This document shows, piece after piece, positions 1 to 60,860 of a DNA stretch of 60,860 nt. How positions within the stretch are numbered: the first letter of the stretch is position 1; each line of letters begins with the position of its first letter. The translations under genes and the position numbers were made by a program. Source of the DNA: Acidimicrobiia bacterium. GTDB lineage: Bacteria > Actinomycetota > Acidimicrobiia > Spongiisociales > ZC4RG35. Under the pieces are notes generated by a model, which was not told the DNA's origin, searched no databases, and worked only from the letters and a program-made list of their open reading frames with translations. Where the stretch lies: positions 1 to 60,860 of the forward strand of contig JBHHWH010000003.1 of assembly GCA_046756405.1 (NCBI GenBank). Direction: 5' to 3'.

Positions 1-649
1 CAGGCTCAGGTTCGGCGGCCACAGGCTCGGGTTCGGTGGCCACAGGCTCAGGCTCGGGTTCGGGCTCTACTTTCGCCCGGAGCTTCTCCAAGACCTCCTC
101 GGCCTTGCGCCGCTCCTCCACCAACTTGCGTCGCTCCTCCCCCAGGCGACGCCGTTCCGCTTCCAAGCGACGACGCTCCTCCACCAAAGCACGGACTTCG
201 GCGGAATCCACTGGCTCGGGGGCCACCGCGGGCTCCAGCACCCGCTCAGGTGACGGGGCTTCGACCACTGCCGACGCACCAGGCAGCGGTTCCGGCTCGG
301 ACGCTGGCGCCAGGCCGGTGAACTCGCGCACGGTATCGGTCATGGCTCCCCCCAGCTCCCCGATGCGGGAGGGAAGGGTCGCCCGGCGGGACCGGCGTAC
401 GGCGACGGCGCGACGGGCCACGTTTTTGGCCTTCAGGCGAGCCCAGGCCTCGGCCATGTGTTCGACGCCCCGGTAGGCGAAGTCGATGGGATCGTCGGCG
501 AGGAAGGTGACCTCCTCACCGGCGAGGGTGAGCTCGAAGGCGCTGGCTATTAGTCGACGAGCGTGCACGTCATAGAGGGACCATCTTCCGAGGGTCTCGC
601 CTCCCTCCAGGGTGATCTCGACGTGGACATCCTCCACCTTCAAGATCAC
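1..649 (-). CDS. hypothetical protein, C-terminus outside window; globular N-terminal part, Arg/Glu coiled-coil stretch, then Glu-Pro repeats
   Basis: My own minus-strand translation is open from GTG at 649 to the window edge (alternative TTG at 703; in-frame stop at 716-718). It reads VILKVEDVHVEITLEGGETLGRWSLYDV...EERRRLEAERRRLGEERRKLVEERRKAEEVLEKLRAKVEPEPEPEPVATEPEPVAAEPEP. It is missing from the ORF track because it has no stop inside the window. The listed + ORF 36..476 is its Ser/Arg-rich mirror frame. Confidence 0.5.
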   Translation of the reverse strand, partial: MILKVEDVHVEITLEGGETLGRWSLYDVHARRLIASAFELTLAGEEVTFLADDPIDFAYRGVEHMAEAWARLKAKNVARRAVAVRRSRRATLPSRIGELGGAMTDTVREFTGLAPASEPEPLPGASAVVEAPSPERVLEPAVAPEPVDSAEVRALVEERRRLEAERRRLGEERRKLVEERRKAEEVLEKLRAKVEPEPEPEPVATEPEPVAAEPEP

Positions 650-796
650 CGGGACCCCCGGGTGGTCTATGTCAGGAATCCTGATCCGACCGGTGAACCT
701 CAACCTTGTGTCCCCTTACTGTGGAGCGGACTCGCTGCCACCAGTGCATCAAGATCCCAGCCTAGGACGAATTGTCAAGTCTCAATACCGCGAATC

Positions 797-3622
797 TCAC
801 CGGTAGGCCTCCAGGGGAGGGCAAGCACAGACCAGATTCCGGTCACCTCCAGCGTTGTCTATCCGACTCACCGGAGGCCAGTATTTGTCCCGGCGTAGAG
901 AGTCCAGGGGATAGCCGGCTACTTCTCGGCTATAGGCCCGCTCCCAGGCGTCGGCGGACACGTCCTCCACCGTATGGGGGGCTCTTACCAGGGGATTGTC
1001 GTCCCGGGGCCATTCGCCCGACTCCACCCGATCGGCCTCGGCTCTGATGGCGATCATCGCCTCACAGAAGCGGTCCAGTTCCTCCAGGCTCTCCGATTCC
1101 GTGGGCTCCACCATGAGCGTGCCAGCCACAGGAAACGACAGAGTGGGGGCGTGTAAGCCGTAGTCGGCGAGGCGTTTCGCCACGTCTTCAGCGGTGATGC
1201 CGGTCTTCTTCGTCATCGGTCGCAGGTCGAGGATGCATTCGTGGGCTACGCGGCCCCCTTCACCCGTGTAGAGAACGGGAAAGTAGGGGTCGAGGCGGCG
1301 GGCGATGTAGTTGGCAGCGAGGATCGCCACCTTGGACGCCCGACGAAGGCCGTCAGATCCCATCAGCCGGATGTAGGCGTAGGGGACGGGGAGGATGCCA
1401 GCCGACCCGAAGGGCGCCCCGGAGATGGGACCTATACCACTCTTCGGCCCCGCCTCGGTCACCAGCGGATGATTGGGGAGGAAGGGTGCTAAGTGTGCCT
1501 TGGCCCCCACCGGGCCGATACCCGGACCGCCTCCGCCGTGGGGGATGGTGAAGGTCTTGTGGAGGTTCAGGTGCCCGATGTCGGCGCCGAATTCGCCGGG
1601 CCGGGCCAGTCCGACCAGAGCGTTGAGGTTGGCGCCGTCGACATAGACCTGACCACCGTGATCGTGGACGATCTCGCAGAGCCGGCGGATGCCCTCTTCG
1701 AACACGCCGTGAGTGGAGGGATAGGTGACCATGGCGGCGGCCAGGTTGTCCGAATGCTCCCCGGCCTTCCGCTCCAGGTCGTCTAGGTCGATGTTGCCTC
1801 CTTCGTCGGTGTCCACAACGACGACCGTCATCCCGGCCATCACGGCCGAGGCGGCGTTGGTGCCGTGAGCGGAGGCCGGTATCAGGCAGACGTTGCGGCG
1901 AGCCTCTCCCCTGGAGCCGTGGTAGGCAGCAATGGCGACCAGCCCGGCTAGCTCCCCCTGGGAGCCAGCGTTGGGCTGGAGGGTGACTACGTCGTAGCCG
2001 GTGATCTCCGCCAGGTAGGACCCCAGCTCGTCGATGAGTTCCAGGTATCCCGTGGCCTGGTCGAGGGGCGCGTAGGGGTGGATGTCGCCGAACTCGGGCC
2101 AGGTGATGGGGATCATCTCCGTGGTCGCGTTTAGCTTCATCGTGCACGAGCCGAGGGGGATCATGGTCCGGTCCAGGGCGAGGTCCCGATCAGCGAGATG
2201 CCTCAGGTAGCGGAGCATCTCGTGCTCCGAGTGGTATCTGGAGAAGACCGGGTGGGTGAGGAACGCCGAGGAGCGCGCGGCGTGGTCGGGGATGCCCGAA
2301 GCGGATGAGGTGTCGACCGGCGAGGCGCCAAAGGCCTCTAACACTGCGCCCACCAGGGCGTCGTCGGTTTTCTCGTCCAGAGCGATACGGACATGATCGT
2401 CGTCGACGAAACCAAGGTTCACCCCGCCCTCCCGGGCCCGGTCCACCACCTTCGCCGCACCGCCTGGAACCCGGACGGTGATGGTGTCGAACCAGGTGTC
2501 GTTGACCAACTCGTAGCCCGCCTCACGCAGTGACGAGGCGAGCAGCCCAGTGAGCCGGTGGATCTCGGAGGCGATCTCCTTGAGACCCTCGGGTCCGTGC
2601 CAGCAAGCGTACAGCCCTGCCATGACCGCCAGGAGCACCTGGGCGGTACAGACATTGGAGGTAGCCCGCTCCCGTCTGATGTGCTGCTCCCGGGTCTGGA
2701 GGGCGAGACGGAGGGCCATCCGCCCTGCTGAATCCTTGGACACTCCGACCAGCCGGCCCGGGAGAGAGCGGACGAACTTATCCCGGGTGGCGATGAAGCC
2801 GGCGTGGGGACCCCCGAATCCGAGGGGAACACCGAAGCGCTGGGCCGAGCCGATGGCGATGTCGGCTCCCCACTGCCCGGGTGGGGTGACCAGCGTCAAC
2901 GCGAGGAGGTCGGTGGCCGCTACCACCATCGCTCCCGCCTCGTGGAAGGCGGCGACGGTCTGGCGGTGGTCCGCGATGGCCCCTGAGGAGCCCGGGTATT
3001 GGACAAGGACACCAAAGGCCTCGGTGGGGTCGGCGTCGGCATCCAACTCACGGACCTCGACCCCTGTGGCGGCCGCCCGGGTTCGCACCACGGCCTTCGT
3101 AGGCGGATGGCAGTCGGGATCGATGTAGAAGACCGGACGGTCCCCACGGACCAGCCTACGGGCCATGGCCATGCCCTCGGCGGCGGCCGTTGGCTCGTCG
3201 AGGAGGGAAGCGTTGGCAATCTCGAGACCGGTGAGGTCGGAGACCATGGTCTGGAAGTTGAGCAGTGCCTCCAGCCTGCCCTGGGAGATCTCCGGCTGGT
3301 AGGGGGTGTAGGCCGTGTACCAGGCGGGATTCTCCAGCACGTTGCGCAGGAGCACCGGGGGGGTGATGGTGTCGTGGTAGCCGAGTCCGATCAGCGATGC
3401 CAGGACCGTGTTCTTGGCGGCCAGCTCCCGGAGGCGCTCCAGCACCTCGGTCTCGCTCAGGGCCGGTGGTAGAGCGAGGCGAGTGTCGAGGATCGAGGAG
3501 GGCACCGTCTGAGCGACCAGGTCGTCGAGGGAGGTGGCGCCCACGGTGGACAGCATTTTTTCGATGTCGTCGGCCCGGGGCCCTATGTGCCGGTCCACGA
3601 ATCTCTCGTTGGGATTGGGCAT
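797..3622 (-). CDS. gcvP: glycine dehydrogenase (aminomethyl-transferring), single-chain P-protein of the glycine cleavage system
   Basis: The 941-aa length is typical of fused GcvP. It has the PLP-lysine motif [17 protein letters not shown] and is preceded by a glycine riboswitch. Confidence 0.97.
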
Positions 3623-3625
3623 GGT

Positions 3626-3765
3626 CTCTCCTGGTCCGGCTCGTGCCCTTCCCCGCTGTCGTGACCTCCAGCGTTGCCTCGCCCGGACGGTCCTTCGGCC
3701 TGAGAGTTTCCGGGAAGGTGTTGCCCCTTCGGCGCCCCCAGGGTGGGGGCTCTCCCGTCCGGCGT
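3626..3765 (-). promoter_or_regulatory. glycine riboswitch in the gcvP leader: one canonical aptamer followed by a shortened aptamer-like element that abuts the RBS
   Basis: The minus-strand RNA reads CCGGACGGGAGAGCCCCCACCCUGGGGGCGCCGAAGGGGCAACACCUUCCCGGAAACUCUCAGGCCGAAGGACCGUCCGG. This gives a P1 of CCGGACGG/CCGUCCGG plus the conserved GGAGAG, CGCCGAAGGGGCAA and CUCAGGC..AAGGAC blocks. It is followed by CUGGAGGUCACGACAGCGGGGAAGGGCACGAGCCGGACCAGGAGAGACCAUG. Confidence 0.8.
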
Positions 3766-3796
3766 CAACGGCGGAGCCATCATACGCAGACGGCGT

Positions 3797-4873
3797 TCAG
3801 AGGTTGAAGCGGAACTCCACCACATCGTCGGGTTGCATCACGTAGTCTCGCCCTTCGGTGCGGATGAGACCCTTGGATCGGGCGGCCTGCCACGAGCCCA
3901 CTTCGGCCAGGGTCTGGTAGTCGATCACCTCGGCGGCGACGAATCCCCTTTGGAAGTCGGAATGAACCGCGCCTGCCGCCTCGTAGGCAGTCGCCCCGAC
4001 GGGTATCGTCCAGGCTCTGGTTTCGGTGCCGCGCACTGTGATGAAAGTCTGAAGCTCCAAAGCGGCGAAAGCCGCTCGGATCACGGCGTGGAGTCCCGGT
4101 TCGTCCTGGCCCACTGAGGCCAGCAGCTCGGTTCGGTCTTCGGGGTCCAGATCAGCGAGCTCAGCCTCTAGTTCGGCGTCGATAAACACCGCCGGGGAAG
4201 GGGCCACGGCTGAGGCCAGCTCGCTCTTTCTGTCTGAGTTGGCCAGCAGAGCCTCGTCACCGTTGAAGACGTAGACCACTTCTTTGGTGGTGAGCAGGTT
4301 GAACTCGGAGACCTCGCGGAGGCGGGCTACGAGATCGGGATGCTGGCGTAGGGGGTCCCCGGAGAGCAACCTCTCCGCCTGTTGAAGCAGCTCAACCTGG
4401 GGGCGGAGTCGGGAGTCGGCGGTGGCCGACTTCTCCAGCCTGGGAAGGCGCCGTTCCACCGTTTCCAGGTCGGCAAGAACCAACTCGGTCTCGACGATTT
4501 CGATATCTCCCACCGGGTCCGCCGGGGTAACTCGGACCACACTGGGCGCGTCGAAGGCGCGTACCACGTGGCATAGGGCGTTCACATCCCGAACCTTGGC
4601 GAGGAACCTGTTACCAAGCCCCTCCCCTTGACTTGCTCCCTCCACGAGCCCGGCAATATCGACAAAGGTGACCGTGGCCGGGGTCTTCTTCTTGGCCCCG
4701 ACCAGCTCGGCGAGGTGGTCGAGGCGCGGATCGGGGATGGGGACGACCCCGGTGTTGGCGTCGATGGTGGCAAAGGGATAGTTGGCCACCAGGGCGCCAG
4801 CGCCGGTGAGTGCGTTGAAGAGGGTCGACTTGCCCACGTTGGGAAGGCCGATGATCCCCATAGTGAGTCCCAT
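3797..4873 (-). CDS. ychF: redox-regulated ATPase YchF (Obg-family P-loop NTPase)
   Basis: The N-terminus [23 protein letters not shown] is colinear with E. coli YchF ([23 protein letters not shown], from memory). It is 358 aa, with a C-terminal TGS-like tail [20 protein letters not shown]. Confidence 0.95.
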
Positions 4874-4902
4874 CGCCGGCCAGGTTAGGGACCACTCCCG
4901 AA

Positions 4903-5925
4903 TTGATCGCTACCGTTCGCTCCATGCAGCGGGTCGCGGTCATTGGAGCGGGTTCATGGGGCACCGCGGTGGCCAACATGGCGGCGGCGTCTGCCTCCAC
5001 GGTTCTTTGGGCGCGGCGGCCTGAGCTGGCCCAGGCGATCCGGGAGACGCACTGCAACCCTGACTACCTTCCCGAGTTCGATCTCGCCGAGAGCCTCGAG
5101 GCCACAGCTGACCTGGAGGAGGCGGTGAGCGGAGCCGAGCTGGTGATAATGGCGGTCCCCTCCCATGGCTTCAGGGCGGTGTTCGCCGACCTTGCTGACT
5201 ACATCTCGGCGGAAAGGCCGATCCTGTCGCTGACCAAGGGCATCGAGCAGGAAACTCTGGCCACCATGACCCAGGTAATAGCCGAGGAGGCCCCCGAACA
5301 CGACCGGTCGGTGATTGGGGTCCTGACCGGTCCCAACCTGGCCCGGGAGGTGGTCGAAGGTCAACCCACGGCGGCGGTGGTGGCGATCAAGGACGACGAA
5401 ACCGCCAGGACGATCCAGTCCCTGTTCATGAGCCCCACCTTCCGGGTCTATACCAACGATGATGTGGTGGGGTGTGAGCTGGGTGGGGCGTTGAAGAACG
5501 TGATGGCCATCGCCGCGGGCATGTCCGACGGACTCGGCTTTGGCAATAACACCAGAGCAGCCTTGATCACCCGCGCTCTGGCAGAGTTGACCCGCCTCGG
5601 CGTGGCCCTCGGAGGAAGATCTATCACCTTCGCCGGGCTGGCCGGTATGGGCGATCTGATCGCAACCTGCATCTCCCCCCTCAGCCGCAACCACCGGGTG
5701 GGTATGGCGCTGGCCGAAGGCAAGACCCTCGACGAGGTGGTGTCGGAGATGAGGATGGTTGCCGAGGGCGTCAAGACCACGCGCAGTGTCCTCGGTCTAG
5801 CGGAAAGAACCGGGGTGGAAATGCCGATTGCCACCCATGTCGGGCGGGTGTTGTACGAGGGCCTCCACCCCAAAAAGGCGGTACTCAGCCTGATGACCCG
5901 GGCCGCCAAGGCCGAGCTGGGCTGA
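4903..5925 (+). CDS. gpsA: NAD(P)H-dependent glycerol-3-phosphate dehydrogenase
   Basis: It has the Rossmann motif VAVIGAGSWGTA and the GALKNVMAIAAG motif. It is 340 aa. The true start may be the internal ATG at 4924 (MQRVAVIGAG). Confidence 0.93.
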   Translation: MIATVRSMQRVAVIGAGSWGTAVANMAAASASTVLWARRPELAQAIRETHCNPDYLPEFDLAESLEATADLEEAVSGAELVIMAVPSHGFRAVFADLADYISAERPILSLTKGIEQETLATMTQVIAEEAPEHDRSVIGVLTGPNLAREVVEGQPTAAVVAIKDDETARTIQSLFMSPTFRVYTNDDVVGCELGGALKNVMAIAAGMSDGLGFGNNTRAALITRALAELTRLGVALGGRSITFAGLAGMGDLIATCISPLSRNHRVGMALAEGKTLDEVVSEMRMVAEGVKTTRSVLGLAERTGVEMPIATHVGRVLYEGLHPKKAVLSLMTRAAKAELG

Positions 5926-5935
5926 CCAGCTTCCG

Positions 5936-6880
5936 ATGACCCTACGGCGCCTGTTACCCACCTCCCATGGGACCAACCGGGAGGCCTTTGCCGGACTCGA
6001 CTGGCTGCTGTTCCTCTCGGTGAGCCTCATCTGGGGATCCTCGTTCCTCTTTATGGAGATCGGCCTTGAAGCCTTCCATCCCGGCCTGGTGACGTGGCTG
6101 CGGGTTGTCTTCGGCGCCTCCGTCATCGGCCTTGTCCCCAGGGCGCGGCGAAGGAGAGCTCCTATCGCCGCCGCCGACCGGCCGCGCATCGTGGTGTTGG
6201 GAGCGGTCTGGATCGCCCTTCCCCTCACCCTCTTCCCCCTGGCCCAACAGTGGATCGACTCGGCGGTGGCAGGAATGCTCAACGGAGCGGTCCCGATCTT
6301 CACCGCTGTGCTCGCCGCCTTTCTGCTGCGGGCTCTGCCCGGGAGGCTCCAGATCATCGGGGTGGTGATCGGCTTCGGCGGGATCGTGGCTGTGGCCCTC
6401 CCCTCGGCGGGCACCGGGTCCACAGCCGCCCTGGGAGTGGTGCTGGTCCTGGTAGCCACGGTCTGTTACGCCGTGGCCCTCAACTTGGTAACTCCTCTCC
6501 AGCAGGCCTACGGCTCCCTCCCCGTCCTGGCCCGCGCCCAGTGGGTGGCGGTGGCCCTCGTCACCCCCTTCGGCCTCTACGGGCTCGTTCGTTCGTCTTT
6601 TGCCTGGCCGTCGTTGCTGGCCACCGTCGCCGTGGGGGTCTTCGGTACGGGCCTGGCGTTCCTTTTCATGAGTTCCCTGGCGGGCCGCGTCGGGGCCACC
6701 CGGGCGGCCTTCATCAACTACGTCGTACCGGTGGTAGCCCTGGTGCTGGGAGTCGTGTTCCTCGCCGAGCTGGTGACTGTCATCCAGCTTGTGGGGGTTG
6801 GGCTGGTCATCGTGGGAGCGGCCCTCGGCTCCCGCAGGGAGGCTCCTACTCTCCTCGCGACGCCCGACGCAGCGCCCTGA
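5936..6880 (+). CDS. EamA/DMT-family transporter
   Basis: It is 314 aa with about 10 hydrophobic segments in two halves, which is the typical EamA duplication. The equally long antisense ORF 5954..6898 is Arg/Gly/Asp-rich shadow sequence. Confidence 0.8.
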   Translation: MTLRRLLPTSHGTNREAFAGLDWLLFLSVSLIWGSSFLFMEIGLEAFHPGLVTWLRVVFGASVIGLVPRARRRRAPIAAADRPRIVVLGAVWIALPLTLFPLAQQWIDSAVAGMLNGAVPIFTAVLAAFLLRALPGRLQIIGVVIGFGGIVAVALPSAGTGSTAALGVVLVLVATVCYAVALNLVTPLQQAYGSLPVLARAQWVAVALVTPFGLYGLVRSSFAWPSLLATVAVGVFGTGLAFLFMSSLAGRVGATRAAFINYVVPVVALVLGVVFLAELVTVIQLVGVGLVIVGAALGSRREAPTLLATPDAAP

Positions 6881-7754
6881 CCGCCAGGTCACGGTCACCG
6901 AGACGACGTCGCAGCTCCCTTTCCAGGCCGCCTATGGGGTAGAGGTTTTGCGGAGCCCGTGGGTCCTTGTGCGGCTCGGAGGCGAAGGCGGGGAGGGTGG
7001 CGCTCACCCGATGGGCGATACGGACCGCCTCGGCCACCGGCCGGTCGGCCCCGACCTCACAGCGAACCAGACCGCCGGCGGGGCCGACTCCGGGGGCGAG
7101 ACGCAGATACCAGGAGAAGCGACTCCACGAGGTGGTGGTAAGAAAGAGAGGGGTGCGATGCCCTGTGGGGAGGGCCATCAGCACAGGGCGTAGCTCCCGG
7201 GGAAGATACTGGACCTTTTGAGTCTTGATGTAGCCCACGGCGTTCTCCACCTCCCGGGCATGGGAGAGGGGGCCGTCCACCACCACCATCTCAGCTCCTC
7301 CCACCTCCCGGGCGACCTGGCCCTCCAGCTCCCCCATACGTTGCTGGATCCCCAGCCACAGCTCCTCTGGGGTAGTCCCCTTGGTGGCCCTGACCCCGTA
7401 GACCCCAACCCGGGTGGTCAGGTCTTCGGCGGGAGCGGCAGTGAACAGACCCCGTTCCACCCTGGCGGTCTCGAAGACCGCCTCGCCGTCGCAACGGACC
7501 ACTCCGGCGCCGTAGGTAGCGGCCAGGGCGAAGCCGGGATAGTCGTCGGGTTGTTCGATCCAGAGGGTGGCATCAACGCGCCGGACCCCGTCCACGAACA
7601 GGACGTCCTTCGCCGGCTCGAAGTCGGGAACAAGGGCTCGCCAGTCGTCGGGCTTCAACTCCACCGAGGTGTCAACGTCCTCGGAGGAGTCCAGAAGCTC
7701 CGGTGAAGTCGGCGTGCCGTAGTCGGAGTCCCAGGCTTCGACGGTGAACTTCAC
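6846..7754 (-). CDS. NurA-like nuclease (last gene of the herA-mre11-rad50-nurA operon)
   Basis: It is 302 aa. Acidic motifs VLFVDGVRR and EMVVVDGPLSH, GYIKTQ, and the C-terminal NLYPIGGLERELR match the NurA pattern (xDGS ... E ... xxDGxL ... GxxK ... YP) as I recall it. Its GTG start overlaps the rad50 stop (GTGA at 7751-7754). Confidence 0.6.
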   Translation of the reverse strand: MKFTVEAWDSDYGTPTSPELLDSSEDVDTSVELKPDDWRALVPDFEPAKDVLFVDGVRRVDATLWIEQPDDYPGFALAATYGAGVVRCDGEAVFETARVERGLFTAAPAEDLTTRVGVYGVRATKGTTPEELWLGIQQRMGELEGQVAREVGGAEMVVVDGPLSHAREVENAVGYIKTQKVQYLPRELRPVLMALPTGHRTPLFLTTTSWSRFSWYLRLAPGVGPAGGLVRCEVGADRPVAEAVRIAHRVSATLPAFASEPHKDPRAPQNLYPIGGLERELRRRLGDRDLAVRALRRASRGE

Positions 7755-10105
7755 GACACCCTCCTCACTTCCGCCCCGCTGGGACCGGCGGTGACCTCGA
7801 AGCGGTCCGGTGCCCTAGAAGCCAGCTCCTTGACGTGGGTGATGACCCCCACCATCAGGCCCTTGGCAGTAAGGGCCTCCAGCACCGAGGCCACGATGTC
7901 CAGCGACTCTTCGTCCAGGGTCCCGAAACCCTCATCGAGGATGATCGCCTCCAGGGCCGCTCCCCCGGCCGCGGACACCTTCTCGGCGAGGGACAGGGCC
8001 AGGGCCAAGGAGACCAGAAAGGTCTCGCCGCCGGAGAGGGTGGCGACCGGTCGCAGCTCATCGGCGTTGAGGTGGTCGACTACCGAGAAGCCACCGGTCT
8101 CGTCGGAGTGGAGGGAGTAGCTGCCGGAGGAGAGCTGGGCGAGGAGCTGGTTGGCCTCGGTGACCAATTCGGCCACCGCTCCTGCCATCAACCAGCGCTC
8201 GAAACGATCGGAGCGGAGATGCTTGGCAAGCTCCCTGGCCACCCGCGCCTCCTCGGCTGCTCGCTTGACGTCGGTTGTGAGCCTTGCTTCGAGTTCCAGG
8301 GCTTCGGTCTGTCGGGCCACGAGAGTCCTGGTTCGCTCCAGCTCGGTGGCCACTGTCGCGGCGTAGGGCTCAGTGGCCTCCACTTCGACCTTGGCGAGGC
8401 GGGCCTCTAGGACTCGCCGGGCGGCGTTCACGGCCTCGGCGGCCTTCTCCACCCCGACGACGGCCGCCTCCTTCTCTTGGGCTACCTCCTCCATCCTGTG
8501 ATCTCTCCAGGCGAGGAACTCCTTCCATCCCACGACGGGGTCGTCGCCTTCGGGGAGAGGAGGCGATAGGTCGCTGACCGTGTCCCGGGCCTCGATCAGC
8601 TTCCGGGTGACGGAGGCCGCCGCTTCGGCCAGGTCTTCCAGAGCGGAACGGGCGCCCCTTGCGTATCTCTCGGCCGCATCGAGCCTCTCGGCTGCGTTCT
8701 TCCGGGCATCTTCAGCCGCGGCTATGCGGGCTTCGAGCTCGTCCAGCTCGCTAAGGCTGGGCCGGTCGGCGAGGCGTTCCAACAGCTCCTGATGGCGTGC
8801 CTTCAACGCCTTCTCCTGCTCTTCGAGGCGTACCAGTCCCTCCCGGGCCTTCTGAGCCGCCCGCGAGCTATCCGTGACTCTTCGTTCCGCCTCCTCGACT
8901 TCTAGCCGAAGCTCCTCAAGTCGGGCGGGCTGGCCGCCGGAGGGCACTTCGGTCACTTCCCGGTCACAGACCGGACAGGGCTCTCCCTGGACCAGCGTGG
9001 CGCGCAGGGCGTGGGCAGCGTGGGTCCTCTCGGCCTCGCGCACTGCCGCCCTGGCCCGTCTCTGTTCCTCCTCCGCTGCCTGGAGGTCCCGGTTGGCTTC
9101 TCTGACCGCCCCACGGGCCTCCTCGATCTTCAGCTCCGCTAGCTGGCGTCCGACTTCGGCCAGGTCTAGGTGCAGGCGCCGGTCGGTGGCGACGGTCTCG
9201 GCCGGAGGAAGCTTTGCTCGGGTTTCCTCGACCGCGGTGAGGGCTCGCCGTGCCTGGTCCAGTTCCTTCTCCCCCTGTTCCAGTTTCTCTTCGGCGGCAC
9301 GAAGCTTGTGGTCGAGTTGGTCCAAGTCGGGAGGAACGGCCAGGGCTTCGAGCCTGCGCAGGGCATCGGTGAGTTCGACGACGCCCTTTTCCGCTGCTTC
9401 CAAGGCTGACTTCCTCTTCTGAAGGTCCGCTTCGGCCTCTGGGACGTCGCGGTGTAGCTCTTCCAGAAGCACCAGCCTGGATTTGGCGGCCTCGATGGCT
9501 TCGGGAGTGGGGATCTCCAGTTCCTCCAAGCGGCGCTCAGCCTCCTCGGCTCTACTCACGGCCACTGCCTCCCGGGCCCTGGCCAGCTCCCGCACCCGGG
9601 AATAGTCGATGCGCAACAGCTTCTTCAGTAGCGCCTGGCGCTCGGCCGGCTGGGAAGTCAAGAACCGGGCGAACTCCCCCTGGGGCAGGACGACGGTACG
9701 GGTGAAGTCGTCGAAGGCCAGGCCGAGGAGTTCCTCCACTGCATCGGTCACCTCCCTGGCTCCGGAGACCAGGACCTCTTCTCCCCTCACCAGTCGGGCC
9801 TCAGGAGTTGTGGCGCCGTTCTTGGTGCGCTGAGCCATGCGAACTGCCACGTAGATCTCATCCAGGATCTCGAAGGTGAAGGCCACCCGGGCAACGTCGG
9901 CCCCGGCGCTGATGACCGGGGCCACGGCGCGGGCGTCGAGACGGGGGATGCGCCCGTACAGGGCGAAGATCATGGCGTCGATGAGGCTCGACTTGCCCGA
10001 TCCCGTGGGTCCGCTGAGAGAGAAGAAGTCGACGCCATCCAGATCCAGGTGCTGACGGGACCGGTAGGCGGAAAAGCCCTCCAGCTCGACGCTCACGGGT
10101 CTCAT
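7751..10105 (-). CDS. sbcC: Rad50/SbcC-family SMC-like ATPase with central zinc hook
   Basis: It has Walker A SGPTGSGKSSLIDA, a long Glu/Ala/Arg coiled coil and CPVC at aa 377-380 of 784 (nt 8966-8977). The ABC signature is LSGGETFLVSLALALS and Walker B/D-loop is AIILDEGFGTLD. There is an ATGA overlap with the upstream mre11/sbcD. Confidence 0.85.
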   Translation of the reverse strand: MRPVSVELEGFSAYRSRQHLDLDGVDFFSLSGPTGSGKSSLIDAMIFALYGRIPRLDARAVAPVISAGADVARVAFTFEILDEIYVAVRMAQRTKNGATTPEARLVRGEEVLVSGAREVTDAVEELLGLAFDDFTRTVVLPQGEFARFLTSQPAERQALLKKLLRIDYSRVRELARAREAVAVSRAEEAERRLEELEIPTPEAIEAAKSRLVLLEELHRDVPEAEADLQKRKSALEAAEKGVVELTDALRRLEALAVPPDLDQLDHKLRAAEEKLEQGEKELDQARRALTAVEETRAKLPPAETVATDRRLHLDLAEVGRQLAELKIEEARGAVREANRDLQAAEEEQRRARAAVREAERTHAAHALRATLVQGEPCPVCDREVTEVPSGGQPARLEELRLEVEEAERRVTDSSRAAQKAREGLVRLEEQEKALKARHQELLERLADRPSLSELDELEARIAAAEDARKNAAERLDAAERYARGARSALEDLAEAAASVTRKLIEARDTVSDLSPPLPEGDDPVVGWKEFLAWRDHRMEEVAQEKEAAVVGVEKAAEAVNAARRVLEARLAKVEVEATEPYAATVATELERTRTLVARQTEALELEARLTTDVKRAAEEARVARELAKHLRSDRFERWLMAGAVAELVTEANQLLAQLSSGSYSLHSDETGGFSVVDHLNADELRPVATLSGGETFLVSLALALSLAEKVSAAGGAALEAIILDEGFGTLDEESLDIVASVLEALTAKGLMVGVITHVKELASRAPDRFEVTAGPSGAEVRRVS

Positions 10106-11235
10106 CCGGTGGCCTCCTCTAAGAGCTCGGCGAACAGGACCTCGATCCGGGGGTCCTCCACTCCCCGGTCAGCGAGATAGGAGGAGAAGGCGTGGCGGGG
10201 GTCGAGGCTACGCCGGTGTTCCTCTCCATCGAGTTCCTTTCTCTCGGTGGGAAGGACGGAGACAGCCACGGCTCCGGGGATGGCCTGACGCACCTCATCG
10301 GCAAGGCCCACCCGTCCCTTCTCATCCAGCACCACCTTCACCCAGGCACCGGCAACTTCATCGGCCTTAGCCAGAGCCTGGTCCAGGGTTCCCTGGAGGG
10401 TGACCAGGCGCCGCCCAGCGGTGTGGGGAACCTGGGTGACCCGAGCCGGGAGGCCAGGTTCCGCCTCGACTATGAGGGCGCCCTTCTCATCGTCCACCTC
10501 GCCAAAGTCGAGTTGGAGGGGCGAGCCCGAATACCACACCGCCCCGGCGTGGGGGATGCGTTGAAGCCGGTGGAGGTGACCCAGGGCCACGTAGGAGAGG
10601 TGACCGGGGAAAACGGCGGCGGGAACGGCATAGCCAAAGATGTGGGCCTCCCGCTCCCCTCCTCCGGCCCTGGCCCCGTAGACGGTGAGGTGAGCGATGA
10701 GGAGGTTCACCGTATCCAGCGTCATCCCCTCGGTGAGCTTGTCGATCACCCGTCGCAGGCGGTCCTGGTATTCGCCGGCATGTTGGTCAGGGTCGAGATT
10801 CATGATCTCTTCCACACCGACGATGCCCCGCTGGGAGACGAAGGGGAGGAGCGCCGCTCTCACCCCGAGATCGGGAAGCTCGATGACCCCTCCCGAATCC
10901 GGCGATCGGGGAGCACCCACGATGGTGATGCGCCCTGCGGCGGCCACGGGGGCTACGGCATCGAGGCGGCGGGGGCTGTCGTGGTTGCCGGCGATGGCCA
11001 GGACAGGGGCGATCTCGGCCAGATCGAGCAGGGCACGCCACACGATCTCCTCGGCCGCCGGACTGGGTGAGGAGCGGTCGAAGACATCGCCGGCGACAAC
11101 GGCGAGGTCTACGGCGTTGTCCGCGGCAATCTCCACCAGTTCGGCCAGGACGGCGCGGTGCTCATCGGAGCGGTCACGCCCGCGGATGTGCCGCCCGACG
11201 TGCCAGTCGGAGGTGTGAAGGATCTTGATGGCCAC
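10102..11235 (-). CDS. sbcD: Mre11/SbcD-family metallophosphoesterase nuclease
   Basis: Phosphoesterase motifs are present: ILHTSDWHVG, VVAGDVFD, IAGNHD, IAHLTVYG and GHLH. It is 377 aa. Confidence 0.9.
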   Translation of the reverse strand: MAIKILHTSDWHVGRHIRGRDRSDEHRAVLAELVEIAADNAVDLAVVAGDVFDRSSPSPAAEEIVWRALLDLAEIAPVLAIAGNHDSPRRLDAVAPVAAAGRITIVGAPRSPDSGGVIELPDLGVRAALLPFVSQRGIVGVEEIMNLDPDQHAGEYQDRLRRVIDKLTEGMTLDTVNLLIAHLTVYGARAGGGEREAHIFGYAVPAAVFPGHLSYVALGHLHRLQRIPHAGAVWYSGSPLQLDFGEVDDEKGALIVEAEPGLPARVTQVPHTAGRRLVTLQGTLDQALAKADEVAGAWVKVVLDEKGRVGLADEVRQAIPGAVAVSVLPTERKELDGEEHRRSLDPRHAFSSYLADRGVEDPRIEVLFAELLEEATG

Positions 11236-11304
11236 GAATCGATCGTATCCCCGGATTGGGACGGATTGGTTTTCCTAAGGGGCCCGGGGGCGCGTAGGCG
11301 CCGC

Positions 11305-12963
11305 CTACAGACCCTCGAAGGGGTCCTCGGGTCCCTCCCCTACCGGAAGGATGGCCTCCGATGCCCGGGTGGCCCAGGCGGGGAAGGGGAACTCCACCAC
11401 CAGCGGAAGGGGAAGCTCGGGCTGGCTGACGATCATCGTCCCCGGCTTGAGGATCGTGGCCCGCTGGCGATGGGCTCCGGGCAGGAACCGGTATTCCTCC
11501 CGGGCGGCCTCGGCGGAGTCGAGTCGGCCTACCACGCGTATCGAGGAGTTGGCGATGATCCGCCTCTCCACCTCGGAGGCCGTCTGCTGGGCGCCGATGA
11601 GGATGACTCCCAGGGACCGCCCCCGCTCGGCGATGTCCAACAGCACTTCCTTGATGGGGCTGAAGCCCTCCCGGGGTGCGTACTTGTTGAGCTCGTCGAG
11701 GACCACCAGCAGCATCTCGTCGGACTGCCCGGCCCTCTCCTTGTCCTCGAAGGTTCGCTTGAGGACCACGCCGACCACGAACCGCTTGGCCCGGTCGTTG
11801 AGATTGTGGAGGTCGACCACGGTGACCTGGTGGTCGAGCTGGATGCGATGCCGCTCCGGGTTGGGGACATCGGCGCGGACTAGACGACCCAGATGTCTCA
11901 CCGAAGCATGGAGACGGCGGATGAAGGCATTGATGGTCCCGGTTCCGATGGCCGGGCCGGCCCACAGATGGCGCTCCACATCGTCCTGGACCTTGGTGGT
12001 AATGAGATCGGCCAGTTCCCGGAAGGTGCGCACCTTGGCCCCGTCGATGATCGCCGCTCCGGTCTCCGTGGGCTCTGCTCGGCGGAGCTGGGCCATGACG
12101 TTGTAGACCACCGTCGTGTACTGGGCCCGCTCGTCTTCGGAATCGGCGAATAGGAAGGGGAGCAGATCGTCGACGCAGAACTCGTGGATGCTCCAGAAGA
12201 AGGAGGTGACATCGGCGCGAGAGCCGACGTCGGCGGTGGCCTTGGGGTCATCGATCCGGGGCGGAGCGAAGACCCCCAGGGAGACAAAGGGCCCAGCAGG
12301 CAGACCCAGTTCGGCGTACCGCGCCCGCTGCTCGTCGTCGAGGCGGGCGTTGGCCTGGTCCAGGTGGAGAAGATCCTCACCCTTGACGTTGAAGACCAGG
12401 CCCTTGGTGTTCACAGACGCCTTGCCCAGGACACCTGAGGTGAACAGGGAGTGGAGGAGAAAGGTGGCGTAGCTGGTCTTGGTGGCCACCCCGGAGATAC
12501 CGCTGATGTTGACGTGGGCGCCGCGCTCGCCGTTGAGGAATTCCAGGTTCACCCACAGGGGCTCGCCGTCGCGGGTCAGGCCGACGGGAAACTTGCGGTC
12601 CATACGGTCGAAGAAGAGGGCCTGGTTGCGTTCCTCGCCTTTGGCCCGCCGGACCTCCTGGCCGGGAAGGGGCGGAACGAAGATCTCCGGCTCGAAGCGG
12701 GTAGCGGTGACCTCAGCCACCTCGGTGACCTCAGCTGGCAGCACCCCTTCGTGGATGAGGAAGACATCGGAGTCGAAACGGGCGCCCTCATGACGGGCCA
12801 ATACCTGGACCACGCTTCCGTAGATCCGCACCTGCTCCCCCGACGGGAGGGTCCGTTCCAGGGCCACCACGTCGTCGAGCTGGAGGTACTGCCGTTCCCC
12901 GACCCCCACCCAGAACTGGAGGGGGGTGGCGTCCCTCGTTCCGAGAACTCTTCCCACGCTCAT
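11305..12963 (-). CDS. HerA/FtsK-like hexameric ATPase (HAS-barrel N-terminus) with atypical P-loop
   Basis: I trimmed the start to ATG 12963 (MSVGRVLGTRDATPLQFWVGV). The ORF-track start at 13152 adds an Arg/Pro-rich extension and would leave no room for the divergent gene. Walker B is LLVVLDELNKYAP, and the HerA/FtsK-like sensor block is LGVILIGAQQTASEVERRIIANSSIRVVGRL. The P-loop reads GISGVATKTS. Confidence 0.7.
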   Translation of the reverse strand: MSVGRVLGTRDATPLQFWVGVGERQYLQLDDVVALERTLPSGEQVRIYGSVVQVLARHEGARFDSDVFLIHEGVLPAEVTEVAEVTATRFEPEIFVPPLPGQEVRRAKGEERNQALFFDRMDRKFPVGLTRDGEPLWVNLEFLNGERGAHVNISGISGVATKTSYATFLLHSLFTSGVLGKASVNTKGLVFNVKGEDLLHLDQANARLDDEQRARYAELGLPAGPFVSLGVFAPPRIDDPKATADVGSRADVTSFFWSIHEFCVDDLLPFLFADSEDERAQYTTVVYNVMAQLRRAEPTETGAAIIDGAKVRTFRELADLITTKVQDDVERHLWAGPAIGTGTINAFIRRLHASVRHLGRLVRADVPNPERHRIQLDHQVTVVDLHNLNDRAKRFVVGVVLKRTFEDKERAGQSDEMLLVVLDELNKYAPREGFSPIKEVLLDIAERGRSLGVILIGAQQTASEVERRIIANSSIRVVGRLDSAEAAREEYRFLPGAHRQRATILKPGTMIVSQPELPLPLVVEFPFPAWATRASEAILPVGEGPEDPFEGL

Positions 12964-13033
12964 CGTTGGCGAGAGTAGACCGGCGCGAGGACAGATCCGT
13001 GTTCCGACCGTCCGAAGCAACCAAGATGTGGGC

Positions 13034-13471
13034 ATGAGGCTGTTACTCGTAGTCCTGGTAGGAGCTGTCGGTGGGCTCGCCGGAGCCCTCCAGTCGCGGT
13101 TCTTGGGCCTGATGGAAGAGAAGGCTGGAACCCTGGCCTCCACCTTCGTCACCTACGGAGGGGGTGGCTTAGCTATCGGGCTGCTGATGCTGGCCTTCGG
13201 CGGCGGACGTCTCGCCAGCCTGCGCGACGTCCCCTGGTGGGCCTTCACGGCAGGGGTCATGGGCCTGGCGGTGGTGGCTTCCCTTGGCATCACCGTCAAC
13301 CGGCTAGGGCTCGGCGCCGGACTGACCCTCTTCACCGGCTCCACCCTGATCCTGGCGGCGCTGATCGACCACTTCGGATGGTTCGACGAGCCCCACCTCC
13401 TCGACGTCCGCCGTATCAGCGGGGTCGCCCTGGTGATCCTAGGAACCTGGCTCGTGGTGGGAGGTCGCTGA
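13034..13471 (+). CDS. DMT-superfamily membrane protein, YdcZ/DUF606-like
   Basis: I trimmed the start to ATG 13034 (MRLLLVVLVGAVGG). It is 145 aa with 4-5 TM segments, and its length and Gly-rich helices are typical of DUF606. Confidence 0.65.
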   Translation: MRLLLVVLVGAVGGLAGALQSRFLGLMEEKAGTLASTFVTYGGGGLAIGLLMLAFGGGRLASLRDVPWWAFTAGVMGLAVVASLGITVNRLGLGAGLTLFTGSTLILAALIDHFGWFDEPHLLDVRRISGVALVILGTWLVVGGR

Positions 13472-15259
13472 GGGAGGTGGAGGCATCCGCAGGCTCCCCC
13501 AAGGACGTTCCGAAACTCCCAAGGAGTCATCGACCCGCCTAGCAGCCGAGGTGTCGTCCCGAGGAAGGGTGAGTTCAAAGATCGTCTTACCTTGTTCGCG
13601 GCGGTAGACGAGATCCCCTCCCATCCTGCGAGAGAGCTCACGCGACAGGCTCAGCCCCAAACCCATCGATTCGGTGTGACCCGAGGGCCGGGTGGCCGTC
13701 CAATAGTGCTCGAAAATCCTCTCTTCGGCGCCTCGAGGAACGCCAGGACCATGATCGATGACCCTGACAACAGCCCGCCCGGGCTCACCTGCAATCTCGA
13801 CACGAATCGGACCTCTCCCGTGTCGAACCGCGTTGGCCACCAAGTTACGCACGATCTGACGGACGCGACCGGGGTCACACCAGGCGACAACTTCATCGCC
13901 AATGACACCCACTTCACGATCTTCGAGGTCGATCGTGGGCAGCGTTGCCATGACTTCGTCCCTAAGACTGACCGCCATCGGGGCCACGGCGAGCTCCCCT
14001 AGCTCAGCCCTTGCTGAAGCCAGCAGATCTTCGATTATCCCAGCCATCTGGCGGCTCGCCGAGGCGATCGCCGCGATCATCTCGGCGACGTCCGACGCCA
14101 GGGCCGAGGCGTCAGCTTCAAGAAGGCTGGAGTAACCAAGAATGGCCGAAAGGGGCGTCCGTAGCTCATGAGATACGGATGCGATCAGGCGCGACTTGAG
14201 GTCGGACAGCTCCTCGGCCCGCCTACGGGCCTCTTCAGCCTCAGTGATGTCGAGGTGTGCCATAACCGCACGGCTGTAGTCTGGCTCGCCGTTCAGCGAA
14301 GGCACGATCACCTTCACTTGGAGGTGTCGTGTCCCATCGGGGCGAACCAGGTCGACCTCATATTCGCCTTCGAGGACGCCGCCGCCGAAGCTCTCGATCA
14401 GCCGACCGACAACCTCGGATTCGGGAGGAGTCGCCAGCTGGGCCCTCCCCAGCGGGCCAATGAGTTCATCTCGGTCTACCCCGAACAGTCGGCCGGCGGC
14501 AGGGTTCGCCTCAATTACCTCGATACGGTCCAGGAAGTCCAGCAGCAACTCCGGGGCGTTGGCCACATACTCACCGATTTCGGTGATCCCTTTGGATCTC
14601 AGCTCCGCAACCCACGCCTGTGCCCGGCGGAGGTCGAGCAGTCGAACGGCAACGGGAGACGACTCGAAGAGCGCTCGGAACCGATTTCGCGACTCCTCGA
14701 GGGCAAGGCGCGCCGCTTGCCCAGCGGTCACATCCTCCACTGCGCCCCGCAGCTCACCCGTCTCCCCTATCAGCCGCACCCACACCTTCGCTGGAAACTC
14801 GGTACCATCGAGACGGACGAGGTCGGTTTCAAACCCGTCTACATACCCCTTGGACCGCAGCTCCTTCATCATGCGCTCGCGGTCCTCGGGAGAAGGCCAC
14901 ACGCGGATCTCGTCAAATCCCCGGGCAGCTTCGATCGACTCGTGGCCAAACATGCGGAGATAGGCGTCGTTGGCTTCGATCAGAACCCCATCGATCGTGC
15001 TGATAAAGACCCCGATCGGCACATCCCACACTGCCCTCGCCTGCTCCATAGCCATCTGACGCCATCGTCGCTGCGACGAAATCAGTGTGGCGATCCCTCC
15101 GGTCACGAGCACCGTCAGCAGCAAGCGGAGTAGAGCTGTCCAGGTTCCGTTCTCGGCCAGGGTGCCGGCGAAAGGAATGCCGCTCCAAATGCCTAAGGCC
15201 ATCCCGCCAAAAAGCGCGAGCGCGAACAAGCCCAGTCGATTCCCTCGAGTCATCGCCAA
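13439..15259 (-). CDS. PAS-domain sensor histidine kinase (no cognate response regulator in window)
   Basis: The H-box is SHELRTPLSAILGYSSLL, the N-box is VRNLVANAVRHG, and G-boxes are IDHGPGVP and GLGLSLSRELSRRMGG. There are two N-terminal TM helices. Confidence 0.85.
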   Translation of the reverse strand: MAMTRGNRLGLFALALFGGMALGIWSGIPFAGTLAENGTWTALLRLLLTVLVTGGIATLISSQRRWRQMAMEQARAVWDVPIGVFISTIDGVLIEANDAYLRMFGHESIEAARGFDEIRVWPSPEDRERMMKELRSKGYVDGFETDLVRLDGTEFPAKVWVRLIGETGELRGAVEDVTAGQAARLALEESRNRFRALFESSPVAVRLLDLRRAQAWVAELRSKGITEIGEYVANAPELLLDFLDRIEVIEANPAAGRLFGVDRDELIGPLGRAQLATPPESEVVGRLIESFGGGVLEGEYEVDLVRPDGTRHLQVKVIVPSLNGEPDYSRAVMAHLDITEAEEARRRAEELSDLKSRLIASVSHELRTPLSAILGYSSLLEADASALASDVAEMIAAIASASRQMAGIIEDLLASARAELGELAVAPMAVSLRDEVMATLPTIDLEDREVGVIGDEVVAWCDPGRVRQIVRNLVANAVRHGRGPIRVEIAGEPGRAVVRVIDHGPGVPRGAEERIFEHYWTATRPSGHTESMGLGLSLSRELSRRMGGDLVYRREQGKTIFELTLPRDDTSAARRVDDSLGVSERPWGSLRMPPPPSATSHHEPGS

Positions 15260-15306
15260 CGGGTTCGTATCGGTGCTAGGTCCCTCCGTCTTAAGGGCTT
15301 TGGACC

Positions 15307-15723
15307 CTATTTGGAGACCCCGCTCTCCCCGGCAAGGGCCTCGCGGATCGCTGCCGCCGCAGACTCCAGCTCCTCGCGTTCGACGTGGGGGGCGGCGTTG
15401 GCAAAGTCGAGGTCGTGTACCCCATCGATAGGTACCACGTGGACATGGAGATGGGGCACCTCCAGCCCGGCGATCATCAGACCTACCTTGGTGGGCGAGA
15501 AGGCCCTCTGGATGCCCCTGCCGATCTTCTGGGCCACGGCGAAGAGATGGTCGCGAAGGTCATCCGGACAGTCGATCCAGTGGTCGATCTCATCGCGGGG
15601 AACCACCAGGGTGTGCCCCCGGCGCAATGGGTTGATGGACATGAAGGCGACGCAGCGGTCGTCCCTCCATACGAAGGTCCCGGGGATCTCCCCTTCGATG
15701 ATCTTGGTGAAGATAGTGGCCAT
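15307..15723 (-). CDS. HIT-family nucleotide hydrolase/transferase
   Basis: It is 138 aa, with the histidine triad HLHVHVVP and N-terminal MATIFTKIIEGEIPG. Confidence 0.9.
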   Translation of the reverse strand: MATIFTKIIEGEIPGTFVWRDDRCVAFMSINPLRRGHTLVVPRDEIDHWIDCPDDLRDHLFAVAQKIGRGIQRAFSPTKVGLMIAGLEVPHLHVHVVPIDGVHDLDFANAAPHVEREELESAAAAIREALAGESGVSK

Positions 15724-15741
15724 GTCCCCGGAGACTATCCG

Positions 15742-16941
15742 CTAGCCCCGAACCGCGACCACCCGGTAGACGGCGTCGGTGGTGAGGACGTACATCTCCC
15801 CCTCCGGATCAATACCGAAGCTGACCACTTGACCTGGAATGCCCACCTGGTCGGTCCAGTCGGCCTCATCGACCACCTGGCCGGCCTCGTATCGGAAGCT
15901 GCGTAGGTAGCCGCCGCAGAAGTCGGAGTAGAAGTAGTGGCCAGCCAACTCGGGGATCGCCTCCCCCCGGTAGACGATCCCTCCCGTGATGGCGCAGTCA
16001 CCCGCTTCCCCGAGCGGTACCTCCACCTGAGGCAGGGTGAGCCCCGTGGTGTCACAGCCCGAGGAGGGACGGAAGCAGTGGAGCCCCTCGGTGATCGGCC
16101 AGCCAAAGTTGAGGCCCGCCTCCAAGGGCGCCACAGTTATCTCTTCGAAACGGTTCTGGCCCACGTCGGCGATATAGATGAGCTCGCCGTCGATCCAGAA
16201 GCGCCATGGGTTGCGCAACCCGTAGGCGAAGAGGGTGGGGTTGGGGTCGCCATCCACCGACAGGGCCACGATGCCACCAAGAAGGGTGTCGGTGTTCTGA
16301 CCGTTGCCGAACTGGTCGCCGGCTCCTCCCCCGTCCCCCAGACCCACATAGAGCCTCCCGTCGGGACCGAACTGGATCATCCCCCCGTTGTGGTTCGATG
16401 CCGGCTGGTCAAGACGAAGCAGCACCCGCTCCGAGTCCGGATCGAACCCGTCGAGCCCTAGAGCAAACTCGCTGACCACTGTGTCGCCGTCGTTGGCCGA
16501 GTAGTGAACGAAAAGCCGGGTCCCGTCCTCGGGATGGGGGGCGATGGCAAACAGCCCCTGCTCGCCTCGGTTGCGCACCCGCTCCCGGATGTCGAGGGAG
16601 GGTTTCTCCAAGAAGACCTCCCCATTGGCGAAGGCCCAGACCATGCCCGCTTTGGTGGCCAGGTGGCCCACCTCGCCACCGGGCTGTGTGGCCAGGTGGA
16701 TGGGGAAGGCGAGCTCGGCCACCAGTTCGTAGGCGATGGTTTGGAGAGGGGCCAGGGTGGAGGTGGTCGTGGTCGGCGTCGTAGTCGAAGTGGTCGCCGG
16801 CACCTCGCTTGTAGGGACCGTTGACGTCGTGGTCGTCGTGGTGGTTGGCTGGGGTTCAGTCGTCACCTGCTCCACGGTGGGAGCGCAGGACGTCACCACA
16901 AGCAACAAAACCGCGCCTGCTCGCCGCATGGGCTGACACAT
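15742..16941 (-). CDS. PQQ-dependent sugar (glucose/sorbosone) dehydrogenase-like beta-propeller lipoprotein
   Basis: It has the lipobox LLLVVTSC, a Thr-rich linker (TTEPQPTTTTTTTSTVPTSEVPATTSTTTPTTTTS) and DQPASNHNGGMIQFGPDGRLYVGLGDGG. The start is ATG 16941 or 16929. The ORF-track start at 16989 lies in AT-rich intergenic-looking DNA. Confidence 0.8.
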   Translation of the reverse strand: MCQPMRRAGAVLLLVVTSCAPTVEQVTTEPQPTTTTTTTSTVPTSEVPATTSTTTPTTTTSTLAPLQTIAYELVAELAFPIHLATQPGGEVGHLATKAGMVWAFANGEVFLEKPSLDIRERVRNRGEQGLFAIAPHPEDGTRLFVHYSANDGDTVVSEFALGLDGFDPDSERVLLRLDQPASNHNGGMIQFGPDGRLYVGLGDGGGAGDQFGNGQNTDTLLGGIVALSVDGDPNPTLFAYGLRNPWRFWIDGELIYIADVGQNRFEEITVAPLEAGLNFGWPITEGLHCFRPSSGCDTTGLTLPQVEVPLGEAGDCAITGGIVYRGEAIPELAGHYFYSDFCGGYLRSFRYEAGQVVDEADWTDQVGIPGQVVSFGIDPEGEMYVLTTDAVYRVVAVRG

Positions 16942-16955
16942 TACGTTTACCGTGG

Positions 16956-18299
16956 ATGCTCGTGAGTGAAACAGTAAAGAACGATCCAAAGACCATCTTC
17001 GCCTGGGCCATGTACGACTGGGCGAACTCCGCTTACATCACCACCTTCGGTGCCATCGTCGCCGCCTTCTTCACCGGGGTGATCGTGCCAGACGGAGGGT
17101 TCCGTGGGTTCTCAGGCCAGACCCTATGGTCGGCGGTGGTGTCGATCGGCGCCATCCTTCTCTTCATCTGGATGCCGGTGCTCGGCGCGGTGGCCGACTT
17201 CGCCGCGGCGAAAAAGGAGTTTCTTCGCCTCTTCGCTTGGGTGGGCGCCATCACCACCATCATCCTGCCCTTCGTCCCCGACGGCGCCGTGGTGCTCTTT
17301 CTGCTCGTGGTGCTGGTCACCCAGATCGGCTTTGTGGCCGCCAACGTCTTCTACGACGGGTTCCTCAAGGCCATCACCACCGATGAAACTATCGACAAGG
17401 TGTCGTCCAAGGGCTTCGCCATGGGCTACATCGGAGGAGGCCTCTACGTTCTCCTCGCCCTGGCCCTGATCCTCCTCAGCGGCGATGGTGGGGTCACCGG
17501 GCTCTCGGTCGAGACCGCCTCCCGCATCGGTATCGCCGGCGCGGGAGCCTGGTGGCTGCTGTTCACCACCTACTCGTTACGCCGCTTGCCCGACGACACC
17601 GGAGCCGAGGAGCTACCAGAGGGGTACAGGGACAAGCCACGCTGGCTGGCCTACGCCCAGATCGGTTTCAGCCGCACCTGGGCCACCGGCAAGAAGATGC
17701 TCGGCTTCAAGCAGCTCCTCCTCTTCGTGCTCGCCTACCTCATGTACAACGATGCCACCCAGACGGTGATCGGTGTCTCCGGGGCGTACGCCGAGGAGAC
17801 CTTGGGCCTCGCCGCGGCGGAGATCATCATCACCTTCCTGATCGTCCAGTTTGTGGCCTTCGGTGGCGCCCTCGCCTTCGGGGCCCTGGCAGGCAGGATC
17901 GGGGCCAAGGGAGCGATCATGGTCTCCCTGGTGATCTGGATAGGGATCGCCGTGGCCGCCTACTTCCTTCCCGTGGGCGACCCGATTCCCCTCTACGTGC
18001 TGGCGGTGTTCGTCGGCTTCGTCCTCGGCGGCGTCCAGGCCCTGTCCCGCAGTCTCTACGGGTCGATGATCCCCGAAGAAGCCGCCGCGGAGTTCTACGG
18101 CTTCTACTCGGTGTTCTCCAAGTTCGCCGCCATCTGGGGCCCGTTGGTGTTCGCCCTGGTGAGCAACGCCACCGGCTCGGGAAGACCCGCGATCCTCTCG
18201 GTGGTCTTCTTTTTCGCCCTCGGACTGATCCTGCTCTCCTTCGTCAACGTTGAGGAGGCCCGAGTGTCTCGGGAACGCTGGGTCTTCACGGAAACGTAG
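16956..18299 (+). CDS. MFS transporter, UMF1/Atg22-like family
   Basis: I trimmed the start to ATG 16956 (alternative GTG 16962). The N-terminal motif is FAWAMYDWANSAYITTF, followed by about 12 TM segments. Confidence 0.8.
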   Translation: MLVSETVKNDPKTIFAWAMYDWANSAYITTFGAIVAAFFTGVIVPDGGFRGFSGQTLWSAVVSIGAILLFIWMPVLGAVADFAAAKKEFLRLFAWVGAITTIILPFVPDGAVVLFLLVVLVTQIGFVAANVFYDGFLKAITTDETIDKVSSKGFAMGYIGGGLYVLLALALILLSGDGGVTGLSVETASRIGIAGAGAWWLLFTTYSLRRLPDDTGAEELPEGYRDKPRWLAYAQIGFSRTWATGKKMLGFKQLLLFVLAYLMYNDATQTVIGVSGAYAEETLGLAAAEIIITFLIVQFVAFGGALAFGALAGRIGAKGAIMVSLVIWIGIAVAAYFLPVGDPIPLYVLAVFVGFVLGGVQALSRSLYGSMIPEEAAAEFYGFYSVFSKFAAIWGPLVFALVSNATGSGRPAILSVVFFFALGLILLSFVNVEEARVSRERWVFTET

Positions 18300-18308
18300 A
18301 GTCTCCCT

Positions 18309-18638
18309 ATGGCCGAACCCGTAGACGACCTTCACGGCGAAGAAGCCTCCCCAGAGCCGAGCAAGCCGAGAACACCGGTCAGCCCTGGATTCCCCTGGGG
18401 TGGGGTCCTCTCCGCCGTCGCCCTGGCGGTCGTGGTGATCTTCGCCGTGCAGAACACCGACCCGGTGAACGTCCGCTTCCTCGCCTGGGCGGCCGAATTC
18501 CCCCTGGCCACGGTGATCCTGGTGGCCGTGGCAGCGTCGGTGATCATGACCAACATCATTGGCGCCATCTACCGGCGCCGGAGACTGCGTCGGCGTGCCG
18601 AGAAGGAGGCGCTGAAAAAGCTGCGCAGTGAGGGCTAG
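18309..18638 (+). CDS. LapA-domain (DUF1049) small membrane protein
   Basis: It is 109 aa with two TM helices, the FAVQNTDPVNVRFLAW motif and a basic tail RRRRLRRRAEKE. Confidence 0.6.
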   Translation: MAEPVDDLHGEEASPEPSKPRTPVSPGFPWGGVLSAVALAVVVIFAVQNTDPVNVRFLAWAAEFPLATVILVAVAASVIMTNIIGAIYRRRRLRRRAEKEALKKLRSEG

Positions 18639-19467
18639 ACGCCACATTGTCTTCGCTCTGACAATGGGGCTGGTGGCGGCGGCCTGTACAACTCAGCCCG
18701 CTCCCGCCCCTCCCGGCTCCGTCCCGACTCCTGAGCCGCTGGCCGGCTTCGATCTCGGCGGCACGCTGGCGCGTGTCCTCGATGGTGACACCGTCGAGGT
18801 CAGGACCGAGACTCGGGTAGTGCGGGTAAGGCTCGCCGGAATCAATGCTCCCGAGGGCGAAGAATGCTTCGGGGATGTCGCCGCCAGCCACCTGGGGGCT
18901 CTGACCGGAGGACCTGTGAGGGTGGAGGTGGTGGGGACCGACCAGTTCGGTCGCGCCCTGGGCTACGTCTGGGCCAGGGACACCTTGGTCAACCTCGATC
19001 TGGTGTCTCGCGGCCTCGCCCTGGCCACCACACCCAGGGACAAGGATCGCTACGGCCCACCAATGCTCCAGGCCGAGGGGGTCGCCTACGCTGAGCGTCT
19101 CGGACTGTGGTCACCAGAAGGTTGCGGTTCCGGGCCCCTTCCCGAGCTGAAGTTCATGCCTGAGGCCTCGGTCATCGACCCGCCCGGCCCGGACGACCGG
19201 GCTCTCTCCGAAGAGCAGCTCGTGATAGTCAACCGTGGCGACGAGCCGGTGGACATGACGGGGTGGGTGCTCAGGGACGAATCCTCCCGGCACCGCTACC
19301 ACTTCCCCCGGGGACTCCTCCTCGGAAGGGGTTACGTGTTCGTGGTCTCCTCCGATCTTCCCGGGTGGGATCCAGGGGATTCGCCGGTGTGGAACAACAC
19401 TGGGGACATGGCCCTTCTGCTCGACCCGGCGGGCCGGGTGGTCGCCCGTTGGCGGTACGAACCTTGA
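18628..19467 (+). CDS. secreted thermonuclease (SNase-fold) lipoprotein with C-terminal lamin-tail-like domain
   Basis: The lipoprotein signal is RARRHIVFALTMGLVAAAC. SNase motifs are DGDTVEV, VRLAGINAPE and LVSRGLA. The C-terminal segment EQLVIVNRGDEPVDMTGWVLRDES...WNNTGDMALLLDPAGR resembles an LTD. Confidence 0.8.
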   Translation: MRARRHIVFALTMGLVAAACTTQPAPAPPGSVPTPEPLAGFDLGGTLARVLDGDTVEVRTETRVVRVRLAGINAPEGEECFGDVAASHLGALTGGPVRVEVVGTDQFGRALGYVWARDTLVNLDLVSRGLALATTPRDKDRYGPPMLQAEGVAYAERLGLWSPEGCGSGPLPELKFMPEASVIDPPGPDDRALSEEQLVIVNRGDEPVDMTGWVLRDESSRHRYHFPRGLLLGRGYVFVVSSDLPGWDPGDSPVWNNTGDMALLLDPAGRVVARWRYEP

Positions 19468-19519
19468 GATCACGGTTGACGATGTACCCTTGCGCTCACG
19501 ATCCCGAGGAGGACGCAGC

Positions 19520-19849
19520 ATGGGAGTGTTGGATTCGATAAAGCGGCTTTTCGGCAGTGCCAAAGAGGCCACCGAAAGAGCCGAGCCCTACGTGGAAAAA
19601 GCCAAAGAAGCCCTCGAAGAGGCAGCGGAAAAAGCCGAGCCCTACGTGGAAAAAGCCAAAGAAGCCCTCGAAGAGGCAGCCGAAAAGGCCGAGCCCTACG
19701 TGGAGAAGGCCAGAGAGACCCTGGGCATGGGAGACGCCGAGGAGGTCACCGCGACCGAAGCTCCGGCAGAGGCCGCCGAATCCGGGGAGCAGATTGCCCC
19801 AGCAGACGAGGAAGGAGCCCAGGGCTCCGAGGAGCCAGGCGCGGGTTGA
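19520..19849 (+). CDS. small acidic repeat protein (three AEPYVEKAKEALEEAAEK units)
   Basis: ATG 19520 is preceded by GAGGAGGA. The sequence reads MGVLDSIKRLFGSAKEATER followed by 2.6 copies of an 18-aa helix-forming unit and an acidic tail. Confidence 0.6.
   Translation: MGVLDSIKRLFGSAKEATERAEPYVEKAKEALEEAAEKAEPYVEKAKEALEEAAEKAEPYVEKARETLGMGDAEEVTATEAPAEAAESGEQIAPADEEGAQGSEEPGAG
19580..19725. repeat. 54-bp in-frame tandem repeat, about 2.6 copies
   Basis: Units at 19580-19633 and 19634-19687 are identical (GCCGAGCCCTACGTGGAAAAAGCCAAAGAAGCCCTCGAAGAGGCAGC[G/C]GAAAA[A/G]). A third, partial unit starts at 19688. Confidence 0.9.
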
Positions 19850-21045
19850 GCTCCGAACAGAGGACGACAAAGCGGGTCTCGCGGCGGCTCGCTCGCATCC
19901 CCGGCTCCGCCACCCTGGCCATCAACAACCGCGCCCGGGAACTGGAGGCCCAGGGAAGGGACATCATCTCCTTCGCCGCGGGCGAGCCCGATTTCGCCAC
20001 CCCCGACCACATAGTCGAGGCCGCGGTAACGGCGGCGCGTGACCCCGCTAATCACCACTACACCCAGAACGCCGGGTTGCCTCCGTTACGAGAGGCAGCG
20101 GCCGAATACACGGCCCAATACTCGGGTGTAGAAGTGGAGCCTGCCCAGACCCTGATCACCAACGGCGGCAAGCAGGCCATCTTCCAGGCCCTCGCCGCTC
20201 TGGTCGACCCGGGGGACGAGGTGCTGGTGCCGGCCCCCTATTGGGTGACCTACCCGGCGGCCATCGAACTGGCCGGTGGGATCCCCGTCCCTGTCCCCTC
20301 GGCCCCGGGGAAGGGCTTCAAGGTCACCGCCGACGACCTGGACGCCGCCTCCAGCGACCGGACCGTGGCCCTCGTCTTCGTATCGCCCTCCAACCCGTCG
20401 GGTGGTGTCTACGACGCCGGGGAGGCCCGGGCCATCGGGGAGTGGGCACGGGACCGAGGCGTCTGGGTGCTCGCCGATGAGATCTACCAGCGCCTGGTCT
20501 ACGAGGGTGAGGTGGCCCCTTCGATCGCCGCCGTCACTCCGGGGCTCGAGAACTGGGTGTTGATCAACGGAGTTGCCAAGAGCTTCGCCATGACCGGCTG
20601 GCGCGTCGGTTGGATGGTGGGCCCCAAAGACGTCGTCGACGCGGCAGCCCGACACCAGTCCCACGCCACCTCCAACGTCGCCAACGTCTCCCAGCGTGCC
20701 GCCCTGGCCGCGATCACAGGGCCCCAGGAGCCGGTAGAGGAGATGCGTCGAGCTTTTGCCCGACGCCGCGAGCTCATGTACACCCTCGTCTCCGCCATCG
20801 AGGGCCTCAACTGCGTGAAGCCCGACGGCGCCTTCTACGTCTTCCCCGACGTCAGCGCCGTCCTGGGAGATCGCTACCCCAACGCCGAAGCCCTCGCCCG
20901 AGGAATCCTCGACGAGGCCGGGGTGGCGGTGGTACCGGGCGACTCCTTCGGCTCGCCGGGCTTTCTCCGCTTCTCTTACGCCCTCGGCGAAGCTGACATT
21001 CAGCGGGGAGTGGAGCGAGTCGCCCGCCTGATCGAGACCCTCTGA
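19846..21045 (+). CDS. class I pyridoxal-phosphate aminotransferase (aspartate aminotransferase-like)
   Basis: It is 399 aa, with VSPSNPSGGVY and the PLP-lysine block NGVAKSFAMTGWRVGW. The TTG start overlaps the upstream stop. Confidence 0.9.
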   Translation: MSSEQRTTKRVSRRLARIPGSATLAINNRARELEAQGRDIISFAAGEPDFATPDHIVEAAVTAARDPANHHYTQNAGLPPLREAAAEYTAQYSGVEVEPAQTLITNGGKQAIFQALAALVDPGDEVLVPAPYWVTYPAAIELAGGIPVPVPSAPGKGFKVTADDLDAASSDRTVALVFVSPSNPSGGVYDAGEARAIGEWARDRGVWVLADEIYQRLVYEGEVAPSIAAVTPGLENWVLINGVAKSFAMTGWRVGWMVGPKDVVDAAARHQSHATSNVANVSQRAALAAITGPQEPVEEMRRAFARRRELMYTLVSAIEGLNCVKPDGAFYVFPDVSAVLGDRYPNAEALARGILDEAGVAVVPGDSFGSPGFLRFSYALGEADIQRGVERVARLIETL

Positions 21046-21067
21046 GCAAGGTTTACACTCGCCATCA

Positions 21068-22144
21068 ATGCAGCCCGCTCCTGTGGCCAAGGCGATGATG
21101 CTCGTCGAGCCGAAGCACTTCGCGCTGACCGAAGTGCCCATCGAAGGAGGCGACGAAGGAGGCTGGCTAGCAGTCGAAGCCACCGGGCTGTCGGGCTCCG
21201 ATGTCAAGGTCTGGAAGGGGGAGGACCACAACATCGTCTACCCCCTCGTACCGGGCCACGAGGTAGTGGGCCGCATCGCCCTTCAGGGACCCAACATCCC
21301 TTACCCGGTCGGGACGCGGGTGGTGGTAGAGCCCCGTATCCACTGCGGCGTGTGTCACCGCTGCCTCCAGGGTCTGGCCAACTGCGTACGCCGCAAGCCC
21401 AGCAACTCCTACGGCAGGATTCCCAGCTCGGAGCCACCGGGGCTCTGGGGAGGCCTGGCTGAGTACCTCTACCTCGATCCCAACGCCCATCTCCATCCCG
21501 TCACAGACGATGTGCCCGCCGAGGTGACGACCTTCGTCCATCCCCTGGCCTCCGGCCATACCTGGGCGGTTGAGCTGCCTGCCCTCAAACCTGGCGAGGA
21601 CGTGCTCATTTTGGGACCGGGCCCTCGAGGGCTGGCCTGTCTGATCGCCGCCCGCGCCGCCGGGGCCCGATGGGTCGGCATCACCGGCCTCAGCCACGAT
21701 AGGGACCGGCTCAGTCTCGCCCAGGCCCTGGGGGCAGACCTCAGTATCGACATCGAGACCAGGGATGTGGCCGAGGAGGTGGCCAGCAATCTGGGGAAGC
21801 GCCCGGACGTGGTCATCGATGTGACCTCCGACGACCCAGAGGCTCTCTTCACCGCCCTCGACCTGGTCCGTAGCGGGGGAAGGGTGATCCTCGCCTCCAC
21901 GAAGGGCAACCGAGCCTTCCACTTTTTGTCCGACGTAGTCGTGACCAAACAACTTACGGTCAAGGGAGCGATGGGAGCCACCACCGTCGGCTACCAGTGG
22001 GCCACCAACCATCTGGCGACCGACCCCAGGATCGACGACCTGGTCTCGCACCAGTTCCCCCTGGTGGAAGCGCCCCGTGCACTCCAGGCCGCCGCCGGAC
22101 TCCTGGGCAGGGAGGAGCTGATCTCGGTGGCGGTCACCTTCTGA
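21068..22144 (+). CDS. zinc-dependent medium-chain alcohol dehydrogenase family oxidoreductase
   Basis: It has the catalytic Zn motif GHEVVG, the structural Zn cysteines CGVCHRCLQGLANC, and a nucleotide fold ILGPGPRGL. Confidence 0.85.
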   Translation: MQPAPVAKAMMLVEPKHFALTEVPIEGGDEGGWLAVEATGLSGSDVKVWKGEDHNIVYPLVPGHEVVGRIALQGPNIPYPVGTRVVVEPRIHCGVCHRCLQGLANCVRRKPSNSYGRIPSSEPPGLWGGLAEYLYLDPNAHLHPVTDDVPAEVTTFVHPLASGHTWAVELPALKPGEDVLILGPGPRGLACLIAARAAGARWVGITGLSHDRDRLSLAQALGADLSIDIETRDVAEEVASNLGKRPDVVIDVTSDDPEALFTALDLVRSGGRVILASTKGNRAFHFLSDVVVTKQLTVKGAMGATTVGYQWATNHLATDPRIDDLVSHQFPLVEAPRALQAAAGLLGREELISVAVTF

Positions 22145-22157
22145 CCGGCGTCTGTCA

Positions 22158-23432
22158 ATGAACGACCGAGGATCCCCCCCACCAAGGAGCTCGGTCGTCT
22201 CCTGGGTCCTCTACGACCTGGCCAACACGATCTTTGCCCTCGGGGTCGTAGGCGTCTACTTCTCGGACTGGCTGCTGGCCAACGGGCTCCCCGACAGTGC
22301 CCTGGCCGCGGTTCAGATGGCAGCCGCGGCGGTGGTCATCTTTGTCGCCCCCTGGGCCGGAGCACGCAGCGATGTCCGTGGCACCCGGGTCCCCACCCTG
22401 ATGGCCACAACCCTCGCCGCGGTGGCAGCCACCGCGCTGATCGCCACAGGTCCGCCGCTCCTCTCCTTGGTTCTGCTCTGGGTGGCGGTGGTGGCCGTCA
22501 ACACCGGCTCCGTGGTCTACGACGCTCTGCTGGTGGACGTGAGCACCCCGGCCCGCCGCGGGGTGGTGTCGGGGCTAGGGGTGGGGGTGGGATATCTTGG
22601 ATCGTTCGTGGGGCTCGGCATCGGGTTCGTAACCCTCGACCTCCTGGGTTTGAGCTACGCCGCCACATTCCGGACCCTCGCCGCGGGTTTCCTGATCTTC
22701 GCCCTCCCCGCCTTCCGGTACATCGAAGAGCGGGCCGCCCTCGCCGACCAGTCCCTCCCCGGCCTCCGGGATGTCTTCGGACGGATCGTGCGCTCATGGC
22801 GCCTGGCCAGCAACTATGAGGGAGTGGTCCGGTTCCTGGTGGGTCGCTTCTTCTACACCGACGCCATCAACACTCTCCTCGCCGGGTTTCTGGCCCTGTT
22901 CGTCATCGATGAGCTCGGGTTGGAGCGACGCTTCTTCACCGCCCTGATGGCGGTGGCCATAGGTGCCGCGGTGATCGGTGGACTGGCCTCAGGACCCCTC
23001 GTCGCCAGACTCGGAGCCCTACGCGTGCTGCGGTGGGTGCTCCTCGTGTGGATCCTGGCGATGGCTTCGGGAATAGCCGCCGCGATGACGGGGGAGACCC
23101 AACTCGCCTGGGTAATCGGTCCCCTGGGGGGGATCGCTCTCGGGGCTACCTGGACGGCCGACAGGGTGGTGATGACCCGGATCTCTCCTCCTCGCCATCT
23201 GGGCGAGTTCTACGGCCTGTACGCCACGGTGGGACGGTTCGCCACGGTGGCCGGCCCTCTGGCATGGGCAGTGGTGGTAGACCTGGCAAACCTGGGGCGG
23301 ACTGCTGCCCTAGGAGCCCTGATGGCCTTCATAGCCGTAGGGTGGTGGGTGTTAAGCGGCGTCGACGACCAGGAGAGGGTTTGGTCGCCCGACGACCAGC
23401 TCAGTGGAAGCCCGGAGTCTCCCCTGAGATGA
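22158..23432 (+). CDS. MFS transporter, UMF1/Atg22-like family (paralogue of 16956..18299)
   Basis: It shares the N-terminal motif with the other copy (VVSWVLYDLANTIF). It is 424 aa and polytopic. Confidence 0.8.
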   Translation: MNDRGSPPPRSSVVSWVLYDLANTIFALGVVGVYFSDWLLANGLPDSALAAVQMAAAAVVIFVAPWAGARSDVRGTRVPTLMATTLAAVAATALIATGPPLLSLVLLWVAVVAVNTGSVVYDALLVDVSTPARRGVVSGLGVGVGYLGSFVGLGIGFVTLDLLGLSYAATFRTLAAGFLIFALPAFRYIEERAALADQSLPGLRDVFGRIVRSWRLASNYEGVVRFLVGRFFYTDAINTLLAGFLALFVIDELGLERRFFTALMAVAIGAAVIGGLASGPLVARLGALRVLRWVLLVWILAMASGIAAAMTGETQLAWVIGPLGGIALGATWTADRVVMTRISPPRHLGEFYGLYATVGRFATVAGPLAWAVVVDLANLGRTAALGALMAFIAVGWWVLSGVDDQERVWSPDDQLSGSPESPLR

Positions 23433-24435
23433 GATGGTGCTCCACGGCGTAGGGAATGGGAAGGTCGGCTACTTCGTCGGGGCCTCGTACCAGTCTTCGC
23501 CCGATCTCAGCGAACCAGGTGTCGTTGACGAAGGCCCAGGGCCAGGCCCGAATGCCAATGCGGGCTCCTATCCAACCACCCACCGTCGCTCCTAGGGGGC
23601 TCCCACCGATCCTGGCAGCCTGCTCCACCGGCAGGTGAAAACGGACGTCCCGTTGAGCCGCCAGCATGAGTCCTGCCAGCACCAGCGTGAGAGGGTCATC
23701 CTCGTCCCCCTCCAACCTCGCAAGTGCCTCGGGCCCGGAGGAGACGCCGATCCCCGCCAGGGCCCGGTCGAAATCGGCGGCCAGACGTTCCAGACGCTGG
23801 GGTTCCTCCAGGCCTGCGGCGATGGTCTCGATGTGGGGGACTACGGCTTCAGCGGTCCCGGTGATGAAATCCCTCCCGATTTGAGCGAAACAGGAGGCAG
23901 CGGCGGCGGCGGCGGCTACCACTCCAGCGGCCACGGTGGAGGCATCGCTGTGGAACAGCCGACCGAGCCTGACGGATTCGGCAATGACTGCCTCGGGCTG
24001 GCGGCGAAGGGCGACACCCAGGGGCACCCCACGGGGAGCAGCGTCGAGGGATCGACTCGGTACCGGTAACGGTTGCCCTGTACCCGCCTTGTCCAACCAA
24101 GACCGAAACTCGGGGCTTTCGCCCCGGAACACCCTCTCACCGTCGAAGGCGCCGTCCAGCTCCAACAGTGCCCGAACCAACCGGTCGTAGTCGAGCTGAC
24201 GGTGCTCGATCAATTCGTAGGCGATGATCGTCACTTGCACGGCAACCGCGGAGTAGCCGAGGGTCGAAGCGCCCCCGGCGGTATCCCCGGCGGCGACACC
24301 CAGCATGAAGCCGTCGCCTTCACCGGAGACAAGCCGGAACAGAGGCTCCTCGGCCGGCTCTACCACCTCCCCCGGTTCACCGTCCTCGTAGAGGTCGTCT
24401 TCAAGAGTGTCGTCGGGATACTCGGGCTTGGGCAT
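23401..24435 (-). CDS. ADP-ribosylglycohydrolase-like protein with apparently degenerate metal-binding motifs
   Basis: The overall pattern resembles the ARH/DraG fold, with LGVAAGDTAGG near the N-terminus, RLFHSDASTVAAG and a C-terminal GGSPLGATVGGWIGARIG. It has an acidic N-terminal extension. The assignment is by eye only. Confidence 0.4.
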   Translation of the reverse strand: MPKPEYPDDTLEDDLYEDGEPGEVVEPAEEPLFRLVSGEGDGFMLGVAAGDTAGGASTLGYSAVAVQVTIIAYELIEHRQLDYDRLVRALLELDGAFDGERVFRGESPEFRSWLDKAGTGQPLPVPSRSLDAAPRGVPLGVALRRQPEAVIAESVRLGRLFHSDASTVAAGVVAAAAAAASCFAQIGRDFITGTAEAVVPHIETIAAGLEEPQRLERLAADFDRALAGIGVSSGPEALARLEGDEDDPLTLVLAGLMLAAQRDVRFHLPVEQAARIGGSPLGATVGGWIGARIGIRAWPWAFVNDTWFAEIGRRLVRGPDEVADLPIPYAVEHHLISGETPGFH

Positions 24436-24471
24436 CGGGCTGGAAGGCTACCGCTGTAGCCTGGCTGATCC

Positions 24472-25404
24472 ATGGATCGCGTGGTCGTCATCGCCAACCC
24501 CGTGGCATCCCAGTTCACCGGTGGGGCCCACCGGGACGTGATGGCTATCTTCGACAAAGCCGCCCAAGTGCACCCGCTCTGGCCTGGTTCCGGCCCCGAG
24601 GCGGAGCAGGCTGCCGCCGAAGCAGTGGCCGACGGGGCGAACATCGTCGTGGCTATGGGAGGCGACGGAATCGTTCACCATGTGGCCCAGGGGGTTGTGG
24701 GCTCCGAGGCCGTCCTCGGAGTCATCCCGGTCGGCACGACCAACGTGTTCGCCAGGATCCTGGGGCTTCCCACCCGGCCCGCCAAGGCGGCCAAGCTCAT
24801 CGCCCGAGGCAACCCGCCGCGACAGGTAGGGGTGGCCCGGATGGTCCTAAGCCGGGGCACGGTGGAGACCAGCCACTACGCTCTCTTCTCCTGCGGGCTG
24901 GGCCTCGACGCTGAGATCGTTGTGAGCGCCGACGCCGACCCCTACCGGAAATACCGCTTCGGCTCGCTCCACTACGCCAGCACAGCTCTGTCCGTCGCCC
25001 TTCGCCGTTTCCCCCGACGCCGGCCCCACATAGAAGCCGTCTCCGAAGATCGCAAGGCAAAGGCGATGACGGCGATCTTCCAGTTCCGCGAGGTCTACAC
25101 CTACTTCGGCCGGCGCCGGATCACTATCTCCCCTGATCGCCCCAGCCCGATGACGCTCCTGGTGATGACCCGGCTCCCCCGCCGGCGTCTCCCCCGGATC
25201 GCCTTCGACGCGCTGACCCGGGGAGATTTGCGTGGCGTCAAAGGGTTCGAGGTCTGGGAAGGCGTCGAGGCAGCATACTTTCGGGCCGACCCGGCGGCAC
25301 CGGCCCAGGCCGATGGAGAGCCCCTCGGAATGGCGGACGCGGCGTCGGTGGAGTGGGTCCCCGACGCCTTGAAGGTCGCCTCCCCCTACTGGTCGGCTCG
25401 GTGA
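24472..25404 (+). CDS. diacylglycerol/lipid kinase family protein (DAGK catalytic domain)
   Basis: It has the GGDGIVHHVAQG motif and N-terminal VVVIANPVAS. It is 310 aa. Confidence 0.8.
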   Translation: MDRVVVIANPVASQFTGGAHRDVMAIFDKAAQVHPLWPGSGPEAEQAAAEAVADGANIVVAMGGDGIVHHVAQGVVGSEAVLGVIPVGTTNVFARILGLPTRPAKAAKLIARGNPPRQVGVARMVLSRGTVETSHYALFSCGLGLDAEIVVSADADPYRKYRFGSLHYASTALSVALRRFPRRRPHIEAVSEDRKAKAMTAIFQFREVYTYFGRRRITISPDRPSPMTLLVMTRLPRRRLPRIAFDALTRGDLRGVKGFEVWEGVEAAYFRADPAAPAQADGEPLGMADAASVEWVPDALKVASPYWSAR

Positions 25405-26192
25405 ACCGTGATCTGAGGGAATGGGATGGTGATTCCTTCAGCATCGAAACGGTTCTTGATCCTGCGCAGAGCCTCCCGGCGCACCGCCCACCGCTCATCG
25501 GCAACGGTGGTCAACCGGCCGCGTAGGACCACCGCCGAGTCGTCCAGGGCGTTGACTCCAAAGATCTCCACTTCACCGATGATCTTCGGGCCCCACTCTG
25601 AGTCCGACGCCAGGCGATCCAGTTCGTCTTTGAAGACTTCCAGGGCACGATTGACGTCGGTCCCGTAGTCGACGCCCACGTCGATGACGGGCTTGGAAAA
25701 GTGGCTGGTGTAGTTGGAGCTGACCGAGATCTGGCCGTTGGGCACAAAGTGCACCACTCCTTCGTAGTCGCGCATCACGGTGACTCGCAGTTGGATGTCC
25801 TCCACCGTCCCGGTGACCCCCGCGATGCTCACCGTGTCTCCCACGTGGAACTGGTCCTCGACGAGGATGAAGAAACCGGCGATCACGTCTTTGATCAGGT
25901 CCTGGGCGCCGAAGCCGACGGCCGCACCGACCACCGTTCCCAGGGCCAGGAAGGGAGTGATGCTGAACCCCCAGGTGTCGAAGAGGACGAACACCACCGA
26001 AACCACAAGAACGATGAGAATCACCCGGCGCAGCACGATCCACAGGGTCTCGGCCCTCTCCTGGTGCTCGCCTCCCTTGGCGCTGGCACGGCGCACGAAC
26101 TGGTGGCCGACCCGGATCGCCAACCAGTAGAGAACACCACTGAGGGCGACCACGATGGCAGTACGGATCAGGTTTTCGATCACTGACGGCAT
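25386..26192 (-). CDS. small-conductance mechanosensitive channel (MscS family)
   Basis: It has three N-terminal TM helices followed by the MscS beta-domain FHVGDTVSIAGVTGTVEDIQLRVTVMRDYEGVVHFVPNGQI. Confidence 0.85.
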   Translation of the reverse strand: MPSVIENLIRTAIVVALSGVLYWLAIRVGHQFVRRASAKGGEHQERAETLWIVLRRVILIVLVVSVVFVLFDTWGFSITPFLALGTVVGAAVGFGAQDLIKDVIAGFFILVEDQFHVGDTVSIAGVTGTVEDIQLRVTVMRDYEGVVHFVPNGQISVSSNYTSHFSKPVIDVGVDYGTDVNRALEVFKDELDRLASDSEWGPKIIGEVEIFGVNALDDSAVVLRGRLTTVADERWAVRREALRRIKNRFDAEGITIPFPQITVHRADQ

Positions 26193-26216
26193 GTTCTCCT
26201 CCTGGGACGGGGCAGG

Positions 26217-27407
26217 TTAACGGCGCATGGCTTCGACGGTGAGGGCCAAGTCGGCGAGGGCAGCTCGGGCCTCACCCCGAGACTGAAGCAGCTCGCGCAC
26301 CGGTTCCAGAAGCCGAGTGTCGAGTTCTCGGCGTAGGTAGTCGTTGCGTTCCTGCTCAGCTTGGTTTTCGGGCCGTCGAAACCAGCGTCGACGTGGGGTG
26401 TCGGGTGGCCCAGCGGAGGCCTCGAACACGGCCACGGGGACCGAAGCCGCCACCCGACGCAAACGCAGGCCCGTTACGCCACCGGCCTCGGCGGCGAGGG
26501 TTTCGATGAAGGTCACGAGCTTGGAGGTGGCTGCTTCTTCGCCACCGGCGATCAGGTCGTCGACGACGGACTCCACGACGCTGCCCGCCCTTGCCTCGAA
26601 CTCGACGGGATCACCCACCATGCGGATCAACGCTGAGGCGGCGCTTCCGAGCTCCACCAGCAGCTTGTCGTAGAGGCCAACCCCCCCATCGAGAACGGCC
26701 CGCAGCAGAGTCAGCAGCTCATCGACACCGATGGGAGGACCGGCGGGTGGGGAGGCCGCCACAGGTACCACCCGGGGAGCGCCGATCCCATCCTCGGCCA
26801 GGGCTCTTATGAAGTGCTCGACCACGGTCTCCGCGTCCTCATCGTGGAGCCGGTCTATCTGGTTGAACACGAAAATGAACTGACGGGAGAAGGCAGAAAG
26901 GGGTTTCAAGTAGCGGTCGTGGAGCAGGGCATCGCGGTACTTCTCCGGATCTACCACCCACACCACCAGGTCCACAAGGGGCAAGAGCTGTTCAACCTGG
27001 TATCGGTGGGCCAGCTCAACGCTGTCGGTGTCGGGGAGATCCAACACGCACAACCACTCCGGCCCGTCGTGGACCTCCCGGGCGATGAGCCCCAGGTCAT
27101 CGAGGTAGCCGGCGAGAGCGTCTCCCCGGTCCCGGGGTACGGCCGCCAGGGGCTCATCCGTGGTGGGCCTCATCCCGCCCACCAGGGCAATCTCGCTGCC
27201 AACAAGGGCGTTGAGGAGGCTCGACTTCCCCGACCCGGTGCCGCCGGCCAGGGCGATCATCAGGACGTCATCGGGATAGGACAGCCTCAGTCGGAGGTTG
27301 CGAACCGTTCCAGCCAGGGGTTCGAGGGCGTCTTTCGCGACGACAGCCACGCAGGAGGCCACCGCCAGGTCGGCCCTGTCGAGAAGACCAGCCGCCGATT
27401 CACGCAT
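26217..27407 (-). CDS. P-loop GTPase, dynamin/YfjP-like, downstream partner of a pair
   Basis: I trimmed the start to ATG 27407 (MRESAAGLL). The ORF-track N-terminus is Trp/Arg/Ser-rich junk that overlaps the upstream gene. G1 is LAGGTGSGKSSLLNAL and G3 is VLDLPDTDS. A long helical C-terminal half follows. Confidence 0.7.
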   Translation of the reverse strand: MRESAAGLLDRADLAVASCVAVVAKDALEPLAGTVRNLRLRLSYPDDVLMIALAGGTGSGKSSLLNALVGSEIALVGGMRPTTDEPLAAVPRDRGDALAGYLDDLGLIAREVHDGPEWLCVLDLPDTDSVELAHRYQVEQLLPLVDLVVWVVDPEKYRDALLHDRYLKPLSAFSRQFIFVFNQIDRLHDEDAETVVEHFIRALAEDGIGAPRVVPVAASPPAGPPIGVDELLTLLRAVLDGGVGLYDKLLVELGSAASALIRMVGDPVEFEARAGSVVESVVDDLIAGGEEAATSKLVTFIETLAAEAGGVTGLRLRRVAASVPVAVFEASAGPPDTPRRRWFRRPENQAEQERNDYLRRELDTRLLEPVRELLQSRGEARAALADLALTVEAMRR

Positions 27408-28860
27408 CGGCGAAGTGGGACCTCGCCACCATGGCCTCCAATCGTGCGGCCAGCTCCCTGAGGTCGGGAGGAGCCACTGCCATGGTGAAGAGCTCCACCA
27501 GCCGCTCCCCCACCTGGGCGTAGACCACGTGCAGCCGCCCCTCGAGCTCCCTCCGGGCGCGCCGCACCAGCTCTTCGCCTCCCTCCCAAGGAACGTCGGC
27601 CGGGTGGCCAAGGGCCGCCACAGTGAGAACCGCTGCTGCCATGTCTCGCAATCTATGGGGCATCGCGTGGACCATCCGATCGACATAGTGGAGCCATCCG
27701 TCGACCGCCTCTTCGACCAGGGCCCTCAGACCTGACATGACCACCGCCGGCTCGTGGTCGGTGACAGCCAGGACCAACTCGCCGGTACGGAGCACCGTCA
27801 CCCGCAGGTCCGCCTCCACCAGGGCGAGGAGCCTGCCGCGGAGCTGACGCCGGCGCCATGCCAAAGCGCGCCACCGAAATCGCGAGAACCTTCTTCGAGC
27901 CCCATCCATCTCCGGTCCCACAGCCCCTGCCACGCTTTCCAGATCTAGCTGGCTCGCCGCGTCAGTAAGGTCGGAGCGAAGCTGGACCGCCACTTCATCG
28001 ATCCAGGCCGAGATCTGCTCCCCCTCGGACATAACCTCCCGAACCGTCCCTGCGACGGCTGCTAGAGCCCGTTGGACGCCTTCAGCGCGGTGTCGTTCGT
28101 GATCTTCGGCCAAAGAGACCAGGCGCCGGGCGAGCTCTTTCACCGCCGCGGCGGGCAGGGAATGCCTGCTCGGAGCGATGCGGTATTCCGGTATGCGTAG
28201 CACTGTGGCGTCGAGGCCGGCACCGGCCAGCCTGGCCTGATAGTCCACCAACGCCCCGGCGGAGCCGCGGGAGAGGCGATTGAGCACATAGAAGACACTG
28301 GCTCCGCGGGAAACGGCACGGCGCAGAACGTCCCAGGGCACCTCGTCGGCGTACCTGAGGGCCGAGACCACGAAAACGACCACGTCGGCATGGTCGATGA
28401 GGGTCTCAGTTGTGCGCCGGTGCTCAGCAACCACCGAGTCGATGTCGGGGGTGTCAACTAGAGCGATCCGCTCCAGAACCTCCGCCTTGCCGGCCACCAC
28501 CCGACAGGACACCCCACCGATCTTGGCGAAACGTGCGCGGGCCTCTCGCGAGGTGAGCACAACCGGTCTTCGGGTGGTGGGGCGCAGGGACCCCGTCTCC
28601 GAAATGTCGGTCCCGGCGAGGGTGTTGAGCAGGGTCGACTTCCCCGATCCCGTAGGTCCCACCAGCACCACGGTCAGAGGAGCGGAGGGAGTCTCCAATC
28701 TGGGGATCAAGTAATCATGGATCGTTCGCAGGGCCCTGGCCCTCTTCTCCGCGGTGTCGAGCCCCACAAGATGGGCGGCGCTGAGATTGAGCGACTCCAG
28801 CGAGCTGGCGATACGCTCTAGTTCGGCACCCAGGCCAGAAGAGGTTGCGACGGCGACCAC
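27400..28860 (-). CDS. P-loop GTPase, dynamin/YfjP-like, upstream partner of a pair
   Basis: G1 is LVGPTGSGKSTLLNTL, G3 is LVDTPDIDS, and NRLS is a possible G4. It has a helical C-terminal half. Its stop overlaps the start of the next gene (ATGCGTGA). Confidence 0.7.
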   Translation of the reverse strand: MVAVATSSGLGAELERIASSLESLNLSAAHLVGLDTAEKRARALRTIHDYLIPRLETPSAPLTVVLVGPTGSGKSTLLNTLAGTDISETGSLRPTTRRPVVLTSREARARFAKIGGVSCRVVAGKAEVLERIALVDTPDIDSVVAEHRRTTETLIDHADVVVFVVSALRYADEVPWDVLRRAVSRGASVFYVLNRLSRGSAGALVDYQARLAGAGLDATVLRIPEYRIAPSRHSLPAAAVKELARRLVSLAEDHERHRAEGVQRALAAVAGTVREVMSEGEQISAWIDEVAVQLRSDLTDAASQLDLESVAGAVGPEMDGARRRFSRFRWRALAWRRRQLRGRLLALVEADLRVTVLRTGELVLAVTDHEPAVVMSGLRALVEEAVDGWLHYVDRMVHAMPHRLRDMAAAVLTVAALGHPADVPWEGGEELVRRARRELEGRLHVVYAQVGERLVELFTMAVAPPDLRELAARLEAMVARSHFADA

Positions 28861-28895
28861 CCTCAGATTGTGCCACGGCTAGCACCGAGATCCGG

Positions 28896-29768
28896 TCAGC
28901 CTGCCCAGCCTTTCTCCGGGCGTGGGAACCAGACGTGGACCTGCCCGGTGCCGGTGGCGTTCTCATATTCGCTGAACAACTCCCCAGCGGCGGTGCAGTC
29001 GGGGCCCCCGACGGCGCCCAGCATCATCAGGTAGTGCCCGAACCCGGCCTCCGGGTTGTGGGGGTAGTAGTCGTCCATCGTCTCCAGGATCCGCCGGTGA
29101 TCGCCGGCCTTCATCCACTCCAGCCGCTCCTCGTCCGCGGCCCGGGCTTCGGGGGTGCGGATGTGGATCGCATCGGAGGCCTCGTGGAGGGGGATCTCCT
29201 TCAGAGGCCAGAAGGTATGGCTCATCCCGCCCGAGGCCAGGATGACAGCTCGGCGGTCGAGCCTGCCTATCGCCTCCCCCAGGGCACGGCCCATGGTGAG
29301 GAAATCGTCGGGTTCGCCGGTCTGGACCACAGACACCGAGAGCACCCTTTCATCCTTGTGGAGGTAGTGGACCAGGTTGACGGTGGCGTAGTAGACGGGG
29401 AGGTAGGGATCGTCGCTGGCATGGGTGGGAGTGCCCATCTCGGCTCCGATCTCGACAGCCAGCCTGGCGAGATCCGGATCGCCCGGGTAGTCGTAGGGGA
29501 TGCCCGCCATCCCCCGGGGCAGCTCCGAAGAGGTGAAGCGTCCCTGCCGGCGCTCGTGGGCCGAGAGCACGTGTTCGACCGTGGTGAACCAATGGGAGTC
29601 GATGATCACGATCGAGTCCAGATCGAGAGTGTCGAAGACCTCCCGGAGGCGGACTAGCCCCGGAACCAGGCTGATCTCCTTCCCCTCGTTGATCTCACGC
29701 CGGGTCGCCTCGTCGAACATGATCGTGGGAACGTGGCTGATGAGGCCGACGCCGACAATCTCACCCAT
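28896..29768 (-). CDS. hpaD: LigB-superfamily extradiol dioxygenase, HpaD-like (3,4-dihydroxyphenylacetate 2,3-dioxygenase)
   Basis: It is colinear with my recollection of E. coli HpaD. Shared blocks are MGEIVGVGLISHVPT, IVIIDSHW, LASGGMSHTF and the C-terminal ATGTGQVHVWFPRP. It is 290 aa. Confidence 0.75.
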   Translation of the reverse strand: MGEIVGVGLISHVPTIMFDEATRREINEGKEISLVPGLVRLREVFDTLDLDSIVIIDSHWFTTVEHVLSAHERRQGRFTSSELPRGMAGIPYDYPGDPDLARLAVEIGAEMGTPTHASDDPYLPVYYATVNLVHYLHKDERVLSVSVVQTGEPDDFLTMGRALGEAIGRLDRRAVILASGGMSHTFWPLKEIPLHEASDAIHIRTPEARAADEERLEWMKAGDHRRILETMDDYYPHNPEAGFGHYLMMLGAVGGPDCTAAGELFSEYENATGTGQVHVWFPRPEKGWAG

Positions 29769-29889
29769 GGGATCCTCCTCCAGGAAGCGTAGAAACCGCT
29801 GGGCATCCTACCCGCCGCCCATCAACGGGGCCGGTCACCGGCCGCAGACCGGGACCGGGTTTATCCTCGACTAACAGGAGCACCCCGAC

Positions 29890-31353
29890 ATGCCCTCTTC
29901 CCGAGTCGAAATATCCCAAGTGGCTGTCTCTCCAGACCACTACATCGGCGGCCAGCGTGTGCCTTCGGAGAAGACCTTCGAGGTCCGCTCCCCCCTCGAC
30001 TGGGACTGGAAGCTGGCCGATGTCGCCCGGGGCGACGCCTTGACCGCCGATAGGGCGGTCACCGCCGCTCGCGATGCCTTTCCCCGGTGGGCAGCCTTGG
30101 GGACGGAGGGGCGAGCCGAGTACCTGTATCGGCTGGCGGATCTGATCGACGACAACATCGCCGACCTGGCCATCGTGGAATGTGTGGATATGGCCATGCT
30201 GTTGCAGAGCCTCGAAACCCGTGTCATCCATCGTGGAGCGGAGAACTTCCGCAACTATGCCGAGCTGGCGGTCGAATACCAGGGCCGGGTGTGGTCGTCT
30301 AAGGGCACCGACAACCGGATCCAGCGGATGCCGGCCGGGGTGGCGGTGATCATCACCCCGTGGAACGCTCCCTGGTTGCTGGAGACCTGGAAGGTGGCTC
30401 CCGCCTTGGCCGCAGGAAACACGGTGATCCTCAAGCCGGCGGAATGGGCTCCTCTGTCGGCTTCGCTCCTCGCCGACCTGGTGGACGAGGCCGGCTTCCC
30501 CCCGGGGGTCTTCAACATCGTCCAGGGTATCGGCGAGGAGGTGGGGGCTGCCCTGGTAGCCGACCGCCGGGTGCGCAGGATCTCGTTCACCGGCTCTCCG
30601 GAAACCGCCCGTCACATAGGGGAGTCGGCGGCCAAGAACATCGTCCCGCTCACCGCCGAGCTGGGAGGCAAGGGGCCGTTCTTGGTCTTTGCCGACGCCG
30701 ACCTCGACGCCGCCGCCAAGAAGGCAGCCGCCCAGTACGACGACGCCGGCCAGGTCTGCCTCGCCGGAACTCGTCTGCTGGTGGAGGAGTCGATCACAGG
30801 GGACTTCCTCGACCTCTTCTACAAGTACACCGACCAGCACGTGCTGGGAGATAGCCGTACCCCGACCACCACCGTCTCCCCGCTCATCCACCCCGACCAC
30901 CTGAAACGGGTAGAGGGGTTCGTTGAGCGGGCGCGGCGTTCCGGGGGGGCGGTTCTCCGCGGTGGAGAGCGCTGGAAGCCGGACGGTCTGTGGTACGAGC
31001 CCACGCTGATCGCCCCTAAATCCAACAGCTCTGAGATCGTCCAACGTGAGGTGTTCGGCCCGGTGCTCACCTACCAGACCTTCACCGACGAGGACGAGGG
31101 GATCGCCCTCGCCAACTCCACCGAATACGGCCTGTCGGCCATCGTCTACACCGGATCCGAGGAGCGAGCGGTGCGGGTGGGATCTGCAGTCAGAGCCGGG
31201 ACCGTCTGGGTCAATACCTTCCTGATAAGGGACCTCACCGCCCCCTTCGGGGGATGCGGCATCTCCGGAATCGGCAGGGAGGGAGGGGAGTTTGCCCTCG
31301 ACTTCCACTCCGATCTGAAGACCCTCCAGATCAGCCAGGGATCGGTCTGCTGA
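29890..31353 (+). CDS. NAD(P)-dependent aldehyde dehydrogenase (HpaE-like by context)
   Basis: It is 487 aa, with ELGGKGP, the catalytic-Cys block GQVCLAGTR and EVFGPV. It is divergent from the hpaD-like gene. Confidence 0.9.
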   Translation: MPSSRVEISQVAVSPDHYIGGQRVPSEKTFEVRSPLDWDWKLADVARGDALTADRAVTAARDAFPRWAALGTEGRAEYLYRLADLIDDNIADLAIVECVDMAMLLQSLETRVIHRGAENFRNYAELAVEYQGRVWSSKGTDNRIQRMPAGVAVIITPWNAPWLLETWKVAPALAAGNTVILKPAEWAPLSASLLADLVDEAGFPPGVFNIVQGIGEEVGAALVADRRVRRISFTGSPETARHIGESAAKNIVPLTAELGGKGPFLVFADADLDAAAKKAAAQYDDAGQVCLAGTRLLVEESITGDFLDLFYKYTDQHVLGDSRTPTTTVSPLIHPDHLKRVEGFVERARRSGGAVLRGGERWKPDGLWYEPTLIAPKSNSSEIVQREVFGPVLTYQTFTDEDEGIALANSTEYGLSAIVYTGSEERAVRVGSAVRAGTVWVNTFLIRDLTAPFGGCGISGIGREGGEFALDFHSDLKTLQISQGSVC

Positions 31354-32136
31354 TCAGCGGCGCAGGGTGGTCCCCTGCCGCCAGGACACTCCGACCCGGT
31401 GGTAGTAGCCGCCGATGATCTCGCCCGGGGCGAGCAGAGACAGCTCGTCCCAGGGAGAGTCGAAGACCTCCACCTCCGCCTCCCCAGACCAGACGTCGGC
31501 CACTTCCCCCTCGTAGCCGCGCATGGTCACCAACTCGTCCATGGAGGCGGTGCCGTCGGACTCGATGGCCGGCCAGTAACGGTCGTGGAGCATGGGGTGA
31601 GCGTTGACGAAACCCGGAGCACCCGCCGGCGCGGTGAGGGTGAGACGCATCTCTGCGATGCGGCGACCGGCGACGGTGAGGGTGGCACCGAACCGGCCCC
31701 CGGGCTCGAGGCGAGGACCGGCCTTGCCCACGGTGACCGGCCGAGTCATCCAGATCTCCCCCAGCTTCTTGGGGTATCCCTGGTGATAGCCGCGGGCCAG
31801 GGCGAAGTCCTTGTCCACCCAGATGAAGGGGCTGCGACTCCAGGTCGTGCCGTCCCAACGACAGCGGATCACGGCGAAGCACTCCTTGTACTGGCTGCGC
31901 TCCGGGTCGAGGAGCTCGGAGAAGTCGTCGCCGCAGCTCTGCCAGTCGGCCCAGATCAGGGCCACTGCTCCCGGGTCATCCTCACAGAGGGTGGCCCCCT
32001 CAGGGAGCAGTTCGACCACCCGCGATGGGTCGGTGCGGTACTCCACGGTGAGCATCTCCCCCGAGTAATGCCAGGGAGGCGGGGGGATGATCGAGGACCG
32101 ACCCGAAGGAGTGCGAGGGAAGAGGAATCCGGCCAT
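31354..32136 (-). CDS. acetoacetate decarboxylase (ADC)-family protein
   Basis: It is 260 aa, with the N-terminal IIPPPPWHYSGEMLTVEYRTDPSRVVELLPEG pattern typical of the ADC fold. Confidence 0.7.
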   Translation of the reverse strand: MAGFLFPRTPSGRSSIIPPPPWHYSGEMLTVEYRTDPSRVVELLPEGATLCEDDPGAVALIWADWQSCGDDFSELLDPERSQYKECFAVIRCRWDGTTWSRSPFIWVDKDFALARGYHQGYPKKLGEIWMTRPVTVGKAGPRLEPGGRFGATLTVAGRRIAEMRLTLTAPAGAPGFVNAHPMLHDRYWPAIESDGTASMDELVTMRGYEGEVADVWSGEAEVEVFDSPWDELSLLAPGEIIGGYYHRVGVSWRQGTTLRR

Positions 32137-32187
32137 GGTGGGAGGATCGTAGAAGGAGCTACGCGTAGGACGACAGTAGCTATTACT

Positions 32188-33576
32188 TTGACCTCTGTGA
32201 TCAACTTCCTGGAACCTGACGGGCCGACCCGGGCCCAGCTAACCGAGCTGGTGGTGGGGTACCTCAACCGGTGGTTCGAGGCGGCTTCAACCATGGACGC
32301 CCACGCCGGCGAGCCGAACCCCGAGACGGTTGAGATGCTCCGACGTCCTCCCGGCGAGCAGGGACGGCCCCTGGAGGCGATCCTCGAAGACCTCACCGAG
32401 GCCGGGCGCAGCGGAATCCTCCACCCGTCAGGGGGGCACATGTCTTACATCCCCAACGCCGGCCTCTACACCGCCGCACTGGCCGAGTTCCTCGCCGCCG
32501 GCCTCAACCGTTTCACCGGGGTCACTCAGGCAGCCCCAGGGATGGTGGCCATCGAGAAGGGGGTCGTCGACTGGATCTGCGGTCTCTTTGACCTCGGACC
32601 AGCCTCCACGGGGCTCCTCCTCTCCGGGGGCTCCCTCGCCAACTTCACTGGGATCGTCGCCGCTCGTGACGCCCACCTCGGCGACCGGTTGGGTGACGGT
32701 GTGGTCTACATGACCGAGCGAACCCACCACTCGGCATCGAAGGCAGCCCGCCTCGCTGGGTTCCGTCCCGATCAAATCGTGACCGTGGCCGTGGATGCCA
32801 ACCTGAGGATGGATCCCGTATCGCTTCGCAAGCGAATCGTCCGGGACCGCAGCGAGGGCCGAACCCCCGCCCTGGTGGTGGCTTCTGCGGGCACCACCGA
32901 TACCGGTACCATCGACCCCCTCGAGGGCATCGCCGAAGTAGCCTCCTCTGAAGGTATCTGGCTCCACGTCGACGCCGCCTACGGGGGCTTCTTCCTCCTC
33001 ACCGAGCGGGGAAGGAGAGCGCTGGCCGGCATCGACCGTGCCGACTCCATCGCCCTCGACCCACACAAGGGACTCTCGATTCCCTTCGGAGTGGGAGCAG
33101 TGGTGGTACGCGACGAAGAGACGCTGGTAGAAGCCCACGAGGGCCGCGGTGGCTACCTGGCAGAGGACGACACCTACATGGGGCTGCGGGACTTCTCCGC
33201 CGTGGGCCCTGAACTGAGCCGACCCTTCCGGGGCCTGGCCGTATGGCTACCTCTGCACCTTCACGGGATAGCACCCTTCCGCGACGCCCTCGACCACTCC
33301 CTCGACCTGGCCGAAGCGGCCTACGAGCGACTGCGTCGGATGGAGGGAATCGACGCCCTGTGGCGCCCCGACCTCTCCATCGTCGCCTTCCGATTCGAGG
33401 ACGACGAGAAGGGGAAAGCCGCCCTTGGAGCCGTGAACCGCGACCGCACCGTCCACCTCTCCCCCACCACCATCGATGGTCGCTTCGTATTGCGGCTGGC
33501 GATCCTCAACCGGCGCACCACCGCCGACCATGTCGACCATGCGCTGGACATCATCGAGAAGACCCTGATCGGATGA
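32188..33576 (+). CDS. group II PLP-dependent (aromatic amino acid/tyrosine-type) decarboxylase
   Basis: The PLP-lysine block is SIALDPHKGLSIPFG, and HPSGGHMSYIPN is present. The start is uncertain (TTG 32188 or GTG 32197). The ORF-track start at 31399 runs antisense through the ADC gene. Confidence 0.8.
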   Translation: MTSVINFLEPDGPTRAQLTELVVGYLNRWFEAASTMDAHAGEPNPETVEMLRRPPGEQGRPLEAILEDLTEAGRSGILHPSGGHMSYIPNAGLYTAALAEFLAAGLNRFTGVTQAAPGMVAIEKGVVDWICGLFDLGPASTGLLLSGGSLANFTGIVAARDAHLGDRLGDGVVYMTERTHHSASKAARLAGFRPDQIVTVAVDANLRMDPVSLRKRIVRDRSEGRTPALVVASAGTTDTGTIDPLEGIAEVASSEGIWLHVDAAYGGFFLLTERGRRALAGIDRADSIALDPHKGLSIPFGVGAVVVRDEETLVEAHEGRGGYLAEDDTYMGLRDFSAVGPELSRPFRGLAVWLPLHLHGIAPFRDALDHSLDLAEAAYERLRRMEGIDALWRPDLSIVAFRFEDDEKGKAALGAVNRDRTVHLSPTTIDGRFVLRLAILNRRTTADHVDHALDIIEKTLIG

Positions 33577-34436
33577 TAGAGTTCCGCCGCATCCTCGTCG
33601 ACGGCGAGCCGGTGACCGTCCACCGGGAGGGTGGGATCCTGGTCACTCCCTCCGGATTGAGGGTGCCCGAGGAGACGGCAGTGCACCTTCCCCCTTGCGA
33701 GCCCACCAAGATCATCGCCTGTCACCTCAACTACCGCAGCCGGGTGGAGGAGTTCGGAGCGACACTGCCTCCGGCCCCCACCTACTTCCACAAGCCCACC
33801 ACCGCCCTCCACGCCCACCGAGGTGAGGTAGTGCGGCCGAAGCGGTGCAAGTACCTCAACTACGAAGGTGAGATCGCCATCGTGATCGGTGAGAGGGCCT
33901 TCGACATCACCCCCGACGAGGCTCCCCACCACATCGCCGGGTACACCATCGGCAACGACTTCGGCCTCCACGATTTCCGTGACACCGATGCCGGGTCGAT
34001 GCTCAGGGTCAAGGGTTCGGATACTCTCTGCCCTCTAGGTCCAGGCCTCGTCACCGACTGGGACTTCCATGACAAGGGGATCCGGACTCTGGTGAACGGT
34101 GAGGTCAAACAGGCTGGTAACACCTCTGAGATGGAATGGACCATGCACTATCTGGTGGCGGACATCGCCCGGACCATGACTCTCCTCCCTGGGGACGTGA
34201 TCCTCAGCGGCACTCCGGCAGGCTCCCGTCCAGTCGAGCCCGGGGATGTGGTCACCGTGGAGGTGGAGGGCCTGGGGGCGCTCACCAACACCGTCGTCGA
34301 GGGAGAGGTGGCGGTGAGAAGCGACTTCGGTGCCCAGCCCTCTGAGTCCGAGGAAGTGCTATCGACGGCCCTAGGCGGTGACTGGGAGTTCCGCGGGATC
34401 AGGCCACCCCGCCGTCCCGGAGAGGAGCACCGATGA
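33573..34436 (+). CDS. fumarylacetoacetate hydrolase (FAH)-family protein, HpaG-like
   Basis: I trimmed the start to ATG 33573, which gives an ATGA overlap with the decarboxylase stop. Motifs are IACHLNYRS, YEGEIAIVIG, IGNDFGLHD and VILSGTPAG. Confidence 0.85.
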   Translation: MIEFRRILVDGEPVTVHREGGILVTPSGLRVPEETAVHLPPCEPTKIIACHLNYRSRVEEFGATLPPAPTYFHKPTTALHAHRGEVVRPKRCKYLNYEGEIAIVIGERAFDITPDEAPHHIAGYTIGNDFGLHDFRDTDAGSMLRVKGSDTLCPLGPGLVTDWDFHDKGIRTLVNGEVKQAGNTSEMEWTMHYLVADIARTMTLLPGDVILSGTPAGSRPVEPGDVVTVEVEGLGALTNTVVEGEVAVRSDFGAQPSESEEVLSTALGGDWEFRGIRPPRRPGEEHR

Positions 34437-35155
34437 AACCGGTAGTTGGGATAACCACATGGCGGCGCAATATGACCTCCTACTTCGGCGAGGAGAACCT
34501 TCAGACCCTGGCCCACTATTACATCGAGTCGCTACGGGCCATAGGGATCACCCCGCTGATGTATCCCGCGGAGGGGGATCCCAAAGACGCCGGCCAGCTC
34601 GTCGATCTAGTCGACGGAGTCGTCCTCTCCGGTGGCCAGGACGTCGACCCGGCCCTGTACGGCGCCGAGAACACCCACTCCCGCGGTGTGAACTCCGCCG
34701 ACGACCGCTTCGAGATCGCCCTGGTGGAGGCGGCCCGGGAGCGGAACAAGCCCCTGCTGGCCATCTGCCGGGGCATCCAGGTCCTCAATGTGGCTCTCGG
34801 AGGCACCCTCCGCCAGGAGGTCACCTCACCGGGGGGAGTCCATGAGCTGATCGACAAAGAAACCGACCCCGACGAGTTGGTGGCCCGTCGTCACGTCGTC
34901 CGGTTCGAAAAGGGTGCCCGACTTGCCGAGATGTACGGGGCCGACGAGGCCAAAGTGAACACCATCCACCATCAGGGGATTGACCGTCTGGCCGGGGGCC
35001 TGGTGGTGGAGGGTCGGACCGATGACGGACTGATCGAAGCGGTCCGCTACGGCGGGAACTGGTGGGCCCTAGGTGTTCAGTGGCACCCCGAGCGCCTCGA
35101 CGGCGACCACCAGAGGATCTTTGCCCTGTATCGCGAGGCCGTCACTGCGGGTTAG
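34433..35155 (+). CDS. class I glutamine amidotransferase-like gamma-glutamyl hydrolase (PuuD/peptidase C26 family)
   Basis: The nucleophile block is LAICRGIQVLNVALGGTL and the His block is GVQWHPE. It has an ATGA overlap with the FAH gene. Confidence 0.8.
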   Translation: MKPVVGITTWRRNMTSYFGEENLQTLAHYYIESLRAIGITPLMYPAEGDPKDAGQLVDLVDGVVLSGGQDVDPALYGAENTHSRGVNSADDRFEIALVEAARERNKPLLAICRGIQVLNVALGGTLRQEVTSPGGVHELIDKETDPDELVARRHVVRFEKGARLAEMYGADEAKVNTIHHQGIDRLAGGLVVEGRTDDGLIEAVRYGGNWWALGVQWHPERLDGDHQRIFALYREAVTAG

Positions 35156-35927
35156 CTAGCAACGCCTCCGCCGCCTGGCCCTCTGAGCATTCCTCGAGGA
35201 CGGGGCAGTAGCGACACCAAGGACCGGCAATCCGCTCCAGGTCGGTACCCGCCTCCCAGGAGCGGCGTACCTGGTTGACCAGCTCCGCGACCTCGGCCGC
35301 CACGTTCATCAGGTCCTCCTCGGAGGGTTGTTCCTCGAACCGCTCCCCGGTGGCCACCGAGACCGCCACCAGCTCCGCCGGCACCTCCTCCCTTGCCAGG
35401 GCCCACAACAGACCGTAGAAGAGGAGCTGGTCCGATGGATCGCCCAGCTCCCCCGTCTTCCAGTCCACCAACCGGTGTCCGCCACGGTCGGGGCGGTAGA
35501 CGGCGTCGATCCGACCCACCAGCTCTAGGTCAGGATCGCTCTCATAATCCAGATCAACCTCAGCCCCCTCGAACCCTTCGTCGGGGAAGGCCACAAAACG
35601 GCGGTACAGGCTCTGAACCTCGCCCACGATCTCCCGCAGCGTCGAAGGCCGGATCCCCAGATCGCCCATCTGATTGGTGAGGTTGGAAGCCCCGATCTCC
35701 TCCCGGCACACCTGCTCGAATTCCCCGTCGGAGATAGGACCTTCCCTCAGGTGCCGGCTGAAGATGCGGTGGGCCAGGCCGCCAGTGAATCCGGCCCGGC
35801 TCGGCTTCCCGTAGTAGCCCCGGAAACGTGCCGCAGCCCGCTCCGGGCACTCCCTCCAGGTGACGTAGGTCGAGGCGGAGACCTTCAGCGGCTCACCGGG
35901 AATCACTGGGGGTATTTGCACAACCAT
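35142..35927 (-). CDS. PD-(D/E)XK nuclease with Cas4/AddB-type four-cysteine cluster
   Basis: The nuclease core is GRIDAVYR...HRLVDWKTGE. One N-terminal Cys (WRECPE) plus C-terminal WCRYCPVLEEC give the C...CxxCx5C arrangement. Confidence 0.75.
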   Translation of the reverse strand: MVVQIPPVIPGEPLKVSASTYVTWRECPERAAARFRGYYGKPSRAGFTGGLAHRIFSRHLREGPISDGEFEQVCREEIGASNLTNQMGDLGIRPSTLREIVGEVQSLYRRFVAFPDEGFEGAEVDLDYESDPDLELVGRIDAVYRPDRGGHRLVDWKTGELGDPSDQLLFYGLLWALAREEVPAELVAVSVATGERFEEQPSEEDLMNVAAEVAELVNQVRRSWEAGTDLERIAGPWCRYCPVLEECSEGQAAEALLANPQ

Positions 35928-36036
35928 CGCAGAACCAGCGTATACCGTGGAGCCGGTCGGGAACTTCGGCTACGGCTTTGTCGTCATTAGCATTGCCCCT
36001 CCAGGGAAGCGGGTCGGTTAGGGGCGACCCATCTTC

Positions 36037-37944
36037 ATGAAAAAGCACTCCACCTTCGGGATACATCCACTCCTCGCGGCCTTGATCGTCGTCGCAGGCC
36101 TTTACGGCCTGATCTTCGCTGCGTACGGGATAAGCCGCTGGAGCTCAGCAGGAGAGGTCCTCGGCCGAGTGGAGGTGGCAGGAGTTCAACTCGGCGGGCT
36201 CGACCACGAACTGGCCATCACCGAAGTGACCGGCCTGGAGGACGAGCTGCGCGCCAGGACCGCCCAGTTCAAACTCAACGGGGAGACTGTCATCCTCAAC
36301 CCCGCCGAAGTCGCCTTCGACATCGACGAGCAGGCAATCGTCGACGAGGCGATGCGGCTGGGCCGTGAAGGCAACGCCGTGGCCCAGTTCCTGTGGTGGC
36401 TGAACCATCTCTTCTCGTCGGAGACGGTGCAGCTTCGTGGCTCGATCGACATCGAGGCGGTAGAGGAGGTCTTTGACACGTGGGAGAAGGAGGTCATCGC
36501 CACCCCCGCCGAACACGGCGGCATCATCCTCGACAACCGCCAGCCCACTGCCATATACCCCCAGGCCGGGATCGGTATCGACCGCGAACCGGCGGCCGCC
36601 ATCATCCTGGACACCTTTCTCGGTGGCTCTTCGCACAACTCGGAGCTTCCCACCAAACCGGTGACCCCTGCTCTCACCAGCGAGGACATCGATCGTGCCC
36701 TCGCCGAAGCGCGGAGGCTGCTCAGCGCTCCTATCCGAATGACCTACGACGGCCTGGAAGCTACCTTCACCGTGGCCCAGCTCACTTCGGCCTTCCGCTC
36801 CGAGACTATCCTGGACGGACAGCCCCGCATCGTCCACTCCTTCGACCCGGAGATCATCGACACCTACCTGGAGCCGATTCGCTCCGAGTTCGAAGCAGAG
36901 CCGGTGGACGCCGAGTTCGCCATCGTCGGGGACACGATCACCATCGTCCCCGGCAAGAAGGGAACCCGCATAGACGAGGTCGAGACCGCCGTCCGGCTCT
37001 ACCGGGCGGGGCTCACCAGCTCGAGGGTCGGCGAGCTGCCCCTGGTCGAAGACGCCGACCCGGAGATCACCACCGAGTACCTTGAGAGCCTGGGTATTGA
37101 GCACCTGGTCTCATCGTTCACCACTTACCACTCCTGCTGCCAGTCCCGCGTCAAGAACATCCACCTGATAGCGGACACCATCGACATGGCCATCGTCAGG
37201 CCCGGAGAGGTGTTCAGCATCAACGAGTTCGTCGGTCAGCGAACCGCCGAAAAAGGGTACGTCCCGGCAGGAACCATCATCGGTGGACAGCTAGTCGACA
37301 CCGTGGGTGGAGGGGTCAGCCAGTTCGCCACCACCTTTTACAACGCGGTCTTCTGGGGCGGATACGAAGATGTAGAGCATTCACCCCACTCCTACTACTT
37401 CACCCGCTATCCGGAAGGGATCGAAGCCACGATCAACTGGCGGGTTCCCGACCTGAAGTTCCGCAACAACACCGACAAGGCGATCCTCTTGGATACCCAA
37501 TACACCGACACTTCGATCACGGTGCGGATCTTCGGATCCAATGACGGGCGGGTTGTCAAAGGCGAGCAACGGCACGGGAACCTTCACATAGAGGTGGTCT
37601 CGGAGGGGGGACCCAACGCCCTATGGATCGAAGGAACCGTATCCGGCCGGTTCGCCAGGAAGGACCCGCCGCCACCCAAGTTCGTGCCCAACCCCAGTCT
37701 GGTGCCTGGGGAACAGGTCGAAGTCCAGGGCGAGCGGGAAGGTTGGAGCGTTCGGGTGACCCGGCGCATCCTGCGTGGCGGTGTCGAGCTGGTGGAAGAG
37801 CAGGAGTGGCTTGTTACCTACCGTCCCCAGTTCGCGGTCTACGAGGTGCACCCCTGCATGATCCCGCCGGAGGATCCGGCGGACACGACCGTGCCCTGTC
37901 CGACGACGACTACAGTCCCCTTGAGCACCACGACCACCGGTTAG
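36037..37944 (+). CDS. VanW-family membrane-anchored protein
   Basis: It has an N-terminal TM helix. The VanW-like core is GEVFSINEFVGQRTAEKGYVPAG...GGGVSQFATTFYNAVFWGGYE...YPEGIEATINW. It ends in a Thr-rich tail. Confidence 0.8.
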   Translation: MKKHSTFGIHPLLAALIVVAGLYGLIFAAYGISRWSSAGEVLGRVEVAGVQLGGLDHELAITEVTGLEDELRARTAQFKLNGETVILNPAEVAFDIDEQAIVDEAMRLGREGNAVAQFLWWLNHLFSSETVQLRGSIDIEAVEEVFDTWEKEVIATPAEHGGIILDNRQPTAIYPQAGIGIDREPAAAIILDTFLGGSSHNSELPTKPVTPALTSEDIDRALAEARRLLSAPIRMTYDGLEATFTVAQLTSAFRSETILDGQPRIVHSFDPEIIDTYLEPIRSEFEAEPVDAEFAIVGDTITIVPGKKGTRIDEVETAVRLYRAGLTSSRVGELPLVEDADPEITTEYLESLGIEHLVSSFTTYHSCCQSRVKNIHLIADTIDMAIVRPGEVFSINEFVGQRTAEKGYVPAGTIIGGQLVDTVGGGVSQFATTFYNAVFWGGYEDVEHSPHSYYFTRYPEGIEATINWRVPDLKFRNNTDKAILLDTQYTDTSITVRIFGSNDGRVVKGEQRHGNLHIEVVSEGGPNALWIEGTVSGRFARKDPPPPKFVPNPSLVPGEQVEVQGEREGWSVRVTRRILRGGVELVEEQEWLVTYRPQFAVYEVHPCMIPPEDPADTTVPCPTTTTVPLSTTTTG

Positions 37945-37947
37945 GGC

Positions 37948-38247
37948 CTAATCCTCCTCACCAGCGTAGTGGCGGAGAAACGTGTGAATCACCTGCTCTA
38001 CGGCCCCGGCGCTCTCCTCGTCCCAGCCCTCGCGGCGACGTACGGTGACCGTGTTGGACAGAACGTAGATATGGTCGATGCCGAGGTCGAGGCTGAACAG
38101 GCGCTCGGCTAGCAACGCCACCACCCCGTCGACTTCGACTCCGGGAGTGATCGCGTATCCGTCTTGTCCCGTGAAGCTGCGGTCGGTGTCGACGATCAGT
38201 ACCCCGTCGAGGACCACCGACTCGTTGATTTCTACGTCTTGACCCAT
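37948..38247 (-). CDS. small conserved protein, possibly NifU/Nfu N-terminal-like domain
   Basis: It is 99 aa with good coding-looking composition. The family call is a weak recollection only. Confidence 0.35.
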   Translation of the reverse strand: MGQDVEINESVVLDGVLIVDTDRSFTGQDGYAITPGVEVDGVVALLAERLFSLDLGIDHIYVLSNTVTVRRREGWDEESAGAVEQVIHTFLRHYAGEED

Positions 38248-38263
38248 GGCCGCCAGATCGTAC

Positions 38264-39697
38264 TCACCCTCCGAGGCCGCCCGAAACCTCGCCTATCCGA
38301 TGCACCTTCACCATGTTCGTGGAGGCCCGTATGTTGGGTGGGACTCCGGCCACCATGACCACCGCTTCGCCCCGGTCGGCGATGCCTTCGACAGCCAGGA
38401 TCTCCGCGGCGCTGGCAATCTCGTCGTCAGTAAAGTCGCGGCGTTGAAAGGAGTGGGGATGGACCCCCCACATCACGGCCATGCGCCGTCGGGTCACCGG
38501 GTTGGGGGTGAAGGCGACCACCCTCTGCGTGGGTCGATACTTGGATATCAGCCGGGCGGTGTTACCGGTCTCGGTAAAGGCGACGATGGTTCGGGCTCGG
38601 ATGTTGGCCGCGATCTCGGTGGCTGCCTGGGCCACCGCGGAAGCCACTTGGTTCTCGTCACCGAGGAAGGCCACCGGGTGAGCGCCCCGGGATCCGAGGG
38701 TGCCCTCCTCCACCTCGAGACAAATCCGGGCCATGGCCTGCACGGTCTCGATCGGGTATTCGCCGACCGCGGTCTCGCCCGACAGCATCACCGCGTCGGT
38801 GCCTCCCATCACCGCGTTAGCCACGTCGGTCACCTCCGCTCGGGTGGGTCGCGGACTGTGGGTCATCGACTCCAGCATCTCGGTGGCTGTCACCGAGATC
38901 ACCCCGGCGGCGTTGGCCCGCCCCAAGATGTCCGCCTGGATGAGCGGTATCCGCTCCAGGGGAAGCTGAACTCCCAGGTCACCCCGGGCGACCATCACCC
39001 CGAAGGAGGCGGCGATGATGCTGTCCAGGTTGCGCAAGGCTTGGGGGAGTTCGATCTTGGCGATCACCGGCACGTCTCCGGCGAGGGTCCGTACGTTCTC
39101 GACGTCCCTCCCCGTGCGCACGAACGAGGCCGCCACGAAGTCGACCCCCAGCTCCTTGCCCAGAGCAAGGTCCTCCTCATCCTTGGGGGTGATGTTCTCC
39201 ACCGAGAGGATGCTGTCGGGGAACGCCACGCCCTTGTTGTCGGAGACCTCACCTCCTTCCAAGACCGCGGCGCGTAGCGAATGGTCGGTGACACCGACCA
39301 CCTCCAGGGTCACCAGCCCATCGGCGACCAGAACTCGATGACCGGGACGGACGTCCTCCAGGAGACGGTCGTAGCCGACGGGGATCTCCGTAGCAGAGCC
39401 CTCTCCCATACCGGGAAGAAGGTCCACCTCAGTACCGGTTTCCAGAACCACTGCGCCGCGAGGGAAGGTGCCGACCCGCAATTTGGGGCCCTGGATGTCC
39501 TGCATCACCGCCACCGCACGGCCGGTCTCGTCGGCAGCGTCGCGAAGCCAGGTGTAAAGGGTTCGATGGAAGTCGTGGTCCCCATGGGAGAAGTTGAGAC
39601 GGGCGACGTCTATGCCGGCCTCCATCAGAGCCCGCACCGACTCGAGGTCGGCGACGGCGGGGCCGAGGGTGGCGATGATCTTCGTCTGGCGTTGCAT
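38264..39697 (-). CDS. pyk: pyruvate kinase
   Basis: It has the N-terminus MQRQTKIIATLGPA, NFSHG and MVARGDLGVQLP. It is 477 aa. Confidence 0.97.
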   Translation of the reverse strand: MQRQTKIIATLGPAVADLESVRALMEAGIDVARLNFSHGDHDFHRTLYTWLRDAADETGRAVAVMQDIQGPKLRVGTFPRGAVVLETGTEVDLLPGMGEGSATEIPVGYDRLLEDVRPGHRVLVADGLVTLEVVGVTDHSLRAAVLEGGEVSDNKGVAFPDSILSVENITPKDEEDLALGKELGVDFVAASFVRTGRDVENVRTLAGDVPVIAKIELPQALRNLDSIIAASFGVMVARGDLGVQLPLERIPLIQADILGRANAAGVISVTATEMLESMTHSPRPTRAEVTDVANAVMGGTDAVMLSGETAVGEYPIETVQAMARICLEVEEGTLGSRGAHPVAFLGDENQVASAVAQAATEIAANIRARTIVAFTETGNTARLISKYRPTQRVVAFTPNPVTRRRMAVMWGVHPHSFQRRDFTDDEIASAAEILAVEGIADRGEAVVMVAGVPPNIRASTNMVKVHRIGEVSGGLGG

Positions 39698-39721
39698 GTA
39701 CTTCGCGAAGCTACTGCCAAC

Positions 39722-40510
39722 CTACGGCTGGTAGACGATTTCACCGAATAACTCTTCGTCGGCCACCTGAATCGCTGTCCGGCCCTCAGCCGAGGTGAGC
39801 CAGTCGAAGAAGGCCTCTGCCGCTGTCCCTTGGCCCGAGGATGCGCTCACCATGGCGGTGTAGGGGTTGTCGAGGCCGGCCCGATCTACCTCCAGATCGA
39901 CGATCGAGATGGTGTCGCGGGCAGCTAGATAGGCGCCGTATTCGGCCAGAGTCACCCCGCCGGCTTGATCGGCGATGAGCAGAGTGGGACCCATGCCCTG
40001 GCCGGTGACGATGTACCAGGGCTGTCCGGCAGGGTCGAGGCCTGCCTCCTGCCAGCTCTCCACCTCCTTGTCATGGGTCCCGGAACCGTCACCGCGGGAG
40101 ACGAAGGTGATTCCGGCAAGGTGCACCTCCCGCAGTATCTCCGGGAGCTCCCGACCCTGGAACCGCGACTTCAGCTCTGGTGGTCCGACAAGGACGAACC
40201 GGGAGGCGAAGACCGTGGCTGCGGCCGAGGCCAAGCCGTCGGCAACGTATTCGGCCTCCTGTTCCGGAGCGTGGGTGATGGTGACGTCTGCTGCGCCGTC
40301 GCGTCCCAGTTCCAAGGCGAGGCGGGTGGGCTGGCCGACGATGGAGATCCGGATGCCCGGGTGGGTCTCCTCGAAGCTTGCGGCCACCCTGTCCAGCAGA
40401 CCCGAGTCCACCACAGTGGTGCCGGCGGCAACGATCACCCGTTCCGCCCCTCCCGAGCAGGCGGCAAGGAGCATCGCCGTCGCGGCGAAGATCGCCACCA
40501 GGCGCCTCAC
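39722..40510 (-). CDS. tungstate/molybdate-type ABC substrate-binding lipoprotein (TupA-like)
   Basis: I trimmed the start to GTG 40510, which gives a GTGA overlap with the ATPase stop. The lipobox is LLAACSGG. The TupA-like block is AAGTTVVDSGLLDRV...ADVTITHAPEQE. Confidence 0.7.
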   Translation of the reverse strand: MRRLVAIFAATAMLLAACSGGAERVIVAAGTTVVDSGLLDRVAASFEETHPGIRISIVGQPTRLALELGRDGAADVTITHAPEQEAEYVADGLASAAATVFASRFVLVGPPELKSRFQGRELPEILREVHLAGITFVSRGDGSGTHDKEVESWQEAGLDPAGQPWYIVTGQGMGPTLLIADQAGGVTLAEYGAYLAARDTISIVDLEVDRAGLDNPYTAMVSASSGQGTAAEAFFDWLTSAEGRTAIQVADEELFGEIVYQP

Positions 40511-41469
40511 GCCGGGACCACCACCACCGAGGTCGCCTTCACCGACAGCGTCACCTCGCTGCCCGGCTCCAGAGCGAGTTCCTCCAGGGCCCCCGGGGTG
40601 AGAAGGGCCACCACCGGCTGGCCGACGTCCACTTTCACCTCCACCAGGTGGGCCCGGCGACGAACCTCGGCCACCCGTCCTTGCCACCGGTTACGTGGCG
40701 AGCCCGGTCCGGTCGAGGGAGGCGAGACCGCCACCGCTTCGGCGCCGAACAGGGCTCGGGCGTGGCCTTCGACTTCACCCCTTCCCACCACCTTGATGGC
40801 CTGAGACTCAACCACGGTGAGACCGTCGGTACGGGTCGCGGTTCCGTCGATGACGTTGCGCACTCCCAGGACCCAGGCCACGGCAGTATCGGCGGGTCCG
40901 GTCAGCACCTCGACCAAGGGTCCCTGCTGGAGGAGCCGACCCGAGGAGATCACCGCGATCCGGTCGGCCAGGGCCACGGCCACGTCGAGGTCGTGGGTGA
41001 CCACCACCACGCTGCGTCCCTCCAGGGCGGAGGCCACCTCTGTCAGAACCCGATCCCGGTCGGCCCGGTCCACGGCGGAGAGGGGCTCGTCGAGGAGGAC
41101 CCACTCCTCGTCGTGGGCCAGGGTCCTAGCCAGGGCGAGGCGCTGCCGCTCCCCACCGGAGAGGTTCTGGACTGGAGACGAGAGCAGGTCGCCTACTCCG
41201 AGACGTTGGGCCAACTGGGCGGCCCAAGCGGTCTGCTCTTCGTCGAGGCCCAGACCTAGGTTCCATCCGGCGGTGCCGCGGAACAGGTAAGGGTGTTGAG
41301 GTAGGTAGTGGCAGTCGAGGTGGCGTTCGGAGTCGAGTCCGGCGAGGCGACGAAGGAGGGTGGTCTTACCAGCACCGTTGGGCCCGTAGAGGACGGTGAC
41401 CTGACCCGGTTCGAGGACAAGACCCTCGACGTCCACCACCCCTGGGACGCGGATGTCGAAGCCGGTCAT
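40507..41469 (-). CDS. ABC transporter ATP-binding protein with C-terminal TOBE/Mop-like domain
   Basis: It has Walker A GPNGAGKTT, signature LSGGERQRLALA and Walker B VLLDEPLSAVD. The C-terminal roughly 70 aa resemble a TOBE domain (RNRWQGRVAEV...VTLSVKATSVVV). Confidence 0.85.
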   Translation of the reverse strand: MTGFDIRVPGVVDVEGLVLEPGQVTVLYGPNGAGKTTLLRRLAGLDSERHLDCHYLPQHPYLFRGTAGWNLGLGLDEEQTAWAAQLAQRLGVGDLLSSPVQNLSGGERQRLALARTLAHDEEWVLLDEPLSAVDRADRDRVLTEVASALEGRSVVVVTHDLDVAVALADRIAVISSGRLLQQGPLVEVLTGPADTAVAWVLGVRNVIDGTATRTDGLTVVESQAIKVVGRGEVEGHARALFGAEAVAVSPPSTGPGSPRNRWQGRVAEVRRRAHLVEVKVDVGQPVVALLTPGALEELALEPGSEVTLSVKATSVVVVPA

Positions 41470-42164
41470 GGGCCTACCGGCCGCTGCCCCCAGCGGCTGA
41501 GGGCGAGGTTCACCACCAGGGAGAGGAACAGCAGGACGATCCCGGCGGCCACCGCCGCACCGAAGCGAGCCTGACGCGCCTCCTGGACAATGAGGGTGGT
41601 CAACACCCGGGTCTCGTCAAGGATGTTGCCCCCGATTATGAGCACCGCCCCCACCTCGGCGATGACCCGCCCAAACGAGGCCACCACCGCGGCGGCCACT
41701 CCCGAGCCGGCCTCCATCACCGCCACTCTCCCCTTCAGCCACCGTCGAAGCCGTAGAGCTTCGAGCTGTTCCAGGGCGGCGGGAGGTAGCCCGGACACCG
41801 CACCAGCGGTGACTCCTGCGGCGATCGGTGTGGCGAGGAGGAACTGGGCGATGACCATGGCGGTGGGGGTAAACACCAGTCCCAGGCCGCCAAAGGGTCC
41901 CTGATCCCAGAAGAGGAGCAGCAGAAACAGCCCCACCAGCACCGGGGGCAGGCCCATGCCCACATTCACGCCGAGGCGGAGGACACCCCGACCCCGGAAT
42001 CGGCCCAGGGCCAAGGAGACGCCCAGGGGAACGCCCACGACCACTCCGAGGATCGTGGCTATGACACTGACCACCAAGGTCAGCCCCACCACCCGGCCCA
42101 GGGCAGGGTCGAAGCTGACGATCATGCGGAACGCCTCGGAGAGAACCTGACCTATGAAGTCCAT
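41466..42164 (-). CDS. ABC transporter permease (TupB/ModB-like)
   Basis: It is 232 aa with 5-6 TM segments. A 4-bp overlap with the ATPase gene makes it the first gene of the permease-ATPase-binding protein operon. Confidence 0.8.
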   Translation of the reverse strand: MDFIGQVLSEAFRMIVSFDPALGRVVGLTLVVSVIATILGVVVGVPLGVSLALGRFRGRGVLRLGVNVGMGLPPVLVGLFLLLLFWDQGPFGGLGLVFTPTAMVIAQFLLATPIAAGVTAGAVSGLPPAALEQLEALRLRRWLKGRVAVMEAGSGVAAAVVASFGRVIAEVGAVLIIGGNILDETRVLTTLIVQEARQARFGAAVAAGIVLLFLSLVVNLALSRWGQRPVGP

Positions 42165-42202
42165 AGCACCTCGGGGCGAGGATAGAAGGGCGGGGTCCCC
42201 GA

Positions 42203-43654
42203 TCAGGAGGACAGCTTCGAACGGAGGATCTCGTTGACCGCCCGGGGGTCGGCTTTGCCTCCGGTGGCCCGCATCACCTGACCCACCAGAAAGCCCAGCA
42301 CCTTGGCCTCTCCGGCTTTGAAGCTGGCGGCGGCGTCGGGGTTGGCGGCGAGCACCTCGTCCACGGTCGCCTCCAAGGCAGAGGTGTCGGAGATCTGGAC
42401 CAGGTCCCTGGCCTCCGCCACTGCTCTGGGATCTCCCTCACCGGTGAGGACCCCCTCGAGGACCTCCTTGGCAGCCGAGGCGGAGACCACACCTTCGTCG
42501 ACGATGGCCACCAGCTCGGCGAGCTGCGAAGGGGTCAGTGGCAGGTCGGCGGGGTCGGTCTCGGTGCGGCGCAGCCAGGCGGTCACCTCCCCCGTGATCC
42601 AGTTGGCGGCTCTTCGGGGCGGCGCCCCGGCGGCGGTGGCGGCGTCGAATACCTCCCTGAGGGGTGCGGGGGCGGCGGAGAGCACCGCGGCCAGTTCGGT
42701 GTCGAGACCCAGGTCTTCGTAGCGGGCCCGACGGGCCGCGGGGAGTTCGGGCAGGCCAGAGCGGACCTTCTCCACCCAGGCGTCATCGAGGACCATGGGA
42801 GGAAGGTCGGGCTCGGTGAAATAGCGGTAGTCGGAGGAGCCTTCCTTGACCCGCATGGTCTTGGTCACCCCCGCTTCCTCGTCCCAGTGGCGAGTCTCTT
42901 GAACCAGGGTGCCTCCTGCTTCGAGAACGCCGATCTGACGGCGGATCTCGTAGTCGATGGCCCGCTCCAAGGAGCGGAAGGAGTTCATGTTCTTGATCTC
43001 CACCTTGGTACCCAGAGTCTCGTCGCCTTCGGCCCGGACGGAGACGTTGGCGTCGAAGCGGATCGACCCCTCTTCGAGCCGGGCGTCGGAGACCCCTAGC
43101 TCGGCAACTACCGCCCTCAGCTCCTGGGCGTAGGCCCGGGCCTCGATGGCGCTGCGGATGTCAGGGCGGGAGACAATCTCTACCAGTGGCGTGCCGGACC
43201 GGTTGAAGTCGAGGAGGGTGGCTTGGGCCTCGTGGATGCGACCTCCGGCGCCGACGTGGGTGGACTTGCCGGTGTCCTCTTCCATATGCGCCCGTTCGAT
43301 GCCGATGCGGCGGGTGACGCCATCGATGTTGATGTCCAGGTGGCCGTCGTGGCAGACGGGGACGTCGAACTGAGAGATCTGATAGTTCTTGGGCAGGTCG
43401 GCGTAGAAGTAGTTCTTGCGGTGAAAGACCGACCGGGGAGAGATCTCACAGTTGAGGGCCAGGCCGATGGCCATGATCCATTCGATGGCCCTCTGGTTAG
43501 GGACGGGGAGAGCACCCGGCAGTCCGAGGCAGACCGGGCAGACCCTGGTGTTGGGTTCGGCGCCGAATTCCACCGCACAGCCGCAGAACATCTTCGAGTC
43601 AGTGGACAGTTCCACATGGACTTCGATGCCGATCACCGGCTCCCAGATGATCAC
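42203..43654 (-). CDS. gatB: Asp-tRNA(Asn)/Glu-tRNA(Gln) amidotransferase subunit B
   Basis: It has the N-terminus [23 protein letters not shown]. It is 483 aa and overlaps gatA by 4 bp. Confidence 0.97.
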
Positions 43655-45114
43655 GGCGCCACCTCCTCCAAGTGGGGTCGGGCATTGAAGGCGGCGAGGC
43701 GTTCCACCTCGGCGGCCACTTGGAACATCACCTCTTCGCCGAGGGCGGGGGCCATGACCTGGAAGCCGATGGGCAGCTCCTTGGCGTCGAGGCCGATGGG
43801 GACGCTGATGGCGGGGTGGCCTGCGAGGTTGGAGGGGATGGTGCAGATGTCTGAGAGGTACATGGCCAGGGGGTTGTCGACCCGGGCGCCAGCTTCGAAG
43901 GCGACGGTGGGGCTGGTCGGCGAAACCAGCACCTCCACCTGGGCGTAAGCCCGGGCAAAGTCGGAAGCGATGGCCGTCCGCACCTTTTGGGCCTGACCGT
44001 AGAAGGCCTCGTAGTAGCCGGCGGAGAGGGCGTAGGTACCCAGCAGGATGCGGCGGATTACTTCGGGACCGAAGCCCTCTGCCCGGGTGGCGGCCATCAT
44101 CGCCTCGGTGGTCTCCCCGTCGACGCGGAGCCCATAGCGGACACCGTCGAAGCGGGCCAGGTTGGCGGAGGCCTCGGCGGGGGCGATGAGGTAGTAGGCG
44201 GAGAGGGCGATGTCGAAGGTGGGTAGAGAGACTTCGACGATCTCGGCGCCGGCGTCGGCGAGGGCGTCCACCATCTTTTTGGTGGCCTCCTCCACGGCGG
44301 GCTCGTAGCCCTCCCCGGAGAGCTCTTTGACCAGTCCGATACGCAGGCCTTCCACTCCGGCGTCGAGCTTGGCTTTGGGGTGGGGGTAGTCGCCGGGGTA
44401 GGAGGTGGCATCGAGGGGGTCGTGGCCCCAGGTGGCCTCCAGGGTGAGGGCGGCGTCTTCGACGGTCCGGGCCAGCGGGCCGATCTGGTCGAGGGAGGAG
44501 GCGAAGGCGATCAGCCCGTAACGGGAGACCGTGCCGTAGGTGGGCTTGAGACCGACCAGGCCGCAGAGGGAGGCTGGCTGACGGATGGAACCTCCGGTGT
44601 CCGAGCCCAGGGCGACCAAAGCAGACCCGGCGGCCACCGCGGCGGCCGAGCCCCCCGAGGATCCCCCGGGGACCCGTCCCAGATCCCAGGGGTTGTAGGA
44701 GGGGCCGTAGGCGGAGTTCTCGGTGGAGGAGCCCATGGCGAACTCGTCGAGGTTGGTCTTGCCCACGATCACCGCACCTGCTTCGCGCAGCTTGGTGACC
44801 ACGGTGGCGTCATAGGGCGGGATGTAGCCGGCGAGGATCTGGGAGGCGGCGGTGGTCTCAGTGCCACGGGTGCACATGTTGTCCTTCAGGGCGACGGGGA
44901 TCCCATGGAGGGGACCCCGGTCGACACCCTCAGCCAGCTCCCTGTCGGCGGCCTCGGCAGCGGCCTGGGCGCCGTCGTGGTCGAGGGTGAGGTAGGCGTG
45001 GAGCTGGGCCTCGGTGCTGGCGGCCCGCTCCAGGACGGCTTCGAGCAACTCTGTGGCGGTGGTCTCCCCGGTGCGGAGGGCGTGTCCCGCTTCGGCGACG
45101 GTGGGTGCGGTCAC
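43651..45114 (-). CDS. gatA: Asp-tRNA(Asn)/Glu-tRNA(Gln) amidotransferase subunit A
   Basis: It has the amidase signature [14 protein letters not shown] and is 487 aa. Confidence 0.97.
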
Positions 45115-45401
45115 TCGGTCTCCAGGGCAGGGGGCACGATCAAGAAGCCGTCGGCGCTCTCGGGGGCCTGGGAGAGCACCTCGTCGCGGTCGAGGGAAGG
45201 ACGGACGATGTCGTCGCGGAAGGTGTTGGTGATACCCAGGGGATGGGCGGGCTCGACCTCAGGGTCCCCCTCGAGGGATTGAACCTTGGCAGCGTGTTCG
45301 AGGATCACCCCGAGCTGGGTCTTGTAGTGAGCCAGCTCCTCTACGGAAAGCCCGAGGCGGGCGAGACGCGCCACATGGGCGATGTCGATGTCGATAGCCA
45401 T
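45111..45401 (-). CDS. gatC: Asp-tRNA(Asn)/Glu-tRNA(Gln) amidotransferase subunit C
   Basis: It is 96 aa, begins [17 protein letters not shown] and sits first in the gatCAB order. Confidence 0.9.
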
Positions 45402-45426
45402 GACCCGGGATGATAAGGCCGGTTCC

Positions 45427-46449
45427 CTACCCGAGAACCGCCTTGAGGGCGGCGTAGGCCCAGTCGAGGTCGGAGAGGCGGACCGACTCCCCTGGCTTGT
45501 GGGCCAGGGCGGTCTCCCCGGGCCCGAAGTTCACCGCCGGCACTCCCCGGGCGGCGAGCTGGGCGACGTCGGTCCAGCCCTGCTTGGAGGCCACTTGGGC
45601 CTGGGCCGCCTCGGCAAGGACGGTGAAGAGGGGATGGGAGACCTCGGGGTAAGCGGCGGAAGCGATGTCGGTCACCTCGAAACCGTCCACCCCGGCGCAC
45701 ACCTCCCGGAGTCGGGCCACGGCCTCCTCGGAGGTGCGGTCGGGAGCGAAGCGGTAGTTGACCGCCAGCTCGAACCGGGAGGGGATGATGTTGCGGGCTA
45801 CACCACCTTGGGCCATGACCACCGAGATCACCTCTTTGAACTCCAGGCCCTCGACGGAGTGGATCTCCGGTCCCAGGGCATCCATCCTGGTGAGGAACTC
45901 CCCCGCCTTGGTGATGGCGTTCTCCCCCAGCCAGGGCCGCGCCGAATGGGCGGCCTCGCCCTCGAACCACACTCGGGCGTTCACCGCCCCCTGGCATCCA
46001 AGGTGGATCTCGCGGTTGGTGGGCTCGAGGACGATCCCCGCTTCGGCTTCGGTGAGTTGGGGGAAGGCGTCGAGGATGGGTCCGAGCTGGTTGCCCTCCA
46101 TGGGGCCCTCCTCTCCGGCGTAGAAGATGCCTACCAGCCGGTCGGTGCCCAGATCTTCGAGGAGATGGATCATCACCGCCAGGCCCCCCTTCATGTCCGT
46201 GGCCCCCAACCCGTAGAGACGGTCGCCTTCGATGCTGGCTCCCACCTCCCCCTGGAGGGGGACGGTGTCGAGATGACCAACAAGGAGCACCTTGGCTGCC
46301 TCCGGCCTGCCTACCACCAGCGACTCCCCCACTGCTGCCTGGGGAAGACCGTCGAGGCGGGCGGCGATGGCGTCACGTAGCGGCCCTTCGGCACCGGTGA
46401 CCGAAGGAATGTCCACCAGCCAGGTGAGGGTATCGGTGAGGGATGTCAT
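45427..46449 (-). CDS. dapE: succinyl-diaminopimelate desuccinylase (M20 metallopeptidase)
   Basis: I trimmed the start to ATG 46449 (MTSLTDTLTWLVDIPSVTG). It has LLVGHLDTVP and GATDMKGG. Its size of about 340 aa matches actinobacterial DapE. Confidence 0.85.
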   Translation of the reverse strand: MTSLTDTLTWLVDIPSVTGAEGPLRDAIAARLDGLPQAAVGESLVVGRPEAAKVLLVGHLDTVPLQGEVGASIEGDRLYGLGATDMKGGLAVMIHLLEDLGTDRLVGIFYAGEEGPMEGNQLGPILDAFPQLTEAEAGIVLEPTNREIHLGCQGAVNARVWFEGEAAHSARPWLGENAITKAGEFLTRMDALGPEIHSVEGLEFKEVISVVMAQGGVARNIIPSRFELAVNYRFAPDRTSEEAVARLREVCAGVDGFEVTDIASAAYPEVSHPLFTVLAEAAQAQVASKQGWTDVAQLAARGVPAVNFGPGETALAHKPGESVRLSDLDWAYAALKAVLG

Positions 46450-46543
46450 GAAGGGGGCAAGGTAACAGTGTTCGCGTGACCGCATCGCCGTGCAGACTCA
46501 GGAAAGGGGGGAGTTCTGGAGGAGGATCGAAAGCGGCCGAGGT

Positions 46544-47548
46544 TTACGGTGTGTCGAGGCTGGGGATGATCCTGGGAGTGGAGTATTCGGCTGTGGAGAC
46601 CGATGTGTTGGCGGGGATGCCGAATCGTGGGTCGTCTTTGAGGATGCGGATCTCCTCGAAGAGGAGGTATCCCTGGCCGCTAATGGTGAATGTGAGGCGG
46701 GTGGGGATGTTCTGGTTGGTGTATTCGATGTCGAATGTCGCGGCTCCGTCGTTGGTGGTTTCGACGAGGTTCAGGTCGGATAGCTGGCCGATGAGTCGCA
46801 GGGTTGTGGCCCGGAGGTCGGGTGGGGTGAACACTTCTCGGAGGATGTCGAGGGCCACGTCTAGGTATTCGACGTGGTCGGGGAGTCCTCGGTCGGGCCG
46901 GGCGGCCTGGCGGATTGCCCGATCTAATGCCGGATCGTCGGTAGGCCACTGGGCGAGGGCGGGCTCTGAAGACGTGACGAGGGTGGTGGTTTCTCCGATG
47001 GAGTCTTGTCTGTCGATTCCGGCGGCGTAGTACGCGGTTTCGTCGCTGTTCGCAAAGAAGCTGGGTGGTTGGTTGGTGGTGCGGATCTGGACGGTTCCTT
47101 CACTTCCGATCCAGGTCTCTCTGATCGTGGGAAGGAGATAGACAAGGAACTCTCCGTCGAAGCGGACTCCTTTGAGCGCTTCTCGTGGGATGACCGAGAT
47201 GGCGGATATCTCCGAACGCGTGTACAGGAACTGCTGGTCAGGAATCACCAGTGGATCGGTGGCTTCGGCAACGACGGCGATCTCTTCCATCGCAGCCTCG
47301 GTGGCCGTCGGGTTGACCGCCTCTATGAGCAGCAGCACTCCCACCAGGATGGCAACGAAGGCGGCCGCCCAGCCGACCACACGCCGCGACGCCACCCGCA
47401 AGCGCAGACGCCGCCCTGATCGTGCCTGCTCCGCCGCGATAGCCTCCACAAGCCTCTCCTCGGCGAGACGCCGGTCCTCAGCTGTGGGCTCGGGAAAGCC
47501 CGCCACCAGCCGCAAGGCGTCGTCGACCGGATGGTCTCTCTCGGTCAT
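46544..47548 (-). CDS. single-pass membrane protein downstream of the ECF sigma factor (putative anti-sigma / CU044_5270-like)
   Basis: It has a 4-bp overlap with the sigma gene. The layout is a short cytoplasmic N-terminus, one TM helix (VVGWAAAFVAILVGVLLLI) and an extracytoplasmic domain of about 250 aa with no motif I recognise. Confidence 0.5.
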   Translation of the reverse strand: MTERDHPVDDALRLVAGFPEPTAEDRRLAEERLVEAIAAEQARSGRRLRLRVASRRVVGWAAAFVAILVGVLLLIEAVNPTATEAAMEEIAVVAEATDPLVIPDQQFLYTRSEISAISVIPREALKGVRFDGEFLVYLLPTIRETWIGSEGTVQIRTTNQPPSFFANSDETAYYAAGIDRQDSIGETTTLVTSSEPALAQWPTDDPALDRAIRQAARPDRGLPDHVEYLDVALDILREVFTPPDLRATTLRLIGQLSDLNLVETTNDGAATFDIEYTNQNIPTRLTFTISGQGYLLFEEIRILKDDPRFGIPANTSVSTAEYSTPRIIPSLDTP

Positions 47549-48147
47549 GATCCGTCCTCGGATGCTCGGGGAGTATCCATACCGGTTATTTGTCCCAGAT
47601 CGGGTATCTCTTCGAGTATCCGCCGTCTCGCCCGGAAGATCCTCGAGCCCACAGTTCCGATCGGTATGTCCAGCACCCGAGCGATCTCGGAATATGTCAT
47701 CTCCTCCAACGCGAACAACATCAGGGTTTCACGATCCCTCCAAGGGAGAGCATCGAGGGCAGCCTTGAGGAGACCTGCCACATTCTCGGCAACGAGCCGG
47801 TCGTCCACATCCGATACGTCCGCCCCGAGACCGACATGCACCCCCGCCTCATAGGTACGCTGCCGTCTCTTGGTACGTCGGAGCCGATCTCCGATGATGT
47901 TGGCGGCTATCCCATACAACCAGGGGAGACAGTCCGGTCTCTCCGTGTCGTAACGGTGACGGATCGAGAACGCCCGAACGAAGACGTCCGCCGCCACATC
48001 CGCCGCATCACCAACCCCAACCCGCTGAGCAACGAACCGGAAAACGGCCCTGTGGTGTCGGGCGAAGAGTTCGCCGAACTCCGTCGGGTCCTCGATCGAC
48101 GCCCCAATGATCTCGGCGTCAGACCGCTCATCACTCACCGCCGTCAC
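47545..48147 (-). CDS. ECF-subfamily RNA polymerase sigma-70 factor
   Basis: Region 2 is FRFVAQRVGVGDAADVAADVFVRAF...LPWLYGIAANIIGDRLR. Region 4 is RETLMLFALEEMTYSEIARVLDIPIGTVGSRIFRARR. Confidence 0.9.
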   Translation of the reverse strand: MTAVSDERSDAEIIGASIEDPTEFGELFARHHRAVFRFVAQRVGVGDAADVAADVFVRAFSIRHRYDTERPDCLPWLYGIAANIIGDRLRRTKRRQRTYEAGVHVGLGADVSDVDDRLVAENVAGLLKAALDALPWRDRETLMLFALEEMTYSEIARVLDIPIGTVGSRIFRARRRILEEIPDLGQITGMDTPRASEDGS

Positions 48148-48168
48148 AACGCTAGCCCAGACAGCTTG

Positions 48169-48732
48169 TCAACCGGAGTGATACGAAACAGACTCCGTCC
48201 GGTTATTCATGTAGGACAGGTTGTCTGTGGTCCCAGAACCATATGTGCTCTCAGACGACCCGCTCATATACGGGTAGTCCCAGTGGCGCAGCCGAGCACA
48301 CCCGTTGTAGGACGACGAGATCCGATTGTCCCACGACGAACTGGTATTCCAGTAGCCACCAGTACACGACGAACCCACAACCGTGATCGACGATCCCGAT
48401 CCCTTGAACCCGTCGTAATGCTTGCCGAGGACGAAGGTCGTCGCGGCGACAACACCACCTGAATCAGCAGAAGCGGCTTCCGAGCCCGCTAGGGGCAACC
48501 CGTATGAAGCCCATACGGAGGCAGACAGCTCATCAGCAAAGCAGTCCGGCTCCGATAGAAGAAACTCCCCATCCTCACGCTGGTCCACCACAAAGACGAC
48601 ACAATGACTCTCCGCTCCTTCGGCCACACCGAACGACGCAGGGAAGACGAACAGACCCAAGACCACCGCAAGGGTTGCAGGAACACGAAGCGCACCCCCC
48701 CTCTCTTTGTCTGAAGCCAGCGGCTTATTCAC
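48169..48732 (-). CDS. secreted protein with C-terminal I36-inhibitor / beta-gamma-crystallin-like pattern
   Basis: GTG 48732 is the likely start, which places the signal peptide (LRVPATLAVVLGLFVFPASFGVAEG) near the N-terminus. The C-terminal part reads HYDGFKGSGSS...CTGGYWNTSSSWDNRISSSYNGC...LSYMNNRTESVSY. It lies 21 bp upstream of the sigma gene. Local GC is about 50%. Confidence 0.5.
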   Translation of the reverse strand: MNKPLASDKERGGALRVPATLAVVLGLFVFPASFGVAEGAESHCVVFVVDQREDGEFLLSEPDCFADELSASVWASYGLPLAGSEAASADSGGVVAATTFVLGKHYDGFKGSGSSITVVGSSCTGGYWNTSSSWDNRISSSYNGCARLRHWDYPYMSGSSESTYGSGTTDNLSYMNNRTESVSYHSG

Positions 48733-49154
48733 GGCAATCCGCCGTGCTGACTCGAGGTTGAACAGGCGCCGACTCGCCGACAAACACCGGAACAGGGTGG
48801 CGGTCGCCGTCGACTCGACTCCTTCATCGACCGACGGCACCGCTACCCCACCGCCGCCGAACCGCGATCCACGGTCTGAGGCGCGGTCCCAGCAGGGCTA
48901 GGAAGAGCCGTCTCGGCCGTAGCTGCTGCGTGACTCTCTCCGTGTCGATGCCGACCGCCGTACGGACGACCAGCCCCTGGACTCCGAGAATCGCTCACGC
49001 CCCGTGCTCGTTCTTTCCACAGCGGCTGGGCTCTCCCACGCTGAAATCCTGCGGCTTCCTACCGGGACGTTCAGTCGCGACTGTCCAGGGCGACCGGCGC
49101 GTGGCAGGAGGGCTTGCAGGGCCCTGATCCATGGACGCGAGTCGTGTCCGACGC

Positions 49155-49180
49155 GAACAGGACTCGTGTCTTATGCGAAT
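49155..49180 (+). promoter_or_regulatory. candidate ECF-type promoter GAAC-N17-CGAAT upstream of cassette copy 1
   Basis: GAACAGG lies at 49155-49161 and CGAAT at 49176-49180, 31 nt before the TTG start. The same motif, spacing and distance to the start are conserved in copy 2. Confidence 0.25.
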
Positions 49181-49210
49181 AGTAGGTGTACGCCGAGATG
49201 GAGGTGAAGA

Positions 49211-49594
49211 TTGTTCCGGCGAATGTCTGTCATTCTGATAGGAGTATTCCTGGTGGTCGGTTCGGCCACCGTGGCCCTCGCCAACCACGGTGCCTGAGCC
49301 AATGGATGCCACGATGGAGCCACCGGTTGGTGGGACGGCTCCTACCTGTGGAGTGCGAACGTCCACAGCGATCATCGCGACATCGACACCTTTCCCAACA
49401 CCTATTCGAGCGGGAACAGCATCAGTTGGAGCTCCGACTACATCGAGAACGACATGAACTACACCTATGCGCGCATTTATCGATGGCCGAACCGGGATAC
49501 AGCGATCTGGTGTCTCGATCCGAATGATCCACTCGTGTTGGATGTCAGAGCGACGCCCACAGGCAGGCGGAAGGGCGCCTCAGGGAATTGCTGA
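49211..49594 (+). pseudogene. paralogue of the 51228..51623 small secreted protein, interrupted by an in-frame TGA at 49295-49297
   Basis: It has the same GGAGGTGAAGA-TTG start context as copy 2. My own translation reads MFRRMSVILIGVFLVVGSATVALANHGA*ANGCHDGATGWWDGSYLWSANVHSDHRDIDTFPNTYSSGNSISWSSDYIENDMNYTYARIYRWPNRDTAIWCLDPNDPLVLDVRATPTGRRKGASGNC*. The ORF-track entry 49186..49527 is in a different, spurious frame. Confidence 0.6.
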
Positions 49595-49635
49595 GTGACC
49601 GCCCCCAAGGTCGAGGATAAGATTCTCGGATCCGC

Positions 49636-50688
49636 ATGCGGCCCAGGGCGAGTTTTCGAACGGTGGCGGTGGTGGTCAGCGTGTTCATCGCCGCCTGCAC
49701 CGGCGGAGACCCGGGGCCGGGGCCGGACACGCCAACCGGTACCGTGGAGGTGCCGCCCGTCCCGGATCCGACGGCCCTCCCGCTGGCCTGGTTCATGACT
49801 CGGCCATCCGACCTCGAAGAGGAGCTCATCGGCGAGGCGACTGAGGCCCTGATCGCCAGGTGCATGGAAGACCAGGGTTTTCAGGTACCGGAGTTCCCCG
49901 ACGGGAGCGACCCCATCCAACCCCTGCGTTACTGGTATGGACTCGTCGACTTAAAGGAGGCCCGCGCCGACGGCTACACCGGCCTCGACGCAGCCGCCCG
50001 GGCAGCCGCAGCCCTTGACGGGGAGACTGAACCCTCCGAAACGGAGTTGGGCGAGTCCCTCTTCCCCGACCCGGCCCGCCGCGAGGCCTACTTGATCGCC
50101 CTCTATGGACCCGAAGGTGACGTGACACGGGTGCCCGTGGTGGATCCGATCACCGGCGAGGAGCGGGGCCTCGTGGGCGTTGACCGTGGATGCCGCGGCC
50201 AGGCCCGAGCGCAGGTCTTCGGCGACGCCGATGCCTACCTCATCCACCAGCAGACAGTCGCCTGGCTTCAGACCGTCATCTGGGAGATCCGGCTCGCTGC
50301 CAAGAGTCTGGAAGAGACCCGCCAGGCAGCCGAGAAATGGCTCGCATGTGTGGCCGATCGTGGCTTCCCCCCTGAGCACCCGTTCTGGCCGACGTTCAGG
50401 CGGACCGCGCTCGATTCTGCTGAGGCGCCGGATTTCATAGGTGCTGTTCCCGCCATCGGCCCCAACTGGCAGGCGTTCCCCCAACCACGGCCATCGCCTG
50501 AGGAGATCGAGATGGCGGTGGCCGACGTCACCTGCAAAGAGGAGAGCGGATGGACAATGCTGGTCTTCACCGAGGAGTACCGCCGCCAGGACGAACTCGC
50601 GGCCGCAGCCGCCGAGTTCATCCGCCAGGGCCAGAAGATACGCGCCGAAGCCGTAGAACGCGCCCGAACGATTCTGGCCGACGGTTGA
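49636..50688 (+). CDS. lipoprotein of unknown function, cassette copy 1 (four conserved Cys, C-x3-4-GF motifs)
   Basis: The lipobox is VFIAACTGG. It shares roughly 60% identity with 51662..52717, by eye. The last 66 aa are almost identical (EEIEMAVADVTCKEESGWTMLVFT.EYRRQDELAAAAAEFIRQGQKIRAEAVERARTILA). Confidence 0.7.
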   Translation: MRPRASFRTVAVVVSVFIAACTGGDPGPGPDTPTGTVEVPPVPDPTALPLAWFMTRPSDLEEELIGEATEALIARCMEDQGFQVPEFPDGSDPIQPLRYWYGLVDLKEARADGYTGLDAAARAAAALDGETEPSETELGESLFPDPARREAYLIALYGPEGDVTRVPVVDPITGEERGLVGVDRGCRGQARAQVFGDADAYLIHQQTVAWLQTVIWEIRLAAKSLEETRQAAEKWLACVADRGFPPEHPFWPTFRRTALDSAEAPDFIGAVPAIGPNWQAFPQPRPSPEEIEMAVADVTCKEESGWTMLVFTEEYRRQDELAAAAAEFIRQGQKIRAEAVERARTILADG

Positions 50689-51171
50689 CACCCCTGAACG
50701 AGGCGGTCTGGTCTCGCTCGCAGGACTCATGACCTCTACAGGTGCCCCACTGTCAAGGGACACCGGGATCTGCCCCACTTGAACATAAATCGCGTATTCG
50801 GCGAACACACGGCATGCGGTCAGGTGCGGATGAAGACCGACTACAAACGACATGAACCACACCCACAGCCACACAGGTGGGATGACGATGACGACCATCT
50901 GGCAACAACAGCCCCGACTCCGCGCAAGTTCGGATGCCACTGCCCGCACCAGCCGAGCCTTTACCGATGAGCGGGCCTCGTCTGATCAGGATGCGACCGA
51001 AGCTCTTCCCCTCCGCCTCGGTGTGGCGTGAGGCCTGCTTCGTCGCAGAGCCGATGACACGGCGGATGAGTCCCGATCATGAGCCCGTTTTCGAGATAGG
51101 AGCGGAGCTCGGCGTTCAGCAGGCGAGTCTCTCGTGGGCCCTGATCCATGGACACGAGCCACATCCGACGC

Positions 51172-51197
51172 GAACAGGAATCGTGTGTTAGGCGAAT
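51172..51197 (+). promoter_or_regulatory. candidate ECF-type promoter GAAC-N17-CGAAT upstream of cassette copy 2
   Basis: GAACAGG lies at 51172-51178 and CGAAT at 51193-51197, 31 nt before TTG 51228. Confidence 0.25.
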
Positions 51198-51227
51198 AGC
51201 TAGTTGTACGCGAGATGGAGGTGAAGA

Positions 51228-51623
51228 TTGTTCCGGCGACTGACTGTCGTTCTGATTGGGGTCTTCCTGCTGGCGGGCTCAGCCACCGTAGCCCTGGCTG
51301 ACCATGACTGGATTTACGGTTGCAAGGATGGCAACGCCTGCTTCCGGGAGGGTTGGCCGTGGTGGAGCGAGGCGAAGTCGAGCGACCATCGCGACGCCAA
51401 CACGTACGCTGACCTCTATTACTCCGGAAAGAGCGTCGGCTGGCACACCGACTGGGTCGAAAACGAGATGAACTACACCCATGCCCACGTCTATTTCGAG
51501 ACGAACTGGGACTTTGAGATAGGTTGTCTGGATCCAAATGACCCTGACGAGCTGGATGTCCGAAGCCTGGAGCACACCCTGCGGACGGCGCTGGAGAGTG
51601 TTGAGGCCCCGGGGTGTCAGTGA
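51228..51623 (+). CDS. small secreted Cys/Trp/His-rich protein of unknown function, cassette copy 2 (intact)
   Basis: The TTG start lies 5 nt after GGAGGTG. The signal peptide is MFRRLTVVLIGVFLLAGSATVALA. The mature protein is about 107 aa with 4 Cys (YGCKDGNAC, IGCLDPND, PGCQ). Confidence 0.65.
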   Translation: MFRRLTVVLIGVFLLAGSATVALADHDWIYGCKDGNACFREGWPWWSEAKSSDHRDANTYADLYYSGKSVGWHTDWVENEMNYTHAHVYFETNWDFEIGCLDPNDPDELDVRSLEHTLRTALESVEAPGCQ

Positions 51624-51661
51624 GGCATGTCGGAAACCACAACTTGGCTAACGAAGGGCTC

Positions 51662-52717
51662 ATGAGGAAAAGGACAGCACTTCTGCTGCTAGCGGCGGGG
51701 TTGCTCGCCGGGGCGTGCACCGGTGGGGCCCCTGAACCAGACTCTGCACCCCCGGCCGAGAACGTCGGTACGGGCGCTCAGTCAGTGGTTGTGCCGTCCG
51801 AACCCGATCCGACTCTCCTGCCTCTGGCCTGGTTCATGGCCCGCCAATCCGACCCCGGAGACGCCATCATCGACGACGCCGTAGATCATCTGATCGCCAG
51901 GTGTATGGCCGAACGCGGTTTTCAAGTCCCCGAATACCCCAAGCACGACCATGCGCAATCCCTCCGCTATTGGTATGGGTTGGTCAAGCTCGAAGAGGCC
52001 CTCGCCGACGGATACACGGGCATCGACGCTGCCGCCCGGGCTGGCGCCGCCCTGGCCGAAGCGACGCCGTCTGACGAAGAGGCCGGGGAAGCAATCTCCC
52101 CAGACCCGGCACGGCGGGAAGCGTACTTAGCCGCCCTACACGGCACCGAAGAAGACGTCATTAGGGTGGCGCTAGTAGACCCCATCACCGGTGAACATAG
52201 GGGCACGGTGGGTCTGGGTGGAGGATGCCGCGGCGAGGCCCGAGAGGCGGTCTTCGGTGGCGTCGACAAATACCTCGCCCACCAGCGAACTATGACGTGG
52301 CTCCAGAGGGCCGTATGGGATATCCGTATCGCAGCTGACAACCTTGAGGCGACCCGGGAAGCGGCCCAAGCCTGGCTCGAATGCATGACCGACCACGGCT
52401 TCCCGCCCGACCACCGGTTCTGGCCTTTTGATGTCAACCTCGCAGGGAACGGCGAGGTGAACTTCCTGGGGGCGCTTCCGACGATCGGCCCCGACTGGCA
52501 GGCTCTCCCCGAACCCCGGCCGTCCCCGGAGGAGATCGAGATGGCGGTGGCCGACGTCACCTGTAAGGAGGAGAGCGGCTGGACGATGCTGGTCTTCACC
52601 GCGGAGTACCGCCGTCAGGACGAGCTGGCCGCGGCAGCCGCCGAGTTCATCCGCCAGGGCCAGAAGATACGCGCCGAAGCCGTAGAACGCGCCCGAACGA
52701 TTCTGGCCGAAGGTTGA
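51662..52717 (+). CDS. lipoprotein of unknown function, cassette copy 2
   Basis: I trimmed the start to ATG 51662 (MRKRTALLLLAAGLLAGACTGG lipobox). It carries the ARCMAERGF, GCRG, LECMTDHGF and VTCKEESG motifs, all shared with copy 1. Confidence 0.7.
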   Translation: MRKRTALLLLAAGLLAGACTGGAPEPDSAPPAENVGTGAQSVVVPSEPDPTLLPLAWFMARQSDPGDAIIDDAVDHLIARCMAERGFQVPEYPKHDHAQSLRYWYGLVKLEEALADGYTGIDAAARAGAALAEATPSDEEAGEAISPDPARREAYLAALHGTEEDVIRVALVDPITGEHRGTVGLGGGCRGEAREAVFGGVDKYLAHQRTMTWLQRAVWDIRIAADNLEATREAAQAWLECMTDHGFPPDHRFWPFDVNLAGNGEVNFLGALPTIGPDWQALPEPRPSPEEIEMAVADVTCKEESGWTMLVFTAEYRRQDELAAAAAEFIRQGQKIRAEAVERARTILAEG

Positions 52718-52760
52718 CACCTGGAGGCCCGCTAGTGACCATGGCAGACAGGGGAATAAT

Positions 52761-53894
52761 GTGAGACGGGCCTGGATGAACATCGTGCTGGCTGGGGCGC
52801 TTCTGGCCGTCGGCGGTGTCTCTGTGTGGACTCTGGCGGTCGCCACCGGTACACGAACCTCCCCCAGCTCCACCACCGCCGTCGCTCCCTCTCTCATCAC
52901 CGCGCCGGTGGAGGAGCGGGTCTTGGAAGAGACGTTCGCGGTACGGGGGTCGGTCCTCGAACAGAGCGTGGAGGTGGTATCAGCTCCCGACCCTGGGAAT
53001 CTGGCCGGTGTGGTCACCGACCTGCCGCTCGCCGAGGGTGACCGCGTGGATGCGGGGAGTGTGGTGGTCTCCGTCTCCGACCGGCCGGTGATCGTTCTCG
53101 AAGGGGAGATCCCCATGTACAGGTCGTTGGGTCGCGAGGACACTGGACCCGACGTCGCTCGTCTCCAACAGGCCTTGGCCGTCTTGGATCTATACGACGG
53201 TCCCATCGATGGACACTTCGGCTGGTTCACCGAGAAGGCTGTCCGTGACCTCTACGATCAGGCGGGCTTCCCACCACCTACTGCCGGCGCCTCCGGGGAA
53301 GTCCAGGAAGGAGGGGCGACACAGTCTCTGCGCGTCCCGGTGGGGGAACTGGTCTTCGTGTCTGAGCTGCCCACCACCGTTGCCGAGGTTGGTGTTTCCC
53401 TCGGGGATGTGGTCTCCGCCGGTGATCCGGTCCTCGGGTTGGGTTCGGGTTCCGCTCTCATAGTCGCCGAGGTGCCTGTGGATCGCGTCGAGATGCTCCC
53501 TGTGGGAACACCAGCCAACTTCTTCAGCGAAATACTCCAGATCGGCGCCGAGGGACGGGTCGTCGCGGTCTCCGAAACAGCTCGTGTTTCGGCTCAGGGC
53601 ATCCACATCCGGGAGGTGACCGTCGAGCCCACCGGCGAGATCCCCTCTGATCTGTTCGGCGCCGATGTCGCCGTGACCTTCACCGTGACTCTCTCCGACG
53701 GACCGGTCGTCGCCGTGCCCATCACCGCCATCCACGCCCTCCCCGACGGCCGGATCTTCGTCACCAAGGCAGAGGCCGACGATGGCCGAACTGAGATCGA
53801 GGTGACTGTGGGCGCGGTCATCGGCGGGTTCGTCGAGATCACCTCTGGGGCCCTCACCGTAGGTGATCGGGTGGTGGTGGGGTCGTCCAGGTGA
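52761..53894 (+). CDS. membrane-anchored periplasmic-adaptor (HlyD/MacA-like) protein with embedded peptidoglycan-binding domain
   Basis: It has an N-terminal TM helix. The PG_binding_1-like block is GPDVARLQQALAVLDLYDGPIDGHFGWFTEKAVRDLYDQAGF. Beta-barrel-like repeats follow. Its stop overlaps the ABC ATPase start (GTGA). Confidence 0.75.
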   Translation: MRRAWMNIVLAGALLAVGGVSVWTLAVATGTRTSPSSTTAVAPSLITAPVEERVLEETFAVRGSVLEQSVEVVSAPDPGNLAGVVTDLPLAEGDRVDAGSVVVSVSDRPVIVLEGEIPMYRSLGREDTGPDVARLQQALAVLDLYDGPIDGHFGWFTEKAVRDLYDQAGFPPPTAGASGEVQEGGATQSLRVPVGELVFVSELPTTVAEVGVSLGDVVSAGDPVLGLGSGSALIVAEVPVDRVEMLPVGTPANFFSEILQIGAEGRVVAVSETARVSAQGIHIREVTVEPTGEIPSDLFGADVAVTFTVTLSDGPVVAVPITAIHALPDGRIFVTKAEADDGRTEIEVTVGAVIGGFVEITSGALTVGDRVVVGSSR

Positions 53895-54616
53895 GAACAG
53901 GGAGGGGTTCAGCCGGGAACGGGGGTTTCGACTTCGATCCCGACTCGCTGGTGGTCGAGTGCAGAGGATTGAGTCGTGTGTATGAGGCCGCCCAGCCGGT
54001 GGTCGCCGTCGACGCCTGCGATCTCGTTATCCGCCGCGGCGAGTTCGTGTCGATCATGGGACCGTCGGGGTCGGGCAAGTCGACTCTGCTCAACTGTCTG
54101 GGGCTGGTGGACCGACCCACTGCTGGCTCCTACCGGCTGGGCAGCTGGGAGACCACCCGACTCACCGGACGGCAACGGGCCTCGATACGAGGGATGCTGG
54201 TGGGCTTCGTCTTCCAGGCCTACCACCTCCTCGCCGGCCGGGATGTGGCCGAGAACATCGCCATGGGCCTGCTCTACCGACGCGTAGCCCGCCGGGAGCG
54301 TCTCCGTCGGGCCGCCGAGACGGCGGCGCAGGTCGGCCTGGCCCCCAGACTCTCCACTCCCGTGGAGAACCTCTCCGGCGGGGAGAGACAAAGGGTCGCC
54401 ATCGGGCGGGCCATAGTCGGAGACCCCGTCCTCGTCCTCGCCGACGAACCCACCGGCAACCTGGATTCGCAGAACAGCGACCTCATATTGGACTTGCTCC
54501 AGCAGCTCAACGACCGGGGCCACACGATCGTCGTGGTGACCCACGATCCGACGGTGGCCCGCCGGGCACGGCGACACCTCAGCCTGATCGACGGCCGTCT
54601 CGCCGAAACGGCATGA
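53891..54616 (+). CDS. MacB/LolD-type ABC transporter ATP-binding protein
   Basis: It has Walker A GPSGSGKSTLLN, Q-loop FVFQAYHL, signature LSGGERQRVAIGRA and Walker B LVLADEPTGNLD. Confidence 0.9.
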   Translation: MRTGRGSAGNGGFDFDPDSLVVECRGLSRVYEAAQPVVAVDACDLVIRRGEFVSIMGPSGSGKSTLLNCLGLVDRPTAGSYRLGSWETTRLTGRQRASIRGMLVGFVFQAYHLLAGRDVAENIAMGLLYRRVARRERLRRAAETAAQVGLAPRLSTPVENLSGGERQRVAIGRAIVGDPVLVLADEPTGNLDSQNSDLILDLLQQLNDRGHTIVVVTHDPTVARRARRHLSLIDGRLAETA

Positions 54617-55791
54617 TGGACACACCGAGAGTGCCCAGGACCGGTCTGCGTTTCACGGACCTGATCCTCGAATCATTGGTCGGGGTGGCGGCCCGGCCCG
54701 GACGTTTGGCGCTCACCGCCATCGGCATCGCGGTGGGGACCGCACTCCTGGTGGTCACGATCGGACTCAACGAGACAGGAGCAAATGCGGTCAGCTCAGC
54801 CTTCGCCGCCTATGAATCTCGTGAACTCCTGGTTAGGCCCGAAGACGGCCCGGACGAGCTGGTGTTCCCCGTCGACACCGACCACCGCTTAGGCTCGCTC
54901 AACGGTGTCGCCGCCGCGGGGGTCACCGCATCCGTGGGCCGGGAACGTACCACGGTCGAGGTCCTGCCCGGTCTCGTGACCAGCCGACGTTCGGTGCTGG
55001 CTGCCACCCCAGGAGCCGTGGCGATGGCGGGAGCCGAAGTTGAGGGGGCGTCGTTCAACCTCTTCCACGAGGTCGTCGCCGCCCGGGTGGCGATCGTCCC
55101 CTCCGAGCTGACCGGAAACTTCCCTCCCGGTTCGCTCCTCCACATCGACGGTCTCCCCTTCATCGTCGTCGGTGCTTTCGCCCCCGGTCAGGACTCACCA
55201 ATCACCACCGCCATAGTGGTCCCCTACCAGACCGCGGTACGCCTGTGGTCGGAGATCAGCGACGCCGAAGCACGACTCGATGCCGAGCCGGCGGCGATCG
55301 ACCAGCTCCGAACCGAGATCGGCCTCGCCCTCTTCCCCCACCGTCCGGAGAGCGTCACGGTGCTGACCCCTCCCCAAGCCGCCACCCTCCGCCGTCAGGT
55401 CGAAGGCACGCTGGGGACTCTCGGCTTCGCCCTCGGAGCCCTGGCACTGGCGATCGGTGTCGTCGCGGTGGGCAACTCCGTTCTGGTCAGCGTCCTGGAG
55501 CGGCGCTACGAGATCGGCGTGAGGAGAACCCTGGGAGCCAGCCGCCTTCATGTCGCAGGCCAATTCCTCCTCGAAAGCACCCTGCTCGGGTTTCTCGGCG
55601 GATCAACCGGCACGATTATCGGAGCGCTGGCGGTGATCACCCTCTCCGCAGGTCGGACCTGGACCCCGATACTCCCTCCGTGGACCCTCGCCGCAGGCGT
55701 CCTGGTCGGAGCCGCCGTTGGACTGCTTGCCGGGATCCTACCGGCGATGCGCGCCACCAGGATCGAACCCGTCGAGGTGTTGCGGGCATGA
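54613..55791 (+). CDS. FtsX/MacB-type ABC transporter permease
   Basis: It is 392 aa, with TM1, a large extracytoplasmic domain and then 3 TM helices. The FtsX-type block is GVRRTLGASRLHVAGQFLLES. It has an ATGA overlap with the ATPase gene. Confidence 0.85.
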   Translation: MMDTPRVPRTGLRFTDLILESLVGVAARPGRLALTAIGIAVGTALLVVTIGLNETGANAVSSAFAAYESRELLVRPEDGPDELVFPVDTDHRLGSLNGVAAAGVTASVGRERTTVEVLPGLVTSRRSVLAATPGAVAMAGAEVEGASFNLFHEVVAARVAIVPSELTGNFPPGSLLHIDGLPFIVVGAFAPGQDSPITTAIVVPYQTAVRLWSEISDAEARLDAEPAAIDQLRTEIGLALFPHRPESVTVLTPPQAATLRRQVEGTLGTLGFALGALALAIGVVAVGNSVLVSVLERRYEIGVRRTLGASRLHVAGQFLLESTLLGFLGGSTGTIIGALAVITLSAGRTWTPILPPWTLAAGVLVGAAVGLLAGILPAMRATRIEPVEVLRA

Positions 55792-56733
55792 GTGGTGGCC
55801 CACCAGCCGACCGCTACTCTCCCACTCGTGACCCGCTCAGCTCGCGCCGTCGGTGTCGCCACCTTCTCCGGCGACAAGCTCTTAGACGTCTGGTACCCCG
55901 ACCCCCGTTCCGCCGACACCGACCCCCTGGTGGCTCTGGAGGGCGTAGACCTGGCCCGGGGGGTGGAGCGGCGCATCATCGAGACCGCCATCGCCGATCT
56001 CTCCTCCCCGCCCGCCGACCCCGCCGACGCCTACCTCCGCCTCCACCTTCTCTCCCACCGGATCCACCGGCCCAACGAGCTGAACGTCACTGGCATCTTC
56101 GGAATCCTCAACACGGTGGTGTGGACCTCAGAAGGGCCCTGCGATCCGGAAGGGTTCACCGCCACCCGGGCCCGGCTGACGGCCGAAGGACGCCGCCCCC
56201 AGGTGACTTCGGTGGACAAGTTCCCCCGTATGACCGACTACGTGATCCCTGCCGGAGTGCGGATCGCCGACGCCGACCGGGTTCGTCTCGGCGCCTACCT
56301 GGGCGAAGGCTCCGTGGTCATGCACGAGGGCTTCGTCAACTTCAACGCCGGCACCCTGGGGAAGTCGATGGTGGAAGGCCGGATCTCGGCCGGGGTAGTG
56401 GTGGGAGACGGCTCCGACATTGGTGGTGGCGCCTCGATCATGGGCACCCTTTCAGGGGGCGGTACCGAGGTGATCCGCATCGGCGAGCGCTGTCTGCTCG
56501 GCGCCAACTCGGGAGTCGGGATCTCGTTGGGTGACGACTGCATCGTCGAAGCGGGACTGTATGTCACCGCCGGAACGGTGGTCACCCTCCCCGATGGGGA
56601 GACGGTCAAGGCCCGAGAGCTGTCGGGCATGGACAACCTGTTGTTCCGCCGTCATTCGGTGACGGGACGCGTGGAAGCCCTTCCCCGCACCGGGGATTGG
56701 GGCGGGCTCAACCCCGAGCTGCACCGGGCCTGA
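55792..56733 (+). CDS. dapD: 2,3,4,5-tetrahydropyridine-2,6-dicarboxylate N-succinyltransferase, actinobacterial type
   Basis: It is colinear with my recollection of M. tuberculosis DapD. Shared blocks are DAYLRLHLLSHR, VDKFPRMTDYV, GVRIADADRVRLGA, MHEGFVNFNAGTLG and SMVEGRISAGVVVGDGSDIGGGASIMGTLSGGG. The GTG start immediately follows the permease stop. Confidence 0.93.
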   Translation: MVAHQPTATLPLVTRSARAVGVATFSGDKLLDVWYPDPRSADTDPLVALEGVDLARGVERRIIETAIADLSSPPADPADAYLRLHLLSHRIHRPNELNVTGIFGILNTVVWTSEGPCDPEGFTATRARLTAEGRRPQVTSVDKFPRMTDYVIPAGVRIADADRVRLGAYLGEGSVVMHEGFVNFNAGTLGKSMVEGRISAGVVVGDGSDIGGGASIMGTLSGGGTEVIRIGERCLLGANSGVGISLGDDCIVEAGLYVTAGTVVTLPDGETVKARELSGMDNLLFRRHSVTGRVEALPRTGDWGGLNPELHRA

Positions 56734-56770
56734 TCTCAAAGCCTACGGCGGCCACTACCGTCTCTGCCCG

Positions 56771-57160
56771 ATGCCCTACCGCCTCATCTACCTCGGCCTG
56801 GGGCTGGTCGCCATAGCCGCCATCGCCCTGGGAATTCTCCTCACCCCCGAGGGCGAGGAAGTGGTCCTCCCCGACGTGATCGAGTCGATCTCCCCCCTAC
56901 CGGGTGATCTGGTCCTCCCCCAGGCGAGCCTGGTGATCGACCTCCCCGTCGGCTACAAGGCGGAGATCTGGGTGGACGGCTGGCCGATCAGCGACGCCAC
57001 CTTCTTCGAGGCCACCGGCGTCTACCGCTGGGCGCCCCGCCCGTCCCATCCGGTCTTCCAGACTTGGACTCCTGGACCTCACACCGTGCGCATCGTATGG
57101 GACACCTACACCGGCCTTCCCGACCCGGGAAGCTTCGAGTGGACCTTCCGAGTCGGCTAG
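56771..57160 (+). CDS. membrane-anchored hypothetical protein (possible Ig/CopC-like beta-sandwich ectodomain)
   Basis: It is 129 aa with one N-terminal TM helix (LIYLGLGLVAIAAIALGILL). The pattern SPLPGDLVLPQASLVIDL...PGPHTVRIVWD...GSFEWTFRV suggests a beta-sandwich, but no metal ligands are evident. Confidence 0.45.
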   Translation: MPYRLIYLGLGLVAIAAIALGILLTPEGEEVVLPDVIESISPLPGDLVLPQASLVIDLPVGYKAEIWVDGWPISDATFFEATGVYRWAPRPSHPVFQTWTPGPHTVRIVWDTYTGLPDPGSFEWTFRVG

Positions 57161-58917
57161 TCGTTCCCCCACATTTGGCCGAACACCTCGGAGCGTTCCA
57201 TCAGCTCTTCGGCGGTGCCCCGTGCCACCACCCTGCCTTCGTCCATGACCACCACCAGGCCAGCCCGAACCAGGGCAGGGCGCCGGTGAGAGACGGCGAG
57301 GACAGTGGTGGTGGGGTCTCGGGAGAACAGCCCCTCCCACAACTCCGCCTCCGTCTCCACATCCAGGGCGGAGGACAGGTCATCGAAGACCAGCAGCTCC
57401 GGGTTGCGGACCAGCATCCGAGCCGCCGCGGTGCGCTGGATCTGCCCACCGGAGAGGCGGACTCCCCGGGGACCGACCATGGTGTCGAATCCGTCGGCCA
57501 TGGCGGCGACGTCCCGGCCCAGGGTCACCGTCTCCACCACCTGGCGGAGGGTCTCCTCGTCGGCGTCGTGGCCCAGCAGCAGGTTGTCACGAAGGGTCAT
57601 GGAGAACAGCCGTGGGGTCTGCGGGGTGTAGGCGGCGCGGGGCGGGACCATGAACGCCGCCGGGTCCTCCACCATGGCCCCCTTCCAGCGGATCTCACCG
57701 GCATCGGCGGGCACCAGGCCCAGGATGGCCCGCAGGAGGGTGCTCTTCCCAGAGCCGATCTTGCCGGTCACCACCACGAAGCTGCCCGCGGGAACGTCCA
57801 GGTCTACGCCGGAGATGCCCATCCCCGACGATGGGTAGCGGTAGGTGAGACCCCGCACCGAAAGCAGCGGGGCCGACTTCTCGGCGGGTAGTTCAGGGTG
57901 GTGGGCCACATCCAGTTCTGACTCCAGGTCGATCCGGGCGGTGAGGTCCCGCCAGCGGGCCCCGCGCATCAGTCCCACCATGCGCTCGACAGATACTTCC
58001 GCCTGGCGGAGACGGGCGATGTACATGCCGATGATCCACGCCGCCTCGGTGACCAGGCCCAGGAGGTAGACGAACAGGCTGAACTCACCGACGGTGAGCC
58101 CGCCTGCTCCCAGGTTATCCACGGCGAGGATCAGGATCAGCCCGGTGCCGATGCTGACCGTGTTGTGAAAGACCGCCTCCAGGGCGGCGGAGAAGGTTCG
58201 GTCTCGCACCATCATCTTCTTCCGGTGGTCGTTCAGCTCGGTGAAGTGGTTCACCATGGGGCCTTCGGCGTCGGCCACTTTCACCGACTGCACCGAGGAG
58301 AGGGTCTCTCCGAGGAAACCGGTGATGGCCTCCGTGGCATCCCGGGCCTCCTTCCGGTACCGGCGGATGCGAGCGCTGAGCCGGCTGGCGATTGCGATCA
58401 CAGCAACGATCGGGGTGAACACGATGGCGGTGATCCGGGCGTCGACACCCGCCAGCACCGTCAGCGCCACAGAAGCTGAGACGAGCGCCCCGACCACGTC
58501 GACGGTGAAGTCGTAGGCCTCGACGGTGTGGTTGACGTCGTCGCGGAACCGGCTCACCACCTCACCGGGGGTCTCGGTGACCGGCTGGGCTCCAGGGAGG
58601 GTGTAGATCCAGCGGAGCATGGACCGCCGCATCCCCGATGAAGCGCGGAACAGCAAGGAGCTGTGGGTCCGCAGTGCCAGCAGGAGCACGGCGATGCGGG
58701 CCAGCACATAACCCCAGACGGCGGCGACCAGGGTGGAGAGGTTCCATCCCGGCGCGTCGCCGGTGAGGCTGTCAAAGAAGTTGGCCGCGATCACCCCCAC
58801 GATCAGGGGCATCGTCCAGATGGTGATCCAGAGGAGGGCGCTGCCCAGGTAGCGGCGAGGAGAGTTGGCGATCAGTCGGGCGATCACCCGACTTGTGGGG
58901 ATACGACCGGGTTTCAT
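57157..58917 (-). CDS. ABC exporter, fused permease/ATPase half-transporter (second of a heterodimeric pair)
   Basis: It has a six-TM N-terminal half. Motifs are Walker A GKIGSGKSTLLRA, signature LSGGQIQRTAAARM and Walker B LLVFDDLSSALD. It has an ATGA overlap with the upstream partner. Confidence 0.9.
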   Translation of the reverse strand: MKPGRIPTSRVIARLIANSPRRYLGSALLWITIWTMPLIVGVIAANFFDSLTGDAPGWNLSTLVAAVWGYVLARIAVLLLALRTHSSLLFRASSGMRRSMLRWIYTLPGAQPVTETPGEVVSRFRDDVNHTVEAYDFTVDVVGALVSASVALTVLAGVDARITAIVFTPIVAVIAIASRLSARIRRYRKEARDATEAITGFLGETLSSVQSVKVADAEGPMVNHFTELNDHRKKMMVRDRTFSAALEAVFHNTVSIGTGLILILAVDNLGAGGLTVGEFSLFVYLLGLVTEAAWIIGMYIARLRQAEVSVERMVGLMRGARWRDLTARIDLESELDVAHHPELPAEKSAPLLSVRGLTYRYPSSGMGISGVDLDVPAGSFVVVTGKIGSGKSTLLRAILGLVPADAGEIRWKGAMVEDPAAFMVPPRAAYTPQTPRLFSMTLRDNLLLGHDADEETLRQVVETVTLGRDVAAMADGFDTMVGPRGVRLSGGQIQRTAAARMLVRNPELLVFDDLSSALDVETEAELWEGLFSRDPTTTVLAVSHRRPALVRAGLVVVMDEGRVVARGTAEELMERSEVFGQMWGND

Positions 58918-60668
58918 GCCAGCACCTCCTCCATGCCCGCAGCCAGCAGTCGGGCGAACCGGGAGTTCTCATCGGAGGCGAGGACAAGCCGCTCCCCGAA
59001 CTCGACGATCCTTCCGTCTTCGAGGACCACGATGTCGTCGCAGCGAGTCACCGTGTGCAGGCGGTGGGCGATGATGAGACCGGTCCGGTCTTCCAGGAGG
59101 TGGTCGACGGCACGCTCGATGAGCTCCTCGGTGGCCGGGTCAAGGCGGGACGACGCCTCATCGAGCACTACTACGCCGGGGTCGGCGAGGAAGATGCGGC
59201 AGAAGGCGAGGAGCTGTCCCTGGCCGGCGGAGAGACCGCCACTTCCCGACTCCAACAGGGTGTCAAGGCCCTCGGGCATCGAGTCCAGCCACTCTCCCAG
59301 CTCAAGACGTTCGATCACGTCATACAGGCGGTCGTCTTCGGTGCTGGGATCGAAGAAAGTCAGGTTGTCGCGGATGGAAGCCCGAAAGAGCTGAACATCC
59401 TGGGTGACCATGCCCACACGGGCCCGCAGTGCCTCGAGGGGGGTGTCCCAGGTGGCGACTCCGCCGATGCGTATCTCACCCTGCTGGGGCTCGTAGAGCC
59501 GAGTGAGGAGACGGGCAATGGTGGTTTTGCCGGAGCCGGTGCGGCCGAGGAGGCCCACCACTCGCCCGGGGGCGATGGACAGGGAGACGTCGTGGAGCAC
59601 GGGCTCACCCAGCCCCTCGGCGTCGTCATAGCGGAAGGAGACATGGTCGAACTCCACCGATAGCGGCCCTTGGGGCAGAGGGCGATCCCCGGAGGGCCGG
59701 AGCTTGTTCTCGGTGGCCAGCAGCTCCTCGATCCTGGCGATGGCCGCGCCCGCCCGCTGGAGGTCTTCGAGCTGGCGCCGGATCTGCTCGATCGGCCGTC
59801 GCGTCATCTCCGTGTAGTGGAAGACCAGGTAGGCGGCGCCGATGGTGAGGGCGCCGATCCCGAATAGGTAGGAGCCGGCAACGAAGACGATGGTCGTCGA
59901 CAGTCCGAACAGGACCACGTTGGTCGCCCAAAGTAGGCCGAACCCCATCCAGCCCCGGATCTCCAGAGGCAACCAGCGACGAAGCATGTCAGCGAAGCGC
60001 TCCTGCATGTATCCGGCGGCACCGTTGGAAACGATGTCCTCGGTGCCCTCCACCTGCTCACCTACGAAGCCGTAGGTTTCGGCGGCGGCGCGGCGGACGG
60101 CTTTCCACCAGGGCACCGCCACCTGATGAAGTCGACTCATCGCCAACAGGGAGATCACCGCGAAGATGGAGATGGCCACGCCGATCAGCCAGCTCTCCCT
60201 GATGAGGAGGATCAGGATCCCTACGATCAGGGCACCGTTTCCGATCACCTTGATGGTCATGGCCGAGAAGAAGTTGGAGAGGTTGGTGACGTCCCCGTCG
60301 ATGCGCTCGATCAGCTCACCTGGCGAGTGCTGTTTGTGAAAGCCCAGGTCGAGACGGACGACGTGGTCTGTCAGCTCGGCGCGGAGGGCATTGGTGGCAC
60401 TCCACCCCACATCCTCGGCAAGGTAGGTGGACCATACGGCCATACCTTGCTGGGCCAAGGCGATGACGATGAACCACCCTGCGATGGGGATCAGCCTCTC
60501 CGAACCGGCGCCCTCCACCGCCCCGTCGATGAAAACCTTGATGAGCTGGGGGTTGAGGAGACGTAAGACGATGTCTCCGCCGAGGACAACACCGAGTAGG
60601 CCCACGCGTTTGCGCATGGGCCGCAGGTATCGGCTGAGCAGCCTCAAATATCGGCGTACAGGGATCAT
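58914..60668 (-). CDS. ABC exporter, fused permease/ATPase half-transporter (first of a heterodimeric pair)
   Basis: It has a six-TM N-terminal half. Motifs are Walker A GRTGSGKTTIARL, signature LSAGQGQLLAFCRI and Walker B VVVLDEASSRLD. Confidence 0.9.
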   Translation of the reverse strand: MIPVRRYLRLLSRYLRPMRKRVGLLGVVLGGDIVLRLLNPQLIKVFIDGAVEGAGSERLIPIAGWFIVIALAQQGMAVWSTYLAEDVGWSATNALRAELTDHVVRLDLGFHKQHSPGELIERIDGDVTNLSNFFSAMTIKVIGNGALIVGILILLIRESWLIGVAISIFAVISLLAMSRLHQVAVPWWKAVRRAAAETYGFVGEQVEGTEDIVSNGAAGYMQERFADMLRRWLPLEIRGWMGFGLLWATNVVLFGLSTTIVFVAGSYLFGIGALTIGAAYLVFHYTEMTRRPIEQIRRQLEDLQRAGAAIARIEELLATENKLRPSGDRPLPQGPLSVEFDHVSFRYDDAEGLGEPVLHDVSLSIAPGRVVGLLGRTGSGKTTIARLLTRLYEPQQGEIRIGGVATWDTPLEALRARVGMVTQDVQLFRASIRDNLTFFDPSTEDDRLYDVIERLELGEWLDSMPEGLDTLLESGSGGLSAGQGQLLAFCRIFLADPGVVVLDEASSRLDPATEELIERAVDHLLEDRTGLIIAHRLHTVTRCDDIVVLEDGRIVEFGERLVLASDENSRFARLLAAGMEEVLA

Positions 60669-60860
60669 CGTTTTGTCACCAGTTCAGGGCACGCGGCAGG
60701 ACAGCAAGAGAGGAGCGGACCGAGCCCGTGGCGACGTTAACCCAATGGGGATGTTGAACGCGGAGGGTTTATTGGCGGAGGTGGCCCCTCTGCCGGGAGT
60801 GGCCCCCTAGGGCGGGTGTTCGGTGGTGTAGACGTGTCCTAGGGGGCTGGTCCATTGGTA

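Follow-up and report, generated by a model that had tools for sequence, protein, structure and literature searches.

Ten consecutive genes in the DNA of an uncultured Acidimicrobiia bacterium very probably form one functional unit of the cell envelope, built around a MacB-type ABC transporter, a peptidoglycan-binding adaptor and a lipoprotein. The mechanism that we favour, to which we give as a whole a probability of roughly 40%, is a MacB-type envelope machine of four components, whose lipoprotein would bind a cognate I36-like protein and dock it to the pump. The cluster itself is real: its ten ORFs were found at 46544-55791 of the window, i.e. the whole stretch of 60,860 nucleotides that was analysed, exactly where the first-pass annotation had placed them. 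The minus-strand arm comprises a gene for a 334-aa single-TM protein, an ECF sigma gene that overlaps it by 4 nt and, after a 21-bp gap, the gene of a secreted protein C. The plus-strand arm runs from small ORF 1 and lipoprotein 1 through small ORF 2 and lipoprotein 2 to the adaptor, ATPase and permease, with GTGA as the adaptor/ATPase and ATGA as the ATPase/permease overlap; all overlaps and the gap had been correctly annotated. The features are:

46544..47548, minus strand: putative anti-sigma factor, 334 aa (ORF, sigma-gene overlap, weak NCBIfam matches)
47545..48147, minus strand: ECF-type sigma-70 family factor, 200 aa (Pfam and NCBIfam)
48169..48840, minus strand: secreted protein C, with which the minus-strand arm begins (ORF)
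48941..49069, plus strand: relic of a second ECF sigma, region 4, a pseudogene fragment (tblastn, DNA alignment)
49119..52721, plus strand: tandem duplication of leader, small gene and lipoprotein gene (repeat alignment)
49154..49180, plus strand: leader motif CGAACA-N16-CGAAT of cassette 1, 30 nt upstream of the start codon (pattern search)
49211..49594, plus strand: copy 1 of the small secreted-protein gene (type 1), probably a recent pseudogene (in-frame TGA, homologue alignment)
49636..50688, plus strand: lipoprotein 1 (350 aa), intact, with lipobox FIAAC and four conserved Cys (ORF)
51171..51197, plus strand: the leader motif again, ahead of cassette 2 (pattern search)
51228..51623, plus strand: copy 2 of the small secreted-protein gene (type 2), 131 aa (ORF, family profile)
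51662..52717, plus strand: lipoprotein 2 (351 aa), with lipobox LAGAC and four conserved Cys (ORF)
52761..53894, plus strand: membrane-anchored periplasmic-adaptor (MFP) protein, 377 aa (Pfam, NCBIfam)
53891..54616, plus strand: MacB/LolD/FtsE-type ABC ATPase, 241 aa (Pfam, NCBIfam)
54613..55791, plus strand: MacB-type (type VII ABC) permease, 392 aa (Pfam)

The earlier calls of a sigma factor, a PG-binding adaptor, an ATPase and a permease held up in profile searches. In the adaptor, Pfam places PG_binding_1 at residues 128-164 (31.8 bits, cut-off 23) and HlyD_3 at residues 204-275 (26.4 bits, cut-off 22.2), and NCBIfam adds lipoyl-type matches at 80-105 and 198-223 as well as RND_mfp at 206-373. 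In this order of domains PG_binding_1 is inserted between the two lipoyl-domain halves, which is the site of the alpha-hairpin in the MFPs of diderm bacteria. The permease combines an extracytoplasmic MacB_PCD domain (9e-14, residues 33-233) with a C-terminal FtsX domain (9e-19, residues 273-386). The ATPase matches Pfam ABC_tran (1.2e-26) and reaches about 195 bits with each of the NCBIfam DarD, MacB, LolD and FtsE models, under the cut-off of every one. Its equal scores for the MacB, DarD, lactococcin-972-type and LolD models would suit a generic efflux pump that exports small molecules or antimicrobial peptides, the lipoprotein, small proteins and sigma arm then being unrelated envelope genes that happen to lie nearby.

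The gene neighbourhoods argue against such a pump. Genes of the lipoprotein family adjoin those of a PG_binding_1 adaptor, MacB-type ATPase and FtsX permease in 24 of 27 actinobacterial loci, a sample that was fetched via an adaptor alignment and is ascertained, since its motifs came from this adaptor subfamily. It covers Streptomyces, Nonomuraea, Kibdelosporangium and Acidimicrobiales, hence several actinobacterial orders, and frequently no gap separates the lipoprotein gene from the adaptor start, the two abutting or overlapping (as in loci L012-L015, L034 and L035). This recurrence sustains the functionally linked envelope unit of the first-pass annotation, and makes the lipoprotein a conserved fourth component beside such pumps throughout Actinomycetota. 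The proposal that small protein and lipoprotein are cognate neighbours fared equally well: in 11 of 11 cassettes from 9 loci the small gene is followed by a lipoprotein-family gene, and their types co-vary, type 1 with type 1 and type 2 with type 2. The linkage of small gene, lipoprotein and MacB-type transporter is conserved, and the sigma arm has been kept through four rearrangements. A generic pump would account for the ECF-free state of most Streptomyces-type loci, yet in view of these arrangements it is very improbable.

The ECF sigma occurs in four gene orders, those of the window and L007, of L001, L003 and L004, of L117, and of L116 and L122. The linkage suggested earlier therefore stands for the transporter, while that to the sigma factor belongs mainly to this lineage. 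In at least 16 of the 27 broader loci the lipoprotein gene is likewise accompanied by small secreted proteins, one or two per locus, and several of these match Inhibitor_I36 weakly. About 10 of the 27 have no small gene there, so that lipoprotein and pump do not strictly need one. The literature searches returned no paper describing the combination of a MacB-type pump, a wall-binding adaptor, a lipoprotein, I36-like proteins and an ECF sigma, as had been claimed. The lipoprotein-adaptor-pump core is nonetheless more ordinary than was first implied, because the lipoprotein widely accompanies PG-binding-adaptor/MacB operons in Actinomycetota.

The diverging duplicate cassettes that had been noticed are present as a tandem repeat of about 2.02 kb, whose units (49119-50692 and 51136-52721) lie about 440 nt apart. 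Identity is 66% between the two lipoproteins and 84-88% between the 5' leaders. Divergence is uneven along the lipoprotein genes: the 3' 259 nt are 90% identical vs 73-76% over the remainder, and pS is 0.17-0.37 in the last 75 codons vs 0.6-0.7 elsewhere. Homogenised C-termini and divergent N-terminal parts characterise the tandem paralogues of three lineages (the window, L003 and L117). For lipoprotein 1, which has a dN/dS of 0.21 against L004, the gene caller's cluster P0003 has a later start. The family had no match in Pfam, NCBIfam or PDB, and an AlphaFold2 model of lipoprotein 2 (pLDDT 77.7, pTM 0.71), predicted to be mostly helical, found no counterpart in the PDB with Foldseek (best E=1.1, TM <0.2). 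The family is uncharacterised and mostly helical, likely with two disulfides.

The small-protein family is likewise uncharacterised, all database names for both families being 'hypothetical protein', and it is rare, its profile finding 8 clusters among 1.84 billion representatives. Copy 2, which is 83% identical to P0001, has a TTG start after a GGAGGTG ribosome-binding site, a Sec-type signal peptide and four Cys, and a 4-nt deletion relative to its closest homologue (L007) shifts its last ~12 codons. The two small-protein/lipoprotein cassettes annotated are a real duplication in which lipoprotein 1 is intact; as written, small copy 1 is a pseudogene. It carries an in-frame TGA at 49295-49297, where the type-1 homologues of L001, L003 and L004 have a conserved Trp, and a Gly in place of the family's second conserved Cys, which the same homologues keep. 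It is 65-81% identical to these three proteins, and its dN/dS of 0.28 equals that among undamaged orthologues, which points to a young lesion or to a sequence error; a recent pseudogene is the probable state. Both small genes of the window are therefore damaged.

Neither small copy of the window has a direct Pfam match, nor did the family have one in NCBIfam or PDB. A remote member, P0037, passes the Inhibitor_I36 threshold (24.0 vs 21.1 bits), and P0038, P0041 and the small-A protein of L117 score just under it. By this transitive link, the family is a divergent relative of I36. The mature domains of the window's family and of the Streptomyces small proteins showed no significant homology (hhalign P ~0.03-0.05), and the AlphaFold2 model of the small protein had a pLDDT of 37.5.

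The cassettes could also be viewed as a toxin/immunity module, in which the I36-like proteins would be secreted antagonists, the lipoprotein would confer immunity at the surface, the pump would clear toxin from the membrane face and an envelope-stress ECF sigma would induce the set, as in LanI with LanFEG or in the sigma-W-controlled YknWXYZ that protects against SDP. Killer toxins with a beta-gamma-crystallin fold exist. The duplicated cassettes diverge faster than the pump (small proteins 45-81% and lipoproteins 58-70% identical vs 79-91% for pump parts) with a dS above that of the flanking genes, and an intact lipoprotein beside a dead small gene looks like orphan immunity. Moreover, the content of the dapE-dapD site varies among close relatives and its GC is below that of the flanks, and the L117 copy adjoins TrwC relaxase and HTH_17 genes. 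Against this, the lipoprotein belongs to the pump core even in loci that have no small gene. All genes compared are under purifying selection (dN/dS 0.07-0.28), with values of 0.15-0.28 and no positive selection bearing on this reading, no toxin domain was detected, and SMPI, the one characterised I36 member known to us, is a protease inhibitor and not a toxin. In addition, LanFEG transporters are of the ABC-2 and not the MacB type. An immunity role is on balance unlikely, though it deserves to be taken seriously.

The minus-strand arm carries the candidate regulators. The sigma factor matches Sigma70_r2 (2.6e-11) and Sigma70_r4_2 (2.9e-16) and exceeds the NCBIfam sigma70-ECF cut-off (83.5 bits, cut-off 42.9); it is 84% identical to the sigma of L007/L008, with a dN/dS of 0.25. 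The putative anti-sigma factor begins with a short cytoplasmic N-terminus, crosses the membrane once at about residues 58-78 and continues into an extracytoplasmic domain of some 250 aa. It had no match in Pfam and matches NCBIfam CU044_5270_fam (E=5e-12, 46 bits, cut-off 100) and 'antisigma' (E=0.046) weakly, and its L007 counterpart is homologous at the N-terminus. Protein C, whose true start is probably downstream of 48840, is 86% identical to its L007/L008 counterpart (dN/dS 0.08). Its previous label, I36/crystallin-like, finds no backing from any HMM: neither the protein nor its C-terminal domain alone matched Pfam, NCBIfam or PDB, and only the motifs WDNRISS and MNNRTES of that domain resemble the beta-gamma-crystallin signature. 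The I36 link belongs instead to the small proteins, and only transitively. The family 'X' proteins that occupy the same position in L116, L117 and L122 have no detectable homology to protein C; one of them matches Pfam Crystall weakly (E=0.0086). Next to this arm lies the relic of a second sigma gene, which shares 51% identity over 47 aa with the repaired sigma of L004 (tblastn, E=0.003). As DNA, the relic can be aligned with L007 and with the sigma gene of L004 at the 3' end of the latter, and its translation is broken by stops.

The conserved triad of secreted protein, sigma and anti-sigma (window, L116, L117 and L122) is one of the points that would fit an FtsEX-like device for wall remodelling or signalling. 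Such a device would have no cargo; ATP would reshape the lipoprotein and the wall-bound adaptor and so control a peptidoglycan enzyme or protease, and the small proteins, as I36-like protease inhibitors, would tune that control or the site-1 cleavage of the anti-sigma factor. FtsEX, LolCDE and BceAB illustrate that MacB-type transporters can perform extracytoplasmic work without transmembrane transport, SMPI inhibits metalloproteinases and P0037 reaches the I36 threshold, and the adaptor holds a PG_binding_1 domain. But no conserved hydrolase or protease gene was found in the neighbourhoods examined, FtsX models score far under threshold (26.8 bits vs 250), and adaptors of the membrane-fusion type typify MacB systems for efflux and not FtsEX, which renders such a device improbable.

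In the favoured machine, a type VII 'mechanotransmission' ABC transporter would be the core of one envelope system, docked by its adaptor into the cell wall and not onto an outer-membrane duct. The lipoprotein would act as ligand-recognition subunit, its variable N-terminal two-thirds binding the cognate small protein and its constant C-terminal helices docking onto the shared adaptor or the MacB periplasmic domain. Cytoplasmic ATP hydrolysis would then move the small protein on the external side of the membrane, through or into the wall, by analogy with the expulsion of the Sec-delivered, disulfide-bonded enterotoxin STII by MacAB-TolC; MacB mechanotransmission and STII export are established. 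Cassette 1 of the window has probably lost its small gene recently while lipoprotein 1 is still intact. The sigma/anti-sigma pair may turn the cassettes on under envelope stress through the leader motif, which reads GAAC-N17-CGAA and resembles an ECF promoter. Within the whole window the pattern CGAACA-N16-CGAAT occurs only at 49154-49180 and 51171-51197 (0.07 expected), and it is kept in L007; no similar motif was found upstream of the sigma arm. That the promoter assignment is only a motif match counts against the mechanism, as does the fact that a protein of ~12 kDa should cross peptidoglycan unaided, which makes the need for a pump questionable. The direction of action, export or immunity, is its least secure step.

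Several known systems share parts of this design. Lantibiotic self-immunity by LanI/LanFEG also joins a secreted peptide, a surface lipoprotein and an ABC transporter at the membrane surface, but LanFEG is of the ABC-2 type without adaptor, no lanthipeptide biosynthesis genes are present here, and the lipoprotein is unrelated to LanI (no family match in Pfam or NCBIfam). Inhibitor_I36 (PF03995), to which the Streptomyces metalloproteinase inhibitor SMPI with its beta-gamma-crystallin-like fold belongs, resembles the small proteins as Sec-secreted actinobacterial proteins with two disulfides, a likeness that runs through P0037 and the near-threshold members and not through the window's own copies; we know of no linkage of I36-like genes to a pump and lipoprotein as a feature of that family. 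In Streptococcus pneumoniae, Spr0693-0694-0695 is a MacAB-like Gram-positive pump whose MFP forms a channel-like assembly without an outer membrane. As generally described, it differs from the present locus in having no lipoprotein partner, PG_binding_1 insertion, cognate small secreted proteins or ECF linkage.

MacAB-TolC of E. coli, a tripartite pump of the type VII ABC class, expels macrolides and Sec-delivered STII. Like the present locus, it has a MacB-type ATPase, a permease with MacB_PCD and FtsX domains and a membrane-fusion adaptor encoded alongside, and the adjacent small Sec-exported disulfide-bonded protein may be a comparable cargo on the external side of the membrane. It differs in its outer-membrane duct, which the present system lacks, the adaptor here having PG_binding_1 at the TolC-contacting hairpin site. 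In addition, ATPase and permease are here separate polypeptides, a dedicated lipoprotein subunit and ECF sigma linkage are added, and the NCBIfam MacB model reaches only 196 bits vs a cut-off of 966. In Bacillus subtilis, the four-component MacB-type transporter YknWXYZ consists of an MFP (YknX), an ATPase (YknY), an FtsX-type permease (YknZ) and a Yip1-type membrane protein (YknW), belongs to the sigma-W (ECF) regulon and protects against the secreted SDP toxin. As usually described, it differs from the present locus, in which the fourth component is a ~350-aa lipoprotein of an unrelated family, the adaptor has a PG-binding domain and the small proteins are ~105-aa I36-like domains and not SDP. 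What the two have in common is a monoderm host, an MFP, ATPase and FtsX-type permease with a fourth accessory protein and, in the favoured reading of the present locus, ECF sigma control and the handling of a Sec-secreted disulfide-bonded peptide.

The ten genes that a first-pass annotation had placed between 46544 and 55791 were all reproduced by an ORF map at the same positions, together with the GTGA and ATGA overlaps described for the adaptor-ATPase-permease run. In the same way, its domain calls for the sigma factor, the PG-binding adaptor, the MacB-type ATPase and the FtsX-type permease were backed by Pfam and NCBIfam.

Features of the cluster (positions in the window, strand, description)
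46544-47548, minus: single-TM protein of 334 aa (ORF map)
47545-48147, minus: ECF sigma factor, Sigma70_r2 and Sigma70_r4_2, 4-nt overlap with the 46544-47548 gene (ORF map)
48169-48840, minus: secreted protein C, 21-bp gap to the sigma gene (ORF map)
48941-49069, plus: relic of ECF sigma region 4, between the C gene and cassette 1
49154-49180, plus: leader motif, CGAACA-N16-CGAAT pattern, first copy
49211-49594, plus: small ORF 1, in-frame TGA at 49295-49297
49636-50688, plus: lipoprotein 1 (ORF map)
51171-51197, plus: leader motif, same pattern, second copy
51228-51623, plus: small ORF 2 (ORF map)
51662-52717, plus: lipoprotein 2 (ORF map)
52761-53894, plus: adaptor, PG_binding_1 and HlyD_3 (Pfam)
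53891-54616, plus: ATPase, ABC_tran (Pfam), GTGA overlap with the adaptor gene
54613-55791, plus: permease, MacB_PCD and FtsX (Pfam), ATGA overlap with the ATPase gene

The cluster is flanked by housekeeping genes in the ORF map, with gatCA and a dapE-like M20 peptidase gene on one side and dapD on the other. The GatA encoded there is closest (78-80% identity) to sequences in metagenome-assembled genomes of Acidimicrobiia and Acidimicrobiaceae. GC content is 0.62-0.63 over 46001-52000 and 0.66-0.69 in the housekeeping genes on either side. Gene content between dapE and dapD varies among close relatives (the window and the homologous loci L004 and L003), and the site behaves like a variable island.

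By its defining features, the transporter is a MacB-type ABC system with an adaptor. The ATPase matches ABC_tran (1.2e-26) and its translation carries the Walker A, signature and Walker B sequences (GPSGSGKST, LSGGERQR and LADEPT); it is of the MacB/LolD/FtsE clade, with E values of about 1e-57 to 1e-58 against each of the NCBIfam MacB, LolD, FtsE and DarD models. The permease has the MacB-type layout, that is a large extracytoplasmic MacB_PCD domain after TM1 (52.7 bits, Pfam cut-off 27) and a C-terminal FtsX domain (68.1 bits, cut-off 25.5). The adaptor qualifies as the membrane-fusion protein of a tripartite pump through HlyD_3 (26.4 bits, cut-off 22.2), its RND_mfp and CzcB-type NCBIfam matches being below the respective cut-offs, and its PG_binding_1 domain (residues 128-164) is inserted between lipoyl half-domains at 80-105 and 198-223. 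The specific equivalog models were not reached: against MacB NF007826 (cut-off 966) the ATPase scored 196 bits and the permease 55 bits, the LolCDE models gave 27.5 bits versus 362 (lolCE) and 195 versus 308 (LolD), the FtsEX models 26.8 bits versus 250 (FtsX_actino) and 193 versus 265 (FtsE), and the lactococcin-972-type model TIGR03608 195 bits versus 254.85. The small proteins match no bacteriocin family in Pfam or NCBIfam. No outer-membrane duct family occurs in the homologous loci with precomputed Pfam annotation; in the window, the screen for such families covered 44000-58500.

Close relatives of the lipoprotein are rare, with five clusters besides the window among 5.8 billion proteins, and in every contig long enough they sit directly upstream of adaptor, ATPase and permease genes whose products are 77-91% identical to those of the window. 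Scans of species-representative genomes with the window-type lipoprotein and small families returned zero relatives, and metagenome scans nothing beyond one JGI contig already in the set. A broader set of 27 loci was fetched from species-representative genomes by adaptor alignment and chosen on motifs of this adaptor subfamily; it includes Streptomyces, Nonomuraea, Kibdelosporangium, Yinghuangia, Spongiactinospora, Nocardioidaceae and Acidimicrobiales. In 24 of these 27 adaptor-selected loci, tblastn and an iterated profile located a lipoprotein-family gene adjoining the pump, mostly 5' of the adaptor gene and frequently abutting or overlapping it, and 3' of the permease gene in three cases (L023, L024 and L033). 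In an Actinomycetota metagenome-assembled genome (L025:7054-7854), the usual place of the lipoprotein gene, immediately 5' of the adaptor gene, is taken by a sigma-like ORF.

The lipoprotein family is characterized by a lipobox Cys, four invariant Cys and a repeated CMxxxG[FY] motif. The two halves share only this short motif (hhalign probability 74%, 22 columns), which is weak evidence for an internal repeat. That the family was uncharacterised, as first supposed, is borne out by profile searches without a match in Pfam, NCBIfam or PDB sequences and by source names in the protein database that all read 'hypothetical protein' or similar. Searched against PDB sequences, neither the lipoprotein nor protein C nor the small protein yielded more than chance-level matches. 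An AlphaFold2 model of the lipoprotein is mostly helical with one beta-hairpin (pLDDT 77.7, pTM 0.71), and Foldseek found no match for it in the PDB (best E=1.1, TM below 0.2). PG-binding-adaptor/MacB pumps have in this lipoprotein a conserved fourth partner, apparently an undescribed subunit, which is found from Streptomyces to Acidimicrobiia.

The lipoprotein gene is in turn tied to a small secreted protein. The pairing proposed from the window holds in its relatives: wherever downstream sequence exists, a lipoprotein-family gene follows the small gene, in 11 of 11 cassettes from nine loci (window, two; L001, L003, L004, L007, L116, L117, two; L122 and L124). In the broader set of 27, at least 16 loci likewise have genes for one or two small secreted proteins (about 120-150 aa) next to that of the lipoprotein; weak I36 matches were obtained for several of these proteins. 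In Streptomyces loci L015 (4909-5839), L017 and L019, two more secreted proteins are encoded upstream of the I36-like genes; one is a ricin-B lectin protein, and the other has about 117 aa and no family match. In Streptomyces wedmorensis NRRL 3426 (L013:5769-6941), both I36-like genes upstream of the lipoprotein gene appear disrupted at one shared internal position, after ...CLYSDSD, which may reflect either draft-assembly errors or parallel decay.

Relatives of the window small protein amounted to one cluster by direct search and to eight when 1.84 billion representatives were scanned in full with HMMER; the family shares a signal peptide, a C-x5-C pair and two later Cys. One member cluster by profile, P0037 (E=2.7e-8), scores 24.0 bits against Inhibitor_I36 (PF03995, threshold 21.1), and sub-threshold scores were obtained for L117 small-A (19.5 bits) and for the clusters P0041 (17.9) and P0038 (16.6). 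Because the window's own small proteins have no direct Inhibitor_I36 match in Pfam, their putative membership in the I36 family is only transitive. An AlphaFold2 model from 10 sequences was unusable for fold (pLDDT 37.5). Homology to the small proteins of Streptomyces was considered and set aside: the 86% probability signal came from the signal peptides, and the mature domains gave a non-significant P of about 0.03-0.05 in profile-profile comparison. A CusF-like metal-chaperone role was also rejected, the His residues being unconserved in remote family members.

The duplication claimed for the two cassettes stands as a tandem repeat, in which a unit of about 2.02 kb, comprising the leader and the genes for small protein and lipoprotein, occurs at 49119-50692 and at 51136-52721; it does not stand as two intact copies, small gene 1 being interrupted by its in-frame TGA. 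This TGA occupies the place of a Trp in the closest homologues (L001, L003 and L004), and a Gly replaces a Cys of the same homologues (ATCWW to ATGWW). Selenocysteine or another recoding was discarded on account of this Trp and of the lost conserved Cys. The dN/dS of small gene 1 against intact orthologues (0.28) equals the value between intact genes, so the lesion is either recent or a sequencing error. Small gene 2 is intact but lacks 4 nt that are present in L007, which shifts about 12 codons at its end. At 51560-51623 the ancestral Gly-Glu-Cys-stop ending is out of frame and extended, and the new ending retains a Cys two residues from the end.

Protein C had been labelled I36/crystallin-like, and no HMM backs this label (Pfam, PDB sequences): neither the whole protein nor its C-terminal domain alone matches Pfam, PF00030 included. 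Its WDNRISS and MNNRTES segments resemble the beta-gamma-crystallin signature, as a likeness of motif alone. In the sigma arm of L116, the positional counterpart of C (X188) has a weak Crystall match (E=0.0086) and no detectable homology to C.

Small-protein and lipoprotein types co-vary, window cassette 1 going with L003 and L004 and cassette 2 with L007. Cassettes are more diverged than pump or flanking genes, synonymous sites included, and all compared genes are under purifying selection (dN/dS 0.07-0.28). The tandem lipoproteins are mosaics. In the window, their genes are 88-94% identical in nucleotides over the last 75 codons or so, with a pS of 0.17-0.37 there versus 0.6-0.7 upstream. 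The tandem lipoprotein genes of L003 are identical from about codon 201 on (1844-2272 versus 2971-3399), and those of L117 over the last 400 nt or so (about 6900-7317 versus 8810-9229), with N-terminal parts at about 75%; in both pairs, the final 400-450 nt are at 100% and the 5' parts at 62-75% identity. The 100% identity may stem from gene conversion in the very recent past or from repeats collapsed in the metagenome assembly. Repeated homogenisation of this end points to one shared docking partner for the C-terminal helices of the lipoproteins, with collapse possible in the two 100% cases.

The distant L117 module (GCA_048061295.1) lies between a TrwC-type relaxase gene and HTH_17/MerR-like genes (1354-5201 and 15391-15872), which suggests that it rides a conjugative or integrative element. 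A toxin/immunity reading, with the small protein as toxin and the lipoprotein as immunity protein, would account about as well as cargo handling for the diversity of the cassettes, for the orphan lipoprotein and for a context that is island-like and in part mobile, to which the TrwC and HTH_17 genes beside L117 belong. We take cargo handling (export or placement in the wall) to be the most likely direction.

The window sigma factor is of the ECF type, with sigma-2 and sigma-4 regions only (TIGR02937, 83.5 bits versus 42.9). The 46544-47548 product, a candidate anti-sigma factor, has no recognised anti-sigma Pfam domain; its matches to CU044_5270_fam (46 bits versus 100) and to 'antisigma' (E=0.046) are weak and sub-threshold. 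Linkage to an ECF sigma gene had been taken as part of the system. It is kept, in four arrangements, within the lineage carrying the window-type small family, and it does not extend to the 27 broader loci, in which an ECF sigma gene is seldom adjacent; this argues that the linkage is specific to the lineage. In the window and in L007/L008, the putative anti-sigma, sigma and C genes are on the other strand and diverge from the cassettes. In L001, L003 and L004, a plus-strand sigma gene stands immediately 5' of the small gene, and no anti-sigma gene adjoins it. In L117, genes for a 192-aa protein, a sigma factor and a 247-aa anti-sigma-like protein are convergent, downstream of the permease gene. 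In L116 and L122, sigma, anti-sigma and a secreted protein X are encoded on the same strand as the small protein and lipoprotein, in the order small, lipoprotein, X, sigma, anti-sigma, adaptor (L116) or lipoprotein-like, sigma, anti-sigma, X, small, lipoprotein (L122). Two PemK-type toxin-antitoxin pairs are found just upstream of the latter cluster (L122:682-1888). The X proteins of L116, L117 and L122 are mutually homologous, with one weak Crystall match and no detectable homology to C, and in L116 and L117 X occupies the place of C as first gene of the sigma arm.

The CGAACA-N16-CGAAT pattern, which also reads GAAC-N17-CGAA, occurs only in the two cassette leaders (0.07 expected) and is kept in L007; it resembles an ECF promoter and is a candidate for one. 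It is absent upstream of the sigma arm, a scan of the region for sigma-70 promoters and terminators did no better than on shuffled sequence, and the plus-strand sigma genes of L001, L003 and L004 have no common upstream motif. The relic at 48941-49069 derives from a plus-strand sigma region 4 and survives in L007 too; given its persistence 5' of cassette 1, the minus-strand arm has apparently taken the place of most of an ancestral sigma gene between dapE and dapD. The plus-strand sigma gene upstream of the small gene is frameshifted within an (AC)n tract encoding Thr-His repeats, with (AC)7 in L003 and L004 (L004:1475-1488) and (AC)9 in L001 (about 9080-9100) and L002, which is the same sequence as L001. 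Eight repeats would give a full-length sigma factor in both lineages; the L003 gene has an additional frameshift in region 4. The pattern looks like phase variation of the sigma factor by strand slippage, or else the repeat has been misassembled more than once.

MacB-type transporters relay movement powered by ATP to a domain outside the cytoplasm and work on substrates at the external side of the membrane. Known examples serve the efflux of toxins and drugs, the release of lipoproteins, the activation of wall hydrolases and resistance to bacitracin. In monoderm Actinomycetota they work without an outer membrane. In the present locus, the adaptor would dock the pump to the cell wall, the lipoprotein would be its ligand-recognition subunit, the I36-like small proteins its cognate ligands, and the ECF pair would set expression. 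The most far-reaching reading, to which we give roughly three chances in ten, would be an undescribed actinobacterial envelope system built on a wall-anchored MacB-type mechanotransducer with exchangeable lipoprotein 'receptor' cassettes. Each lipoprotein would combine a constant C-terminal docking module maintained by gene conversion with a variable N-terminal module matched to its I36-like protein, which the system would export or neutralise, under dedicated ECF sigma factors of which one type would be switched by (AC)n slippage. An FtsEX-like regulatory role, in which the pump would control a wall hydrolase, is less likely, given the fusion-type adaptor, which FtsEX itself lacks, and given that no hydrolase gene is conserved nearby.

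The first-pass annotation knew of no described system with this composition, and literature searches on the combination gave nothing relevant: no lipoprotein subunit, I36-like pairing, C-terminal homogenisation of tandem lipoproteins or ECF linkage is described in the literature searched. The core seems to be widespread and is open to testing in Streptomyces, but its function is inferred. The locus exposes a fourth pump subunit without match among solved structures, and it offers candidate pump ligands in the I36-like small secreted proteins, a family in which few members have a known role. Homologous operons in culturable Streptomyces make direct genetics and biochemistry feasible, and cassette mosaicism and sigma switching hint at diversification of envelope functions in uncultured lineages.

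In function, YknWXYZ and MacAB-TolC with STII come nearest. The four-component YknWXYZ of B. subtilis belongs to the sigma-W regulon and guards against the secreted SDP peptide. Its fourth component, YknW, is a Yip1-family membrane protein, whereas that of the window is a lipoprotein with no Pfam match and hence none to Yip1-type families. MacAB-TolC expels the Sec-delivered, disulfide-bonded enterotoxin STII. In MacAB-TolC-type systems, diderm adaptors bear a TolC-docking alpha-hairpin at the place where the window adaptor has its PG_binding_1 domain.
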